Notes under the pieces: generated by a model
Told to the model about the DNA's origin: nothing
What the model saw: the letters and a program-made list of their open reading frames with translations, nothing else
Database searches by the model: none
In this document: positions 1 to 32,971 of the stretch, in pieces
How the letters are laid out: every line of letters begins with the position of its first letter
Position numbering within the stretch: position 1 is the stretch's first letter
UHGV virus genome: UHGV-0159523
Length of the DNA stretch: 32,971 bases
Strand: one strand, 5' to 3'
From: a virus
Made by a program: the position numbers and the translations under genes

Positions 1-1527
<1,527 letters not shown>

Positions 1528-1531
<4 letters not shown>

Positions 1532-2904
1532 TGCACTGGCACCTTCAGAGGGATCACCGGCACAAAGCCGGGATGCGTAATGGCATTACGCCGGATAATG
1601 TCCGCGTCACGCGCCGCGTTATCAAACCAGGTAGCCGCCAGCACCAGCGCGGGTAAAACCTCATCCGGTGTGCGCTGAATGATCCGTGCAGACTGTTCAA
1701 GGCGCGTGTTGATATCCGCATTCAGATCTGCTTTCACCCGGCGCAGCGCCAGAAACAGCGCATCACTGGTTGTACGGGACAACTCCTTATCAATTGCCGT
1801 ATTCAGTGTGTCGCGAATGTCAGTCAGTTCTTCCCACGTCGGCAGGTCAACCGTGTTTTTCACCGCCGGTACATTGTTTAGTGCCGGATGCGTGACGGAA
1901 GGCCAGCCAGTGCTCTGCGCGGGTGTTGTTGCCTGCCCCACTGCGGAATTCTGCATCACCGCGGAAATTGTTGGCGCAGGCAATCGGGTGACGGCATACG
2001 CCGCTTCGCTGATTGCGGTCGTACGAAGGGTGCTGGCAACCACGTTACGCTGCTGCGTCGCCGTGGCGGTGGTTTTACTGTCCGTTTTCCAGACGCCGCG
2101 CGGTTGCAGATCGCTGCCGAGGCTGACACCGGAAAGCGTTTTGATCATGGTGACCAGGTCGCTGGCGTTACCATAAAGGCGTTTCCCGGTCCGCCACATT
2201 TTCTGCACCTGCTCAACGAAATTTTTGCCTGACGATGGCGGCGGCAGAAGTACCGAGATATCCCCCTGCAACAGCCTGGCGGCATCCGATACGGCAGAAT
2301 CCACCACTTTCATCGCATCAGAAACATACCCCAGCATCATGCTGGCATTACCGATAACGTCGTTCTGCACGAAATCCGCCACACCATCGATACTGAAACC
2401 GCTGAAGCTGTCACTGATGCAGTCATCCAGTGCAGAACAGGATGACATCAGCGTCTGCGCCGTCGCCGCACCTGATGTGGGGTAAGAGAGTTCTCCTGCT
2501 TCGACAAACTTCAGGTCAAAGCGGACAATACGCCCTTCACTTTTCGATGTGCTGACCCGAACTTCCCCGTCAACACAGACTTTCAGCTCACCATATGTCG
2601 GGTGGACAAGCGTGCCGGGACCGGGTTTATTCAGCGCTTCAATCAGGCGATCGCGCTGGTCAAAGCAGTCATCTCCCACCACATAAGCTGTGATGGACGG
2701 GCGGAAAGTGACTTTTCCCAGATCTTCGGTATAGGGCTTGTCGCGGTTCGGGTATTCATGTGTTTCCACACGGCGACCAGTTCCCGCACTTTCTTCTTCA
2801 ACCTTAAACGGCACGCTGCGAAATGACGCATCCTGAAGCCTGTCTTTCCACGTCATATAAGTCCCATATTTATTATCAGTAGTAATATTTACTGGTAATG
2901 CCAT
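1528..2904 (-). CDS. Mu gpN-like DNA circulation protein (tail module); alternative start at 2856
   Basis: N-terminal motif WKDRLQDASFRSVPFKVEEESAGTGRR typical of the DNA-circulation N-terminal family; the first 16 codons lie in the AT-rich island, so ATG at 2854-2856 (MTWKDRL) may be the true start. Confidence 0.7.
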
Positions 2905-2966
2905 AATTTGTAGTGGTAGCCATTACCATTTGTAACTATATAAATTATTAGCATTAAGGTGATAAC

Positions 2967-3413
2967 ATGAAGAAATTATTAAAATGGATTTTATATATTT
3001 TCATCGGGTTGGTGATTATTGGATATTTTGCAGGCAATAACGATAAAGGCTCTAATTCTTCATACTCATCCGATACGGAAGCTGCGGCACCGCAAAAAGA
3101 AATCTACAACACTACTGCTCGACAGCTGTTTAAAGAGTATGAAGAAAATGAAGTCGCTACCGATGAACAGTTAAAAGGTAAATTAATCGCCGTTAGAGGT
3201 ATCGTACAATCCATTGATAAGGACTTTACTGACTCTATAATTATTAAATTCAGAACTGAAAATGAATTCATGCCAGCAAGAATGGAGATGCAAGACTCTG
3301 AAAAATCAACAGCTGCTGCTCTTAAAAAAGGAGAACAAGTAACTGTTATTTGCGAAAAAATGTCCAGAATTGTCGGCTCCCCATCAGGCCGAAATTGCGT
3401 GTTCGCACAGTAA
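2967..3413 (+). CDS. Moron: N-terminally anchored or secreted small protein with OB-fold-like domain (tRNA_anti-like pattern), 148 aa
   Basis: AT-rich island on the opposite strand inside the tail operon; SD AAGGTGA 4 nt before ATG; N-terminal hydrophobic segment LLKWILYIFIGLVIIGYFA; C-terminal KGKLIAVRGIV...KKGEQVTVICE pattern. Confidence 0.55.
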   Translation: MKKLLKWILYIFIGLVIIGYFAGNNDKGSNSSYSSDTEAAAPQKEIYNTTARQLFKEYEENEVATDEQLKGKLIAVRGIVQSIDKDFTDSIIIKFRTENEFMPARMEMQDSEKSTAAALKKGEQVTVICEKMSRIVGSPSGRNCVFAQ

Positions 3414-3416
3414 GTT

Positions 3417-3447
3417 CAGGGGGGGGCGGCCCTCCCTGTTCGTCTTT
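3417..3447 (+). terminator. GC-rich hairpin between convergent moron and tape-measure genes (likely terminator)
   Basis: cagggggggg-cggc-cctccctg stem (about 9 bp, one G-U) followed by ttcgtcttt; lies between stop codons at 3413 and 3446. Confidence 0.3.
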
Positions 3448-5278
3448 ACCTAAATCTGGTGTACCCAACATCGTGATTAATATCAATGCCACTGGAACGT
3501 GTTTCCGTAACCCGCATACCTGGTGGCATATTCATAAATGAAACCTTGATCTCGCCATCAACTTTTGGCGCGATAGCTTTGTTAATCATAAAGGGATTCG
3601 AGCCTGTGGCATCGGAGGCGTTGTTTGCCTGAGCCGGATCCACCACCGGATAAGGAGTGTATCCCCGTGGCGGTATTCCCGTCCCATAAGCATCATAAGC
3701 ACCCGCGCCCCACTGCGCCGAGTTAATGGCATCGACCGTGTCACCGGAACTGTCGGTAAACCATTCAATAATCGGCTTCAGCTTATCCCACATATCCTGA
3801 AACCACTTAACAACCGGTCCCCAGTTATTGATCACCATCCCCAGCGGCGACCAGGCAAAAACCTTCTTCAGAAGTTCCCAACCTGCCTCAAAATAAGGAC
3901 CAATGGTTTCCCAGAGCTTCTTGAAATAAGGTCCGACAACATCCCAGTTAGTGATAATTAATCCCGCAGCCAGAGCAATCGCCGTCGCAATCATGCCAAT
4001 CGGCGTCATCGACATAATCCTGCTGACAATACTGATGGCACTGCCCACGCCCATCAATCCCAGTTTCAGAATCGCAAGACCGGCAGCAAGCCCGACGACG
4101 CCGCGAATAACCCGGGGATTTTCATCCGCAAACTTCGTGAATTTCTCCCCCAACTCCCCCAGCCATTGTGTGATATTTTTAGCGTCACCAGAAAATGCGC
4201 CGCCAATAGCCGCAAGGCCGTTAGTTGCGGTCCCTGTCATTGCCTCCCACAGGTTGGACAGCGTACCAAGCTGTGCCTGAACACGTTTATTCAGGCTGGC
4301 CTGTTTATTCATCTTCTGCTGGATCTGATCGTAGCCATCCTTTCCTTTATCGATTAGTGCATTGACCACCTGAAGGGTTTCGGCATCATCACCAAATATT
4401 GCCTTAAGTACACCTGTTCGCTTAACGTCGGTCAGTTTTCGCAGCTTTGCCAGTTGCCTGAACATGTTATCAAGACCGCCAAAACTTCCTTTGCCGTCAG
4501 TAAAATCGAGCTGTATCCCGAGTTTCTGGCGGGCCATAACTTTATTAACGTCCCTGATTTTCTTAACGCTTAATCCGGACTGGATAACTTTTCGCAGGGC
4601 ATTACCTGCCGACTCCCCGTTCATCCCCATCTGATCCATCATGACGCTGATGGGGGCAAGGCTCTGTGCAGCCTGAAGACCATCCTTGTTCACCATCTTC
4701 AGAACAGAACTGGTTTTAGTGAAGAAGGACAACATGTTGGTATCGTCAACGCCCAGATAAAACGCCTTCTGGATAGTGTCGAACAGCCCCATCATGTCTT
4801 CTGACGCCGTTCCGGTAGCATCCTGCATCTTTGCAGCAAACTCAGCAGCCGCTTCCGGTGTTTTTTTCAGTTGTACCGCAAGATAAGCTGTCGCTTTACC
4901 CACACCACCCAGAATGTTTTCTGCCGGGATCCCCTGACGCACCAGCATCTGCATCATGTTCTGGAAATCAGCCGTTGTACCAGGTAGCTGGTTACCCAGG
5001 CCAATAGCCAGTTTATTGATGTCCTGAAAGCTCTTTCCAACCTCGCCGTTCGCATCCATCATGGCGACTTTCAGCCCGGTGGCGGCGTTTTCCTGATCGG
5101 CATAAGATTTCAGGGAAAGCGTCAGACCCGCTGCCAGTCCGCCACCAAGCGCCAGCCCACCCTGTGACGCTTCTTCCGCCTGGCGTTTAAATCCCCGGAT
5201 TTTCTTTTGCATTTTCGACAGCGCGGGAGAAAGCCTGTCGACACCGGTGATCAACGCCTTAAGCTCAAATTCAGCCAT
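3446..5278 (-). CDS. Tail tape measure protein, 610 aa
   Basis: Long Ala/Gly/Leu-rich low-complexity protein with hydrophobic central segments, located directly downstream of tail assembly chaperone and frameshift ORFs. Confidence 0.8.
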   Translation of the reverse strand: MAEFELKALITGVDRLSPALSKMQKKIRGFKRQAEEASQGGLALGGGLAAGLTLSLKSYADQENAATGLKVAMMDANGEVGKSFQDINKLAIGLGNQLPGTTADFQNMMQMLVRQGIPAENILGGVGKATAYLAVQLKKTPEAAAEFAAKMQDATGTASEDMMGLFDTIQKAFYLGVDDTNMLSFFTKTSSVLKMVNKDGLQAAQSLAPISVMMDQMGMNGESAGNALRKVIQSGLSVKKIRDVNKVMARQKLGIQLDFTDGKGSFGGLDNMFRQLAKLRKLTDVKRTGVLKAIFGDDAETLQVVNALIDKGKDGYDQIQQKMNKQASLNKRVQAQLGTLSNLWEAMTGTATNGLAAIGGAFSGDAKNITQWLGELGEKFTKFADENPRVIRGVVGLAAGLAILKLGLMGVGSAISIVSRIMSMTPIGMIATAIALAAGLIITNWDVVGPYFKKLWETIGPYFEAGWELLKKVFAWSPLGMVINNWGPVVKWFQDMWDKLKPIIEWFTDSSGDTVDAINSAQWGAGAYDAYGTGIPPRGYTPYPVVDPAQANNASDATGSNPFMINKAIAPKVDGEIKVSFMNMPPGMRVTETRSSGIDINHDVGYTRFR

Positions 5279-5453
5279 GTGTGCGTTTCTCCTGCTCTAT
5301 CCTGTTTGCCTGACTGACCAGTAAGGGAATTTCACTGATCGGCATATTCAGCAATTCGAAAGGATTAATGCGCCAGTAGCTGGCGCAGTCAAAGAAGCGA
5401 TCAGTGAGGTATTCAGCCGTCAGGCCTGGAGGAAAAAACCAGCCACAAGCCAC
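5271..5453 (-). CDS. -1 frame extension of tail assembly chaperone (G-T-like fusion product)
   Basis: ORF in -1 frame relative to 5420..5689, overlapping its 3' end; slippery heptamer T-TTT-TTC in correct register 6 codons before the chaperone stop. Confidence 0.45.
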   Translation of the reverse strand: MACGWFFPPGLTAEYLTDRFFDCASYWRINPFELLNMPISEIPLLVSQANRIEQEKRTHG

Positions 5454-5689
5454 GCCGCTGCATTCAGGTCTGCCGGAGACATCTGGTCGACAGAGCTTTG
5501 CGGCACTTTCGCCAGCCGCACAATGTATTTCGACACCACATGCGCCAGAAGTTTGACTGACTCATCCTGATTCATCTGGTAGGGATACCCCAGCTCGCGG
5601 ACATCCTTCCCGGTGGGCTCATCAAACTCCAGTACGGAGAGTGTCTCGCCATGAGCAGTAATCGGTTTCTTTAACTCAAGCTCTTTCAT
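5420..5689 (-). CDS. Tail assembly chaperone, 89 aa
   Basis: Small ORF between tail tube and tape measure with overlapping -1 ORF, the conserved chaperone position. Confidence 0.55.
   Translation of the reverse strand: MKELELKKPITAHGETLSVLEFDEPTGKDVRELGYPYQMNQDESVKLLAHVVSKYIVRLAKVPQSSVDQMSPADLNAAAWLVAGFFLQA
5432..5438 (-). other. Candidate -1 programmed ribosomal frameshift slippery site (T TTT TTC on the minus strand)
   Basis: Plus-strand gaaaaaa at 5432-5438; on the coding strand codons GGT TTT TTC give X XXY YYZ in register with the chaperone frame, and the -1 frame is open to 5271. Confidence 0.45.
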
Positions 5690-6045
5690 TACTGGTAATC
5701 CCCTTCTTCACCGTGGAACTCAAGATCAACCGTACCTTCTTCGGCATTATGGTTCGCTTCGCCGTGCAGCCAGGCAGACGACAGTACATAGACCTGACCG
5801 TTCGCCAGCTCGGCAGTGATGGTCATCTCATCAGACGAGGTGATTTTGTTCACCGGAAAATTCTTCGGCACCTTGAAAGTCCCTTTGACATAAGGCGCAC
5901 GGTGAGTTTCCTTGCGGTCCACTGAACCGTCCAGGCCGATGATGTCATCATTGACCGTCCTGTTCATGGGCACCTCAATGCCGCCGGTCAGCGATAGCTG
6001 TTGACCGTCAATTTTGAAATAACAGGTTCCCCCGATACGGGCCAT
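5689..6045 (-). CDS. Tail tube protein (Mu gpM-like), 118 aa
   Basis: Size and position immediately after sheath gene; start overlaps sheath stop. Confidence 0.7.
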   Translation of the reverse strand: MARIGGTCYFKIDGQQLSLTGGIEVPMNRTVNDDIIGLDGSVDRKETHRAPYVKGTFKVPKNFPVNKITSSDEMTITAELANGQVYVLSSAWLHGEANHNAEEGTVDLEFHGEEGDYQ

Positions 6046-7541
6046 TATGCAGACTCCTCTGAATACTGAAGACGGAACTGGTTAACCACGGCAAAGACAC
6101 GCAACTGGTTAACATAGTCAGGCGGGAACAGCGTGTTCAGGCGGTTCGGATCGCTGGCATCACGCTCCACAACCAGGTACTGCTTAAACAGTTCGTAGTT
6201 TTCCACGATCCCCGCACGCTCAAGCTGACGGTAGGTTGCCAGCAGTTCCCCTTTGATCACCGCCGGGGTGACAATCGCCTGACCGGGACCAAAGCGGGTA
6301 CCGTCACTGGCAAGCTTGTGACGCCCGTACTTACTGGTAATGACGGATTTCAGTTTGCGCAGTACATACGCGCTGGTATGCAGAGTCTCACTGTCTAGGT
6401 AGCTGTTATCCGCAACCCCGTAAGCGTTTTTCCTGTACGTGGTGACATCACGCTGAATGCGCAGTACCCCGCTTTCGACATACGCCGTTGCCACGCCATG
6501 AGACAGCAGGGTCTGTTGTTCGGTCATCGTGAACCGTTTCCCCTTCGGCGCAGGCAGCATATCCACCAGCTCACCGGTCTGCGTGGGACGTGCCGGATCG
6601 TTGCGAATAAACACCGCTGCGCGGGCGGTACGGCTTGCCGCCAGTTCGTCGGCAGGCGTCTGGGTCTCTTTTTCGTACCCCGCCAGGGTAATGTGCTGCT
6701 GGTTAAACTGGTCACCTGCGGTCACCAGTTCTGACAGCGTGCCGATCTTTGCCGTATACACATGACCATACAGCTGACGCGCATAGCTCCAGCGACCGCT
6801 GGTATCGTTCATCTCGGTCACCAGCGTGTTAACGGAGGCCGTGTCGTTGAACGGCAGACCGATATAATCAAACGGCTCATCCGCCATTGCAGCCACCGCG
6901 CCGGTGAGAACCGGAGCACCCGTTCCGGCGGTACCCGTCGCCACGGCAATCTGTACGCCCGCTGGCAGCACTTCGCCCCCACCAAAGCCGTAGTAATTGA
7001 GGCTGACAGGAATTTCATTCCCGCAAAGCCCCTTATGACGCGCGGTCAGTGTGACCACGCCTGCCGAAGATGAAGCCGTAAACGGCAGGGCCGGAACGGC
7101 ATTGATGGCATCTTTGATACTGCTGGCAATCGTCGTGACGTTATCGCCGTTGGTCACCGGAGCCTGCACGCGGGTACGTCCCACATAGACATTCACCGTG
7201 CCGGTTTCGGTTGCCGCCCCGGTCACCGTCAGCGTAACCGTTGCCGCCGCGCCTGTGGATTCAGGAACGGCAATCACATACAGCTCGCCAAACGGGTCGG
7301 TCTGGCGATAAGCCTCGACCATACGCGCCAGCTGACTTCCCGCACCACAAATCTGGCGTGCATAGTCTGCCGACGACATCAGTACCAGACTGTTGGCAAC
7401 AATCTCTGCACCGTTATTGGCATGACCAATCAGCAGCGATGCTCCGCTGTCCTGTGCAGTATTCGCCGCCTGGTTATCCATTTCCGCATAAAACAGCGGA
7501 ACCAGCGTATTCGACGGAATGGTGTTAAAGCTTATCGTCAT
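6045..7541 (-). CDS. Contractile tail sheath protein (Mu gpL-like), 498 aa
   Basis: 498-aa protein upstream of tube, chaperone and tape measure; composition and length typical of myovirus sheath. Confidence 0.85.
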   Translation of the reverse strand: MTISFNTIPSNTLVPLFYAEMDNQAANTAQDSGASLLIGHANNGAEIVANSLVLMSSADYARQICGAGSQLARMVEAYRQTDPFGELYVIAVPESTGAAATVTLTVTGAATETGTVNVYVGRTRVQAPVTNGDNVTTIASSIKDAINAVPALPFTASSSAGVVTLTARHKGLCGNEIPVSLNYYGFGGGEVLPAGVQIAVATGTAGTGAPVLTGAVAAMADEPFDYIGLPFNDTASVNTLVTEMNDTSGRWSYARQLYGHVYTAKIGTLSELVTAGDQFNQQHITLAGYEKETQTPADELAASRTARAAVFIRNDPARPTQTGELVDMLPAPKGKRFTMTEQQTLLSHGVATAYVESGVLRIQRDVTTYRKNAYGVADNSYLDSETLHTSAYVLRKLKSVITSKYGRHKLASDGTRFGPGQAIVTPAVIKGELLATYRQLERAGIVENYELFKQYLVVERDASDPNRLNTLFPPDYVNQLRVFAVVNQFRLQYSEESA

Positions 7542-7695
7542 CGGTGTTCACCTTTTTATTCACGCGCCGGATATCACCCGCTGCTTCACGGCGCAGCCAG
7601 TAGTTGTTCTCGTCAACATTTCGCCCTTCGGCGGGCAAAAGGTCGCCGCGGGCAGGATCAGGAACTGACCGCCCTTTAACAGGTTTGACAAACAT
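7525..7695 (-). CDS. Small hypothetical protein, 56 aa (below ORF-track cutoff)
   Basis: Hand-translated minus-strand ORF MFVKPVKGRSVPDPARGDLLPAEG...; GAGGA-like SD upstream; fills the gap between 7704 and 7541. Confidence 0.25.
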   Translation of the reverse strand: MFVKPVKGRSVPDPARGDLLPAEGRNVDENNYWLRREAAGDIRRVNKKVNTDDDKL

Positions 7696-7703
7696 GAGGA
7701 TCC

Positions 7704-8264
7704 TCAGGAAGGAAGGGTTATTTCGGTGTGATGTTCGATATCGCCGTCAGGCCCGTTACCGGGCTCGAGATAATCAACATCAATCGCCAGCGTTTGCAGT
7801 TCATCCAGACTGTTCAGATCATCCTGCTGGCGGGTATCGTCTTCAGTCAGCTCGCTGATGACCGAAAAATCGAACTGATAAATCAGCTCATGACGATTCA
7901 GATCCAGCAGCGTGCCGCCGTCATAGGTAATCGGGTTACCGCACGCCTCCGGGTTCCAGCCCAGCAGAGCCTTAAAGAGCATCTGCCGGACATCGTCCAC
8001 CACATCATACGAGGCAAACTGACCGCGCTCATCACGCCCGTTACTCAGTATGACAACCACGGAGAAGCCCTCTTTCAGCTCCTGCCAGTAGTCGGTCTGG
8101 CTTTTGTTTTCTCCCGGAGAGTCATCACCCGGTACCACATACGCCGCCGGGAGTCTCAGCTTTCCGACCTCCGGCAGATTTTTGAACTGGGCCGCGCCTG
8201 CCACCCGGTTTTCAAAATACGGACAGCGGGCACGCAGTGCAGCAATAACAGGCGTCAGTTTCAT
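7704..8264 (-). CDS. Tail completion/terminator-like protein (Mu gp37 / DUF1834-like), 186 aa
   Basis: Position immediately upstream of sheath in a Mu-type tail module; ORF track. Confidence 0.5.
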   Translation of the reverse strand: MKLTPVIAALRARCPYFENRVAGAAQFKNLPEVGKLRLPAAYVVPGDDSPGENKSQTDYWQELKEGFSVVVILSNGRDERGQFASYDVVDDVRQMLFKALLGWNPEACGNPITYDGGTLLDLNRHELIYQFDFSVISELTEDDTRQQDDLNSLDELQTLAIDVDYLEPGNGPDGDIEHHTEITLPS

Positions 8265-8767
8265 CTGTGTCGTCGCTCCGGCTTCAGTGATTTACGCAAT
8301 TCCCGCGCCAGAAAATAGCGTGTCCAGCTGCGGTTCTTTTCAAGCGTTTCCACCATGAAGTTATTACGTGGAGCCAGTCGCCAGCCGCTGCCACCGGATG
8401 CACCACGATGATGACTACGACGACGTTTTGCTCCTCCCCGGACACCAAAAAACAGAAACGCCGGATAGAAGTCACCAGAGATCATCCGGTTCCCCTTCCC
8501 GTTGCGCTGGTTAGGGGCAATGCGTGTCATAAAACCGGCTCGCTTTTTACTGGCTCTCGGCACCATGTAACCAATCGAACGAGCCAGGCGTCCGGTCTGA
8601 TAACCGGGGTTTTCACCCGGTGCCGACCGCGCACGGCGCATCACCAGCCGACGGGCATCACGCATATGACGCTGACCAATCGTGACAAACGCCCGCCGGA
8701 CACGGGCGCGGTTAAAGCGCATCTCCGCGGGCTGCTGAAAATCAACGTGCAAAAAGGAAGTCGTCAT
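8261..8767 (-). CDS. Virion neck/tail component (HK97 gp10-like), 168 aa
   Basis: Arg-rich protein in the head-tail joining gene block; 4-nt overlap with downstream gene. Confidence 0.45.
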   Translation of the reverse strand: MTTSFLHVDFQQPAEMRFNRARVRRAFVTIGQRHMRDARRLVMRRARSAPGENPGYQTGRLARSIGYMVPRASKKRAGFMTRIAPNQRNGKGNRMISGDFYPAFLFFGVRGGAKRRRSHHRGASGGSGWRLAPRNNFMVETLEKNRSWTRYFLARELRKSLKPERRHR

Positions 8768-9152
8768 TGTTGCCTCCGTGACTCTGCCTACATTCGCCCA
8801 GCTCCGTACACTCCAGCAGCAGAAAGCGACGCGCCCCGTTCAGATCGCGCTGACGTTTCACCCGGTACACACTGTCACCGCAGACCACCTCATAATCAGC
8901 GGTGATCCCCCGGCGGTAACGAATGGTGATGTAATGGGTGATGGCGTCCCCGGTCTGCGCGGTTTCCTGCCAGGTGGTGGCACTGGTCTGGATAACCTTC
9001 GCCCATGTCCGGAACGTAACCGGGTATTGAGGCTCCACGCCAAAGTTATCCGCGGGCATATCCACCCGCAGGCGGATCAGGACGCGTTTATTCAGTTCAC
9101 CGGGGTCCGGCAGAATGTAGGTTGCGCTGGTCTGCGCCTGACGAATTTTCAT
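8742..9152 (-). CDS. Head-tail adaptor / head closure protein, 136 aa
   Basis: Position and size in head-tail joining block; coupled to the gene at 9149..9472. Confidence 0.5.
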   Translation of the reverse strand: MKIRQAQTSATYILPDPGELNKRVLIRLRVDMPADNFGVEPQYPVTFRTWAKVIQTSATTWQETAQTGDAITHYITIRYRRGITADYEVVCGDSVYRVKRQRDLNGARRFLLLECTELGECRQSHGGNNDDFLFAR

Positions 9153-9472
9153 TGCGGAAAGTACCTGTACGGGCCGACAAGCCAGCCAAAACTCTGCGGC
9201 ATGTCGAGTTTCTCCACTTCCGTAACCGACGAGCGGTTTTCGTAAAAATGGCTGATAAGCATCAGCATCCCCAGACGAATATCATCCGGCAGGTGCAGCC
9301 CGTCCGGATCGCTGTCCGGAATGGTTTCATCCGGTGCATAGAGCTTCCGGTTCAGATACGTTTCCGTCCGCTTTTGTGCCGCACATGCCAGCAGTTGCAG
9401 ATGGCGGTCATCAGTATCGAAATCCTCATCCAGCCGGAGTTGGGCTTTAATCTCTTCCATTGTCAGAAGCAT
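9149..9472 (-). CDS. Head-tail connector protein (gp6-like), 107 aa
   Basis: Acidic approximately 100-aa protein directly after capsid genes; conserved position. Confidence 0.55.
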   Translation of the reverse strand: MLLTMEEIKAQLRLDEDFDTDDRHLQLLACAAQKRTETYLNRKLYAPDETIPDSDPDGLHLPDDIRLGMLMLISHFYENRSSVTEVEKLDMPQSFGWLVGPYRYFPQ

Positions 9473-9474
9473 AC

Positions 9475-9675
9475 TCAGCCCTCTTTACTGGTCGTGGCTT
9501 TTTTCTCTTTTGCCGCTTTACTGCTTTTTGCACTGATTCCGCGCTCTGCTAACCCGGCCTGAAGTGCAATCTCCTGCACCCGGGCAGGAAGCGCCCCGTC
9601 GTCATACTCACCGGCCTGAATGACCTCAACACGCATACCGTCCGGTGACCATTTCAGATCTTGTTTCAGGATCAT
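9475..9675 (-). CDS. Small hypothetical protein, 66 aa
   Basis: ORF track; fills the gap between major capsid gene and connector; Lys/Ala-rich C-terminus. Confidence 0.3.
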   Translation of the reverse strand: MILKQDLKWSPDGMRVEVIQAGEYDDGALPARVQEIALQAGLAERGISAKSSKAAKEKKATTSKEG

Positions 9676-9724
9676 GATTCTTCACCCGTCAGAACAGGGG
9701 GCGCGGTTCCGCGCCCCTGAGTGA

Positions 9725-10930
9725 TTACGCCGCTGCAATCTTCAGCAGTTTGATGGCCTGCGAATCGACCAGCATCCCGCCGGTGCGCTTGGTGGTATAA
9801 AAACCGACAAACGGTTTATTGGTGTACGGGTCACGCAGAATGCGGGTGCCGATACGGTCAACGATGGTGTAACCCCGTTTGAAGTTACCAAATGCAATGG
9901 CTTTCGCATCAGCGGCGATATCCGGCATCTGTTCGTTTTCAGCGATACCGTAACCCGCCAGAGAGGACGGCTGCCCCAGCTCCAGCCCCGGACGCCACAG
10001 ATAGTTACCCTCGCTGTCTTTCAGCAGACGGATGGCAAACAGGCTGTTGTTGTTCATCATGAACTTCGCGCCAGTGCGGTGTGCCTTACGCAGCGTGTAA
10101 ATCAGTTTGATAATGGCGTCTGCGGTCACCGCAGTCGCTTCGCCGGATACAATATGCTGAAGTTTGCCGAACGCCCGGACCTTATCGGTTTCATCAGTGG
10201 ATTCATACGCCAGGAACCCTTTCGGCTTCTTGGTGCCATCGCCTGAGGTAAAGGCAATTTCTTCCTGTTCGGCAAATTCGGTTGCCAGCTCGCTGTTGAT
10301 CCAGGCCTCCACGTTGAAGAAGGCATCGTCCAGCATTTTCTGGGTAGCCTGCGGGTTGCCGTAGATTTCCCCCATGAGAGGTTCAATCAGCTCCAGTCTG
10401 GAGGTGGCAGTCTGGGATCGCGTATCCGTTTCCCCCACCCATCCGGAAGCCGTACCGCCCAGATTCACCAGTTTTTTGTAGTCGGAACCGCCAACGGTGA
10501 TCACCGTGGCTTCCTGACGCATCACCACTTCATCTTTCAGCAGGGTCAGAATGTTGCGATCCAGCGCTTCCGGCACGGCATAGCCACCGTCTTCATCGGT
10601 GCCCACCTGTAATGCCTTGCGCTCCAGATCGCGCAGACCATCTTCACGGCCTTTACGCAGGAAGCCCACAAACGCTTCTTTATGCTCGGTGGCCAGTTTA
10701 TTTTGCGCACCACCTGCCGGACGTTTCAGCTCAAGCAGCTCTTTTTCAAGGTCGCTTTTGAGATTTTCCAGCTCGCTGAGTTTTCCGTTCAGGGTTTCCA
10801 CCTGCCCGGCAAGCTTGCCTTTTTCCTGCTCAATCGCATCCACGCGCTTGTCGTTCTTTGCTTTGAAGTCGTCAAACTTCTGCTGCAGCTCCTGCGCGAC
10901 CTGTTCGACATCTTTAATATCTACCGCCAT
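9725..10930 (-). CDS. Major capsid protein (HK97 fold), 401 aa
   Basis: N-terminal coiled-coil delta-domain-like region (KLAGQVETLNGKLSELENLKSDLEKELLELK) followed by capsid body; directly follows prohead protease. Confidence 0.85.
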   Translation of the reverse strand: MAVDIKDVEQVAQELQQKFDDFKAKNDKRVDAIEQEKGKLAGQVETLNGKLSELENLKSDLEKELLELKRPAGGAQNKLATEHKEAFVGFLRKGREDGLRDLERKALQVGTDEDGGYAVPEALDRNILTLLKDEVVMRQEATVITVGGSDYKKLVNLGGTASGWVGETDTRSQTATSRLELIEPLMGEIYGNPQATQKMLDDAFFNVEAWINSELATEFAEQEEIAFTSGDGTKKPKGFLAYESTDETDKVRAFGKLQHIVSGEATAVTADAIIKLIYTLRKAHRTGAKFMMNNNSLFAIRLLKDSEGNYLWRPGLELGQPSSLAGYGIAENEQMPDIAADAKAIAFGNFKRGYTIVDRIGTRILRDPYTNKPFVGFYTTKRTGGMLVDSQAIKLLKIAAA

Positions 10931-10944
10931 CGTATTTCTCCTGA

Positions 10945-11631
10945 TTAGAAGTTCAGATTTTTCAGTGCATTCAGTGCAGAGCCCACATCCTCAGCGTCGC
11001 GCAGGGACAGTGCGCCATAGCCCCCGGCCATGAATGCTTTGGCCTGGGTACGGGAGAGTCCGACATCACGCAGGACTCTTTCGATTTTTTTCTGTTCGGG
11101 GATTTCCCCGCGGGCCAGCGCGTTCTTGACGTCGCTGATCCGCGCCTCGTCGTTAGACGGAAACGTCACCAGACTGACTTCCCAGAGGTCGATTTCTTTC
11201 AGCAGAAAGGCTTCTTTCGTCCGGTCGTATTCCCAGTCCTTCAGGACGTACCCAATAGAAAGGCCGGTTAACGAACCGGCCTTCATGTGTGCATGTGCGC
11301 GTTTTGCCAGGGGATCATCATCAATGAGCAACCGCCCCCTGACGTAAAGCCCGACATCGTCTTCCTTCATTTCGGTGTAAACACCGATGGGCTCATCCAT
11401 GCGGTGCTGCCAGAGCAGCGCAGGTAACGCTTTTCTGTCACTCCACGCCCGCAGGGAAGCAGCAAATGCCCCGGACATCACCACATCATCGTGACTGTCC
11501 TTTACACCAAAGACGGAGCCATACCCTTCAAACTCACCGGAGTCACTGACAGATTTCAGACTCAGCGGTACATCAAGACGTTGTTTCGTCTGCATTGGCG
11601 TTATCCTTCTGCTTACCGGCTTTACTGCCAT
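10945..11631 (-). CDS. Prohead maturation protease (HK97 family), 228 aa
   Basis: Position between portal and capsid; motif GYGSVFGVKDSHDDVV typical of HK97-type prohead proteases. Confidence 0.8.
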   Translation of the reverse strand: MAVKPVSRRITPMQTKQRLDVPLSLKSVSDSGEFEGYGSVFGVKDSHDDVVMSGAFAASLRAWSDRKALPALLWQHRMDEPIGVYTEMKEDDVGLYVRGRLLIDDDPLAKRAHAHMKAGSLTGLSIGYVLKDWEYDRTKEAFLLKEIDLWEVSLVTFPSNDEARISDVKNALARGEIPEQKKIERVLRDVGLSRTQAKAFMAGGYGALSLRDAEDVGSALNALKNLNF

Positions 11632-12814
11632 CGGAGGGTTTCGTGGTCATGTTCATCGGTGTGAGATAGACATCACCACCGGGACGCGGATTCATATCTT
11701 CCAGGTCGCGGCATTCATTGGGAGAGTAAATTCCCCAGTTGATCCCGGTGGCGTAGGCTTCAAAACGGGACTTCATATCCCCGCGCAGTAACGCCCCGGC
11801 GTTAAATTTGGCGTAATAAACGCCCTGCTTACTTTTTCGTACCAGTCCGGTGTTGATCCGCTGTTCGATGCGGGTCAGATACGGCACCAGTGAATAGTTG
11901 ATAAATCCCAGCCCCAGCTCTTCGATATTGTTGAAGGTGGCGCGATCGGTGTTCTGCACCATGTGCAACGGCACCCGGAACAGACGACAGATTTCTTCAA
12001 GCTGAAACTTGCGGGTTTCCAGGAACTGGCTGTCCTCGGCGTTCAGCGCCATCGACTTCCAGTCCAGCCCCATCTCAAGGATCATCGGGCGGTGAGCATT
12101 GCCAAGCCCGGTGTGACGCTCCTCAAAATCTTTCTTCAGGCGCTCATAAGCCTGATCTGACAGCGTCTGCTCTGTACGCAACACACCCGACGTCACCGCG
12201 CCATTGCTGAACAGTCTGGCCCCGTGTTCTTCGGTCGCTGCCGCCAGCGATATTGCCTCGCGGGCATAGGCGATGGGATTCAGCCCCACCAGTCCGTCCA
12301 GCGTCAGCGTGCGCACATGCCAGATATCCTCCTGGCTCAGTACATCCGTGGAGCCATCCGGGAATGTGACCTGATAGATCGGCTCCCAGCTACTGTTAAG
12401 CTTCGGTACCACACAGCCGGGATCGACGGGCAGCAGTTCAGCCACTTCGCCAAATGCTTTCACTTTGTAGGCGTAAAAGTTTCCCCTCAGGCACAGACAG
12501 GTGACCACCAGCTCCCAGAACTCCTGCGGCGTCATATAGCCATTGGGATGCGTGGAGATCAGCTTATGCAGACGTTCACCAGTGGCTCTCTGTTTCAGGC
12601 TGCCGTTCAGGTGATACAGATTGCAGGGCAACATCCCGACCGACTCTGCCAGCACCCTGACGCAGGAAAAAACCGCCGTCAGTCGCATGGCCCGCTGGCT
12701 GCTGATCTGCTTTCCGGTATAGGTGTCATATGACAGCCCGATAGCATCCGCCAGCTCTGCTGGCGTAGTCACCGGTGCGTCACTTTTTCGTTGAAATAAT
12801 CCCGAAAAGAACAC
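11573..12814 (-). CDS. Portal protein (HK97 family), 413 aa
   Basis: Size, position after terminase large subunit, and conserved portal-like sequence. Confidence 0.85.
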   Translation of the reverse strand: MFFSGLFQRKSDAPVTTPAELADAIGLSYDTYTGKQISSQRAMRLTAVFSCVRVLAESVGMLPCNLYHLNGSLKQRATGERLHKLISTHPNGYMTPQEFWELVVTCLCLRGNFYAYKVKAFGEVAELLPVDPGCVVPKLNSSWEPIYQVTFPDGSTDVLSQEDIWHVRTLTLDGLVGLNPIAYAREAISLAAATEEHGARLFSNGAVTSGVLRTEQTLSDQAYERLKKDFEERHTGLGNAHRPMILEMGLDWKSMALNAEDSQFLETRKFQLEEICRLFRVPLHMVQNTDRATFNNIEELGLGFINYSLVPYLTRIEQRINTGLVRKSKQGVYYAKFNAGALLRGDMKSRFEAYATGINWGIYSPNECRDLEDMNPRPGGDVYLTPMNMTTKPSDGSKAGKQKDNANADETTS

Positions 12815-12996
12815 TATTTACCTCCGCCGACAGACGGCTGTGTACGGTCGAGATATCGCGCCACCAGCCACGACCAGAACAGGCACAACGCCCCGGCAAC
12901 AACAAACCCCGCCGGGGGATAAATCAGCCAGGCACCATACGCCAGCAAAAGCGCCCCCAGCACGCCCACCAGAGGCGCGAGAATCAGCATGATCAT
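12814..12996 (-). CDS. Small putative membrane protein, 60 aa
   Basis: Hydrophobic ORF between TerL and portal; stop overlaps portal start. Confidence 0.3.
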
Positions 12997-13007
12997 AATT
13001 ACCTCAG

Positions 13008-14741
13008 TTAAAGCGAGCGGATCCCATAGGACTCAATGTGGTCAGACAGCGTGTCTTCTTTCTCGTACAGCATGGCTCTGCCAACCGCCATAATCAGCGC
13101 CACTGCACCATCGATTTTGTTTTCCGCCTGCTCTTTGACGGGCTTCACCACATCATCGTTACCCGGAATGGTTTTGCCGACCACGTTGCCGATACACCAG
13201 GTCATGATGGGATTGCCATCATGATGAAAGCGCCCCGATTCAATTGCCGCTTCCAGCTCTTTCATCGGGTCGGACATGTTGGTGTAGTTCTGAATGATAG
13301 TGATGGGGTTCAGGTCTTCATCAGCAAGGTCATGTGAGAGCCCGGTCGCCCCGAAGGGGTCGATGGGTGACTCGCTGACCGGGCTGATTTTGTTCGCCGC
13401 TTTGGCCTCTTCGAGGATGTAGCGATAATCCACCTCCGCACCATCGGTAACGGTCAGAACGCCCATTTCCACCCATTTCTGAAAGCGTTCGGCTGTCCGT
13501 CGATCTTCATTTTTCTCGACGCTGTACACCGTGTCATACGGTACCCAGAAACGCGGGGCCACACTGTAGTAATGCGTTTTACCGTCAATCTCGCGGGTAT
13601 AAAGTCGCGCCATGCTGTTCATATCCAGCTTACGCGCCAGGTCAAAGGCCAGAATGCACGGCTGCCCCTCGAACTGCTCAAGGGTCAGTGATTTATCCTC
13701 GCAGCTCTGCCAGCTCACCAGATTGAAATACGCCGAACGCGCCGACACCCAGATATTGAGGTGTTTTGTTTTAAAGACGTTTGCCAGACGGGCGTTATTT
13801 TTCGCACGCTGCTGCTGACTTAACAAAAATTCGCGATAAACCGACACGCCAATATTTGGATTGGCTTTTTCCAGCACCTGCGGGGCGGTCCAGTCGTCAC
13901 CTTCATCAACGGTATAGATGATCCCGAACAGTTCATCGTTAGGCACCGAGCCGTTGAGCATCTCGATGACTTCCCGCCGTTTGTCGTAGCACGGCCCCTC
14001 AATGTTGTACCCGGCGGTAGTGATAGCCCACATCAGTGGCTGACGTCGCGCCCCCATCCCGGTAAGCATCGTGGTGTAAAGCGCATCTGTGGCGTGCTCG
14101 TGATATTCATCCACCACCGCACAGTGGGGTGATGAACCATCACCGGGGTTACCGATCAGCGGTTCAAAACGCGCACCATCCTCCGGACGGTTCATGTTTG
14201 AGGCGTTAACCTCAATCCCGAACGCTTCCGTCAGCATGGGTGTGCGTTTACACATCAGTCTTGCCGGACGAAAGACTTCCCATGCCTGTTTCTCTGTCGT
14301 GGCACCGGAATACACTTCCGCGCCGAACTCGTTATCACAGGCAAAACAATACAGGGCGACACCGGCAGAGATTGCCGATTTGCCGTTCTTACGGGGGATT
14401 TCGGTATACACCTCACGGAAGCGGCGCAGCCGGGAGCCTTTATTGACCCAGCCAAACGCGCAGCAGATCACAAAGAGCTGCCACGGCTCCAGCGTGATGG
14501 GCATCCTCTTAAATGCCCACTCACCCTTGGTGTGCGGCAACAGCTGAATAAATTTGGCGGCCCGTTCAGCCAGGTCCTTGTCGAAGCGGTAACGAAACGA
14601 CTTACTTTTTTCCGCCATCAGGTCATCAAGATGGCGCTGGCAGGCCTGAATCACAAACTGGCAGGCCACAATCTTTCCGCGCACGACATCACGGGCATAC
14701 TGATTGGCAGCATTTACGTTGGGGTAAGATTTCCGGCTCAT
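13008..14741 (-). CDS. Terminase large subunit, 577 aa
   Basis: Walker-A-like PRKNGKS, size, and position after TerS with 4-nt overlap. Confidence 0.9.
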
Positions 14742-15241
14742 GATTCGATGATTTTCAGAAACGGGTTAGTGGCTTTCTTCTTCCCCGCCAGGCCAATCAG
14801 ACGCTGGCGGCTGCTGGGGTCGAGTCCGAGCATTGCCCCCGTACTGCTCATCTCGGACTCCTGTTCTTTTTTGGCGGTCAGCTCCGGATTTTTGACCATA
14901 CCGCCCATTGCACCGGTGATGGTGTTGCCCTGTCTGGCAATATTTTTCACGGCACGTCGCCAGAACTCGTAGGCCACGCACCACCGCTCAAGCACCGCGA
15001 GGTCAGTCACGCACAGCAGGCCCTGACCGCAGAGTTCTTTGGTTGTCAGCTGCCACATGATCGTGGCGAGAGGGAGATTTTCTTCTGCGAACCACTCCGG
15101 TGGCTCAACACCTTTGATGGGCGTAAAAACAGGTTCATCTTTGTTCAGGGCTCGCTTGCCGGGGTTTCCGGCCAGCGCCTTGCGCGCCGTTGGCTTGGGG
15201 CGACGCCCGGAACGCCCCGCCGTTCCAGCCATATGCGGCAC
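14738..15241 (-). CDS. Terminase small subunit (P27 family), 167 aa
   Basis: GNPGKRALN motif characteristic of P27-family small terminase; adjacent HNH endonuclease. Confidence 0.7.
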
Positions 15242-15357
15242 TCCTGGTTAAATTTCATTTTTCGCGGGTATAAAAAAACGATGGGGCGGGCAGTCCGGAA
15301 GACGTCAGGTCACAGGGATTTGACCCGCCCCTCCCCTCTGGCAGTGGGAACTGGTTC

Positions 15358-15708
15358 TTACTTCAGCCGTTCACGGGCCGTCTTCGCCTTATGACACGGC
15401 CAGCACAGGCTCTGCAGATTACTGTCGGCATCAGAGCCGCCATGCGCTTTAGGGATGATGTGATCAACGGTTTTCGCTTCACGCACCACACCGGCACGCA
15501 GACATAACTGACATAAACCTTTGTCACGTTTCAGCGCACGCGCGCGGATAACGTCCCACTTCGAACCGTAGCCGCGCTGATGACGGGATTGTCCAGGTTT
15601 GTATTGCTTCCAGCCTTCGCTTTTGTGGCTTTCGCAATAACCTGACGGGTCTGTGGTTATAGAGCGGCAGCCGCGAACACGGCAGGCCTTTGGGATTCGT
15701 GGTGGCAT
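15358..15708 (-). CDS. HNH endonuclease (terminase-associated), 116 aa
   Basis: Cys pairs and DHIIPKAHGG...N...LCWPCH motif; location immediately upstream of TerS as in HK97-like cos phages. Confidence 0.8.
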   Translation of the reverse strand: MPPRIPKACRVRGCRSITTDPSGYCESHKSEGWKQYKPGQSRHQRGYGSKWDVIRARALKRDKGLCQLCLRAGVVREAKTVDHIIPKAHGGSDADSNLQSLCWPCHKAKTARERLK

Positions 15709-15919
15709 GGGTGTTCCAAAATAAATAAACGCTAGCGAATTCTAGTAGCTTGAATTGAGTGTGATGGCCAGTACTGAACTTGAATCCGATTCGGTGTCAG
15801 CTTGGTTTTAGGCGATTACGCACAATTTGTTTTCCCTCATCAGACCAGGTTTTTAACCCATCATTATATATATACCCATCACCAAACTACGGCTTCCAGT
15901 AGGTTACTGTGTTTAGCAT

Positions 15920-15947
15920 GAGTATTTTGTGGTATAAGAAAATACTC
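15920..15947 (+). promoter_or_regulatory. Inverted repeat (9-bp arms gagtatttt / aaaatactc) bracketing an extended -10 (TGgTATAAG): candidate promoter/operator of the moron gene
   Basis: Perfect 9-bp arms separated by gtggtataag; TATAAG at 15933-15938 preceded by TGg; about 30 nt upstream of SD GGGAGA and ATG 15968. Confidence 0.4.
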
Positions 15948-15967
15948 AATTCTTGGGAGAAGAAAAC

Positions 15968-16249
15968 ATGCCAAAAATTCAATTTGATGCAAAAAGTGGT
16001 GAAATGAAGGTTGAGGAAGAAATTTCCAAGATCACCATTGATGATAAAGGCTTAGTTAAAGCTGAAGAGTCTGTAGTTAATGGAAATACCGTTAAGTACT
16101 TTGAGTATGAAAATGGTAGCCATATCACTATTACCCAAAAAAACGGATCCTCTGAGATTTCATCTCATAATATCCAGACAACAATAAGCGCTGACCCTGA
16201 AAAGCCTGGTTTTGTGACTATGACTTACAGAATGGGGTCAGGTAGCTAA
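15968..16249 (+). CDS. Moron: small hydrophilic protein of unknown function, 93 aa
   Basis: AT-rich island on the opposite strand between lysis and packaging genes; SD GGGAGA 7 nt upstream of ATG; own promoter-like and terminator-like elements. Confidence 0.5.
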   Translation: MPKIQFDAKSGEMKVEEEISKITIDDKGLVKAEESVVNGNTVKYFEYENGSHITITQKNGSSEISSHNIQTTISADPEKPGFVTMTYRMGSGS

Positions 16250-16278
16250 CTTTCATTTCAACAAGAGCGGAAAATCAA

Positions 16279-16312
16279 AGCGGCTCATATTGAGCTGCTT
16301 TTCATTATTTTC
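16279..16312 (+). terminator. Rho-independent terminator-like hairpin after moron gene
   Basis: agcggctca-tat-tgagctgct stem (one G-U) followed by tttcattattttct. Confidence 0.4.
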
Positions 16313-16519
16313 TGCATCCACACTTTCGCAATGGCCGCGATCATGCCCTTGAGACCATGTGTCAGGGGTATCTCGTGAATCCCTCATAACTAACCGGAAG
16401 CTGACTGGCTATCAGCCTAGAGCACCGGTGCGCTTCTTCCCGTTAACCCTCACCAGTGCGCTCTCAGCTTTTTACCTGAAACTGGCTACCAGCAACTTTG
16501 AGTATTCGGGGCAGCGTCA

Positions 16520-16825
16520 TTACTGCTGCATTGACACTACTTGCTGCGGTCTTTCCGCTTTACAGCTTAATGGCCAGCTCCTCTCTGCCTCAATTTTACG
16601 AATATCAGCTTTATCACTATTACAGGCAGCCAGAGCCGACAACAGACTCACATTCAAATCCAAGCTTCCACCGTAGGTCAATGGATCAGGAATAACCGGT
16701 TGCGGGGTTTCAGCGGTCAGGTTCGCCGGTAGTGGTATCACCGGAACTGGCACGTAAACTGTCCGCGTACCGGCGCAACCGGTCAGCAGCGGCAGCAGGC
16801 ACAGGGCGTAGAGCACAATCATCAT
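16520..16825 (-). CDS. Rz1-like o-spanin (lipoprotein), overlapped architecture
   Basis: ORF in an alternate frame inside and extending beyond Rz; MM start at 16825/16822, lipobox LLTGC, Pro-rich mature region VPVPVIPLP...PQPVIPDP. Confidence 0.45.
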   Translation of the reverse strand: MMIVLYALCLLPLLTGCAGTRTVYVPVPVIPLPANLTAETPQPVIPDPLTYGGSLDLNVSLLSALAACNSDKADIRKIEAERSWPLSCKAERPQQVVSMQQ

Positions 16826-17102
16826 CCGCAACAGCCACTTTGATATCTTCCTGGGTTCTCTGTGACTCCAGTGCGATCTGCTGTTTTGCATGTTGATTCG
16901 CCTCCTGAATGATGTTCGTTATTGCCATAGTACGCAGAACATTCGCGGTGATAGCCTCAGTAGAATCAGCTCGCTGTTCCGCAGCGTCAGCACGCTTCTG
17001 CTCCTCCAGAAACTTTCCGTGGTAGTGATTCGCTGACCAGACAAGACCACCAGCAATACAAGCAATAAACGCTAAAATGAGCGCCCAATAACTCATCTTC
17101 AT
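16710..17102 (-). CDS. Rz-like i-spanin, 130 aa
   Basis: N-terminal TM (YWALILAFIACIAGGLVW), charged coiled-coil periplasmic domain; start overlaps endolysin stop. Confidence 0.65.
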   Translation of the reverse strand: MKMSYWALILAFIACIAGGLVWSANHYHGKFLEEQKRADAAEQRADSTEAITANVLRTMAITNIIQEANQHAKQQIALESQRTQEDIKVAVADDDCALRPVPAAAADRLRRYADSLRASSGDTTTGEPDR

Positions 17103-17713
17103 ACCAGCAGCGCCGCCCGCGCCTTGTTGTATCGAACCTTACGATCCTCAATACCGTTCAGACCGCCGTTAATGATGCGCGTAACACGATTAATATCGGC
17201 ACCGTAGACCATGCAACCTTTAGAGGTGTAGAACCATGCAGCTGAGCGCGCGGCCTGTAGCTCCTGTTCCAGTTGTTCAGGTGAAGTCACCAGATCTAAC
17301 TTCAGCGCCGCGCCACAGATGCGATAATTATGGAGGCCAGTGATTTGAATTAATCCTCTACCACGATATTTCCAGCCATCACCTGGTGCTTTGTTACCCA
17401 GTCGGTTGCTATACACCAGATTGGCAATAGCATCCTGACGAGCTGCATGTCCGGATGTTCTGCCAAGGGCATCAGCCTGCTGCTGTGTGATCCTCTTTCC
17501 GAACGTCGCCACAAGCGCAGATGGTGTGTAGTTAAAATTTTCAACTACGGCGCTAAACCCCATCGACTCATGGCCTACCTGAGCGATAAACATTGCCTGA
17601 TCCGCTGGTGCTGTAATGCCGAATTCCTTCATCGCCGCATCAATGTGCGGAAACCAGCGCGCAGCCAGCCCGGCGCTAATACCAGCCGCCTTTTGAAATA
17701 ATTGTTGGTTCAT
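17099..17713 (-). CDS. Endolysin, glycoside hydrolase family 19 (chitinase-like), 204 aa
   Basis: GH19 motifs FIAQVGHES...GNKAPGDGWKYRGRGLIQITG...NY; located between holin and spanin genes. Confidence 0.85.
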   Translation of the reverse strand: MNQQLFQKAAGISAGLAARWFPHIDAAMKEFGITAPADQAMFIAQVGHESMGFSAVVENFNYTPSALVATFGKRITQQQADALGRTSGHAARQDAIANLVYSNRLGNKAPGDGWKYRGRGLIQITGLHNYRICGAALKLDLVTSPEQLEQELQAARSAAWFYTSKGCMVYGADINRVTRIINGGLNGIEDRKVRYNKARAALLV

Positions 17714-17994
17714 TAGTGCCTCAGATGATCAACCAGACGTGCAACGTTGCCTCTGACAGCCACCAGCACGGAAAGAAAAATAGTGTTCGCCACGATAATG
17801 GGCCATGAGGAATGGGGATAAATCCCACAGAGATAGGCCAACGGAACAGCACTGTATGTAACAGTAATCAGCCAGGCTAAACGTGAAACCCACGGACGAT
17901 GCCGCGAATCACCACGACGATAAAACATCAGAGTAATAACAACACAAGCACATAACAGCGCATTAATAGTTGCTGTCGGGTCATTTAGCTCCAC
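17713..17994 (-). CDS. Small membrane protein in lysis cassette (second holin/antiholin candidate), 93 aa
   Basis: Two to three hydrophobic helices; between holin and endolysin. Confidence 0.45.
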   Translation of the reverse strand: MELNDPTATINALLCACVVITLMFYRRGDSRHRPWVSRLAWLITVTYSAVPLAYLCGIYPHSSWPIIVANTIFLSVLVAVRGNVARLVDHLRH

Positions 17995-18367
17995 CTGAAC
18001 CTCCCCGGCGCGTTATGAGCGCCACCAGCGAGCCGATATCCTGATTATTCAGGAACGTCAGGATTTTAACGGCTAAAGCAGAGACGATTACGGCACCAAT
18101 AGCATCCAGAGGTTTATCACTGTATCCGGTCAAGTTTGCCAGCTTGGAGCCAACCAATCCAGAGCAAAGGATCCCAGCAATATATGACACGATAAAATAT
18201 GCCAGTCGGCGCGATGCACTCAGATCTGCTGCTGTTGCTATATAGAATACAGCCCCTGCAAATGCGCCAAAAACAACGCCGTAATCAGTTCCGGTCAGCA
18301 GTCCATAAATACTAGCGCCCGTTAGGGCTCCACCAGCTAACCCTGTGCCGGAAATCGGATCGGACAT
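17981..18367 (-). CDS. Holin-like membrane protein, 128 aa from ATG 18367
   Basis: Strong SD AGAGGTG 4 nt upstream of ATG at 18365-18367; Gly/Ala-rich TM helices; first gene of lysis cassette. The ORF track's upstream start at 18433 lacks an SD. Confidence 0.55.
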   Translation of the reverse strand: MSDPISGTGLAGGALTGASIYGLLTGTDYGVVFGAFAGAVFYIATAADLSASRRLAYFIVSYIAGILCSGLVGSKLANLTGYSDKPLDAIGAVIVSALAVKILTFLNNQDIGSLVALITRRGGSGGAK

Positions 18368-18415
18368 TAGCCACCTCTTATTGCAGTGAGTCCTCTCAGA
18401 AATAGAAATGAGAGG

Positions 18416-18442
18416 AATAAAAAAGGCCACCATTTGGCAGCC
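18416..18442 (-). terminator. Rho-independent terminator at end of AT-rich cassette (before holin)
   Basis: Minus strand ggctgcc-aaat-ggtggcc hairpin (with G-U pairs) followed by TTTTTTATT. Confidence 0.4.
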
Positions 18443-18475
18443 ATAGAATTGATGTAATTATAACTAATTCATTAA

Positions 18476-19282
18476 CTATTTCTTAATGATGCTATTTAAC
18501 ATTTCTAATGCAAAAAGCAACATGGAGCTAATAAAATACAATATAACCGCACTGGCAATCGCTCCAATTATAGCCTGAACACTCCAGTGAAAGTAATTTT
18601 TACCATTAATAACAAACTTAACACTAGGAAACAAAAAGTCGATAAGCTTAATTATTAATGGAATAGCAAAGCTCCATAAGTTCGAAAACAAAATAAAGAT
18701 ACAAATAAATGATAAAGCAAATGCACCATCGATTGATAGTTTTGGCGCCAGTTTTGAGGCTGTCCATAAGCTAAGCAAAAAGCCAACTGTCACACCTGAA
18801 ATCTGGATACTTAACATAGTCCAAGCTGTTCTAAAAAATCTAAATTTATTTTTGCACTTGTTAAGTAAATCCTGAATCGTAATCCATAACGAGTCAACCC
18901 ACTCATTATCTTCCGATGCTACAATCATTGTGCTGCTATTTGAATTCCTCTCATCAATTCGTAGCTCCATCCAAGATCCATTCATCCTGTTAGACTGTCG
19001 ACTTTGATAAGTTTCAATAGTAAAAATTATTTGATCAATCCTAGTGGCCTGTCTAAAGTATTTCACAAGCTCACCGATAGAATCAACTTTATACCCCTTA
19101 CCATCGAACAAAATAAAAAAAACACATTGAGCACAAACTTCCCTACTTTCCTTTTGAGCTTGCTCATTCATTTTAACGCAGCGTTCGACAATTGCCGTGC
19201 TTAAGCTAATCAAGCTATCTTCATTTATAGAAACACCTGAAATATTCTTGCTTCTGTAAAAATATGACACTTTCGATTCCAC
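18476..19282 (-). CDS. Moron: membrane protein with about 155-aa N-terminal soluble domain and three C-terminal TM helices, 268 aa (GTG start)
   Basis: Long ORF in strongly AT-rich DNA; hydrophobic segments near residues 160-185, 195-227, 240-265; no in-frame upstream ATG before a stop, so GTG at 19282. Confidence 0.55.
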   Translation of the reverse strand: MESKVSYFYRSKNISGVSINEDSLISLSTAIVERCVKMNEQAQKESREVCAQCVFFILFDGKGYKVDSIGELVKYFRQATRIDQIIFTIETYQSRQSNRMNGSWMELRIDERNSNSSTMIVASEDNEWVDSLWITIQDLLNKCKNKFRFFRTAWTMLSIQISGVTVGFLLSLWTASKLAPKLSIDGAFALSFICIFILFSNLWSFAIPLIIKLIDFLFPSVKFVINGKNYFHWSVQAIIGAIASAVILYFISSMLLFALEMLNSIIKK

Positions 19283-19447
19283 TCCGCACCAGTCTCGATT
19301 TGGCGCAGGTTAACATAACCACTTCATTGGTAGAAGAAAAGAACTCTTCTTGTCAGAAAGCTACTGTGATATCCCTAAACCTGCAGATGATACAGAACAA
19401 AATTTAAGCATCAATTGTAGGCGATTTTAAATTCACTTTACAGTTTA

Positions 19448-19465
19448 GGCTGCCAATTGGCAGCC
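19448..19465. repeat. Perfect 18-bp palindrome ggctgccaattggcagcc between the two cassette genes
   Basis: Exact reverse-complement symmetry read directly; 15 bp downstream of the 89-aa gene stop; its right half recurs in the cassette terminator at 18425-18442. Confidence 0.6.
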
Positions 19466-19479
19466 GATTGAAGCAGAAA

Positions 19480-19749
19480 TCAATGAGTGCTCATCGATGA
19501 ATTTTTTTCAGCGCCAATCTCACTCAAAAAAGCAAAACCTTTTGACGTTATCTCATTAGCAATCAATCCACCTTCGGCAGATTTGCTTCGTATAACATCG
19601 ATAAAACCTATATCAGCAAGATCTGAAATAGCAAAATTAACCTCTTTTGCTGAGAGATGAGGTAATGATGTAGCCTGAATTCTAGAATCCTTTGGCTGCA
19701 ATTCATTCACTCGACGTAGTATTTCAAGATGGATAGAGGTCAGTTTCAT
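19480..19749 (-). CDS. Moron: small protein with winged-helix-like C-terminus, 89 aa (candidate regulator)
   Basis: Perfect SD AGGAGA 5 nt before ATG; own extended -10 promoter; pattern DLADIGFIDVIRSKSAEGGLIANEITSKGFAFL resembles wHTH wings. Confidence 0.5.
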   Translation of the reverse strand: MKLTSIHLEILRRVNELQPKDSRIQATSLPHLSAKEVNFAISDLADIGFIDVIRSKSAEGGLIANEITSKGFAFLSEIGAEKNSSMSTH

Positions 19750-19785
19750 AATGTTCTCCTGTCTTTAATGTTGTTTTACAGAAAA

Positions 19786-19795
19786 CATTATAACA
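19786..19795 (-). promoter_or_regulatory. Extended -10 promoter element (TGtTATAAT) for the AT-rich cassette
   Basis: Minus-strand TGTTATAATG about 35 nt upstream of the 89-aa gene ATG, just downstream of the tR'-like terminator. Confidence 0.4.
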
Positions 19796-19830
19796 CATTG
19801 ATTTTGATGTAGATTGAATAGAAAAAAACC

Positions 19831-19856
19831 ATAAAAAAACCTCGCAATAGCGAGGT
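19831..19856 (-). terminator. tR'-like rho-independent terminator in the late leader downstream of Q
   Basis: Minus strand acctcgc-tatt-gcgaggt perfect 7-bp stem followed by TTTTTTAT and a second T-run. Confidence 0.5.
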
Positions 19857-19963
19857 CGTAAAAATTGTTCAACGATAGATACACAAGCCCCATCGTTGAG
19901 AAAATCTTATCCATATTTTTTGAGAAACACAAGTATTATGTCGTTATCTTCGGCGAAAATCGC

Positions 19964-20716
19964 TTATCTCGTCACCCTTCTCAATTGTGCTTCAGCGTAA
20001 GCTTCCTCCTGCCAGCACTTTGTAACCAGTTTATCAATGACATCTGCATATCCTTTGTACCACTGATAATCCGTCAGGTCTGGTACCAGCTTCTGGACAT
20101 GAAGCCGCGCCAGTGTGGTTGGTAAACGGCTAAACCGGTTTCCATTGCAACGCCCACAAATCTTATAAACAGGCGTGCCATGAAGCCGGGTCCTTTTTTC
20201 ATCCAGGACAATACCTTTACCCTTACACCCTCTGCACGCGGTGCTGACTTCTCCCTTACCATGGCAATGCTGACATAGTTCCTTCACCCACTCTTCCTTG
20301 ATAACAGATTCCCCGCTTCTGGAGTGTTTCACCACTTCGCGCAATACATTATGAAATCCAGTACCAGCACAATGCTCACAGCGAGCCTTACTTGCCGCAG
20401 ACCTGGAATAATCAGCAAAGGCAAAATTCACAAGGTAAGGGATGATCTGTAACCGGGTTTCTTCACTCAATTTGTTCAATGTCGGGTTATCCAGTGCCAT
20501 CGCGTAATTGAACAGACCTTCAATCGCAAACTGAGGATCCTGAACACCAACTTTTGCCAGGAATAAGGCAAACCCAAGCGGTGCTTTCGACTGCACCATC
20601 CCCTGCGCAGCCATCACATCCGTAATCGTTAAACCACCTGAGCCTGTCGCCGGTGCGTCATCGCTCAATTTTGGAGATTTTGGGGAGTAATATTTTGGTA
20701 AGGCTTCAAGGTTCAT
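19964..20716 (-). CDS. Late-gene antiterminator Q-like protein, 250 aa from ATG 20716
   Basis: Cys-rich zinc-binding motifs (CEHCAGTG, CQHCHGKG, CRGCKGKG, CGRCNG); position immediately upstream of late leader/terminator and lysis genes; SD GGAGA before ATG 20714-20716. Confidence 0.7.
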   Translation of the reverse strand: MNLEALPKYYSPKSPKLSDDAPATGSGGLTITDVMAAQGMVQSKAPLGFALFLAKVGVQDPQFAIEGLFNYAMALDNPTLNKLSEETRLQIIPYLVNFAFADYSRSAASKARCEHCAGTGFHNVLREVVKHSRSGESVIKEEWVKELCQHCHGKGEVSTACRGCKGKGIVLDEKRTRLHGTPVYKICGRCNGNRFSRLPTTLARLHVQKLVPDLTDYQWYKGYADVIDKLVTKCWQEEAYAEAQLRRVTR

Positions 20717-20729
20717 GCTCGTTCTCCAC

Positions 20730-21701
20730 TTACGCCAGCACGCCAATTGCCTGCGCACGATCGATAAAACGAAATATCAGCTCCAGCTGGGAGCCATACT
20801 TCTCTTCAAATGCCACGGTATCCGCATGCAGCTCGTCGTGATGCTTTCTGCACAAAGGCAACACAAAGAGGTCATGCGCTTTTGTACCCATTCCACCCTG
20901 ACCGTGACCTATCAGGTGGTGGGGATCATCAGCAGGCTTTCCACAACATGCACACGGCTGTGTCTTAACCCAGCGGCGACGTTTTGGGCGTAACATAAAA
21001 GACTCCGGCGACTCCGGATCCACTTTCAGCGCCAGCACCTTTTTCGCCTTATCATGGATGATGCTGGTGGCAGGAATCGAAGGCACAAGGTCACTTTCCC
21101 GGGTGACAGACGGCACAACAGGCTTCGGTAATCTCAGTGCCTTACGGGCTGCACTTTCCGGTAAGGCATCCGCCAGGTCATTACGAATCAGCCACCAGCA
21201 CAGTTCCGGCATTGTCACAACGTGACTGTCATCAAAACCGAGATCCCGACGCACAACAGACAACACCCAGCGGGCACAGTTATCCGTTGCCATTGATTCC
21301 AGCCGTTCCGTGAACTGATCGCGCAGCTGGTTATCGCAGTGCCAGCACAGACGGATCGCGCCCGGCGCGTGTCGCATTGTGGTCATGTTCTCGCTGTGCC
21401 AGTCGGAATGAGGCCACTGACAGCCCTTTTCACGAAGTAACCAGCTTTCAAGACATTCCACGCCACCAGCACGACGGATCACTGCCTCATTGCAGAACAC
21501 GGCCCGAACGGCAGGATCATCCGCCAGCGGTTGTGATGCCGCGGGAACGGCACCACTGGCGAAAGATGAATAACGTTCCGGCTCAGGCTCCAGCAGGACA
21601 CGCCCCTGCATAAACAGGGGCATCAGCTCTGAACCGGGTCTGAACAATACGATCCCCATACGCGGGGCTATTTCAGTGGTCAGTAGTGCTCTCACGGTCA
21701 C
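20730..21701 (-). CDS. DUF968-family phage protein, 323 aa
   Basis: C-terminal Cys/His-rich segment CACCGKPADDPHHLIGHGQGG...CRKHHDELH; common lambdoid early-region gene. Confidence 0.55.
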   Translation of the reverse strand: MTVRALLTTEIAPRMGIVLFRPGSELMPLFMQGRVLLEPEPERYSSFASGAVPAASQPLADDPAVRAVFCNEAVIRRAGGVECLESWLLREKGCQWPHSDWHSENMTTMRHAPGAIRLCWHCDNQLRDQFTERLESMATDNCARWVLSVVRRDLGFDDSHVVTMPELCWWLIRNDLADALPESAARKALRLPKPVVPSVTRESDLVPSIPATSIIHDKAKKVLALKVDPESPESFMLRPKRRRWVKTQPCACCGKPADDPHHLIGHGQGGMGTKAHDLFVLPLCRKHHDELHADTVAFEEKYGSQLELIFRFIDRAQAIGVLA

Positions 21702-21702
21702 C

Positions 21703-22512
21703 TCAATGAACGGTATCGAGCAGCTTTAACAGCTCAGGGAATCGGGATTCGAAGAAATGCGGCTGCGTCTCACGCGGATTTGCGGGACTGGTGATGTTCT
21801 TGCCGAACATGCAGCCTTTCGCCGTCAGCGACCAGAATTTTTTGATGTTGTTAATCGCGGTACGGCTGTATCGTTCGCGCTGCTCGACGATCCCCAGCTT
21901 CGCCATCTGGTGATATGCCTGATTAGCCGTAAGGCGGATACCATACTGTTTCAGCAGTGCACTCAGCGACAGTGTCGGGCGGCTTGAGCCATCAGGCGCG
22001 TCAGCAGGAGCATCAATGGCATAGCGCGGTGCCAGATTCGGTAAGCCAACAGCCTCCTGGAGTTTCTGACAGGCCCCAAGCACTGAAGAGTTAGACAGGT
22101 TTAACTCCCTGCGCATAAAGTCCAGCAGAATCACTCCAGCCTGCATCTTGTCAGCAGCCTGCCCGGATAATTTTTCCGGTACGCTGGTTACCATATCGAA
22201 AGTACGGATCACCTTCAGATGGAATGACGGGCTGATCCACATTGCATAGGCATACACCAGTTCCTTGCAGACATAAGTTCCCCGTTCATTTCCCCCATGA
22301 ATCACACTCACCGGGTCAACACCCAAATTCTGGGTGTTGGTCAATTCATGAACAAGTTCAACACTTTGTTGGCTGGAAAGAAACTTTCCTGGCTCCTTGG
22401 TTCTGGCATTTGCACCAGATGCTACTGCTGCGCGATGCAGATCGTTCAGGCTGTAACGCCCATAAGCATCACGACGAACTTCAATACCATCAATGACCAT
22501 CAGATTATTCAT
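21703..22512 (-). CDS. KilA-N domain protein (antirepressor-like), 269 aa from ATG 22512
   Basis: N-terminal MNNLMVIDGIEVRRDAYGRYSLNDLHRAA motif typical of KilA-N; SD AAGGAG 9 nt upstream of ATG 22512. Confidence 0.7.
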   Translation of the reverse strand: MNNLMVIDGIEVRRDAYGRYSLNDLHRAAVASGANARTKEPGKFLSSQQSVELVHELTNTQNLGVDPVSVIHGGNERGTYVCKELVYAYAMWISPSFHLKVIRTFDMVTSVPEKLSGQAADKMQAGVILLDFMRRELNLSNSSVLGACQKLQEAVGLPNLAPRYAIDAPADAPDGSSRPTLSLSALLKQYGIRLTANQAYHQMAKLGIVEQRERYSRTAINNIKKFWSLTAKGCMFGKNITSPANPRETQPHFFESRFPELLKLLDTVH

Positions 22513-22531
22513 ACTTCGTTTCTCCTTTTGC

Positions 22532-22921
22532 TCAGGCGTCTGCACCCGCCGTTTTCTCGTACTTACTGATAGTGATCTCGACCTTCCCTTCCGGGATAAC
22601 CGGTCCCCACTCCACCAGCATTCTTTTCACCTGGCTGTCGTCTTCCCACACACCCGCGTGGGTCAGAACGTCAAACAGCGCCTTGTTATAGTTGTCCAGA
22701 TCGCGGATCCTGTTATCCGGAGGAAACAACACAATCTCTACTGAAGCAGGTGCCGACGTTGGTTTCGGCAGACGACGTAACTGCTCAACTATTGCTGCGC
22801 ACGCCGCGCTCTGGAATTTTCGCCCCGCCGCGCTTATCAGGCTCTTACCAGCAAACGCCCCTTTGTTGGGGTGTCGCCAGTACGTGTTCACGCTGGGCGG
22901 AAAAGGCAGGATCAGCTTCAT
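22532..22921 (-). CDS. rusA: Holliday junction resolvase RusA, 129 aa
   Basis: LPFPPSVNTYWRH...RDLDNYNKALFDVLTHAGVWEDDSQV matches RusA conserved core; ATGA overlap with upstream gene. Confidence 0.8.
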   Translation of the reverse strand: MKLILPFPPSVNTYWRHPNKGAFAGKSLISAAGRKFQSAACAAIVEQLRRLPKPTSAPASVEIVLFPPDNRIRDLDNYNKALFDVLTHAGVWEDDSQVKRMLVEWGPVIPEGKVEITISKYEKTAGADA

Positions 22922-23244
22922 ACTTTCAGGCCCCTCTCATGTAACCAGTGGGTTGCACGCAGCCTTGCGTTTTCCTCACCGGCAAGCAGTGAGCGGATAA
23001 TCCCGACCGCCTCGCTGTCGTCGTCCTTCACCGCGGTATGAAGCGTGATGCCCCGGGCCACGCCACGCTTTATCGTGATGACGCCTTTTTTCTCCAGTGC
23101 GCGAAGATGCTCCACCGCTGCATTCACTGAACGGTATCCCAGCATGGTTGCCACCTCCTGATTGGTTGGCGGGAAGCCACGTTCTTTCTGATAAGAAATC
23201 AGCATATCCAGCACCTGCTGCTGACACTGAGTTAACGTCGTCAT
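22918..23244 (-). CDS. LexA N-terminal DNA-binding domain paralog lacking the S24 peptidase domain, 108 aa
   Basis: MTTLTQCQQQVLDMLISYQKERGFPPTNQEVATMLGYRSVNAAVEHLRALEKKGVI aligns colinearly with the E. coli LexA N-terminus as I recall it; no Ser/Lys dyad region; TAATG coupling to upstream gene. Confidence 0.65.
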   Translation of the reverse strand: MTTLTQCQQQVLDMLISYQKERGFPPTNQEVATMLGYRSVNAAVEHLRALEKKGVITIKRGVARGITLHTAVKDDDSEAVGIIRSLLAGEENARLRATHWLHERGLKV

Positions 23245-23738
23245 TAAGCCCCCACGTAATTCCCTGACAGATACCATTCATCACCCGATACAGCGCGCTT
23301 GCTGCTTTTCCGTAAGCACCGCTCTCGACGCGCCAGAAAGTTGTTTCGTTCTGGCTGGGAGTGACTTTCACGGAATGCCGCCATCCACACCGTTGCAGCA
23401 CGACGGTATAAGCCCCTGGACTCCAGCTCTTCAGCCTGGCGGGTCAGGCACAAAATCACCCGGGGATCGTTAGTGCCGACATAGAAATTGCGCACAGGTC
23501 TGGTTTCACGAACAGATTGTGGTTCCGGCTCCTGCGCTCTCTCAGTCAGGCGCGGGAAATGTCTGCGTGTATCTCCTTCACAACGGTGAGCCACACGCCC
23601 ACTCTGACGTAACTTGCTTGCTGACTGCAGAACGCGCTGCCGTGAGTAACCAGCAAAAGCATCTGCAATGTCTCCGGAAGTACAGCCCGGATGGGCTTCA
23701 ATGAATTTCTGAACGTCATTCAAAAGACTCATGATCAC
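23244..23738 (-). CDS. Hypothetical early protein with PerC-like C-terminal motif, 164 aa
   Basis: ORF track; C-terminal LYRRAATVWMAAFRESH...RRERC resembles the PerC-family pattern; assignment tentative. Confidence 0.4.
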   Translation of the reverse strand: MIMSLLNDVQKFIEAHPGCTSGDIADAFAGYSRQRVLQSASKLRQSGRVAHRCEGDTRRHFPRLTERAQEPEPQSVRETRPVRNFYVGTNDPRVILCLTRQAEELESRGLYRRAATVWMAAFRESHSQPERNNFLARRERCLRKSSKRAVSGDEWYLSGNYVGA

Positions 23739-24676
23739 CCCCTGAATCCTGCCGGGATCTGGCTGTAGTCCACGTTGCCGTAACTGGCTTTGAAGTACGG
23801 GTCTTCACGTTTTTCTGTGTGCGTGCTGACGGACGGCGATAAGCGCAGGGAAAGCTCATCCCATTTTTCCCGCAACTTCGACGGGCTGAGCACGTTACGG
23901 CACCAGAACGGATCGCGGCTGACGCGGCTGTACATCTCGCAGATTTGTTTGTGAGTACGACCATCCTGCACACACATCAGGCGAATTTCGTTTGCCCATG
24001 CTGTCCAGTTCGGTTCTTTGGGACGAACCACCTCGCCGTCACATTCGGCGGCCTGCTCGTACAGGGCAATGATTTTTTTCCAGAGCCACTGTGCGCAGGT
24101 CAAATCATCCTGCGTTCCCCACTGGCGCTTTTTAGGGCTGAATACAACCGCATCAGGATGGCGAGTTAAAAAATCCTGTTCAGCCGTCTGCGTGTCCGGT
24201 TGCGAAGCGTCCGGACGAGAAGGTTTTTTATCTGACGGATCATGTTTTGATTTTACTGACGGATCCCCGCCAGATTCTGACGGGTGAAAACCCGCTTTTT
24301 TGCCAGATTTCGACGCATCAAATTTTGACGGGTCAGATTTTGATGCGTCAGATTTTGACGGGTCAGAATCTGACAGTTGAGAAAATGCCGCTGCCTGAAG
24401 CTTCGCAACGTTAAGCTGATAAACATTCGACGCATTGCGGTTACCCTGGCGACGCGCCTTACGCGTTAACCAGCCTTCTGCTTCCAGCCGTGCGATAGCC
24501 GTTCTGACGGTACTCATCCCCGCGCCAATCTGGCGGGCAATGGTTTCAATTGATGGCCAGCACACACCTTCGTCATTACTGAAATCAGCCAAGCGGGCCA
24601 TAATTGCCACGCTGGATAATTTCATGCCTGACGCTGCGCAACCATCCCATACATAGCCGGTTAATTTAGTGCTCAT
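23735..24676 (-). CDS. Replication initiator, O-like (N-terminal wHTH, repeat linker, C-terminal domain), 313 aa
   Basis: N-terminal HTH (SIETIARQIGAGMSTVRTAIARLEAEGWL); internal peptide repeats SKSDASKSDPSKFDASKSG encoded by a DNA iteron array; SD AGAGG before ATG. Confidence 0.65.
   Translation of the reverse strand: MSTKLTGYVWDGCAASGMKLSSVAIMARLADFSNDEGVCWPSIETIARQIGAGMSTVRTAIARLEAEGWLTRKARRQGNRNASNVYQLNVAKLQAAAFSQLSDSDPSKSDASKSDPSKFDASKSGKKAGFHPSESGGDPSVKSKHDPSDKKPSRPDASQPDTQTAEQDFLTRHPDAVVFSPKKRQWGTQDDLTCAQWLWKKIIALYEQAAECDGEVVRPKEPNWTAWANEIRLMCVQDGRTHKQICEMYSRVSRDPFWCRNVLSPSKLREKWDELSLRLSPSVSTHTEKREDPYFKASYGNVDYSQIPAGFRG
24226..24379. repeat. Iteron array (putative origin of replication) inside the O-like gene
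   Basis: About eight copies of a 15-bp repeat (consensus agattttgacgggtc); four perfectly tandem between 24320 and 24379. Confidence 0.6.
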
Positions 24677-24685
24677 GACCGACCT

Positions 24686-25024
24686 CTATTTCCCTGAATT
24701 TACGACGAAACTGTTCGAGCGGGCTGAAGCACTCATGCTCATAGCCTTCACGGAGGTAGATAACCCGTTGTGTTTCCGGCTCCCAACGAATGACTCTGAC
24801 GGGCACTCCGTAGTGATCTTTGAACCAGCGGTTAACTTGTCGCAAAGGACTGTCTCCTTCTGCCGGTTGAAATCACCCACAGCCCACTCTGCAAAGCTGT
24901 GGGTTACAATTTCCCTGTCACCTGGTACATTTACTGCATAGCAATACTCCACCTTCGCTTTTCCACCCGGTACAGGAAGCGCAATCAGTTGCGAGCGACG
25001 GTAGTGTGTTGTTAAACTGTTCAT
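24686..25024 (-). CDS. Hypothetical early protein, 112 aa, translationally coupled to the upstream gene
   Basis: ATGA stop/start overlap at 25021-25024; the SD of the downstream O-like gene lies in its 3' end. Confidence 0.4.
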
Positions 25025-25572
25025 GCGTTAGTTTCTCCACAGTCACGACACGCCACGGCGCCCGGAGCTGCACACTCGCGGGCGTCACTCTTTTCTGGAG
25101 CGCAAAAGATTTTGTAGACCAGTGCTGCATGCTCCTGGAGCTTCGAAATTGACAGATACAACTCATCATTAATTGCTGTCTGCTCGTGTGGCTCCACTAC
25201 CCCATCTTCGATTGCCGAACGAATCTGCTTTGAGTAACTCCCGATCTGTTCGATGACTTCCAGCAGGCGCTGGTTTATATCGGCGTTCTCTACTTCCTCA
25301 ATTTCAGGAAGCGATACGAACACCCCACCAGCAGACTGTGCGACAGCATCCGCAATGTAGTGAGTGCCAGCTGCGCGCTGTAAAACCATTGCCCATCCCA
25401 GCGGGAAAATCTGATCGCCATCGGCACGAAGGCGGTTAAATAATGCGTTCTCTGTTACATCCAGCCAGTCAGCAGCTTCAGCGTAACCACCCGGCAACGC
25501 CGCGATAGTTTTTCTGACAGCTTTCACGTACCACTCAGGCTGTTTTTCTACTTTCCAGTGATGCTTACCCAC
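25021..25572 (-). CDS. Early regulatory protein candidate (CII-position), about 183 aa from GTG 25572; alternative ATG starts at 25650/25683
   Basis: GTG at 25570-25572 has strong SD GAGGAG 6 nt upstream and avoids overlap with Cro-like stop at 25601. Confidence 0.4.
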
Positions 25573-25600
25573 GGTTAACTCCTCGTTTCTGTGGTTACGT

Positions 25601-25864
25601 TTACGCAACTGAACCGCTAACTTTTGAATAGCACTCTGGTAATCCATCATTTGGATTTGGATAAATATCAGGACGCAGCTCATGGGGGGTTACGGACCAG
25701 TTCCCCAGCTCACAAAGTTGTAAAACTCGTTCCGACGGGACTTGATTGTTAATTACCCAATTAGCGACAGATTGAGTAGATTTAAAACCAAAGCGACGAG
25801 CTACTTCAGATAAAGACTTTCCCGCAGCCTTTACTGCTTTCTCGGTGTAGTTTTGAGATGACAT
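25601..25864 (-). CDS. Cro-like HTH repressor, 87 aa
   Basis: HTH KSLSEVARRFGFKSTQSVANWV; SD AGGAG; divergent from CI across a short operator region. Confidence 0.65.
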   Translation of the reverse strand: MSSQNYTEKAVKAAGKSLSEVARRFGFKSTQSVANWVINNQVPSERVLQLCELGNWSVTPHELRPDIYPNPNDGLPECYSKVSGSVA

Positions 25865-25896
25865 ATCTTTCTCCTCTGAAATCCAGAGGGGATAAT

Positions 25897-25934
25897 GCTA
25901 CTTAAAGTAGCGAATTGCAACTACTTAAAATAGA
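25897..25934. promoter_or_regulatory. OR-like operators: two copies of a 15-bp palindrome (gctacttaaagtagc and actacttaaaataga)
   Basis: First copy is a perfect odd-length palindrome; second is a near copy 23 bp away centre to centre; both lie in the 71-bp gap between divergent cro-like and cI starts. Confidence 0.55.
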
Positions 25935-25935
25935 A

Positions 25936-26676
25936 ATGACGAGCGTATGTGATGTGAGTAATCTTCTACCTATGGTAGAAGAACAGAAGTATCCAGATTT
26001 CGCCAAGAGACTAAACGAGTTAATGACAAACAAGGGAATTTCTGTCACCCAACTCAAAAGTCTTGTTGGCGTTACATATGAAATGGCGCGGCGATACACA
26101 ATCGGCGCAGCGAAGCCTCGTGCCTCTGTCATGAATAAACTTGCGTTGGCTCTGGGGGTATCGGCTTCATATTTAGAATATGGTGTTGGCGAGAGAGAAG
26201 GATGTAAGGAAATGGCAAGCATCCCCAATCCAACAAAACCCGACGTATACAGGATAGAAGTTTTAGATCTTAGCGTTAGCGCAGGACCTGGAACCTATAT
26301 GCTTTCAGACTATGTTGATGTGCTCTACGCCATTGAGTTCACAACAGAACATGCCCGTTCTCTTTTCGGTAACCGTTCTCAGGATGATATTAAGGTTATG
26401 ACTGTAAATGGCGATAGTATGTCCCCTACTCTCGTTTCCGGAGATCGACTGTTTGTCGACATTTCTGTTCGTCACTTCCAGACTGATGGAATTTACTCTT
26501 TCGTTTACGGTAAGACTTTTCATGTTAAACGTCTTCAAATGCAAGGTGACAAGCTAGCCGTTCTTTCGGATAACCCTGCCTATGAGAAATGGTACATCGA
26601 TGAAAAATCGCAGGATCAGCTTTATGTAATGGGCAAGGCGTTGATTCATGAGTCAATAAAATACAATCGGTTATAG
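25936..26676 (+). CDS. CI-like prophage repressor with C-terminal S24 (LexA-like) peptidase domain
   Basis: N-terminal HTH (FAKRLNELMTNKGISVTQLKSLVGVTYEMARRY); C-terminal VNGDSMSPTL and FHVKRL Ser/Lys dyad; ATG at 25936 may be leaderless, TTG at 25915 is the track start. Confidence 0.85.
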   Translation: MTSVCDVSNLLPMVEEQKYPDFAKRLNELMTNKGISVTQLKSLVGVTYEMARRYTIGAAKPRASVMNKLALALGVSASYLEYGVGEREGCKEMASIPNPTKPDVYRIEVLDLSVSAGPGTYMLSDYVDVLYAIEFTTEHARSLFGNRSQDDIKVMTVNGDSMSPTLVSGDRLFVDISVRHFQTDGIYSFVYGKTFHVKRLQMQGDKLAVLSDNPAYEKWYIDEKSQDQLYVMGKALIHESIKYNRL

Positions 26677-26691
26677 TTCTAAGGGCATATA

Positions 26692-27039
26692 ATGGCTAGT
26701 GAGCAGGGATTCGAAAAGATTAACATGGATATGTTGGTCTCTTATTTCTCAGAAAAGAATATATATCTAAAATGTACACTATGTGGACACGACAGATTGA
26801 CTGTGCCTCAAGTCAGCGCGAATGTGGGCATGCCATGTACTATGAAACTTGGTAGTTATGTGAATGTTTTTACTGAAAAAAGCATTTATTCTGATACTGC
26901 TAACCAGTATTACTTTTCACTAATATGCAACAATTGTGGAAATGAAATTCATATAAATGCGTTTTCAGTTTTGAACTGGGTAAATGAAAAGTTCCCAGCA
27001 AAAACGGAAGATGAAAAAAATGCCGACGCCGCAAAATAA
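26692..27039 (+). CDS. Small protein with two CxxC pairs (zinc-ribbon-like), 115 aa
   Basis: CTLCGH and CNNCGN about 50 residues apart; AT-rich; immediately downstream of cI on the same strand (rexA position). Confidence 0.5.
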   Translation: MASEQGFEKINMDMLVSYFSEKNIYLKCTLCGHDRLTVPQVSANVGMPCTMKLGSYVNVFTEKSIYSDTANQYYFSLICNNCGNEIHINAFSVLNWVNEKFPAKTEDEKNADAAK

Positions 27040-27391
27040 TGTAGTACCATTTAATAGTGAACTTCCCACAATTAGAAGACACGGTGGAGATGGCGGAGGT
27101 GATGACATGCTTGAAGCCCGAGTCGCTAAGTTAGAAGCGAATGTTGAGGATATAAAAACAAATCTCGCAGAGATGAGAGCTGACATTCGTGATTTGCGAA
27201 ACGCTCTCTCCGACACCCGACGCGATGTCGCTGTTATCCTTCAAAAACAAATAGATATAGATGAAAAGTTGTCAAAAAAACCTAGCCTAAGTGAAGTCAA
27301 CAGCGCTATTTCATCAGCCGTAAATAAACAGATCGCATGGACTGTTGCAACAGGCTTGGCGATTTTAGGTCTCGCCAAATTTATGTTTTGA
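27011..27391 (+). CDS. Coiled-coil protein with single C-terminal TM anchor (XhlA-like architecture); start 27011 or 27020
   Basis: Heptad-like charged region EARVAKLEANVEDIKTNLAEMRADIRDLRNAL followed by IAWTVATGLAILGLAKFMF at the extreme C-terminus; overlaps upstream gene end. Confidence 0.5.
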   Translation: MKKMPTPQNNVVPFNSELPTIRRHGGDGGGDDMLEARVAKLEANVEDIKTNLAEMRADIRDLRNALSDTRRDVAVILQKQIDIDEKLSKKPSLSEVNSAISSAVNKQIAWTVATGLAILGLAKFMF

Positions 27392-27696
27392 TAAGTTTTT
27401 GACTATGACCTGCCCTAGTTTTCTTACTATCGAGGCTAAATCACACAATCCATTGAGTAGTAAATTCCCTACCGTTTTACACTTAGCCTCCAAAAACTCA
27501 ACAATACTCTCATGATTGACTTCTCCCCACTTGATGATTAACTAGATCACATACTGATCTCAGCCACAATGAAACAATCCATCACGTTCTACAACTCAGC
27601 TAACTTCACAATATAATTTTTTGATCATAGCCCCAAAATATTTTACCTGTAAATTCAATGAATTAATTTCAAAATGCGTTTTTATGCCCTTAACTT

Positions 27697-27733
27697 CTAC
27701 TTTTTGTAGTTGATTTTTGCAACTTTAAGTAGC
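27697..27733. promoter_or_regulatory. OL-like operators: two copies related to the OR palindrome (ctactttttgtag, gcaactttaagtagc)
   Basis: Second site matches OR 15-mer at 13/15; first shares CTACTT...GTAG arms; 23-bp spacing as at OR; additional half-site aagtagc at 27774-27780. Confidence 0.45.
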
Positions 27734-27861
27734 AATATCATTTTACCGACAACGAACAGGCAGGACGCCCACGAAGTAGCCGCCTGGGGCATATGAAGTC
27801 CAGGATGATTCGTTGAGTCATGTTGTGCCACTAGGCACTCATGTTAAAGCAGGTGTATGAA

Positions 27862-28137
27862 ATGAAAGTCCAGATTTTAAACAATAACTGTGAAGTCGTT
27901 TGGTCATACGACATAGCCGCCCCTGTAGATCAGAGCGGCGATAGCTGGACCAATGGGAAACATCAGATTATGGCTGGAGTTGTGTTCTCTTTACGCCGTG
28001 CTTTGGAACAGGCTGAAGTATTTCCATCAGACCCTGAATGGAAATGGCCTTTTTCTATTTGTCCAAATTCGGAGAGCACATTTCAGAAAATTGGTCAGAA
28101 AGTCGCACTCGAAGAGCATCAGCCAACTGTTTCCTGA
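27862..28137 (+). CDS. Hypothetical early-left protein, 92 aa from ATG 27862
   Basis: SD AGGTG 7 nt upstream of ATG 27862; first ORF downstream of OL-like region; 3' end overlaps a convergent ORF. Confidence 0.35.
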   Translation: MKVQILNNNCEVVWSYDIAAPVDQSGDSWTNGKHQIMAGVVFSLRRALEQAEVFPSDPEWKWPFSICPNSESTFQKIGQKVALEEHQPTVS

Positions 28138-28300
28138 TTTTTTCAGGTAACTCGTCGGCATCGCAGAAACAACAACGCTCGATCATGTTGAAAGCCGATT
28201 CGTAGAACTGTTTCTGCTGAGTGTCGCTGAGACAGGAAAAGAGCGACGTTACGATGATTTTATTAATTGCATTATCAAGTTCTTTTTCATCAAAAGTCAT
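28055..28300 (-). CDS. Hypothetical small protein, 81 aa, antisense to the early-left operon
   Basis: SD AAGGA 7 nt upstream of ATG 28298-28300; Cys cluster ERCCFCDADE; overlaps the 3' end of 27862..28137 by 83 nt. Confidence 0.4.
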   Translation of the reverse strand: MTFDEKELDNAINKIIVTSLFSCLSDTQQKQFYESAFNMIERCCFCDADELPEKIRKQLADALRVRLSDQFSEMCSPNLDK

Positions 28301-28505
28301 TTGATTTTCCTTTTATGTATACGGGCTTAAAAGGATACCACCGAGCCTGAAGTGGTGAAAAGACAGGCACATAACAGCTAAGTATTTTCAACCAAAGAGA
28401 ATCCTTAGCGTTGTGGTGAATGCGGCTCAGCGCACGCGGGTTAAGGTTGAGGCTGACAGTCGACCTTCTGTGGATACCCACCCGTCTGGTGTGCAACCTT
28501 CGCCA

Positions 28506-28543
28506 GGCACCGGGAGGCACCCGGCACCCGGCACCCGGCACCA
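28506..28543. repeat. Tandem heptamer repeat GGCACC(C/G/A), five copies
   Basis: Read directly: ggcaccg gga ggcaccc ggcaccc ggcaccc ggcacca; within a GC-rich region lacking a convincing gene. Confidence 0.7.
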
Positions 28544-28751
28544 CAACTTTATGCTGTGTGTAGTCCTGGCGGTACCAGTTTGTACCCTTGCTTCCGGCTG
28601 GTACCGTCCTTTTTACAAAACAGAGAAGAGCATCACCGGACGACGGGCTCATAACCCAATCCAACCGGGCGGCTGCCACCGCAGGTGTTCTTCTCTGTTT
28701 TGTGGAGAAACTAATCGGCCTTGCAGGGTCGATATGATGAGGAGCAGCAAA

Positions 28752-29114
28752 ATGGCTAGCGAACGCAGTACTGATGTGCAGGCATTTATCGGGGAGCTGG
28801 ACGGCGGCGTATTTGAAACCAAAATCGGCGCAGTTCTCAGTGAAGTCGCTTCCGGTGTGATGAACACGAAAACCAAAGGTAAGGTCTCACTCAACCTGGA
28901 AATCGAACCATTTGATGAGAACCGTGTGAAAATCAAACACAAACTCTCATATGTTCGCCCGACTAACCGCGGGAAAATTTCCGAAGAAGACACCACCGAA
29001 ACGCCGATGTATGTCAATCGCGGTGGTCGCCTGACTATTCTGCAGGAAGACCAGGGACAATTACTGACTCTTGCCGGTGAACCTGACGGAAAACTCCGCG
29101 CAGCAGGTCATTAA
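28752..29114 (+). CDS. Hypothetical protein, 120 aa from ATG 28752 (size and position match CPS-53 YfdP as recalled)
   Basis: Strong SD GAGGAG 7 nt upstream of ATG 28752; the 113 in-frame upstream codons are Pro/Arg/Gly-rich and judged non-coding. Confidence 0.5.
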   Translation: MASERSTDVQAFIGELDGGVFETKIGAVLSEVASGVMNTKTKGKVSLNLEIEPFDENRVKIKHKLSYVRPTNRGKISEEDTTETPMYVNRGGRLTILQEDQGQLLTLAGEPDGKLRAAGH

Positions 29115-29179
29115 TATCGTTCTTAATTAACTGATTATTTATCTCATCACTGAATATCTTTATATAGTGAGGACTTATT

Positions 29180-30004
29180 ATGTCTCAGAACTTAGACGCA
29201 ACCGCAATTAATCAAATCCATGCCCTTATTTCTGCTCAGGGTGTTAATGAAATTATCAGTAAGATTGGTGCCGATGCTGTGGCATTGCCTGAGAATTTCC
29301 GCATTCATGATCTGGAAAAATTTAATTTAAATCGCTTCCGTTTCCGTGGTGCGCTTTCCACTGCCAGCATCGATGACTTTACCCGTTATTCTAAAGATCT
29401 TGCAGATGAAGGCACCCGCTGCTTTATCGATGCTGATAATATGCGTGCCGTCAGTGTGCTTAACCTGGGTACTATTGATGAACCAGGTCACGCAGATAAC
29501 ACCGCCACTCTCAAACTGAAAAAGACAGCACCGTTCTCTGCTCTGTTGTCTGTTAATGGCGAGCGTAACTCCCAGAAATCACTGGCAGAATGGATTGAAG
29601 ACTGGGCCGACTACCTTGTGGGCTTTGATGCTAATGGTGACACCATTCAGGCAACAAAAGCGGCTGCGGCGGTCCGTAAAATCACGATTGAAGCAAACCA
29701 GACCGCTGATTTTGAAGATAATGACTTCAGCGGCAAACGCTCCCTGATGGAGTCTGTCGAAGCGAAGACCAAAGACATTATGCCAGTGGCATTTGAATTT
29801 AAATGCATTCCGTTTGAAGGTCTGAAAGAACGTCCGTTTAAATTACGCCTCAGCATTATCACTGGCGATCGTCCGGTACTGGTTCTGCGCATTATTCAGC
29901 TGGAGGCGGTGCAGGAAGAAATGGCTAACGAATTTCGTGATCTGCTTGTTGAGAAATTCAAGGACAGCAAAGTAGAAACCTTTATTGGTACTTTCACCGC
30001 CTGA
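29180..30004 (+). CDS. yfdQ: DUF2303-type protein, 274 aa (YfdQ-like as recalled)
   Basis: 274-aa ORF followed by 178-, 120- and 101-aa ORFs, the size series I recall for CPS-53 yfdQ-R-S-T; recognition from memory, not a search. Confidence 0.6.
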
Positions 30005-30016
30005 TTTCATTACTGC

Positions 30017-30040
30017 AAATGCCCCTGCGGGGGCATTTAT
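30017..30040 (+). terminator. Perfect 9-bp stem hairpin between yfdQ-like and yfdR-like genes (attenuator/terminator-like)
   Basis: aaatgcccc-tgcg-ggggcattt perfect stem read directly; followed by at. Confidence 0.3.
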
Positions 30041-30131
30041 GGAAACGTAATTTACTCAATAATCGCCGGATGGTGAGGGATTCTTTTTACCAGAATTCAG
30101 CGCGGTGCAGCGCATATACGTGGAGAACAAA

Positions 30132-30668
30132 ATGTCATTTATTAAAACTTTTTCCGGGAAGCATTTTTATTATGACAGGATAAATAAAGATGACATCGAT
30201 ATTAACGATATTGCGGTTTCCCTTTCAAATATCTGTCGCTTTGCCGGTCATCTTTCGCACTTCTACAGCGTCGCCCAACATGCGGTTCTTTGCAGCCAGC
30301 TGGTGCCGCAGGAATTTGCTTTTGAAGCGTTAATGCATGATGCAACAGAAGCGTATTGCCAGGACATTCCCGCACCACTGAAACGCCTTCTTCCTGACTA
30401 TAAACAAATGGAAGAAAAAATAGACGCCGTAATCCGTGAGAAATACGGGTTACCCCCAGTTATGAGTACGCCCGTGAAATATGCCGATCTCATCATGCTG
30501 GCAACCGAACGCCGCGATCTCGGGCTTGATGATGGCTCTTTCTGGCCTGTACTGGAAGGTATCCCGGCAACAGAGATGTTCAACGTGATTCCACTGGCAC
30601 CGGGCCATGCCTACGGGATGTTTATGGAACGCTTTAACGAGTTATCGGAGTTACGCAAATGCGCATGA
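30132..30668 (+). CDS. yfdR: HD-domain phosphohydrolase-like protein, 178 aa (YfdR-like)
   Basis: SD GGAGA 5 nt before ATG 30132; His and HD motifs (RFAGHLSH, ALMHDATEAY); size matches YfdR as recalled. Confidence 0.65.
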   Translation: MSFIKTFSGKHFYYDRINKDDIDINDIAVSLSNICRFAGHLSHFYSVAQHAVLCSQLVPQEFAFEALMHDATEAYCQDIPAPLKRLLPDYKQMEEKIDAVIREKYGLPPVMSTPVKYADLIMLATERRDLGLDDGSFWPVLEGIPATEMFNVIPLAPGHAYGMFMERFNELSELRKCA

Positions 30669-31021
30669 ATGTTTTCGAAATGGAAGGGTTTCTTCGTGGG
30701 AGATGTGTACCGCGAGATCTGAAAGTAAATGAAACAGATGCTGAATACCTGGTGCGTAAATTCGATGCGCTTGAAGCTAAATGTGCAGCACAGGAAAACA
30801 AAGTAATACCAGTGTCAACTGAACTGCCACCAGCAAATGAAAGTGTTTTGTTATTCGATGCTAACGGAGAAGGCTGGCTAATTGGCTGGCGTTCTCTCTG
30901 GTACACCTGGGGACAAAAAGAAACCGGAGAATGGCAGTGGACATTTCAGGTCGGGGACCTTGAAAACGTCAATATCACTCACTGGGCAGTAATGCCAAAA
31001 GCACAGGAGGCTGGAGCATAA
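30659..31021 (+). CDS. yfdS: Trp-rich DUF551-type protein, 120 aa (YfdS-like)
   Basis: Overlaps upstream stop; motif GEGWLIGWRSLWYTWGQKETGEWQW; size and order match. Confidence 0.5.
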   Translation: MRMNVFEMEGFLRGRCVPRDLKVNETDAEYLVRKFDALEAKCAAQENKVIPVSTELPPANESVLLFDANGEGWLIGWRSLWYTWGQKETGEWQWTFQVGDLENVNITHWAVMPKAQEAGA

Positions 31022-31326
31022 TGACCACTTTTACCGACAAAGAACTGATTAAAGAAATTAAAGAGCGTATCAGCAGCCTTGACGTGCGAGACGATATTGA
31101 GCGCCGTGCTTATGAAATCGCACTCCTATCTCTGGAAGTAGAACCAGATGAACGCGAAGCTTATGAATTATTCATGGAAAAGCGTTTCGGTGACTTAGTA
31201 GATCGTCGGAGAGCAAAAAACGACGATAACGAATACATGGCATGGGATATGACTCTCGGTTGGATCGTCTGGCAGCAACGAGCTGGTATCCATTTTTCAA
31301 CAATGTCACAGCAAGAGGTGAAATAA
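31021..31326 (+). CDS. yfdT: Small acidic protein, 101 aa (YfdT-like)
   Basis: ATG overlaps upstream stop; size and order match the recalled CPS-53 cluster. Confidence 0.5.
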   Translation: MTTFTDKELIKEIKERISSLDVRDDIERRAYEIALLSLEVEPDEREAYELFMEKRFGDLVDRRRAKNDDNEYMAWDMTLGWIVWQQRAGIHFSTMSQQEVK

Positions 31327-31676
31327 TGGAGCCATACAGCCTCACACTCGATGAGGCCTGTCATTTTCTCAAGATATCCAGACCGACTGCCATTAACTGG
31401 ATACGCACAGGGCGTCTTCAGGCAACACGCAAAGATCCCACTAAGAATAAATCTCCTTACCTCACAACACGACAAGCCTGCATTGCGGCTCTTCAGTCTC
31501 CGCTGCATACTGTCCAGGTGAGCGCGGGTGATGGCATAACAGAGGAAAGAAAATGTCACTCTTCCGCAGAGGTGAAATATGGTACGCCAGTTTCACATTG
31601 CCGAACGGTAAAAGATTTAAACAGTCTCTTGGAACAAAGGACAAAAGGCAGGCGACAGAACTCCATGACAAGCTAA
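31326..31676 (+). CDS. xis: Excisionase (AlpA/MerR-type HTH), 116 aa
   Basis: SD AGAGGTG; N-terminal [35 protein letters not shown]-binding motif; immediately upstream of and overlapping int. Confidence 0.7.
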
Positions 31677-32716
31677 AGGCTGAAGCATGGCGGGTCAGCA
31701 AACTTGGTGAAATACCTGATATAACGTTCGAGGAAGCGTGTGTCAGGTGGCTTGAAGAGAAAGCACATAAAAAATCACTGGACGATGACAAAAGCCGGAT
31801 CGGATTCTGGCTTCAACATTTCGCAGGAATGCAACTAAGAGACATTACTGAATCAAAAATTTATTCAGCAATGCAGAAAATGACGAACCGGCGTCATGAG
31901 GAAAACTGGAAACTCAGGGCAGAAGCATGCAGAAAAAAAGGGAAACCTGTTCCAGAATACACGCCAAAACCAGCGTCCGTTGCAACGAAGGCTACGCATC
32001 TTTCATTTATAAAGGCCCTACTAAGAGCCGCAGAGCGTGAATGGAAAATGCTGGATAAGGCACCAATTATTAAAGTGCCCCAATCAAAGAATAAACGGAT
32101 CCGCTGGCTGGAGCCCCATGAAGCACAAAGGCTGATTGATGAATGTCCGGAACCATTAAAGTCTGTTGTTGAATTTGCACTGGCAACAGGCCTAAGACGC
32201 TCGAACATCATCAACCTTGAATGGCAACAAATAGATATGCAGCGCCGGGTGGCATGGATAAACCCGGAAGAGAGTAAATCAAACCGCGCAATTGGCGTTG
32301 CGCTGAATGATACTGCATGTCGCGTATTGAAAAAACAAATCGGGAATCATCACCGTTGGGTATTTGTGTACAAGGAAAGCTGTACCAAACCAGACGGAAC
32401 GAAAGCGCCAACAGTCAGGAAGATGCGGTATGACGCAAACACAGCCTGGAAAGCGGCGCTGAGACGGGCTGGTATTGATGATTTTAGATTTCACGACTTG
32501 AGACACACCTGGGCAAGTTGGCTGGTTCAAGCCGGAGTCCCGTTGTCAGTGTTACAGGAAATGGGAGGCTGGGAGTCTATCGAAATGGTTCGTCGATATG
32601 CTCACCTTGCACCTAATCACCTTACCGAACACGCACGGCAAATAGACTCGATCCTAAACCCATCGGTCCCAAATTTGTCCCAGTCAAAAAATAAGGAAGG
32701 TACTAATGATGTGTAA
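31553..32716 (+). CDS. int: Tyrosine integrase (phage-type site-specific recombinase), 387 aa
   Basis: N-terminal [21 protein letters not shown] typical of enterobacterial phage integrases; catalytic HDLRHTW box and RRYAHL tyrosine motif; ends 15 bp from the tRNA 3' end. Confidence 0.9.
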
Positions 32717-32730
32717 CTTATTGATTTAAA

Positions 32731-32806
32731 TGGTGCCGATAATAGGAGTCGAACCTACGACCTTCGCATTACGAATGCGCTGCTCTACCAACTGAGCTAT
32801 ATCGGC
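32731..32806 (-). tRNA. thrW: tRNA-Thr (anticodon CGU), thrW-type; prophage attachment site at its 3' end
   Basis: Reverse complement folds as a 76-nt tRNA ending in CCA with anticodon loop TT-CGT-AA; sequence matches E. coli tRNA-Thr(CGU) as I recall it. Confidence 0.9.
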
Positions 32807-32971
32807 CCTGAAAGGACATGTTCACGAACGTGAATCACGGTGGACAAGGTTAAAACTAACCGGGCGATGCGTCAATGGCCTTGTGAATCAAATGGCTACT
32901 TTTGCATCACCCGGTTTTATTTACGCACGAATGGTGTAATCACCAATGCCGATCCACTTGTAAGTGGTCAG

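What the first reader, a model, noticed from the sequence alone, without database searches (positions are those of the whole stretch)
27392..27861. OL-like operators with no recognisable N antiterminator gene downstream
Seen in sequence: the 470-bp AT-rich non-coding region after the cI-linked cassette contains operator-like sites at 27697-27733 (same 23-bp spacing as OR) plus a half-site at 27774-27780. The first downstream ORF is not Arg-rich and no N-like protein or convincing boxA/boxB pair is seen. Inference: early-left transcription may rely on a different antitermination mechanism (RNA-based as in HK022, or none), while Q-type late antitermination is retained.
Basis: partly seen in the sequence, partly recalled or inferred. 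Interest (0 to 1): 0.45.

Follow-up and report, generated by a model that had tools for sequence, protein, structure and literature searches.

The report
N-less PL region with conserved leader RNA
The region is the early-left operator/promoter of an SfV-type prophage that has no N antiterminator; its transcript instead begins with a 65-nt structured RNA, conserved in over 100 enterobacterial phages and absent from Rfam, which may be how such N-less phages control early transcription.

Summary
Two 13-bp palindromic operators (CTACN5GTAG; 27697-27709 and 27720-27732) match the three OR sites, with the same 23-bp spacing, and overlap a PL promoter built like PR. No PL-operon ORF is N-like, there is no boxA, and a Q-like gene is present.

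It lies in the invariant core of a leader RNA (27749-27817) that starts about 5 nt after the PL start.

This RNA has three helices. All 11 variable base pairs of P1 and P3 show compensatory changes (94.7% paired; 0 of 500 shuffles match). It occurs once per genome, almost always just downstream of the cI-type repressor gene. It is found in SfV/SfII/SfIV, ST64B, mEp237, SPN3UB, SEN34, ZF40, and Klebsiella, Yersinia and Pantoea phages, and at an early promoter of T5-like Providencia phages.

It is not an HK022 put RNA: covariance models fail in both directions. It matches no Rfam family and has no conserved protein neighbour.

About 0.8 kb downstream lie an STnc100-like structured RNA and two strong hairpin terminators, ahead of yfdP through xis/int.

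Best guess, about 0.35: a cis-acting, N-independent modulator of PL transcription, put-like in function only. That function is inferred, not shown.

The parts
25898..25978 (.). OR: three operators, CTACTTAAAGTAG (25898-25910), CTACTTAAAATAG (25921-25933) and CTACCTATGGTAG (25966-25978), between cro(-) and cI(+). Used as the reference for the OL sites.
   Evidence: Read directly from the sequence, PR has the layout TTGCAA-N17 (containing an operator)-CATTAT.
25972..26676 (+). cI-type repressor gene (HTH_3 plus Peptidase_S24).
   Evidence: phrog_4, E = 6e-50; Peptidase_S24, E = 7e-17.
27697..27709 (.). OL operator, perfect palindrome CTACTTTTTGTAG, abutting the -35 hexamer of PL.
27720..27732 (.). 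OL operator CAACTTTAAGTAG, located in the PL spacer 23 bp from the first site.
27710..27738 (+). Inferred PL promoter: -35 TTGATT (27710-27715), 17-nt spacer, -10 CAATAT (27733-27738); inferred start near 27745. It has the same layout as PR.
   Evidence: Sequence reading. The identity boundary with heteroimmune SfV falls at 27749. In 32 of 49 related loci with a good promoter, the -10 ends 12-15 nt before helix P1. The start site has not been mapped experimentally.
27749..27817 (+). Conserved leader RNA. P1 pairs 27751-27756 with 27809-27814. P2 pairs 27759-27761 with 27767-27769, with an invariant GGA in its loop. P3 pairs 27783-27787 with 27800-27804. The core GCCCACGAAGTAGCCG is invariant by construction, because it was the harvest pattern; J3/1 AUGA is nearly invariant.
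   Evidence: covariation; model R2: 91.4 bits, single copy.
27824..27837 (+). Small hairpin GUGCC-ACUA-GGCAC. It is present only in the SfV-type subgroup, has no adjacent boxA, and is not a convincing boxB.
   Evidence: (z = -0.98).
27841..28137 (+). First PL ORF, equivalent to SfV orf33 (PGAP start at 27862). Unknown function, acidic, not N-like.
   Evidence: It is present in only about 11 of 89 loci that carry the leader.
28055..28300 (-). Convergent overlapping 81-aa ORF (phrog_3311, unknown function). It is unresolved whether this ORF or orf33's 3' end is real.
   Evidence: PGAP does not call it.
28410..28547 (+). STnc100-like structured RNA domain closed by GUUGUGGUG/CACCACAAC. It contains GGCACCC x3, a 14-bp indel relative to SfV.
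   Evidence: RF02076, 27.8 bits, below the gathering score of 47, E = 1e-3; z = -5.4 for 28300-28760; inverted repeat I8.
28568..28614 (+). T1: 13-bp hairpin followed by CCUUUUU. Intrinsic-terminator-like.
   Evidence: (-20.5 kcal/mol, z = -4.15).
28612..28705 (+). T2: 23-bp stem capped by two small hairpins, followed by UUUUGU. It is a conserved module found in 34 of 89 loci that carry the leader.
   Evidence: -47.1 kcal/mol, z = -7.1.
28752..29114 (+). yfdP-like gene, the first gene beyond T1/T2. It is followed by yfdQ, yfdR, further genes, xis and int on the same strand.
19964..20758 (-). Q-like late antiterminator gene.
   Evidence: phrog_127, E = 1.2e-107.

Best explanation
27392-27861 is the early-left control region of an SfV-type lambdoid prophage that encodes no N protein.

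Well supported:
- The CI repressor binds two CTACN5GTAG operators that overlap PL.
- The PL transcript starts near 27745 and almost at once forms a 65-nt three-helix RNA (27751-27814).
- This RNA belongs to a widespread family with strong covariation, found in phages of Enterobacterales.

Inferred:
- The RNA acts in cis on the transcription complex that makes it. It would keep RNA polymerase elongating through the long untranslated, structured stretch and the T1/T2 hairpin terminators (28568-28705).
- That would allow yfdP through xis/int to be expressed without N.
- In this sense it would be a functional analogue of HK022 put, though it is not a member of that family.
For: - Position. The identity boundary with heteroimmune SfV falls exactly at 27749, just 3' of OL/PL. 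In 32 of 49 loci with a good promoter, the -10 ends 12-15 nt before P1.
- Real RNA structure. 94.7% of cells pair; all 11 variable pairs of P1 and P3 have double changes; 0 of 500 shuffles reach the observed score; slid controls give 21-42%.
- Distribution. 91 distinct variants from more than 120 viral contigs, 49 GenBank phage records, and 7 Enterobacterales genomes.
- Genomic context. 108 of 121 loci have a cI-type repressor gene just upstream on the same strand, and no downstream protein family is shared. In SPN3UB, SEN34, Klebsiella phi9.2, PHB10, ZF40, ST64B and mEp237 the element sits where N/nutL would be, ahead of kil, gam, recT or recE, and no N is annotated.
- Independence from lambdoid proteins. 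It also follows an early promoter in the terminal repeat of T5-like Providencia phages.
- Conservation pattern. The nearly invariant non-helical nucleotides fit recognition of a conserved host machine.
- Need for readthrough here. The window has no N, no boxA and no put. Two strong terminator hairpins lie between PL and the rest of the operon, with only 47 nt between T2 and yfdP.
Against: - No experiment bears on function.
- Lys8385Vzw and mEp460 have PL, then an STnc100-like domain, T1, T2 and yfdP, with neither this leader nor N. Readthrough of T1/T2 therefore cannot depend universally on the leader.
- About 60% of leader-carrying loci lack T2.
- Terminator-like hairpins are no commoner on the sense strand than on the antisense strand downstream of the element (57/90 against 70/90).
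- There is a single copy at PL and none at PR, unlike put.
- T2's 23-bp stem resembles the long-stem terminators that resist processive antitermination in plasmid pLS20 (PMC10325885).
- The wobble-pair test for the transcribed strand is uninformative (9 G.U against 7 A.C).
Confidence: 0.35

Rival explanations
1. The leader RNA is a binding site for a protein. The protein could be a host factor (for example Nus factors, or CsrA, given the conserved GGA motifs) or an unrecognised phage factor, and it would control elongation, Rho access, translation or stability. This would resemble a nut site more than a self-sufficient put RNA.
For: - Invariant single-stranded nucleotides.
- GGA is kept in the P2 loop while its neighbours vary (AGGAC, AGGAU, AGGAA, AUGGA, AAGGAAA), and GGAUGA is kept at the P3/P1 junction.
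- The element sits at the nutL position.
Against: - No protein family co-occurs downstream.
- orf33 is present in only about 11 of 89 loci.
- No boxA.
- The second GGA is partly inside helix P3.
- The CsrA resemblance was judged by eye only.
Confidence: 0.2
2. The leader is excised or acts in trans as a small RNA: an immunity RNA of the P4 CI / P1 c4 kind, an sRNA, or a decoy against a host defence expressed at the very start of infection.
For: - A closing stem with internal hairpins recalls c4/CI RNAs.
- There is a 12-bp complementarity between the leader (27776-27787) and the T2 apex (28665-28676), plus a second similar site at 27914-27922.
- Its presence in the first-transferred DNA of T5-like phages would suit an anti-defence role.
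Against: - Rfam's C4 model does not match anywhere in the window.
- The true C4 + isrK module of SfV, ST64B, mEp460 and Lys8385Vzw lies in the PR operon, inside SfV orf37 annotated 'immunity region', and is absent from this window.
- The leader-T2 pairing is not significant (26 of 300 shuffles reach it) and is not conserved when the T2 apex varies.
- No terminator follows the element.
- The core is identical across heteroimmune phages, so it cannot carry immunity specificity.
Confidence: 0.15
3. The leader is a ligand-sensing riboswitch-like element or a 5' stabiliser that tunes expression of the toxic early-left genes (kil, recombination, excision).
For: - The P1-closed three-way architecture with conserved junctions is typical of riboswitch aptamers.
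- It sits at the extreme 5' end of the transcript.
Against: - No conserved expression platform: the sequence diverges immediately 3' of P1.
- No Rfam riboswitch matches.
- A stabiliser would not need an invariant core.
Confidence: 0.12
4. There is no early-left antitermination. T1/T2 simply end a short immediate-early transcript (leader, orf33 and an STnc100-like RNA), and the distal genes are reached by leaky readthrough or by other promoters.
For: - T2 is very strong and has a long stem (PMC10325885).
- STnc100 relatives are known as discrete prophage sRNAs (PMC13192938).
- Lys8385Vzw-type phages have T1/T2 with no obvious antiterminator.
Against: - Only 47 nt separate T2 from yfdP.
- No promoter-like site was found there.
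- All of yfdP through xis/int lie on the same strand downstream.
Confidence: 0.13

Closest known systems
HK022 put RNAs (putL/putR), including HK639, HK75, phiEt88 and others
   Same: A structured RNA of about 65-70 nt at the very start of the PL transcript of a lambdoid phage that lacks N. Stems covary around conserved unpaired bases. There is no dedicated protein partner nearby.
   Different: No sequence or structure homology: model R1 gives no hit, best 11.8 bits elsewhere in the window, and model R2 finds nothing in HK022 or HK639. The architecture differs: a closing stem P1 enclosing two hairpins, against two side-by-side stem-loops. There is one copy at PL only, none at PR. Activity is untested.
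Lambda N / nutL (boxA + boxB)
   Same: The same genomic slot, between PL and the kil/recombination/excision genes, with terminators downstream.
   Different: No N-like or arginine-rich protein and no boxA. The conserved RNA is far larger than a boxB hairpin.
P4 CI RNA / P1-P7 c4 antisense RNA (Rfam C4, with isrK)
   Same: T2 shares the gross shape of a long closing stem capped by two hairpins. SfV-type phages do carry a true C4 + isrK module.
   Different: That module lies in the PR operon (SfV orf37 'immunity region') and is missing from this window. Neither the leader nor T2 matches the C4 model.
STnc100 (RF02076), a prophage sRNA family
   Same: Window 28415-28528 aligns to model positions 34-144, with the same closing stem and terminal hairpin. 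ST64B scores 35.1 bits.
   Different: Scores are below the gathering threshold of 47. This element lies outside the finding's coordinates, and its function is unknown.
Phage SfV early-left region (U82619: orf33, annotated 'terminator', orf32)
   Same: 98% identical from 27749 onward.
   Different: The immunity specificity differs (operators and cI), and SfV lacks the two-gene cassette after cI. The SfV record annotates no RNA at the leader.

Membership tests
HK022 put antiterminator RNA | Match to the put sequence/structure consensus (two stem-loops; CGAACGGC and GGCAAU motifs) | tested here: not met
   Model R1, built from 7 put sequences, recovers HK022 putL and putR and HK639 putL at 47-95 bits. 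It scores at most 11.8 bits in the window, away from PL, and gives nothing in 11 related loci.
HK022 put antiterminator RNA | Located just downstream of the early promoter | tested here: met
   The element starts about 5 nt after the inferred PL start.
HK022 put antiterminator RNA | Copies in both the PL and PR operons | tested here: not met
   Model R2 finds one copy per locus, always on the PL side.
HK022 put antiterminator RNA | Factor-independent antitermination that is blocked by mutations in the RNA polymerase beta' zinc-binding domain | not testable with these tools
   Requires reporter assays or in vitro transcription.
Lambda N / nut antitermination | A small arginine-rich N protein encoded first after PL | tested here: not met
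   No N family appears in Pfam or PHROGs for any PL-operon ORF. The first ORF has 2% Arg. The only Arg-enriched small ORF (28420-28563) has no Shine-Dalgarno sequence, lies inside structured RNA, and is frameshifted by a 14-bp indel relative to SfV.
Lambda N / nut antitermination | A boxA (YGCTCTTTA) followed by a boxB hairpin in the leader | tested here: not met
   No boxA lies between PL and 29000 or downstream of PR. Window-wide counts are at chance level (17 observed against 12.2 expected). The hairpin at 27824-27837 is not significant.
P4 CI / P1 c4 antisense-RNA immunity (Rfam C4) | Match to the C4 covariance model | tested here: not met
   No C4 or isrK hit in the window at gathering score or at E <= 10. 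Both are found in the PR operons of SfV, ST64B, mEp460 and Lys8385Vzw.
P4 CI / P1 c4 antisense-RNA immunity (Rfam C4) | Loops complementary to target sites in the same operon, covarying between phages | tested here: inconclusive
   A 12-bp leader-T2 duplex exists, but 26 of 300 shuffles do as well, and the pairing is lost in loci where the T2 apex differs.
STnc100 (RF02076) | Score at or above Rfam's gathering threshold | tested here: inconclusive
   27.8 bits against a threshold of 47, E = 1e-3, covering model positions 34-144 only.
Lambdoid CI/operator switch | The same repeated palindromic operator at OR and OL, overlapping divergent or early promoters, next to an S24 repressor and a cro gene | tested here: met
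Q-type late antitermination | A Q-family protein encoded upstream of the lysis genes | tested here: met
   phrog_127, E = 1e-107, at 19964-20758(-); holin and endolysin genes lie downstream.

The most novel reading that the evidence does not exclude
The 65-nt leader is a second, unrelated class of self-sufficient RNA that modifies RNA polymerase. It would replace N at PL in a large share of N-less temperate phages of Enterobacterales, and would also be used by T5-like phages for pre-early transcription.
Probability: 0.3. Interest if true: 0.82.

Novelty: new variant of a known kind. Interest (0 to 1): 0.6.

Why it matters
Many lambdoid phages have no recognisable N, and specialists still only guess that they use put-like RNAs (for example the remark on phage LLS in PMC12315714). 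Known put RNAs are confined to a small group of HK022 relatives (24 records, of which three Gordonia hits near E = 0.6 are probably chance matches).

A different conserved RNA, supported by covariation, at the same position in more than 100 phage genomes gives that question a concrete target: 65 nt that can be mutated and tested.

If it is not an antiterminator, it is still an uncatalogued, widespread RNA made at the very start of the early-left transcript on induction or infection.

Tried and rejected
- Put homology seen by eye (shared ACGAAC and CAGGAUGA). Rejected by covariance models in both directions.
- P4-like pairing between the leader and T2. Not significant and not conserved.
- A remembered lead that Roberts, Allison and Verma 2007 (J Gen Virol 88:3187; not held in the library) concerned this region. 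Rfam places the SfV C4 + isrK immunity RNAs in the PR operon (orf37), and this window lacks them.
- Enrichment of intrinsic terminators downstream of the element. My first finder was far too permissive. A stricter one showed no excess on the sense strand.
- G.U against A.C counts to fix the transcribed strand. Uninformative.
- orf33 as a hidden N analogue or as a partner of T2. It co-occurs with only 10 of 34 T2 loci.
- A copy in the E. coli K-12 Rac prophage. Only a degenerate remnant lies downstream of racR, and the annotated sRNA KilS is elsewhere.
- Resemblances judged by eye to the ZTP riboswitch (CCGCCUGGGC), hammerhead, k-turn or C-box, and ops. These are either not conserved across the family or not matched by Rfam.
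- A literature search for the core sequence found no paper.
- King et al. 2011 and the SfV genome paper are not held in the library.

Full report
**What the window is**

The window is a lambdoid prophage of the SfV/SfII/SfIV type.
- An integrase gene (31553-32716) sits next to a tRNA gene (anticodon CGU by my reading of the alignment, so probably tRNA-Thr) at 32734-32806(-).
- The cI gene runs rightward at 25972-26676, and cro leftward at 25601-25864.
- A cII-like gene, replication genes and a Q-like gene lie further left.
- The early-left (PL) operon is therefore transcribed on the + strand.
- From 27749 to beyond 29120 the window is 98% identical to phage SfV (U82619). Upstream of 27749 the two are unrelated. 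This boundary separates the immunity-specific part (cI, operators, promoter) from the shared early-left module.

**Checking the observation**

The operator motif CTACTTWWWGTAG, with up to two mismatches, gives nine strand-matches in the window.
- All nine fall in two clusters. OR has sites at 25898-25910, 25921-25933 and 25966-25978. OL has sites at 27697-27709 and 27720-27732.
- Chance expectation is 2.0, and none of 100 shuffles reaches nine.
- The first two sites are 23 bp apart in both clusters.

Read directly from the sequence, PL and PR have the same layout.
- PL is TTGATT-TTTGCAACTTTAAGTAG-CAATAT (27710-27738).
- PR is TTGCAA-TTCGCTACTTTAAGTAG-CATTAT.
- Each has an operator inside the spacer.

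Other points hold as well.
- The region has 37.9% GC, against 50.6% for the window.
- PGAP calls no gene here in a near-identical E. coli prophage.
- No ORF of the PL operon matches an N family. The first ORF has 2% arginine. There is no boxA. The one arginine-enriched small ORF (28420-28563) lacks a ribosome-binding site, lies inside structured RNA, and is frameshifted by a 14-bp indel relative to SfV.
- A Q-like gene is present.

**What the half-site really is**

A distant BLAST search with 27690-27865 showed that 27749-27814 alone is conserved at 80-99% identity in non-coding DNA of 49 phage records. These include:
- SfV, SfII and SfIV;
- ST64B, SEN34, SPN3UB and FSL SP-016;
- mEp237 and mEp460_4F5;
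- Yersinia YeP1-3 and Pantoea AH07;
- Klebsiella and Citrobacter phages;
- Pectobacterium ZF40;
- two T5-like Providencia phages.

These gave 91 distinct variants of the 69-nt element.

An alignment of 50 of these variants (A5) supports three helices:
- P1: 27751-27756 with 27809-27814;
- P2: a small hairpin GGC-loop-GCC, 27759-27761 with 27767-27769;
- P3: 27783-27787 with 27800-27804.

- Across the 14 pairs, 94.7% of cells are standard pairs.
- All 11 variable pairs of P1 and P3 carry compensatory double changes. For example, P1 reads AACGAA/UUCGUU, AGCGAA/UUCGCU, ACCACC/GGUGGU or GGAAC/GUUCC in different phages.
- None of 500 shuffles reaches the observed covariation.
- Sliding the 3' partners by 1-3 columns drops pairing to 21-42%.

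Conserved unpaired features are as follows.
- The harvest core is invariant by construction.
- The J3/1 sequence AUGA is nearly invariant.
- The P2 loop always contains GGA although its other bases vary.
- The P3 loop follows GGCRNAYGAA.

The thermodynamic fold of the single window sequence is unremarkable (z = -1.8). The evidence for structure is comparative.

**Context of the family**

- In 108 of 121 loci, a cI-type S24 repressor gene lies just upstream on the same strand. No downstream protein family is shared. The next genes are variously yfdP-like, kil, orf33, recE-like, gam/recT or unknowns, and none is N-like in PHROGs.
- In annotated phages the order is cro <- | cI -> (accessory genes) -> element -> small ORFs -> recombination genes, with no N annotated.
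- Where a good sigma-70 promoter can be recognised, its -10 ends 12-15 nt before P1 in 32 of 49 cases. The RNA therefore begins about 5 nt into the transcript, as inferred for the window.
- In the T5-like phage PR1, the element follows a promoter in the terminal repeat, upstream of the A2/A1 pre-early genes.
- A scan of one genome per species returned mostly chance 16-mers from GC-rich genomes. Model R2 validated seven hits, all Enterobacterales: Xenorhabdus (two), E. coli, Leclercia, Enterobacter, Pantoea and Kosakonia.
- Each locus has exactly one copy, never on the PR side.

**Comparison with known families**

- Rfam 15 has nothing on the leader, even at E <= 10 with permissive filters.
- A put model (R1) was built from HK022 putL and putR, HK639 putL, phiEt88, UPF_BP1, CobraSix and S9-5. 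It recovers HK022 putL and putR and HK639 putL at 47-95 bits but finds nothing in the window or in 11 related loci.
- Conversely, R2 finds nothing in HK022 or HK639. The element is not a put RNA.
- It is not a nut site in the lambda sense, because there is no N and no boxA.
- My remembered lead, that SfV has a published RNA-based immunity mediated by termination, turned out to concern a different place. Rfam finds true C4 and isrK RNAs inside SfV orf37 (annotated "immunity region") and at the equivalent place in ST64B, mEp460 and Lys8385Vzw. All of these lie in the PR operon, and the window lacks the module.

**Downstream of the leader in the window**

- orf33 (27841 or 27862 to 28137) overlaps a convergent 81-aa ORF (28055-28300). 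Both belong to PHROGs of unknown function.
- The stretch 28300-28760 is non-coding and strongly structured (z = -5.4).
- It contains a domain closed by GUUGUGGUG/CACCACAAC that weakly matches the prophage sRNA family STnc100 (27.8 bits, below threshold).
- Next comes T1, a 13-bp hairpin followed by CCUUUUU (-20.5 kcal/mol).
- Then comes T2, a 23-bp stem capped by two hairpins and followed by UUUUGU (-47.1 kcal/mol, z = -7.1).
- Only 47 nt then separate T2 from yfdP, which is followed by yfdQ, yfdR and further genes through xis and int on the same strand.
- T2 is itself a conserved module, present in 34 of 89 non-redundant leader-carrying loci. Only 10 of those 34 have orf33.

**Mechanism**

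Shown:
- CI-type operators overlap PL.
- A conserved, covarying RNA forms the 5' end of the PL transcript.
- There is no N, no nut site and no put.
- Strong terminator hairpins lie before the distal genes.

Inferred:
- The leader acts in cis on elongating RNA polymerase, giving N-independent readthrough. I give this about 0.35.

Reasons for caution:
- Lys8385Vzw and mEp460 carry PL, the STnc100-like domain, T1, T2 and yfdP with neither the leader nor N. T1/T2 readthrough therefore has another solution in those phages, possibly the STnc100-like domain itself.
- Most leader-carrying loci lack T2.
- My terminator-enrichment test was uninformative.
- The element is confined to PL.
- Very long terminator stems resist processive antitermination in at least one system (PMC10325885).

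Rival explanations:
- a protein-binding site, for a host factor such as CsrA or the Nus factors, or for an unknown phage factor;
- a processed or trans-acting small RNA, or an early anti-defence decoy;
- a riboswitch or a 5' stabiliser;
- no antitermination at all.

**Novelty**

The absence of N from SfV-type phages is already implicit in their published annotations. The operators and Q gene are ordinary.

What appears to be new is the leader RNA family.
- It is absent from Rfam 15.
- It is unannotated in every record I inspected.
- Its core sequence appears in no paper in the searchable library.

I class it as a new variant of a known kind: an RNA element at the putL/nutL position of N-less lambdoid phages. 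The kind itself, antitermination, still has to be demonstrated.

Noticed in passing
window 28410-28547; L260 4345-4492; L003 2855-2973: An STnc100-like structured RNA domain, closed by GUUGUGGUG/CACCACAAC, sits directly upstream of T1/T2. In Lys8385Vzw it comes immediately after PL, with no leader RNA and no N. It may be the PL-to-T1 short transcript known elsewhere as the sRNA STnc100, or a regulator of T1/T2.
   Followed up: partly
window 28612-28705: T2 is a conserved RNA module present in 34 of 89 loci. It has a 23-bp stem, a conserved GGGCUCAUAACCC hairpin and a variable second hairpin. Its overall shape resembles P4 CI/C4 RNA, but it does not match the Rfam C4 model.
   Followed up: partly
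window 28514-28527: The heptamer GGCACCC is present three times here. The alignment with SfV shows a 14-bp (two-unit) gap in SfV at this point, inside the structured RNA. The copy number therefore varies.
   Followed up: no
window 27841-28137 (+) and 28055-28300 (-): Two convergent ORFs overlap by 83 bp. Each has its own PHROG family (3195 and 3311) of unknown function. PGAP calls only the + strand ORF.
   Followed up: partly
window 26692-27391: A two-gene cassette sits between cI and OL, in the position that rexAB occupies in lambda. The first gene is a Cys-rich protein (phrog_4293, weak CpXC match). The second (phrog_3556) gives weak matches to hemolysin and holin PHROG families. SfV lacks this cassette, which may be an exclusion or defence moron.
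   Followed up: no
L001 815-1003 (-); L003 245-433 (-); L259 1823-2011 (-); L260 2128-2313 (-): True Rfam C4 antisense RNA plus isrK elements lie inside the genes annotated as SfV orf37 'immunity region', ST64B sb41, and the Rha/antirepressor-like genes of mEp460 and Lys8385Vzw. This P1/P4-style RNA immunity module is in the PR operon and is absent from this window.
   Followed up: partly
window 1-59 (-): A partial isrC sRNA match (59.7 bits, cut off at the window edge) lies at the far left end of the window.
   Followed up: no
window 24250-24420: The replication (O-like) gene 23735-24676(-) encodes repeated PSKSDASKSD-type peptides, and alternative frames read QILTGQIL repeats. This points to tandem DNA repeats, probably origin iterons within the gene.
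   Followed up: no
L258 8517-8600 (-) (E. coli K-12 Rac prophage, between racR and ydaG): A degenerate relative of the leader RNA (10.4 bits; AAGUAGCCaGCCCGAGGCGUAUGAA) follows a consensus-like promoter (TTGACA-N17-TATAGT) downstream of racR. The annotated sRNA KilS lies about 1 kb further on and is unrelated.
   Followed up: partly
L003 2570-2850; L014, L100 and L117 downstream of the leader: In ST64B-like phages the leader is followed by several hundred nucleotides containing further conserved GC-rich structured modules (for example GGUGUCUUCGGGAGGGG...CCCGCCCGAAGAUACC) before the STnc100-like domain. ST64B annotates no CDS there; I did not check the other loci for ORFs. The PL leader may therefore be a long multi-domain RNA.
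   Followed up: no

What the first reader, a model, noticed from the sequence alone, without database searches (positions are those of the whole stretch)
27862..28300. Convergent, overlapping small genes just downstream of the OL-like region
Seen in sequence: a plus-strand 92-aa ORF (SD AGGTG) and a minus-strand 81-aa ORF (SD AAGGA, Cys cluster) converge and overlap by 83 nt. Transcription of one would be antisense to the other. Inference: this could be a mutually antagonistic pair (for example lysogeny-expressed versus lytic-expressed, or toxin/antitoxin-like antisense control), or one ORF is spurious.
Basis: partly seen in the sequence, partly recalled or inferred. Interest (0 to 1): 0.4.

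Follow-up and report, generated by a model that had tools for sequence, protein, structure and literature searches.

The report
Linked convergent gene pair behind PL
Two small prophage genes that face each other and share 83 bases are both genuine, always travel together, and occupy the positions that N and the superinfection-exclusion gene sieB hold in phage lambda, so one is probably made by the resting prophage and the other only when the phage wakes up.

Summary
A plus-strand ORF (27862-28137, 91 aa) and a minus-strand ORF (28055-28300, 81 aa) converge and overlap by 83 nt just downstream of OL/PL.

Neither ORF is spurious. Against a copy about 68% identical, substitutions fall on each ORF's own third codon positions (pN 0.18, pS about 0.83 in both).

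The pair is kept convergent and overlapping (83 to over 230 nt) in nine lineages from Escherichia/Shigella, Salmonella, Klebsiella, Yersinia and metagenomes. Its ATG-to-ATG length was 439 nt in all eight lineages measured. The full-length plus gene occurs only with this minus gene.

The 34 nt upstream of the minus gene are nearly identical to the sequence upstream of sieB in lambda and P22. The layout therefore matches lambda: PL, N, then sieB facing back. The same upstream element precedes more than 40 unrelated small genes.

Most likely the minus gene is a prophage-expressed accessory gene and the plus gene is the first early-left gene. If so, the PL transcript would run antisense across the whole minus gene.

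Expression and protein functions are untested.

The parts
27697..27732 (.). OL-like operators: CTACTTTTTGTAG at 27697-27709 and CAACTTTAAGTAG at 27720-27732
   Evidence: Repeat families D1 and I1 link them to the cI/cro operators at 25898-25933. Coordinates were read.
27710..27738 (+). Candidate PL promoter: TTGATT, 17 nt, CAATAT. This is inferred. It falls below the scan threshold.
   Evidence: It overlaps the operators. SfV has TTGACA-17-ATAATG at the same place. It was not reported by the consensus scan.
27750..27815 (+). Conserved, portable leader element in the nutL/putL position, with a covarying hairpin (27782-27786 pairs with 27799-27803)
   Evidence: (covariation CCTGG/CCAGG, CCGGT/ACCGG, CTCGG/CCGGG). 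There is no Rfam hit. Homology to HK022 putL is not established.
27862..28137 (+). Plus gene, 91 aa (SfV orf33, PHROG 3195). It is the first ORF after PL, the position of lambda N and P22 gene 24.
   Evidence: Purifying selection: pN 0.18, pS 0.85 over 27862-28054. Homologs appear in nine lineages.
28055..28300 (-). Minus gene, 81 aa (PHROG 3311), predicted three-helix bundle, in the position of sieB
   Evidence: pN 0.18, pS 0.83 over 28138-28300. Homologs in Klebsiella, Salmonella and Yersinia and more distant ones. AlphaFold2 pLDDT 83.
28055..28137 (.). The 83-nt shared 3' region. Constraint switches from the plus frame to the minus frame at about 28060-28075. There is possible true dual coding in 28081-28116.
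   Evidence: Entropy profile. Site table and wobble test: 5/20 versus 4/54 invariant, p=0.054; the post hoc sub-core gives 5/12, p=0.007.
28308..28335 (-). Leader hairpin 2 of the minus gene (UCCUUUUA, 12 nt, UAAAAGGA). Its 3' arm contains the SD.
   Evidence: The stem covaries over lineages. 58 of 60 distinct leaders carrying this element have a hairpin of at least 5 bp here, with about 30 different arms.
28337..28370 (-). sieB-type upstream element GTGCCTGTCTTTTCACCACTTCAGGCTCGGTGGT, which includes inverted repeat/hairpin 1 at 28356-28337
   Evidence: 32 of 34 nt invariant against the lambda and P22 sieB upstream regions. More than 120 IMG/VR matches ahead of diverse cargo genes. Present in 1986 of 5426 E. 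coli genomes.
28552..28614 (+). Homolog of the 3' half of the K-12 Rac sRNA KilS, with an intrinsic terminator (stem 28568-28609, T5 at 28610-28614). It is the first terminator met by a PL-sense transcript.
   Evidence: Alignment with the annotated kilS of K-12 shows compensatory stem changes. Fold -28.6 kcal/mol, z -2.7. Weak STnc100 and DicF Rfam hits nearby.

Best explanation
Shown:
- The two ORFs are both real protein genes. They form one conserved, co-inherited cassette.
- The cassette sits in the early-left region of a lambdoid (SfV/CPS-53-type) prophage, in the places held by N (or P22 gene 24) and sieB in lambda and P22.
- The plus gene is the first ORF downstream of OL/PL.
- The minus gene points back towards PL. 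It carries the same 34-nt upstream element as lambda/P22 sieB, followed by a covarying hairpin that here includes its Shine-Dalgarno sequence.
- There is no terminator between the genes. The first PL-sense terminator lies beyond the minus gene, at about 28610.

Inferred:
- In the repressed prophage PL is off. The minus gene is then transcribed from its own sieB-type promoter as a lysogen-expressed accessory (moron) gene.
- After induction or infection, PL transcription makes the plus protein first. That transcript runs head-on through the minus gene, its leader and its promoter.
- Transcriptional interference and a long antisense duplex would then shut the minus gene down. This resembles the way the P22 antisense RNA sas acts on sieB.
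- Conversely, minus-gene transcripts are antisense to the 3' end of the plus mRNA and would damp leaky PL expression.

Most likely protein roles (speculative, about 0.3): the minus protein is an exclusion or defence-type factor made by the lysogen. The strictly linked plus protein is the phage's own early countermeasure or escape function, as Esc is for SieB.
For: Both genes are real.
- Codon-position and dN/dS signatures are specific to each frame.
- Both genes are kept in nine lineages down to roughly 30-50% protein identity.
- The ATG-to-ATG length is 439 nt in all eight lineages measured.
- SD motifs lie in front of the plus ATG in three unrelated upstream contexts.
- The minus protein folds confidently (pLDDT 83).

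They are a linked unit.
- A full-length plus homolog occurs in 27 of 27 element-bearing IMG/VR loci whose cargo is the minus family. It occurs in 0 of 86 with other cargo, nine of which keep only a 14-codon stump.
- The pair also occurs together in a different genomic context, next to lysis genes (L179).
- The conserved block runs exactly from the plus SD to about 72 nt upstream of the minus ATG.

Position and promoter homology.
- The operators are shown.
- The lambda and P22 sieB upstream regions share 32 of 34 nt with 28370-28337.
- In lambda, N and sieB abut convergently. In P22, gene 24 and sieB lie 20 nt apart. In Rac, ydaF and sieB overlap by 4 nt.
- In 120 loci the element and its cargo are antisense to the early-left genes: upstream ORFs are 298 to 21 on the other strand.

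Antisense coverage. The first PL-sense terminator is the KilS-like hairpin at 28568-28614.

Precedent. P22 sas is a 105-nt cis-antisense RNA that controls sieB translation (PMC12197685 and PMC7067206).
Against: - No transcript, TSS or translation data for this locus could be found. The Shigella M90T TSS table held nothing for it.
- No convincing sigma-70 hexamers can be read in the conserved element. The consensus scan finds none there. Instead it reports hairpin 1 with its T-run as terminator-like on the minus strand. The promoter assignment therefore rests on homology to sieB and on my recollection that the P22 sieB promoter was mapped there (Ranade and Poteete 1993, not held in the library).
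- PL itself is below the scan threshold.
- Minus-family genes exist without a plus partner (L183, L184; a remnant only in L185). The plus gene is occasionally frameshifted or truncated (L005, L006, L140, L173). The pairing is therefore not obligatory.
- Both proteins lack any known family, so the protein roles are conjecture.
- Evidence for selection on the overlap itself is weak (p=0.054).
Confidence: 0.6

Rival explanations
1. These are two unrelated accessory genes that merely lie next to each other. The 3' overlap is an incidental result of tight packing and of weakly constrained C-terminal tails. It has no regulatory meaning.
For: - The overlap lies in the least conserved part of both proteins: 43% nucleotide divergence, against 30-32% elsewhere.
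- The length of the plus tail varies freely (91, 107, 122, 127 and 153 aa). Where the tail is extended, the sites evolve as minus-only coding.
- Convergent abutting genes are the norm in this slot, for example lambda N/sieB and Rac ydaF/sieB.
Against: - The full-length plus gene is strictly linked to the minus family: 27 of 27 against 0 of 86.
- The pair moved together to another context.
- The module length is 439 nt in all eight lineages measured.
- Invariant minus wobble bases are enriched in 28081-28116.
- Whatever the proteins do, the convergent layout without an intervening terminator makes RNA overlap unavoidable.
Confidence: 0.2
2. The pair is a toxin-antitoxin or abortive-infection pair. 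One protein, or its mRNA, neutralises the other. The antisense overlap acts as in type I systems with convergent 3'-overlapping genes.
For: - The two genes are strictly co-inherited.
- Their transcripts would be convergent and complementary.
- Prophage immunity-proximal slots often hold such systems (general knowledge).
Against: - There are no hits to TA or defence models in Pfam, NCBIfam or PADLOC.
- Both proteins are acidic and soluble. Neither is a small hydrophobic peptide or a nuclease-like fold.
- Either gene can be missing or broken in natural isolates, which is hard to reconcile with addiction.
Confidence: 0.1
3. The plus protein is the phage's N-type antiterminator, as its position implies. 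The conserved leader (27750-27815) is its nut site, and the minus gene is simply this phage's sieB analogue.
For: - The plus ORF is the first ORF after PL and is preceded by a conserved structured leader.
- A terminator follows at about 28610, before yfdP and the other early-left genes. Some antitermination mechanism is therefore needed.
Against: - The plus protein is acidic and has no arginine-rich motif (sequence).
- The leader is also found after the gene pair in Yersinia, and on its own in more than 800 E. coli genomes.
- The plus gene is absent from most phages that share the leader and the early-left genes.
- Natural frameshift variants of the plus gene exist.
Confidence: 0.05
4. One of the two ORFs is a non-coding shadow of the other.
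For: Annotation pipelines call only one of them per genome. PGAP and the SfV authors call the plus ORF. RAST-type annotation of vB_EcoM-720R4 calls the minus ORF.
Against: - Each ORF shows frame-specific purifying selection in its own non-overlapping part.
- Both are conserved over nine lineages.
- Minus-family members are found by profile search in further taxa.
Confidence: 0.02

Closest known systems
The lambda N / sieB and P22 gene 24 / sieB arrangement, with the P22 sas antisense RNA
   Same: - The order and orientation match: OL/PL, first early gene, then a convergent gene facing back, then the remaining early-left genes.
- The 34-nt element upstream of the backward gene is nearly identical (32 of 34 nt).
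- There is no terminator between the convergent genes, so PL transcripts are antisense to the backward gene.
   Different: - Neither protein is homologous to N/gp24 or to SieB. There is no PF14163 hit and no Arg-rich motif.
- The genes overlap by 83 nt here, against 0 nt in lambda and a 20-nt gap in P22.
- No in-frame Esc-like internal product is evident.
- Here the two genes are co-inherited as a pair, whereas N and sieB recombine independently.
Prophage 'morons': lysogen-expressed accessory genes antisense to lytic operons, as described for Salmonella prophages in PMC7067206
   Same: A small gene of unknown function with its own upstream element, oriented against the surrounding lytic operon and next to the immunity region.
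   Different: - Classical morons carry their own terminator. This one ends inside the neighbouring gene.
- It comes with a fixed partner gene on the other strand.
Lambda OOP RNA versus cII, and type I TA loci with convergent 3'-overlapping genes (own knowledge)
   Same: Convergent transcription units whose 3' ends are complementary, which allows mutual antisense control.
   Different: Here both partners encode conserved soluble proteins of 81-91 aa. Neither is a small RNA or a hydrophobic toxin.
K-12 Rac region: racR, ydaG, ydaF, sieB, kilS, kilR
   Same: The architecture is the same, including a diverged copy of the sieB upstream element and a KilS sRNA/terminator just beyond it in the PL sense.
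   Different: The cargo genes differ (ydaF/ydaG and SieB). The overlap is 4 nt rather than 83 nt.

Membership tests
sieB locus of lambdoid phages (slot and regulatory element) | The gene lies inside the PL operon, between the first early gene and the remaining early-left genes, and is oriented opposite to PL and cI | tested here: met
   Window layout compared with lambda, P22 and Rac.
sieB locus of lambdoid phages (slot and regulatory element) | A conserved sequence lies upstream of the gene (the region where the sieB promoter was mapped, by my recollection of Ranade and Poteete 1993) | tested here: met
   32 of 34 nt are invariant between window 28370-28337 and the lambda 34395-34428 and P22 11402-11435 regions.
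sieB locus of lambdoid phages (slot and regulatory element) | The protein is a SieB homolog (Pfam PF14163, membrane-associated, about 190 aa) | tested here: not met
   No Pfam, NCBIfam or PADLOC hit. The product is 81 aa, acidic and a helical bundle. It is therefore not a SieB family member, only a tenant of the same slot.
sieB locus of lambdoid phages (slot and regulatory element) | Expression from its own promoter in the lysogen, and exclusion of superinfecting phage | not testable with these tools
   No expression or phenotype data were found.
N-type antiterminators (lambda N, P22 gp24) | An N-terminal arginine-rich RNA-binding motif | tested here: not met
   The plus protein begins MKVQILNNNCEVVWSYD and is acidic by my count of charged residues (about -4; sequence). 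It has no family hit.
N-type antiterminators (lambda N, P22 gp24) | The first gene after PL, preceded by a nut site (boxA plus a boxB hairpin) | tested here: inconclusive
   The position criterion is met. The leader has covarying hairpins, but no boxA is recognisable and there is no Rfam match.
Dual-coding (antiparallel overlapping) genes | Both frames are under purifying selection | tested here: met
   This holds outside the overlap: pN/pS of 0.18/0.85 for the plus gene and 0.18/0.83 for the minus gene.
Dual-coding (antiparallel overlapping) genes | Constraint on both frames within the shared nucleotides | tested here: inconclusive
   Minus wobble sites are invariant at 5 of 20 positions in the overlap, against 4 of 54 outside (p=0.054). 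The sub-core 28081-28116 gives 5 of 12 (p=0.007, chosen post hoc). The plus tail beyond 28132 is unconstrained.
Type I / type II toxin-antitoxin systems | A recognisable toxin or antitoxin fold or family, or a small hydrophobic toxin | tested here: not met
HK022 put RNA (for the leader at 27750-27815) | A two-stem structure homologous to putL, directly after PL | tested here: inconclusive
   The position matches. Only ACGAAC and CAGGAUGA are shared with putL, and the latter falls in a different structural place.
KilS sRNA (K-12 Rac, b4833), for window 28552-28614 | Sequence and terminator homology to the annotated kilS, in the same position relative to the sieB element | tested here: met
   Alignment A9 shows a 21-nt identical block and compensatory changes in the terminator stem. 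The position is shown and the fold. The 5' half is not alignable.

The most novel reading that the evidence does not exclude
The sieB-type 34-nt element, together with its covarying hairpin, may be a portable expression cassette. It would mark a hypervariable accessory-gene slot antisense to PL in enterobacterial lambdoid prophages. It is present in about 37% of complete E. coli genomes and carries more than 40 unrelated, uncharacterised small cargo genes.

On this reading the plus/minus pair is a new two-protein exclusion-and-escape module. The prophage-made minus protein would block phage development. The first early protein of the same phage would neutralise it. Mutual antisense transcription would enforce that only one is made at a time.
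Probability: 0.25. Interest if true: 0.7.

Novelty: new member of a known kind. Interest (0 to 1): 0.5.

Why it matters
Annotation. Pipelines keep only one of the two genes in any genome. A conserved protein family (PHROG 3311 or PHROG 3195) is therefore lost every time. This is a clean, evolution-backed case of two real antiparallel overlapping genes.

Biology. The locus extends the classical lambda/P22 N-sieB-sas layout to a new, co-inherited gene pair.

A wider slot. In passing, the sequence upstream of sieB turns out to be a widespread portable element ahead of dozens of unknown small genes. These sit at the one position in a lambdoid prophage that must be silent in lytic growth and can be active in lysogeny. 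That slot is a practical place to look for new exclusion, defence or counter-defence proteins.

Tried and rejected
- Family and structure searches gave nothing beyond PHROGs of unknown function. I tried Pfam, NCBIfam, PADLOC and PDB sequence search on both proteins and on distant homologs.
- The plus model was too poor to search (pLDDT 49.6).
- Two scans of genome contigs found no relatives.
- Apparent 'divergent' plus homologs P0043 and P0050 turned out to be 1-nt frameshift variants, not true divergence.
- I looked for a sigma-70, sigma-54 or activator-type promoter in the conserved element by eye and by scan. No convincing hexamers emerged. An idea that the loop CAGGCT is the -10 is weakened by Rac, which has CGGGCT there.
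- An integron attC-like reading of hairpin 1 was considered and dropped. The core motifs do not fit in most lineages.
- SD sequestration as a general function of hairpin 2 was rejected. It holds for the minus-family leaders, but in many other cargos the SD lies outside the stem.
- The boxA-like look of the hairpin-2 loop is a recollection only and was not tested.
- HK022 putL homology of the PL leader was examined and not established.
- The Shigella M90T TSS tables hold no entry for this locus.
- The SfV genome paper could not be read.
- STMMW_20121 of ST64B (PMC7067206) could not be tied to this slot.

Full report
**What the window is.** The region is 99.6% identical to Shigella phage SfV in reverse orientation. 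It belongs to the SfV/CPS-53-type lambdoid prophages common in E. coli. In window orientation the order is:
- cro on the minus strand;
- cI at 25915-26676, plus strand;
- two extra ORFs at 26692-27391;
- an intergenic region with operator repeats;
- the two ORFs of the finding;
- a GC-rich stretch;
- yfdP, yfdQ, yfdR, yfdS, yfdT, xis and int, all on the plus strand.

This is the early-left (PL) side of a lambdoid phage.

**Observation.** It is correct in every detail.
- The plus ORF is 27862-28137, 91 aa. A longer 98-aa reading starts at 27841. The SD AGGTG lies at 27851-27855.
- The minus ORF is 28055-28300, 81 aa, with SD AAGGA at 28312-28308 and cysteines C43, C44 and C46.
- The overlap is 28055-28137, 83 nt.
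- The operators CTACTTTTTGTAG (27697-27709) and CAACTTTAAGTAG (27720-27732) repeat the cI/cro operators.
- TTGATT-17-CAATAT (27710-27738) is the likely PL. It is inferred by position and by comparison with SfV's TTGACA-17-ATAATG, and it falls below the scan threshold.
- The plus start is 27862. Recombinant relatives with unrelated upstream DNA join exactly at that ATG, and each brings its own SD.

**Are both ORFs genes?** Annotators disagree. PGAP and the SfV authors call only the plus ORF. The annotation of vB_EcoM-720R4 calls only the minus ORF. Each ORF has its own PHROG family, 3195 and 3311.

A truly diverged copy (L007, about 68% nucleotide identity, alignment without gaps) settles the question.
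- In the plus-only part (27862-28054) the 61 substitutions fall 17/7/37 on plus codon positions 1/2/3. In the plus frame pN is 0.18 and pS is 0.85.
- In the minus-only part (28138-28300) the 49 substitutions fall 15/4/30 on minus codon positions. In the minus frame pN is 0.18 and pS is 0.83.
- A chi-square test against an even spread gives p of about 1e-5 and 3e-5 (my arithmetic on the counts).
- All competing frames carry stops in these regions.

A profile search then found minus-family proteins in Klebsiella, Salmonella and Yersinia, and more distant ones.

In every lineage down to L179 and L181 the plus homolog lies convergent and overlapping. These lineages have plus identity of about 50% and E-values of 3e-21 and 3e-5 in the minus-family profile search. 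The overlaps are 110, 158, 161, 173, 197 or more than 230 nt. The plus-ATG to minus-ATG distance is 439 nt in all eight lineages measured.

Among the distinct sequences from the IMG/VR and other loci retrieved, the minus ORF is always intact and the plus ORF is frameshifted in three. Selection of those loci was through the minus protein, so this asymmetry is only indicative.

**The overlap itself.**
- Plus position 1 faces minus position 1, plus position 3 faces minus position 2, and plus position 2 faces minus position 3.
- The constraint signature switches from plus-type to minus-type at about 28060-28075, where the minus ORF ends.
- The overlap is the most diverged part of the module: 43% against 30-32% elsewhere.
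- In relatives whose plus ORF reads on to 122-153 aa, the extension evolves as minus-only coding. The long tails are therefore unconstrained read-through.
- Within 28081-28116 several four-fold minus wobble bases are invariant across eight lineages, and the facing plus residues (V81, A82, E84) are conserved.
- Invariant wobble sites number 5 of 20 in the overlap against 4 of 54 outside (p=0.054). In the post hoc sub-core they number 5 of 12 (p=0.007).

True dual constraint over about 35 nt is therefore suggested but not proven.

**Linkage.** The conserved block runs from the plus SD to about 72 nt upstream of the minus ATG. The flanks are unrelated between lineages.

Among 120 IMG/VR loci that carry the minus-gene upstream element:
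- a full-length plus homolog is present in 27 of 27 whose cargo is the minus family;
- it is present in none of the 86 with other cargo, nine of which keep only the first 14 plus codons.

In L179 the pair sits next to a lysis cassette rather than next to cI.

More distant minus-family genes occur without a plus partner: L183 and L184, with only a remnant in L185. The two genes are thus a co-inherited unit, but the minus family is older or wider than the pairing.

**What the minus gene's upstream region is.** Sense to the minus gene, the leader reads TTTYACC, then hairpin 1 (ACCAC-N10-GTGGT, 28356-28337), then hairpin 2 (28335-28308), SD and ATG. Both hairpins covary across eleven lineages.

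Only about a quarter of those precede the minus family. The others precede at least 40 different small ORFs with the same layout. The ten commonest cargos have no Pfam family above threshold.

Relative to the element, upstream long ORFs lie on the other strand 298 to 21. The nearest downstream long ORF is usually on the opposite strand as well (96 of 109 loci), consistent with a repressor gene there as in the window and in lambda, P22 and Rac. ORFs beyond it are mostly co-directional. The slot is therefore always antisense to PL.

BLAST then showed the same core in lambda (34395-34428) and P22 (11402-11435), directly upstream of sieB. Across window, lambda, P22, L181 and L263, 32 of 34 nt are invariant.
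- In lambda, sieB (34482-35036, plus strand) and N (35037-35438, minus strand) abut convergently.
- In P22, sieB and gene 24 lie 20 nt apart.
- In K-12 Rac, sieB and ydaF overlap by 4 nt, with a diverged copy of the element.

A longer 67-nt query spanning the element and a typical hairpin 2 matches 1986 of 5426 complete E. coli genomes. Hence the plus gene stands where N stands and the minus gene stands where sieB stands.

From memory, Ranade and Poteete (1993) mapped the P22 sieB promoter and found the lambda one by homology. I could not read that paper. I also could not recognise canonical hexamers, so 'promoter' is inferred. Hairpin 2 follows the core in 58 of 60 distinct leaders, with about 30 different stems. 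It contains the SD in the minus-family leaders but not in many others.

**Downstream end of the plus transcript.** Window 28552-28614 (plus strand) is homologous to the 3' half of the annotated K-12 Rac sRNA KilS. The homology includes compensatory changes in a 13-bp terminator stem followed by T5. No terminator lies between the two genes. A PL transcript therefore covers the whole minus gene, its leader and the conserved element in antisense before it can terminate.

**Mechanism proposed.** The shown and inferred steps are separated in the Best explanation section. The precedent is P22. There the sieB mRNA is controlled by the cis-antisense RNA sas, made by the superinfecting phage, and the exclusion protein SieB is countered by Esc (PMC12197685 and PMC7067206; the details of Esc are my own knowledge).

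By analogy, and because of the strict linkage, I favour the following roles at low confidence. The minus protein is an acidic three-helix bundle (net charge about -5 by my count; pLDDT 83), and I take it to be the lysogen-expressed effector. The plus protein would be the early antidote or escape function.

**What it is not.**
- It is not SieB, N or a known TA or defence family.
- The Cys cluster is not conserved in distant homologs, so it is unlikely to be a metal site that defines the family.
- The K-12 CPS-53 remnant lacks the module.

**Verdict.** The locus is a new gene pair in a known lambdoid architecture. Its interest is raised by the portable sieB-type element and its many unknown cargos.

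Noticed in passing
window 28337-28370 (minus strand), and loci L187-L306: The 34-nt sequence upstream of the minus gene is the sieB upstream element of lambda and P22. It behaves as a portable cassette. A longer query spanning the element and a typical hairpin 2 matches 1986 of 5426 complete E. coli genomes. It is always antisense to the early-left operon. It is followed by a covarying hairpin and then by more than 40 different unrelated small ORFs with no Pfam family.
   Followed up: partly
window 27750-27815 (+): A conserved leader lies directly after the PL candidate, with a covarying hairpin (27782-27786 pairs with 27799-27803). Its 35-nt core is 100% identical in many E. coli genomes. In Yersinia it lies after the gene pair rather than before it. 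It is a candidate nut/put-type antitermination element. Resemblance to HK022 putL is limited to ACGAAC and CAGGAUGA, and there is no Rfam match.
   Followed up: partly
window 28552-28614 (+), within the stretch 28413-28737 that PGAP calls a frameshifted hypothetical protein: This is a homolog of the 3' half and terminator of the K-12 Rac sRNA KilS (b4833), with compensatory stem changes. Weak Rfam STnc100 (27.8 bits, 28415-28528) and DicF-like hits lie in the same stretch. The 'pseudogene' is more likely an sRNA and terminator region (the tL1 position).
   Followed up: partly
window 28505-28545 (+): A short direct repeat of GGCACCC units (caccgggaggcacccggcacccggcacccggcacc) lies upstream of the KilS-like part. 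L007 and L175 share CACCGGGAGGCACCCGGC there. Its function is unknown.
   Followed up: no
window 26692-27391 (+): Two overlapping ORFs (115 and 135 aa; PHROGs 4293 and 3556) sit between cI and OL, in the rexAB position. They are absent from SfV itself. The first has a CxxC pair. The second is a coiled coil with a C-terminal hydrophobic segment. They are probably a cI-co-transcribed accessory module.
   Followed up: no
loci L263, L188, L208, L234 and L295 (IMG/VR): These are recombinants in which only the first 14 codons of the plus gene survive (MKVQILNNNCEVVWA*). They are followed by a different PL-sense ORF beginning MTARRPREEK, which is Arg-rich and possibly N-like. That ORF converges on, and appears to overlap, a different cargo gene (MTKEEKILYLF.., 63 aa). 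This shows a recombination junction inside the plus gene.
   Followed up: partly
locus L004 (E. coli WP4-S18-ESBL-08): A prophage remnant in which a deletion fuses the minus ORF region to a truncated tail-fibre gene. PGAP there calls a 95-aa extended version of the minus ORF.
   Followed up: no

What the first reader, a model, noticed from the sequence alone, without database searches (positions are those of the whole stretch)
28301..28751. 450-bp GC-rich ORF-poor region with tandem GGCACCC heptamers and a 9-bp-arm inverted repeat
Seen in sequence: between the divergent starts of the minus-strand 81-aa ORF and the plus-strand yfdP-like gene lies an unusually long GC-rich gap. It contains five GGCACC(C/G/A) heptamers (four tandem, 28516-28543), a cggtaccag...ctggtaccg inverted repeat (28570-28606) and several further GC hairpins. 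The only long ORF across it is a low-complexity Pro/Arg/Gly-rich upstream extension without a ribosome-binding site. Inference: candidates are a structured non-coding RNA, a long regulated leader, iterated protein-binding sites, or the decayed 5' part of a formerly longer gene.
Basis: seen in the sequence. Interest (0 to 1): 0.55.

Follow-up and report, generated by a model that had tools for sequence, protein, structure and literature searches.

The report
Structured RNA leader of prophage early operon
The GC-rich gap is the non-coding leader of the prophage's early-left operon: a chain of conserved RNA structures, namely a pseudoknotted domain related to the STnc100/PasD prophage small RNAs, a DicF-like small-RNA/terminator module and a long hairpin, and the "tandem heptamers" are a 14-base slippage inside the conserved core of the first one.

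Summary

The region is not a gene remnant or a set of protein-binding repeats. It is the plus-strand leader of the PL (early-left) operon of an SfV-like prophage at thrW. It is modular.

- **28410-28547:** a pseudoknotted domain of the STnc100/PasD superfamily. A covariance model built without this sequence scores it 65 bits (E 7e-17). It is an early-operon subtype that Rfam's own model misses (27.8 bits against a cut-off of 47) and that has no promoter of its own. The heptamers are its conserved 3' core (CCGGG-AGGCA-CCCGG-CACC) expanded by two CGGCACC units. No sampled relative has this expansion.
- **28548-28614:** a DicF-like stretch plus an intrinsic terminator, which is the inverted repeat.
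- **28610-28708:** a three-way-junction hairpin with a stem of at least 25 bp, not in Rfam.
- **28714-28733:** a small hairpin next to the yfdP ribosome-binding site.

Homologous copies exist in E. coli K-12. The e14 copy is annotated as the CDS ymfH, and another lies in the dicF-dicB spacer. The most likely function follows the DicF precedent and is inferred, not shown: small RNA(s) made by termination and RNase processing of the PL transcript, plus a terminator gate.

The parts
27683..27745 (+). OL operators and PL promoter region (context). It is a 57-nt inverted copy of the OR region at 25891-25947, so PL fires on the + strand towards the finding.
   Evidence: I1 (57 nt, 75% complementary) and D1 (CTACTTAAAGTAG-type half-sites). 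The e14 homologue has TTGACA-16/17-CATAAT at the same place. In the window the promoter hexamers are weak by consensus and were not listed by the scan.
27748..27814 (+). Conserved, structured 5' leader element at the start of the PL transcript (context). It occupies the position of HK022 putL, but homology to put is not shown.
   Evidence: It is conserved in Escherichia, Shigella, Salmonella, Klebsiella, Citrobacter, Yersinia, Pantoea and Pectobacterium phages. Stem II and the outer helix covary. Its alignment to HK022 putL is within shuffles (55/500). It is found within 2.5 kb upstream of 8 of 14 GCG-type cores and of 0 of 91 CCC-type cores.
28337..28356 (+). Hairpin H0 (ACCAC...GTGGT) at the 5' edge of the conserved block. 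Read on the - strand it looks like a terminator in this window only.
   Evidence: The conserved block starts at 28332-28338 in IMG/VR relatives, e14, sal3, Kp4866-6 and phiES15. In e14 no U-run follows it on the - strand.
28377..28409 (+). Hairpin H1, immediately 5' of the pseudoknotted domain.
   Evidence: I3. Its energy is -11.8 kcal/mol, z -6.3. ST64B has a different hairpin (TAAGAG...CTCTTA) at the same place.
28410..28547 (+). Pseudoknotted RNA domain of the STnc100/PasD superfamily, of the 'GCG-type' early-operon subfamily.
- P1: 28410-18 / 28539-47
- P2: 28422-37
- P3: 28438-40 / 28481-83
- P4: 28486-91 / 28501-06
- P5: 28510-14 / 28520-24
- Pseudoknot: AAGGTTG 28443-49 with CAACCTT 28494-500 (the P4 loop)
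   Evidence: Model R1, built from 42 relatives without this sequence, scores it 65.4 bits, E 7e-17, full length. Family covariation: 93.7% of cells paired against 77.2% shuffled, and 20 of 27 pairs have compensatory changes. Pseudoknot: longest complementary run averages 6.76 nt against 4.65 for mismatched partners, 0/2000 permutations reach it, 58 distinct duplexes. G-U 115 against A-C 41. Rfam STnc100 scores 27.8 bits, below its cut-off of 47.
28516..28543 (+). Tandem GGCACCC heptamers. This is the conserved P5-3'/P1-3' core (CCCGG-CACC) with two extra CGGCACC units (14 nt), a slipped-strand expansion specific to this window.
   Evidence: All close relatives are 14 nt shorter. All 40 rows sampled evenly across 1,842 E. 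coli records with a match span 95-97 nt for the 111-nt query. R1 scores the window 65.4 bits against 79.2 bits for the SfV copy.
28548..28614 (+). DicF-like module.
   Evidence: Local alignment to K-12 DicF scores 45 against 18.8 +/- 3.7 in shuffles, 0/2000. The hairpin covaries: 7 of 12 pairs are compensatory, and CCTTTTTAC is invariant. The Rfam DicF model gives only 15.7 bits, E 3.2.
28610..28708 (+). Long three-way-junction hairpin 'B'. The stem has at least 25 bp (arms 28615-39 / 28679-703) and extends over the U-tract by pairing UUUUU with GGAGA. There are two inner hairpins and a conserved interior sequence CGACGGGCTCATAACCCAATCCA. It is a candidate RNase III processing site.
   Evidence: Its energy is -49.2 kcal/mol, z -7.0. 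The consensus structure has compensatory pairs and three invariant U-G pairs. The interior motif is found in at least 120 IMG/VR contigs, with or without the domain at 28410-28547. There is no Rfam match at E<=10.
28714..28733 (+). Small hairpin 5 nt upstream of the yfdP Shine-Dalgarno sequence (GAGGAG, 28739-44; ATG at 28752).
   Evidence: The same position holds GGCGG-TGGCA-CCGCC in ST64B, phiNP and Kp4866-6 against TCGGCC-TTGCA-GGGTCGA here.

Best explanation
The gap is the transcribed, non-coding leader of the prophage's early-left (PL) operon. It is read on the + strand from PL (about 27745) towards yfdP-yfdQ-yfdR...xis-int. It is built from mobile RNA modules.

**What is shown**
1. 28410-28547 is a five-helix, pseudoknotted domain belonging to the STnc100/PasD superfamily of prophage RNAs. 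It is an early-operon subtype that lacks its own promoter.
2. The tandem heptamers are a 14-nt slippage expansion of that domain's conserved 3' core.
3. 28548-28614 is homologous to the DicF small RNA and ends in an intrinsic terminator.
4. 28610-28733 is a conserved long hairpin plus a small hairpin in front of the yfdP ribosome-binding site.

**What is inferred, by analogy with the dicBF operon of K-12**
1. When the repressor is lost, PL transcripts run into the terminator.
2. Those that stop there are trimmed by RNase E and give one or more Hfq-type small RNAs, as happens for DicF, STnc100 and PasD.
3. Those that read through are cut by RNase III in the long stem. This frees the small-RNA part and defines the 5' end of the yfdP mRNA.
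4. The terminator therefore also acts as a gate in front of the early-left genes. Read-through is possibly helped by the conserved element at the 5' end of the transcript.
For: **Context**
- OL/PL is an inverted copy of OR, so transcription runs on the + strand.
- The same layout (repressor, conserved 5' element, long non-coding stretch, first early-left gene) is found in SfV, ST64B, 118970_sal3, phiNP, Kp4866-6, phiES15, mEp460, cdtI and e14.

**Strand**
- The + strand folds better: -177.6 kcal/mol (z -4.2) against -166.1 (z -2.65).
- Paired columns hold 115 G-U against 41 A-C.
- The terminator has its U-tract on the + strand.

**The pseudoknotted domain**
- An independent covariance model scores it 65.4 bits, E 7e-17, and finds nothing in 720 kb of unrelated DNA.
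- Covariation and pseudoknot statistics support the fold.
- Typical members are Rfam STnc100 at 52-132 bits. They are expressed as roughly 200-nt RNAs in EHEC, one confirmed by Northern blot (PMC5331693). PasD relatives bind Hfq (bioRxiv 10.64898/2026.05.13.724894).

**No promoter of its own**
- GCG-type copies score no better than shuffles for a sigma-70 promoter, whereas late-region copies carry one ending 3 nt before the model start.
- The e14 copy's upstream region is inactive in a reporter screen, and ymfH belongs to the YmfT (prophage induction) iModulon (PMC12132413).

**DicF-like module**
- Similarity to DicF is reached by 0 of 2000 shuffles.
- DicF is made from a polycistronic early-left transcript by RNase E, intrinsic termination and RNase III (PMC5069750).
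- K-12 has a GCG-type domain directly after dicF (72.7 bits).

**Not coding:**
Against: - No transcript data exist for this prophage, so RNA ends, Hfq binding, RNase E and RNase III cuts and targets are all inferred.
- Both Rfam models score below their curated cut-offs: STnc100 27.8 against 47, DicF 15.7 against 48.
- The order of modules differs from Qin: here the domain comes before the DicF-like part, in Qin after it.
- No target of the conserved unpaired stretch was found in the window. A pairing test against ftsZ was uninformative.
- The deep conservation of a pseudoknotted core is unusual for a base-pairing small RNA and hints at another, unknown activity.
- The 14-nt expansion lowers the model score by 14 bits and may impair this particular copy.
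- The 5' element is put-like by position only, so how the terminator is passed is unknown.
Confidence: 0.6

Rival explanations
1. The pseudoknotted domain is a cis-acting transcription-control element rather than a small RNA. It would bind RNA polymerase, a host factor or a ligand, and set the efficiency of the terminator 20 nt downstream or of later terminators. That would make it a riboswitch-like or put-like device for the early-left operon.
For: - It always lies inside operon leaders just upstream of an intrinsic terminator.
- Its junction sequences are near-invariant (GGUGAAU and CACCGGGAGGCACCCGGCACC) across very divergent helices, and the pseudoknot is conserved. This is more typical of ligand- or protein-binding RNAs than of seed-pairing small RNAs.
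- The GCG-type has no promoter of its own.
- In the window and in L014 the pseudoknot's 5' strand has a second, mutually exclusive local partner: 28460-67 TCGACCTT against the P4 loop.
Against: - Late-region members, each with its own promoter and terminator, accumulate as discrete roughly 200-nt RNAs in lysogens (PMC5331693). They stand in arrays right in front of lysis genes, so the domain does not suppress its own terminator.
- I found by eye no alternative pairing between the domain and the terminator that is shared by the window and ST64B (sequences). No dedicated computation was run.
- The terminator and long hairpin occur without the domain in 66 of 123 cases.
Confidence: 0.15
2. The region encodes a protein: a YmfH-like ORF, that is the 233-aa frame running into yfdP or its frameshifted remnant. 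Alternatively it encodes the 129-aa ORF on the minus strand.
For: - K-12 annotates the e14 homologue as the CDS ymfH.
- NCBI's annotation pipeline calls a 'frameshifted hypothetical protein' in strain ECONIH4.
- The minus-strand ORF matches PHROG families.
Against: - The frames are broken in SfV, ST64B and sal3.
- Only 1 of 7 indels is a multiple of three.
- Substitutions fall 34/34/42 over the three codon positions.
- There is no Pfam family and no ribosome-binding site at the GTG start.
- The PHROG hits are families of ORFs that other annotators called on the same DNA, for example cdtI orf40, which overlaps yfdP.
- RNA covariation explains the conservation.
Confidence: 0.04
3. The heptamers, the inverted repeats or both act at the DNA level, as iterated binding sites for a phage regulator, a recombination site or an origin.
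For: There are five closely spaced GGCACC motifs and several palindromes.
Against: - Only two GGCACC copies in this array are ancestral. The other two are unique to this window.
- The motif sits in helices that covary as RNA, with G-U pairs exceeding A-C pairs.
- The hairpin arms change sequence while keeping their pairing. DNA sites that bind a protein would not do this.
Confidence: 0.03
4. The left part (28301-28410) serves the minus strand, as the promoter and 5' UTR of the 81-aa ORF (28300-28055), possibly with an attenuator hairpin at 28356-28337.
For: - The ORF has a good ribosome-binding site (AAGGAA, 7 nt before the ATG at 28300).
- A terminator-like hairpin with a T-run lies on the - strand at 28356-28327.
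- Antisense cassette genes sit at the same place in e14 (ymfI) and mEp460.
- The cassette 27815-28337 is variable between phages.
Against: - No convincing minus-strand promoter was found.
- The T-run is not conserved in e14.
- This reading concerns only about 100 bp and is compatible with the main explanation.
Confidence: 0.1

Closest known systems
Rfam RF02076 STnc100, and the related PasD1/PasD2 small RNAs of EPEC/EHEC prophages
   Same: - The same five-helix architecture.
- The same near-invariant GGUGAAU and CACCGGGAGGCACCCGGCACC blocks.
- The same pseudoknot between the segment after P2 and the P4 loop.
- An intrinsic terminator downstream.
   Different: - The P2 and P3 sequences are of another type (GCG...CGC instead of CCCC...GGGG).
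- It scores below Rfam's cut-off: 27.8 bits here, and 29-41 bits for the SfV, e14, ST64B, phiES15 and Qin copies.
- It sits in the early-left leader, not in the late region between Q and the lysis genes.
- It has no sigma-70 promoter of its own.
- It carries a 14-nt heptamer expansion.
- The pseudoknot is not part of the Rfam consensus line shown.
DicF small RNA (Rfam RF00039) of the Qin prophage dicBF operon
   Same: - It lies in an early-left operon downstream of the repressor gene.
- It has a short unpaired 5' part followed by a GGCGG...CCGCC terminator and a U-tract.
- Sequence similarity is significant.
- It is a neighbour of a GCG-type pseudoknotted domain.
- The known way DicF is made, by RNase E, termination and RNase III (PMC5069750), fits the anatomy here: a terminator followed by a long double-stranded stem.
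   Different: - The Rfam DicF model gives only 15.7 bits.
- The 5' (seed) part differs: UGCUGUGUGUAGUC against UUUCUGGUGACGUU.
- The terminator loop is longer.
- The order of the domain and the DicF-like part is reversed.
- No ftsZ pairing signal was found.
ymfH (b1142), an annotated CDS of the e14 prophage in E. coli K-12
   Same: It is the same locus: 87% identity over 28332-28741, and the same modules in the same order in front of xisE-intE.
   Different: It is annotated as a protein. The evidence here says structured RNA. e14 has two heptamers, not four, and a slightly damaged P5.
HK022 put RNAs and the lambda N-leader RNase III hairpin / tL terminators
   Same: Early-left leaders of lambdoid phages combine an element that modifies elongation, terminators and an RNase III-cut hairpin before the first gene. 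Here a conserved structured element sits at +1 of PL, as putL does (PMC9378689).
   Different: There is no significant similarity to putL and no putR-like second copy. None of the modules in the finding resembles nut or put. Antitermination is not shown.

Membership tests
STnc100 (Rfam RF02076) superfamily | A score at or above Rfam's curated gathering cut-off (47 bits) | tested here: not met
   The window scores 27.8 bits, covering model positions 34-144 only. SfV scores 39.5, phiES15 40.6, ST64B 35.1, e14 29.2 and Qin 34.4. Late-region copies score 52-132 bits.
STnc100 (Rfam RF02076) superfamily | The shared secondary structure P1-P5, supported by covariation | tested here: met
   A covariance model built from 42 relatives, excluding the window and its near-identical copies, scores it 65.4 bits, E 7e-17, over model positions 1-116. 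In the family 93.7% of cells are paired, 20 of 27 pairs have compensatory changes, and shifted controls pair in only 36-50% of cells. The caveat is that the alignment was fitted to the model.
STnc100 (Rfam RF02076) superfamily | The conserved blocks GGUGAAU (5') and CACCGGGAGGCACCCGGCACC (3') | tested here: met
   GGTGAAT lies at 28415-21 and the 21-mer at 28508-28528. The 21-mer is found in at least 120 IMG/VR contigs.
STnc100 (Rfam RF02076) superfamily | A pseudoknot between the segment after P2 and the P4 loop (a feature found here, not part of the Rfam definition) | tested here: met
   In the window AAGGTTG (28443-49) pairs with CAACCTT (28494-500). In the family the longest complementary run averages 6.76 nt against 4.65 for mismatched partners, 0/2000 permutations reach it, and there are 58 distinct duplexes.
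STnc100 (Rfam RF02076) superfamily | An independent transcription unit: its own sigma-70 promoter ending just before P1, and its own terminator | tested here: not met
   A terminator is present (28568-28614). The promoter is absent: the best match is CAGCTA-16-GAGAAT, 6 of 12. GCG-type copies average 3.5 against 3.35 in shuffles, while CCC-type copies average 6.94 against 4.82.
STnc100 (Rfam RF02076) superfamily | Accumulation as a discrete RNA of about 200 nt, and Hfq association | not testable with these tools
   This is known only for late-region members (PMC5331693) and for PasD (bioRxiv 10.64898/2026.05.13.724894).
DicF (Rfam RF00039) | A score at or above Rfam's gathering cut-off (48 bits) | tested here: not met
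   It scores 15.7 bits, E 3.2, at 28555-28609. K-12 dicF itself scores 76.7 bits.
DicF (Rfam RF00039) | Sequence homology to DicF, including the GGCGG...CCGCC terminator and the U-tract | tested here: met
   The local alignment score is 45 against 18.8 +/- 3.7 in shuffles, 0/2000. The e14 copy scores 53.
DicF (Rfam RF00039) | Location in the early-left operon of a lambdoid prophage, downstream of the repressor gene | tested here: met
DicF (Rfam RF00039) | Base-pairing with ftsZ and other DicF targets | tested here: inconclusive
   The duplex energy against the ftsZ translation-initiation region is no better than shuffles: 156/300 for the window RNA. DicF itself reached only 25/300, so the test has little power.
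HK022 put antiterminator RNA (considered for the 27748-27814 element, not for the finding itself) | Sequence and structure similarity to putL/putR | tested here: not met
   The global alignment score is 28, reached by 55 of 500 shuffles. There is no second copy in the window. Only the position at +1 of PL matches (PMC9378689).

The most novel reading that the evidence does not exclude
The STnc100-type pseudoknotted domain may not be an ordinary seed-pairing small RNA. It may be a structured RNA that binds a conserved cellular or phage partner, such as RNA polymerase, an RNase, Hfq-independent proteins or a small molecule. The overlooked promoter-less 'GCG-type' sits in early-left leaders, including the K-12 dicF-dicB spacer and the so-called gene ymfH. 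It would then be a new class of cis-acting control element for genes such as kil, dicB, xis and int in lambdoid prophages.
Probability: 0.15. Interest if true: 0.8.

Novelty: new variant of a known kind. Interest (0 to 1): 0.5.

Why it matters
- **It explains the odd sequence.** A 450-bp stretch in a very common prophage family is shown to be RNA. Matches occur in about half of complete E. coli genomes.
- **It points to a probable mis-annotation in K-12.** ymfH is probably not a protein.
- **It extends a known family.** The abundant but functionally unexplained STnc100/PasD family has a conserved pseudoknot, and it has a second, promoter-less subtype built into early-left operon leaders next to DicF-like modules.
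- **It can be tested directly in K-12.** Copies exist in e14 and in the dicF-dicB spacer. Such tests bear on how prophage induction is coupled to host regulation and on how the xis/int and kil-type genes are gated.

Tried and rejected
- **Rfam at gathering cut-offs** finds nothing in the region. At E<=10 it gives only sub-threshold STnc100 and DicF hits.
- **Column-wise counting of the pseudoknot** on the model-fitted alignment was blurred by register shifts. I replaced it with a per-sequence test.
- **A first automatic P4 caller** was noisy.
- **The 14-mer scan of genome contigs** (GTGGTGAATGCGGC) returned only chance matches in unrelated phyla, and R1 found none of them real.
- **svsR** (PMC12803456) and **C0293** are different elements, at the 3' end of cI and elsewhere in e14.
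- **King 2011 on put-like RNAs** (PMC3187212) and **Faubladier & Bouche 1994 on dicF-like sequences** (PMC205167) are not held, so I could not check whether these leaders were described there.
- **K-12 CPS-53**, the home of the name yfdP, lacks the region. Similarity starts only at 28733.
- **A riboswitch-like antiterminator pairing** between the domain and the terminator was looked for by eye in the window and ST64B and not found.
- **A target of the unpaired stretch** inside the window was not found.
- **The ftsZ pairing test** was uninformative.
Full report
**1. The observation**

The sequence features are as described.
- Five GGCACCV heptamers lie at 28506, 28516, 28523, 28530 and 28537. 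The last four form a perfect period-7 array.
- The 9-bp inverted repeat lies at 28570-78 / 28598-606.
- GC content peaks at 0.63.
- The gap lies between the ATG of an 81-aa minus-strand ORF (28300) and yfdP, whose ATG is at 28752 with a GAGGAG ribosome-binding site at 28739-44.

- The largest structure: a 25-nt-arm inverted repeat at 28615-39 / 28679-703, with a folding energy of -49.2 kcal/mol, z -7.0.
- A 9-bp helix at 28410-18 / 28539-47 that encloses the heptamer region.

**2. Context**

The window is an SfV-like prophage.
- The integrase gene lies at 31553-32716, next to tRNA-Thr(CGU) at 32731-32806.
- The region matches phage SfV at 97% identity, and 2,864 of 5,426 complete E. coli genomes have a match.
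- A 57-nt inverted copy of the cI/cro operator region (25891-25947) lies at 27683-27739. A PL-type promoter therefore fires on the + strand at about 27745, through the finding, into yfdP-yfdQ-yfdR...xis-int.

The same layout recurs in SfV, ST64B, 118970_sal3, phiNP, Kp4866-6, phiES15, mEp460, cdtI and K-12 e14. It runs: repressor gene, a conserved 66-nt element at the start of the left transcript, a variable cassette, a long non-coding stretch, then the first early-left gene.

Mosaic boundaries are sharp. 27748-27814 and 28338-28728 are conserved, while 27815-28337 is a swappable cassette.

**3. Strand and coding**

The RNA is read on the + strand.
- The + strand folds better: -177.6 kcal/mol, z -4.2, against -166.1, z -2.65.
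- Family-wide, paired columns hold 115 G-U against 41 A-C.
- The terminator has its U-tract on the + strand.

The region does not look coding.
- The two long ORFs across the gap are not conserved. The frames break in SfV, ST64B and sal3.
- Only 1 of 7 indels against ST64B is a multiple of three.
- Substitutions fall 34/34/42 on codon positions 1/2/3.
- There is no Pfam hit.
- The PHROG hits of the minus-strand ORF are to ORFs that other annotators called on the same DNA.

**4. Module A, 28410-28547**

*How the family was found.* Rfam gave a sub-threshold, partial STnc100 hit of 27.8 bits against a cut-off of 47. The 21-mer CACCGGGAGGCACCCGGCACC occurs in at least 120 IMG/VR contigs. Aligning 43 representatives below 85% identity showed a large, diverse family. 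Its order is:
- P1
- GAAU
- the P2 hairpin with a bulged A
- P3, which encloses a variable insert
- the P4 hairpin
- P5 (CCGGG-AGGCA-CCCGG)
- the 3' strand of P1

*Membership test.* I built a covariance model (R1) from 42 members, excluding the window and its close copies.
- It finds the window at 28410-28533 with 65.4 bits, E 7e-17, full length.
- It finds 128 copies in 100 phage loci.
- It finds nothing in 720 kb of unrelated bacterial DNA.

*Covariation.*
- 93.7% of cells are paired, against 77.2% in shuffles.
- 20 of 27 pairs have compensatory changes.
- Shifted controls pair in only 36-50% of cells.
- The alignment was fitted to the model, so these counts lean towards the structure.

*Pseudoknot.* The segment just after P2 pairs with the P4 loop. 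The longest complementary run averages 6.76 nt, against 4.65 with mismatched partners and 4.34 with shuffled loops. None of 2000 permutations reaches the observed mean, and there are 58 different duplexes. In the window the pair is AAGGTTG (28443-49) with CAACCTT (28494-500). The pseudoknot is not in the Rfam consensus line shown.

**5. Two subtypes**

*'CCC-type' copies.*
- They are bona fide Rfam STnc100, at 52-132 bits.
- They lie between the Q region and the lysis or nanS genes, often in arrays of 3-5 units about 250 nt apart and next to tRNA genes.
- They carry a sigma-70-like promoter whose -10 element ends 3 nt before the model start: mean score 6.94 against 4.82 in shuffles, with 24% reaching 9 of 12 or better.
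- EDL933 has 11 such copies, expressed in lysogens, one confirmed by Northern blot (PMC5331693).
- PasD relatives were found by Hfq RIL-seq (bioRxiv 10.64898/2026.05.13.724894).

*'GCG-type' copies, including the window's.*
- P2 and P3 have covarying sequences: GCG...CGC in place of CCC...GGG.
- They are below Rfam's cut-off everywhere.
- They have no promoter signal: 3.5 against 3.35 in shuffles.
- The conserved PL leader element lies upstream in 8 of 14 cases, against 0 of 91 for the CCC-type.

*Copies in K-12.* Two GCG-type copies exist in E. coli K-12.
- One is in e14, where the whole of 28332-28741 is 87% conserved and annotated as the CDS ymfH.
- One is in the dicF-dicB spacer of Qin: 72.7 bits, with P5 covarying to CCUGG/CCAGG.

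For e14, a reporter screen found the ymfH upstream region inactive in nearly all conditions, and ymfH belongs to the prophage-induction (YmfT) iModulon (PMC12132413). That fits transcription from PL only.

**6. The heptamers**

They are the 3' strand of P5 plus the 3' strand of P1 (CCCGG-CACC), repeated.
- SfV, e14, ST64B, 14 IMG/VR relatives and every one of 40 rows sampled evenly across 1,842 matching E. coli records are 14 nt shorter, that is they have two CGGCACC units fewer.
- The expansion pushes the true 3' strand of P1 (28539-47) 14 nt away from P5 and costs 14 bits: 65.4 against 79.2 for SfV.

It is therefore a slipped-strand event private to this genome, or possibly an assembly artefact. 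It is not a conserved array of sites.

**7. Module T, 28548-28614**

- It has a conserved unpaired stretch (TGCTGTGTGTAGTC) and a hairpin at 28568-80 / 28596-608, followed by UUUUU.
- The hairpin covaries, for example CGGTACCAG/CTGGTACCG, CGGCGTC/GACGCCG and CGGTTATCC/GGATAACCG. The sequence CCTTTTTAC is invariant.
- The module is significantly similar to K-12 DicF: local score 45 against 18.8 +/- 3.7, with 0 of 2000 shuffles reaching it. The e14 copy scores 53. The Rfam DicF model gives only 15.7 bits.

DicF is made from the polycistronic early-left dicBF transcript. RNase E makes the 5' end. The 3' end comes either from intrinsic termination (53 nt) or from RNase III (72 nt) (PMC5069750).

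**8. Module B, 28610-28708, and the small hairpin, 28714-33**

- B is a three-way junction. Its stem has at least 25 bp and extends over the terminator's U-tract through three invariant U-G pairs.
- The consensus structure has 53 pairs, 13 of them with compensatory changes.
- Its interior motif occurs in at least 120 IMG/VR contigs. Of 123 occurrences, 66 lack module A and the conserved stretch, 42 have both and 13 have the stretch only. Different first genes follow it.
- It has no Rfam match.
- A double-stranded stem this long, directly after a small RNA's terminator and before the first gene's ribosome-binding site, is the arrangement expected for RNase III processing. That is an inference.
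- The small hairpin next to the ribosome-binding site keeps its pairing with different sequences in different phages.

**9. How it most likely works**

*Shown.* The region is a + strand, non-coding, modular RNA leader. It contains a member of the STnc100 superfamily with a pseudoknot, a DicF homologue with an intrinsic terminator, and a conserved long hairpin.

*Inferred.*
- On induction, PL transcripts either stop at 28614 or read through.
- Termination and RNase E/III processing release small RNA(s) that act in trans, as DicF, STnc100 and PasD do.
- The terminator also gates the early-left genes.

*Not shown.* How RNA polymerase passes the terminator is unknown. The conserved element at 27748-27814 sits where HK022 has putL (PMC9378689), but it is not detectably related to it.

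*Main rival.* The pseudoknotted domain may be a cis-acting control element. Its near-invariant junctions argue for this. The accumulation of terminated late-type units argues against it.

**10. Verdict**

The finding is real and is explained as a new, early-operon variant of known prophage RNA families. The eye-catching heptamers are a local slippage. Interest is moderate. The family's function is still unknown, the pseudoknot and the promoter-less subtype appear to be undescribed, and the copies in K-12 make the questions directly testable.

Noticed in passing
window 27748-27814: A 66-nt structured element sits at the very start of the PL transcript. It is conserved across phages of Escherichia, Shigella, Salmonella, Klebsiella, Citrobacter, Yersinia, Pantoea and Pectobacterium. 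Its stem II covaries (CCUGG/CCAGG, CCCGG/CCGGG, CCGGU/ACCGG) and so does the outer pair (A-U to G-C). It has the same position as HK022 putL but no significant similarity to it, and it has no Rfam match.
   Followed up: partly
L132 5070-5381 (E. coli K-12 e14, gene ymfH, b1142): The annotated CDS ymfH lies over a copy of the pseudoknotted domain, the DicF-like terminator and the long hairpin (87% identical to window 28332-28741). It is probably not a protein-coding gene.
   Followed up: partly
L358 2455-2582 (E. coli K-12 Qin, NC_000913.3 1649454-1649581): The dicF-dicB intergenic spacer holds a full-length GCG-type STnc100-like domain (72.7 bits with my model, 34.4 bits with Rfam). It starts about 20 nt after the dicF terminator, near where the 72-nt RNase III form of DicF would end.
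   Followed up: partly
L062 4379-5460, L021 372-989, L030 1725-2342, L012 2325-3351: Late-region STnc100 units occur as tandem arrays of 3-5 copies about 250 nt apart. Each unit has a promoter-like sequence and a terminator. The arrays lie between the Q-region genes (DUF968, a methylase) and the lysis or nanS genes, next to tRNA genes.
   Followed up: partly
window 28443-28467 and 28494-28500: The 5' strand of the pseudoknot (AAGGTTG) has two mutually exclusive partners: a local one (TCGACCTT, 28460-67, used in the minimum-energy fold) and the P4 loop (CAACCTT). Locus L014 shows the same duplication (CAGTCT occurs twice). This could be a structural switch.
   Followed up: no
window 27841-28137 (+) and 28055-28300 (-): Two convergent ORFs overlap by 83 nt at their 3' ends. 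Both match PHROG families of unknown function (phrog_3195 and phrog_3311). NCBI's annotation pipeline keeps only the + strand one, while the - strand one has the better ribosome-binding site. They lie in the swappable cassette between the two conserved leader blocks.
   Followed up: partly
window 28337-28356 (- strand): A terminator-like hairpin with a T-run lies on the minus strand just upstream of the 81-aa ORF's ribosome-binding site. The hairpin is conserved in relatives, but the T-run is not (e14).
   Followed up: partly
window 1-59 (-) and 32731-32806 (-): A truncated isrC small-RNA match lies at the left edge of the window, and tRNA-Thr(CGU), the thrW attachment site, lies directly after the integrase gene at the right edge.
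   Followed up: no
L001 3314-3502 (phage SfV, right operon): SfV carries C4 antisense RNA and isrK matches above Rfam's cut-offs in its early-right region. The window has no such matches, so its immunity and early-right region differs from that of SfV.
   Followed up: no
L129 3355-3489 (phage mEp460): A very weak match of the domain (24 bits) lies just upstream of the terminator and long hairpin in mEp460. There the remnant ACCACAAC joins the terminator without the conserved TGCTGTGTG stretch. It looks like a decayed or recombined copy.
   Followed up: no

Follow-up and report, generated by a model that had tools for sequence, protein, structure and literature searches.

The prophage module yfdPQRST is very common and already known: phage SfV of Shigella flexneri was published in 2002, and the cluster of Escherichia coli K-12 was studied in 2016. 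In K-12, where the five genes (b2359-b2363) lie in the prophage CPS-53 (KplE1), the minimal set that suppresses over-initiation consists of yfdQ, yfdR and one of yfdS and yfdT, and purified YfdR binds domain I of DnaA in dependence on Phe46, competing with DiaA and DnaB (PMC4776307). The effect on DnaA was seen only upon multicopy expression, no initiation phenotype resulted from deletion of yfdQRST, and, as the authors cautioned, an overexpression artefact may be involved (PMC4776307). They also named SfV ORFs as homologues and suggested a role in phage growth (Noguchi & Katayama 2016; PMC4776307). The proposed outcome resembles that of lambda P and of Bacillus subtilis SirA, namely reduced oriC firing upon binding of the host initiator by a small protein, and both SirA and YfdR need the equivalent phenylalanine of DnaA domain I (PMC4776307, discussion). 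YfdR differs from lambda P and SirA in being an HD-domain protein of enzyme type and in requiring YfdQ and YfdS or YfdT in vivo; no kinship in sequence or fold is expected. Regarding expression, yfdPQ was given as an operon in a K-12 study in which the host regulator SrsR bound upstream of yfdP and increased yfdP mRNA in stationary phase (PMC9181523).

The five-gene block and its surroundings

The stretch of viral DNA that was analyzed (UHGV-0159523), referred to here as the window, comprises 32,971 nucleotides. Five ORFs of 120, 274, 178, 120 and 101 amino acids, all on the plus strand, span positions 28752 to 31326 (Table 1). The first-pass annotation had recognized the 274/178/120/101-aa series as yfdQ-R-S-T of CPS-53 and had placed the block between the immunity region and xis/int. 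The ORF coordinates agreed with this placement, and comparison with the K-12 proteins yielded identities of 95.0 to 99.2%, corresponding to 119/120 (YfdP), 270/274 (YfdQ), 174/178 (YfdR), 114/120 (YfdS) and 96/101 (YfdT) identical residues in ungapped alignments. The five genes are orthologues of those in K-12 and SfV. Each is preceded by a Shine-Dalgarno-like GGAG/GAGG motif. The reading frames of yfdR and yfdS overlap by 10 nt, and those of yfdS/yfdT and yfdT/xis by 1 nt each (TAATG); a GTG further upstream would provide an alternative start for yfdR, yielding 187 aa. Gene order, spacing and overlaps are the same in CPS-53, as is the hairpin that follows yfdQ. YfdT shares its first 50 or so residues with further families of early-left phage proteins. 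RefSeq gene names yfdP/Q/R/S/T are assigned to matching genes in 3885 of 5426 complete E. coli genomes (72%).

Table 1. Coordinates of features in the window
Feature	Position	Strand	Description
O-like replication gene	23735-24676	-	contains iteron-like repeats
Six iteron-like 12-bp repeats	24270-24374		YCARAWTYYGAY, 15-bp spacing; inside O-like replication gene
Stretch missing from K-12 CPS-53	24444-28732		4,289 bp; blastn breakpoints versus K-12
cro-like gene	25601-25864	-	87 aa, divergent from cI; counterpart in matching genome annotated YdaS-family HTH
oR	25898-25933		13-bp palindromes CTACTTAAAGTAG, CTACTTAAAATAG; starts 23 bp apart
cI-type repressor (predicted start)	25972-26676	+	HTH_3 E 1.8e-5, Peptidase_S24 E 7e-17 (Pfam); self-cleaving, SOS-inducible type
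oL/pL (predicted)	27697-27738	+	CTACTTTTTGTAG at 27697, CAACTTTAAGTAG at 27720; starts 23 bp apart
orf33-like ORF	27841-28137	+	98 aa; first of early-left operon; SfV orf33 equivalent, phrog_3195
GC-rich structured region 5' of yfdP	28415-28615	+	STnc100-like, repeat, terminator-like end
yfdP	28752-29114	+	120 aa; PF27127, phrog_204; 99.2% to K-12 YfdP, 100% to SfV orf32
yfdQ	29180-30004	+	274 aa; DUF2303/PF10065; 98.5% to K-12 YfdQ, 100% to SfV orf31
Conserved stem-loop	30017-30038	+	AAATGCCCC-TGCG-GGGGCATTT (RNA AAAUGCCCC-UGCG-GGGGCAUUU); perfect 9-bp stem, 13 nt past yfdQ stop
Second small stem-loop, yfdR leader	30063-30076	+	UCGCC-GGAU-GGUGA, then GGGATTCTTTTT in the window
yfdR	30132-30668	+	178 aa from ATG; HD-domain 5'-deoxynucleotidase type; 97.8% to K-12 YfdR
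yfdS	30659-31021	+	120 aa; C-terminal half DUF551-like; 95.0% to K-12 YfdS
yfdT	31021-31326	+	101 aa; 95.0% to K-12 YfdT
SfV-type excisionase xis	31326-31676	+	116 aa, HTH_17; first 17 codons kept in K-12 ypdJ
Tyrosine integrase	31553-32716	+	387 aa from first ATG
tRNA-Thr(CGT), thrW, attachment site	32731-32806	-	just 3' of integrase gene; proA next in matching genome

The window represents an SfV/SfII-like prophage that occupies thrW. Its positions 27749 to 32776, which hold the early-left arm, xis, int and att, are 99.2% identical to SfV over 5,028 bp. SfV (NC_003444) has the same orf33-orf28, xis, int and thrW attachment, with orf32-orf28 proteins that are 99 to 100% identical, and SfIV is as close to the window as SfV. 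SfV differs in its immunity region, which is of another type; in the window, positions 25597 to 27749 add two genes between cI and pL. No gtr genes were found in the 33-kb window. As had been noted in the first-pass annotation, the integrase and the tRNA site are unlike those of K-12: the prophage occupies thrW here and argW in K-12, and the integrase is unrelated to IntS at the sequence level (best BLASTP E value, 0.024). Xis likewise has no meaningful similarity to TorI. The accompanying proposal that the cluster had been grafted beside a foreign integrase had to be abandoned, because pL, yfdP-T, xis, int and att form a single block that is collinear with SfV and because the yfdT-xis-int junction is widespread. 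It occurs as here in 1182 of 5426 complete E. coli genomes and is approximately 3 times as common as the K-12 junction yfdT-ypdJ-torI (390 genomes).

The block appears to be controlled from the immunity region. Pairs of CTACTTnnnGTAG palindromes were present only in the cI/cro gap and at 27697/27720, with starts 23 bp apart in each case (a pattern search permitting up to one mismatch returned 25898, 25921, 27697, 27720 and a weaker site at 25966). Both operator pairs flank a TTGnnn-17-CAnTAT promoter. The oR palindromes bracket TTGCAA-17-CATTAT, the predicted pR, on the minus strand, and the same layout is repeated at the predicted pL (-35 TTGATT, 27710-27715; -10 CAATAT, 27733-27738) between the oL palindromes, whose type and spacing are those of oR. 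The predicted pL points away from cI and toward xis-int; it agrees with the sigma-70 consensus at 7 of 12 positions, and a consensus scan did not call a promoter there. Identity with SfV begins at 27749, right after the predicted transcription start. From this arrangement, we infer that the early-left block is under repressor-controlled pL.

Transcripts from pL would have to cross a structured leader before reaching yfdP. Rfam STnc100 (RF02076) was matched at 28415-28528 with 27.8 bits (E value, 0.0027), which is under the gathering threshold of 47 bits; scores at the equivalent place were 39.5 (SfII) and 35.1 bits (ST64B). The element may at best be regarded as an STnc100 relative. The GC-rich region also holds 3.9 copies of GGCACCC (28516-28542), and at its end a 9-bp inverted repeat (28570-28578/28598-28606) is followed by TCCTTTTT and is terminator-like. 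Since this terminator-like sequence (28570-28615) lies between pL and yfdP, read-through or antitermination has to be assumed. No N-like factor was identified, and a search of the stretch from 28615 to 28752 revealed no sigma-70-like promoter. Paired antitermination sites of the nut/put type were also considered; the STnc100-like motif is present as a single copy in the whole window, leaving this idea unsupported.

YfdR and the proposed function of the block

According to the first-pass annotation, YfdR is an HD-domain protein that binds DnaA and inhibits initiation when overexpressed. The HD signature was seen in the sequence (H50, H69-D70), and the remainder agrees with the published account (PMC4776307). 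The four substitutions relative to K-12 YfdR (K16R, V23D, R92Q and D170E) are all outside the HD motif. YfdR matches the HD protein Atu1052 (PDB 2gz4; E value, 3.3e-14) in an alignment that places the KxAD motif at D119, and belongs with phrog_318, the dNMP-phosphatase group of PHROGs (E value, 3e-110). Its Pfam YfbR-like score of 25.0 is just below the cut-off of 25.9. With 20.5 bits, it remains far under the cut-off of 122 for the NCBIfam 5'-deoxynucleotidase equivalog NF003009, and YfdR should therefore be considered a distant YfbR relative rather than an equivalog. It should be noted that RefSeq names the protein 5'-deoxynucleotidase despite the sub-cut-off equivalog score.

YfdQ matched PF10065 over almost the entire profile (residues 7-272 to profile positions 2-269 of 269) with 307.7 bits, above the cut-off of 26.6. 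Residues 50 to 115 of YfdS scored 17.7 bits against DUF551/PF04448 (cut-off, 22), and the full-length protein matched phrog_583 (E value, 5.6e-82). No NCBIfam family matched YfdP, YfdQ, YfdS or YfdT, structure models of these four proteins gave no informative fold match, and none of the five proteins matched a PADLOC defence-system model. A literature search on PF10065, COG5532, PF27127 and these PHROGs returned nothing.

On balance, we favor the reading that the block consists of early-left operon genes in their usual SfV-type place, between a repressor-controlled pL and xis-int of a prophage at thrW, and that after induction it acts in a takeover of host replication initiation. Taken by itself, such a takeover through contact of YfdR with DnaA is the likely function, as judged from the published work on K-12. 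The block would be silent in the lysogen. SOS-triggered cleavage of the repressor would allow pL to fire, and the operon would be transcribed toward xis and int. Given the 95 to 99% identity to the K-12 proteins, YfdR would be expected to bind DnaA domain I in competition with DiaA and DnaB and, together with YfdQ and YfdS or YfdT, to lower initiation at oriC. The host replication machinery could thus be diverted to the phage. Whether the DnaA effect is physiological would best be decided in an inducible prophage of the SfV type, such as the present one.

Alternatively, the module could mainly be a helper of nucleotide or DNA metabolism for phage replication, with YfdR altering the precursor pool by its action as a dNMP phosphatase, YfdP-YfdQ acting on DNA in recombination, repair or end protection, and the DnaA contact being incidental. 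We regard this as possible although rather unlikely. The PHROG assignment and the HD signature of YfdR are in line with such an activity, but its equivalog score is far too low for a 5'-deoxynucleotidase and its nucleotide affinity is, as cited in PMC4776307, much below that of YfbR. The module occupies the position of lambda exo-bet-gam and is present in lambdoid phages without a known Rec module, LLS and ST64B (PMC12315714), and in Xanthomonas CP2-like phages the yfdP-yfdQ homologues lie just 5' of Erf, exonuclease and SSB genes. However, the cluster also occurs in ArgO145, which has a complete Rec module (PMC12315714), and CP2 has an Erf of its own. Weak sensitivity of K-12 yfdQ mutants to MMS and H2O2, as cited in PMC4776307, would suit such a helper, whereas the models of YfdQ and YfdP are unlike any annealase, nuclease or SSB fold.

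The yfdP-yfdQ cassette and its stem-loop

The perfect 9-bp hairpin that had been reported between yfdQ and yfdR in the first-pass annotation was found again, with five G-C pairs and a folding energy of -15 kcal/mol. A scan of species-representative genomes yielded 47 distinct hairpin sequences, always on the coding strand and 5 to 30 nt past the yfdQ stop codon; a scan of IMG/VR by YfdQ alignment gave only 99 to 100% copies and was used for context counts only. Over 59 distinct sequences, 94.2% of the cells were paired, compared to 39 to 54% in slid controls. The covariation score was 0.393 versus 0.144 in shuffles and was attained by none of 500 shuffles. Changes on both sides were observed for 8 of 10 stem pairs, and RNAalifold predicted the same helix with compensatory changes in 7 of its 8 pairs. 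Judged by comparison of sequences, the stem-loop is an RNA secondary structure that is conserved by covariation.

Its role in transcription is less clear-cut than its conservation. Past the GC core, T accounts for only 4 of the next 8 nt, and a consensus terminator scan made no call. A T-run of at least 5/8 was present in only 8 of 60 distinct homologous loci. Since the T-run is weak here and most homologues have fewer T residues, classical intrinsic termination is doubtful; in the record of phage Ayreon, a terminator is annotated at the hairpin spot. In 15 of the 60 distinct loci, the hairpin accompanies the 3' end of yfdQ without yfdR following. That it attenuates expression of the HD protein is plausible and no stronger a claim, owing to its retention without yfdR and to the weak T-run. 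Most likely, it would mark or stabilize the 3' end of the yfdPQ transcript, with partial read-through into yfdR-yfdS-yfdT-xis-int. The yfdQ-yfdR gap was also inspected for an internal yfdR promoter, and no credible combination of -35 and -10 elements at a suitable distance was seen. The second, smaller stem in this gap is retained in ST64B, Kp4866-6, Eeyore and SfII.

The stem-loop travels with the two genes upstream of it. The yfdP gene is located directly 5' of yfdQ in 77 of 78 loci, ranging from Enterobacterales to Xanthomonas phages, and yfdR is within 150 nt of the cassette in 45 of 60 distinct loci. SfII is devoid of exactly yfdP-yfdQ and rejoins the shared sequence at the hairpin. Thus, yfdP-yfdQ is an almost invariably linked cassette to whose 3' end the hairpin belongs, and the conserved unit consists of yfdP-yfdQ and the covarying stem-loop; yfdR often accompanies it, and yfdS and yfdT are variable, E. 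coli-specific add-ons. This unit comprises less than the named cluster, which narrows the search for function. In the lambdoid phages ST64B (sb37-sb35), LLS (gp39-gp37), cdtI, mEp460 and Stx2c, the yfdP/Q/R triplet keeps its order and is placed between the repressor gene and variable early genes, with the hairpin likewise 3' of yfdQ (PMC12315714 and our own comparison). Proteins of the ST64B-type phages are just 55 to 69% identical to those of the window, and these phages carry different small genes in place of yfdS and yfdT, e.g., DUF262 or Ea22-like. The same sources show a mosaic distribution among lambdoid phages, as would be expected of a module exchanged between prophages, which had been suggested beforehand.

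A rival reading of the stem-loop takes it as a module-boundary or recombination sequence, or as a protein-binding RNA or DNA site, that mediates exchange of the cassette and is not a transcription signal. The homology break of SfII/SKA5 exactly within the hairpin, the weak T-run in most homologues and a conserved GAAGCG motif 3' of the stem are compatible with such a site. We nevertheless consider it distinctly unlikely: pairing is preserved by compensatory changes while the letters drift, which points to a folded RNA because a recombination target would preserve sequence, and the constant coding-strand position of the hairpin, shortly past the stop codon, also argues against it.

A structural lead for the conserved unit is PDB 9o7m, an entry with 36 chains of a "YfdQ Protein" whose source is a Xanthomonas CP2-like phage; the protein matches residues 16 to 273 of YfdQ in the window (E value, 1.9e-44; approximately 38% identity). 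Its gene is also preceded by a yfdP homologue (39% identical), and the source phage has its own Erf, exonuclease and SSB genes. A literature search found no paper on this entry; as a solved homologue, it could guide experiments. A bolder and quite tentative reading is that YfdP-YfdQ would form an obligate two-protein phage device, distributed from lambdoid phages of enterobacteria to Xanthomonas phages, in which YfdQ would be a very large homo-oligomer, YfdR would seize DnaA in enterobacteria, and the stem-loop would serve as an RNA switch setting the ratio of the cassette to yfdR-xis-int. If true, the genes would represent a widespread, uncharacterized host-takeover module and not prophage leftovers.

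Rearrangement of the cluster in K-12 CPS-53

By blastn, positions 28733 to 31382 of the window correspond to positions 9586 to 12235 of the K-12 segment (L002) as a single segment of 2,650 bp (96.8% identity), and positions 23241 to 24443 correspond to 8385 to 9587 (97.3%). Missing in between are 4,289 bp, which take in the 5' portion of the replication gene, cI with its cro-like neighbor, the two genes that follow cI, oL/pL, the orf33-like gene and the region resembling a structured RNA. In CPS-53, yfdP accordingly abuts the truncated replication gene yfdO, and the immunity region, pL and the orf33-like gene are absent. At the other end, the SfV-type xis breaks off after its 17th codon (ypdJ), torI stands in its place, and IntS is found at argW. 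The alignments indicate that CPS-53 is a derived, rearranged form in which a deletion joins the replication-gene repeats to yfdP, and ypdJ a relic of an SfV-type xis.

This origin affects how the K-12 data are to be read. In K-12, the iteron-like repeat stretch lies directly 5' of yfdP and includes what were published as "SrsR boxes" (PMC9181523). Because the deletion moved the repeats beside yfdP, regulation by SrsR is secondary to decay and not applicable here, and because the native promoter, operators and repressor were lost, expression data from K-12 tell little about natural regulation. The cluster used in all experiments is this deletion derivative beside SrsR-bound repeats. That the cluster is cargo benefiting the lysogen, expressed in the prophage state for oxidative or acid stress tolerance instead of serving a lytic function, is very unlikely: increased H2O2 sensitivity of K-12 yfdQ or yfdS deletions (as cited in PMC4776307 and PMC9181523), SrsR binding 5' of yfdP with the stationary-phase mRNA rise (PMC9181523) and retention in 72% of complete E. 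coli genomes would fit it, but 28615-28752 has no sigma-70-like promoter, the SrsR sites are replication-gene repeats relocated by the 4.3-kb deletion, and the intact layout, downstream of an operator-flanked pL and tightly joined to xis-int, is the place of repressed early genes. The replication module of the window itself resembles K-12 yfdO/yfdN and not that of SfV.

The yfdP-T operon, its phage context, and its K-12 relative

The block yfdP-yfdQ-yfdR-yfdS-yfdT (yfdP-T) comprises five ORFs on one strand. Since a GGAG/GAGG-type ribosome-binding site was found ahead of each ORF, and yfdR, yfdS, yfdT, and the following xis gene overlap by 1 to 10 nt, the gene set is real and operon-like. YfdQ was assigned to DUF2303 by family search (E = 8e-92). 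YfdR gave a borderline YfbR-like/HD match (25.0 bits versus a cut-off of 25.9) and a full-length match to the PHROG dNMP phosphatase family (E = 3e-110), and the C-terminal half of YfdS matched DUF551 below threshold. None of the five proteins (0/5) was matched by defence-system models.

Positions of the principal features in the window
Feature	Position	Strand or location	Remarks
yfdP-like ORF	28752-29114	same strand as other four	120 aa; six-frame ORF list
yfdQ-like ORF	29180-30004	same strand as other four	274 aa; six-frame ORF list
yfdR-like ORF	30132-30668	same strand as other four	178 aa from ATG; ORF opens at GTG 30105
yfdS-like ORF	30659-31021	same strand as other four	120 aa; six-frame ORF list
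yfdT-like ORF	31021-31326	same strand as other four	101 aa; six-frame ORF list
Six 12-bp repeats, exact 15-bp spacing	24270-24374	inside minus-strand O-like replication gene, ORF 23735-24676	
Repressor gene (cI)	~25972-26676		HTH and S24 self-cleavage domain
orf33-like ORF	27841-28137	downstream of pL	
GC-rich structured region	28415-28615	between orf33-like ORF and yfdP	

The first-pass annotation had proposed that the genes correspond to the cluster carried by CPS-53, a cryptic prophage of Escherichia coli K-12. Far from lacking significant similarity, the proteins aligned without gaps to their K-12 counterparts at identities of 99.2 (YfdP), 98.5 (YfdQ), 97.8 (YfdR), 95.0 (YfdS), and 95.0% (YfdT), which settles the matter decisively. 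By direct comparison, the CPS-53 DNA of strain MG1655 was collinear with positions 28733-31382 at 96.8% identity. A megablast search recovered 28400-31700 in 3,885 of 5,426 complete E. coli genomes, where the matching genes are annotated as yfdP, yfdQ, yfdR (5'-deoxynucleotidase), yfdS, and yfdT. The cluster is thus a known feature and a very common one, and the new points made here are modest: the origin of the K-12 cluster by deletion, an operator pair that is predicted to define pL, a solved YfdQ structure with 36 chains, and a yfdP-yfdQ cassette with a covarying stem-loop.

It had also been suggested that the cluster was grafted beside an integrase and tRNA site different from those of K-12. 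Neither the integrase nor the Xis of the window is related to its K-12 counterpart (IntS and TorI, respectively); a tRNA-Thr(CGT) directly follows the integrase gene, and in the best-matching genome it is thrW, adjoining proA. However, this combination is the published arrangement of the Shigella flexneri phage SfV and a common one, and the cluster is not a graft. Among phage records, 28700-31400 was 99.7% identical to SfV (orf32-orf28 and xis) and 99.3% identical to phage SfIV. In the whole-window comparison, SfV 25605-20592 corresponded to 27749-32776 as one unbroken block of 99.2% identity, reaching from the predicted early-left transcription start to the attachment region, with yfdP-T, xis, and int in between. 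At a coverage of at least 80%, 1,182 of the 5,426 genomes contain the window's yfdT-xis-int junction, versus 390 for the yfdT-ypdJ-torI junction of K-12. The structural genes also resemble those of SfV, SfII, and SfI. The differences from SfV lie in the immunity region (25597-27749) and in part of the replication module.

Both flanks of the cluster mark the K-12 copy as the rearranged one. On the right, K-12 still matches the window for the first 57 bp of xis. K-12 once had an SfV-type xis, because the first 17 residues of its product persist in ypdJ, with the start codon changed from ATG to ATA. Further upstream, K-12 locus positions 8385-9587 match 23241-24443 at 97.3%, and the next K-12 base corresponds to position 28733. 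Given this jump, CPS-53 is a window-like prophage with a clean 4,289-bp deletion, which removed the 5' part of the replication gene, the cro-like gene, cI, the two genes that follow it, pL/oL, the first early-left ORF, and the structured region. The deletion brings six 12-bp repeats (CCAGATTCTGAC, CCAGATTTCGAC, TCAAATTTTGAC, TCAGATTTTGAT, TCAGATTTTGAC, and TCAGAATCTGAC), which are probably origin iterons, just upstream of yfdP. A pattern search identified them as the "SrsR boxes", sites of the host regulator SrsR that were mapped by footprinting between yfdO and yfdP in K-12 (PMC9181523). Since the deletion moved these repeats next to yfdP, K-12 regulation of the yfdP cluster is a by-product of decay.

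Early-left control and the leader preceding yfdP

The repressor of the window is predicted to be of the SOS-inducible type. Two 13-bp palindromes, CTACTTAAAGTAG and CTACTTAAAATAG, whose starts lie 23 bp apart, occupy the gap between its gene and the divergent cro-like gene. Elsewhere in the 33 kb, only CTACTTTTTGTAG at 27697 and CAACTTTAAGTAG at 27720 match closely, again spaced by 23 bp. Read on the proper strands, the two regions correspond element for element: palindrome, TTGCAA, palindrome, and CATTAT for pR (minus strand) and palindrome, TTGATT, palindrome, and CAATAT for pL (plus strand). From this parallel layout, we infer that pL occupies 27710-27738 and that transcription starts near 27745. 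The pL hexamers are weak (7/12), and the promoter was not called by a consensus scan of the window. Identity to SfV starts at 27749, where an immunity-region swap should end.

Directly after cI and before pL, at the position of rexA/rexB in lambda, two small genes were observed (26692-27039 and 26984-27391) that SfV does not carry. One encodes a 115-aa Cys-rich protein with a weak CpXC match and the other a 135-aa protein that has a hydrophobic C terminus and is predicted to form a coiled coil; PADLOC matches were faint only. They are candidates for lysogen-expressed exclusion or defence genes.

Transcription from pL must cross the GC-rich structured region to reach yfdP, since the region stands between them. 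Its predicted fold is a closed multibranch structure, in which a 9-bp closing helix surrounds several hairpins, with a strong terminator-like end hairpin followed by UCCUUUUU (z = -1.95). Scores for the prophage small RNA family STnc100 (Rfam) were below the gathering score of 47 bits in the window (27.8), SfII (39.5), and ST64B (35.1). Neither an N-like antitermination factor nor a second copy of the STnc100-like motif was found in the window. Counterparts of the region are recorded as a "frameshifted hypothetical protein" in strain XJ55 (RefSeq) and as a 112-aa protein in the SfII record; the region may represent a non-coding RNA instead of a gene.

Inside the structured region, a perfect tandem repeat of GGCACCC (3.9 copies) occupies 28516-28542. 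The closest genome match, XJ55, falls 14 bp short of the query, a difference that two fewer units would explain, and SfII has about two units. The tract may be prone to slippage, altering RNA structure or reading frame. On the minus strand, an 81-aa ORF (28055-28300) overlaps the 3' end of the orf33-like gene in antisense. It matches phrog_3311 over its full length (E = 1e-55), has a promoter-like site at 28300-28271, and could be a genuine gene that runs convergently inside the early-left operon.

The stem-loop after yfdQ and the composition of the module

A stem-loop, AAAUGCCCC-UGCG-GGGGCAUUU (-15 kcal/mol), is located at 30017-30038, between yfdQ and yfdR. At the equivalent site, ST64B, Kp4866-6, Eeyore, and Flotzy (~68% DNA identity) carry AAAUCCCCG-GCGCCG-CGGGGAUUU, with two pair swaps, and 47 different hairpins were found across Enterobacterales, always 5 to 30 nt past the yfdQ stop codon. 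The helix was also predicted by RNAalifold, and 7 of its 8 pairs showed compensatory changes. When covariation was counted for a 10-pair helix over 59 distinct sequences, 94.2% of cells were paired versus 39 to 54% with slid partners, and 8 pairs were changed on both sides. The covariation score of 0.393, versus 0.144 in shuffles, was reached in none of 500 shuffles, a control that overstates significance because the sequences are related. Judged by the slid controls and by how varied the pair types are, the helix still reads clearly as a conserved RNA structure.

A role as terminator is less clear due to the weak T-run: only 4 T follow the GC core in the window, and at least 5 in 8 positions were T in only 8 of 60 homologues. 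In its favor, a terminator is annotated at the equivalent spot in the phage Ayreon record, and yfdPQ is named as a transcription unit in a K-12 study (PMC9181523). The first-pass annotation had regarded the hairpin as a possible attenuator of the HD protein. The hairpin itself proved real and covarying, but it is also kept in loci without a nearby yfdR (15 of 60) and therefore belongs to the yfdQ end rather than serving as an attenuator dedicated to the HD gene. In our reading, it is a weak terminator and/or a 3'-end-stabilizing stem, which would lower, without abolishing, transcription into yfdR-yfdS-yfdT-xis-int.

Two more small stem-loops were noticed in the yfdR leader (30063-30125). The first (UCGCC/GGUGA, 30063-30076) keeps both its sequence and its pairing in SfII and the ST64B-type phages, and is followed by a T-run in the window only; the second, GCGC-N6-GCGC, lies near 30102-30115.

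The arrangement of the module was surveyed in 78 loci, of which 70 came from a scan with each species represented by one genome, seven were phage loci, and one was the window. yfdP was directly upstream of yfdQ in 77 of them, the sole exception being cut by a contig end, and the pair reaches Pseudomonas, Alcanivorax, beta-proteobacteria, and Xanthomonas CP2-like phages, where it stands ahead of Erf, exonuclease, and SSB genes. Of 60 distinct loci, 45 had yfdR within 150 nt after yfdQ; yfdS and yfdT were confined to the E. coli/Shigella copies among the 78. Across 80 viral contigs with 99 to 100% identical YfdQ, yfdP, yfdQ, and yfdR were constant and yfdS, yfdT, xis, and int variable, with TorI next in two. 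SfII and SKA5 lack yfdP-yfdQ, window position ~28713 being joined to ~30021, in the hairpin loop. The survey and this joint describe a module made of a yfdP-yfdQ cassette, a frequent partner, yfdR, and exchangeable small genes.

Predicted role of the Yfd proteins and further features

In K-12, multicopy yfdQ and yfdR together with yfdS or yfdT suppressed over-initiation, and purified YfdR bound DnaA in a Phe46-dependent manner; deletion had no initiation phenotype, and the authors cautioned that the effect is possibly an overexpression artefact (Noguchi & Katayama 2016, PMC4776307). The same study, whose findings the first-pass annotation had stated accurately, already named the SfV ORFs as homologues of the K-12 genes. 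YfdR retains H50, H69-D70, and the aligned KxAD (D119), and matched the HD protein Atu1052 (PDB 2gz4; E = 3e-14). It scored far under the YfbR equivalog cut-off, consistent with the low nucleotide affinity cited in PMC4776307.

YfdQ matched one solved entry, PDB 9o7m ("YfdQ Protein"; E = 1.9e-44), whose 36 chains share one sequence and derive from a Xanthomonas CP2-like phage. Fold searches, whose library covered entries released up to 8 April 2026, did not return 9o7m and gave no informative neighbor for the YfdQ model (pLDDT 78). In the YfdP model (pLDDT 68), a helix packs against a three-stranded sheet and a tail, although conserved, is unmodelled; the fold search with this model gave no neighbor. 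The 9o7m structure is apparently unpublished. In Xanthomonas phage CP2, the yfdP-yfdQ homologues (2639-3892) lie upstream of genes for a 511-aa protein, Erf, exonuclease, and SSB.

The K-12 experiments and the genomic position suggest a takeover of host replication initiation. Upon prophage induction, pL would be switched on and yfdP-T expressed, and contact between YfdR and DnaA, aided by YfdQ and by YfdS or YfdT, would then mediate the takeover.

Elsewhere, a minus-strand ORF of 268 aa (18476-19282) is flanked by the holin gene (17981-18433) and the Q antiterminator gene (19964-20758), a site where cargo genes under the late promoter usually reside. It lies in the lowest-GC stretch of the window (36 to 41%), and no Pfam match was obtained for it. 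At the window edge, positions 1-59 of the minus strand gave a partial match, cut by the edge, to the Hfq-binding small RNA isrC (Rfam) of 59.7 bits, above the gathering score.
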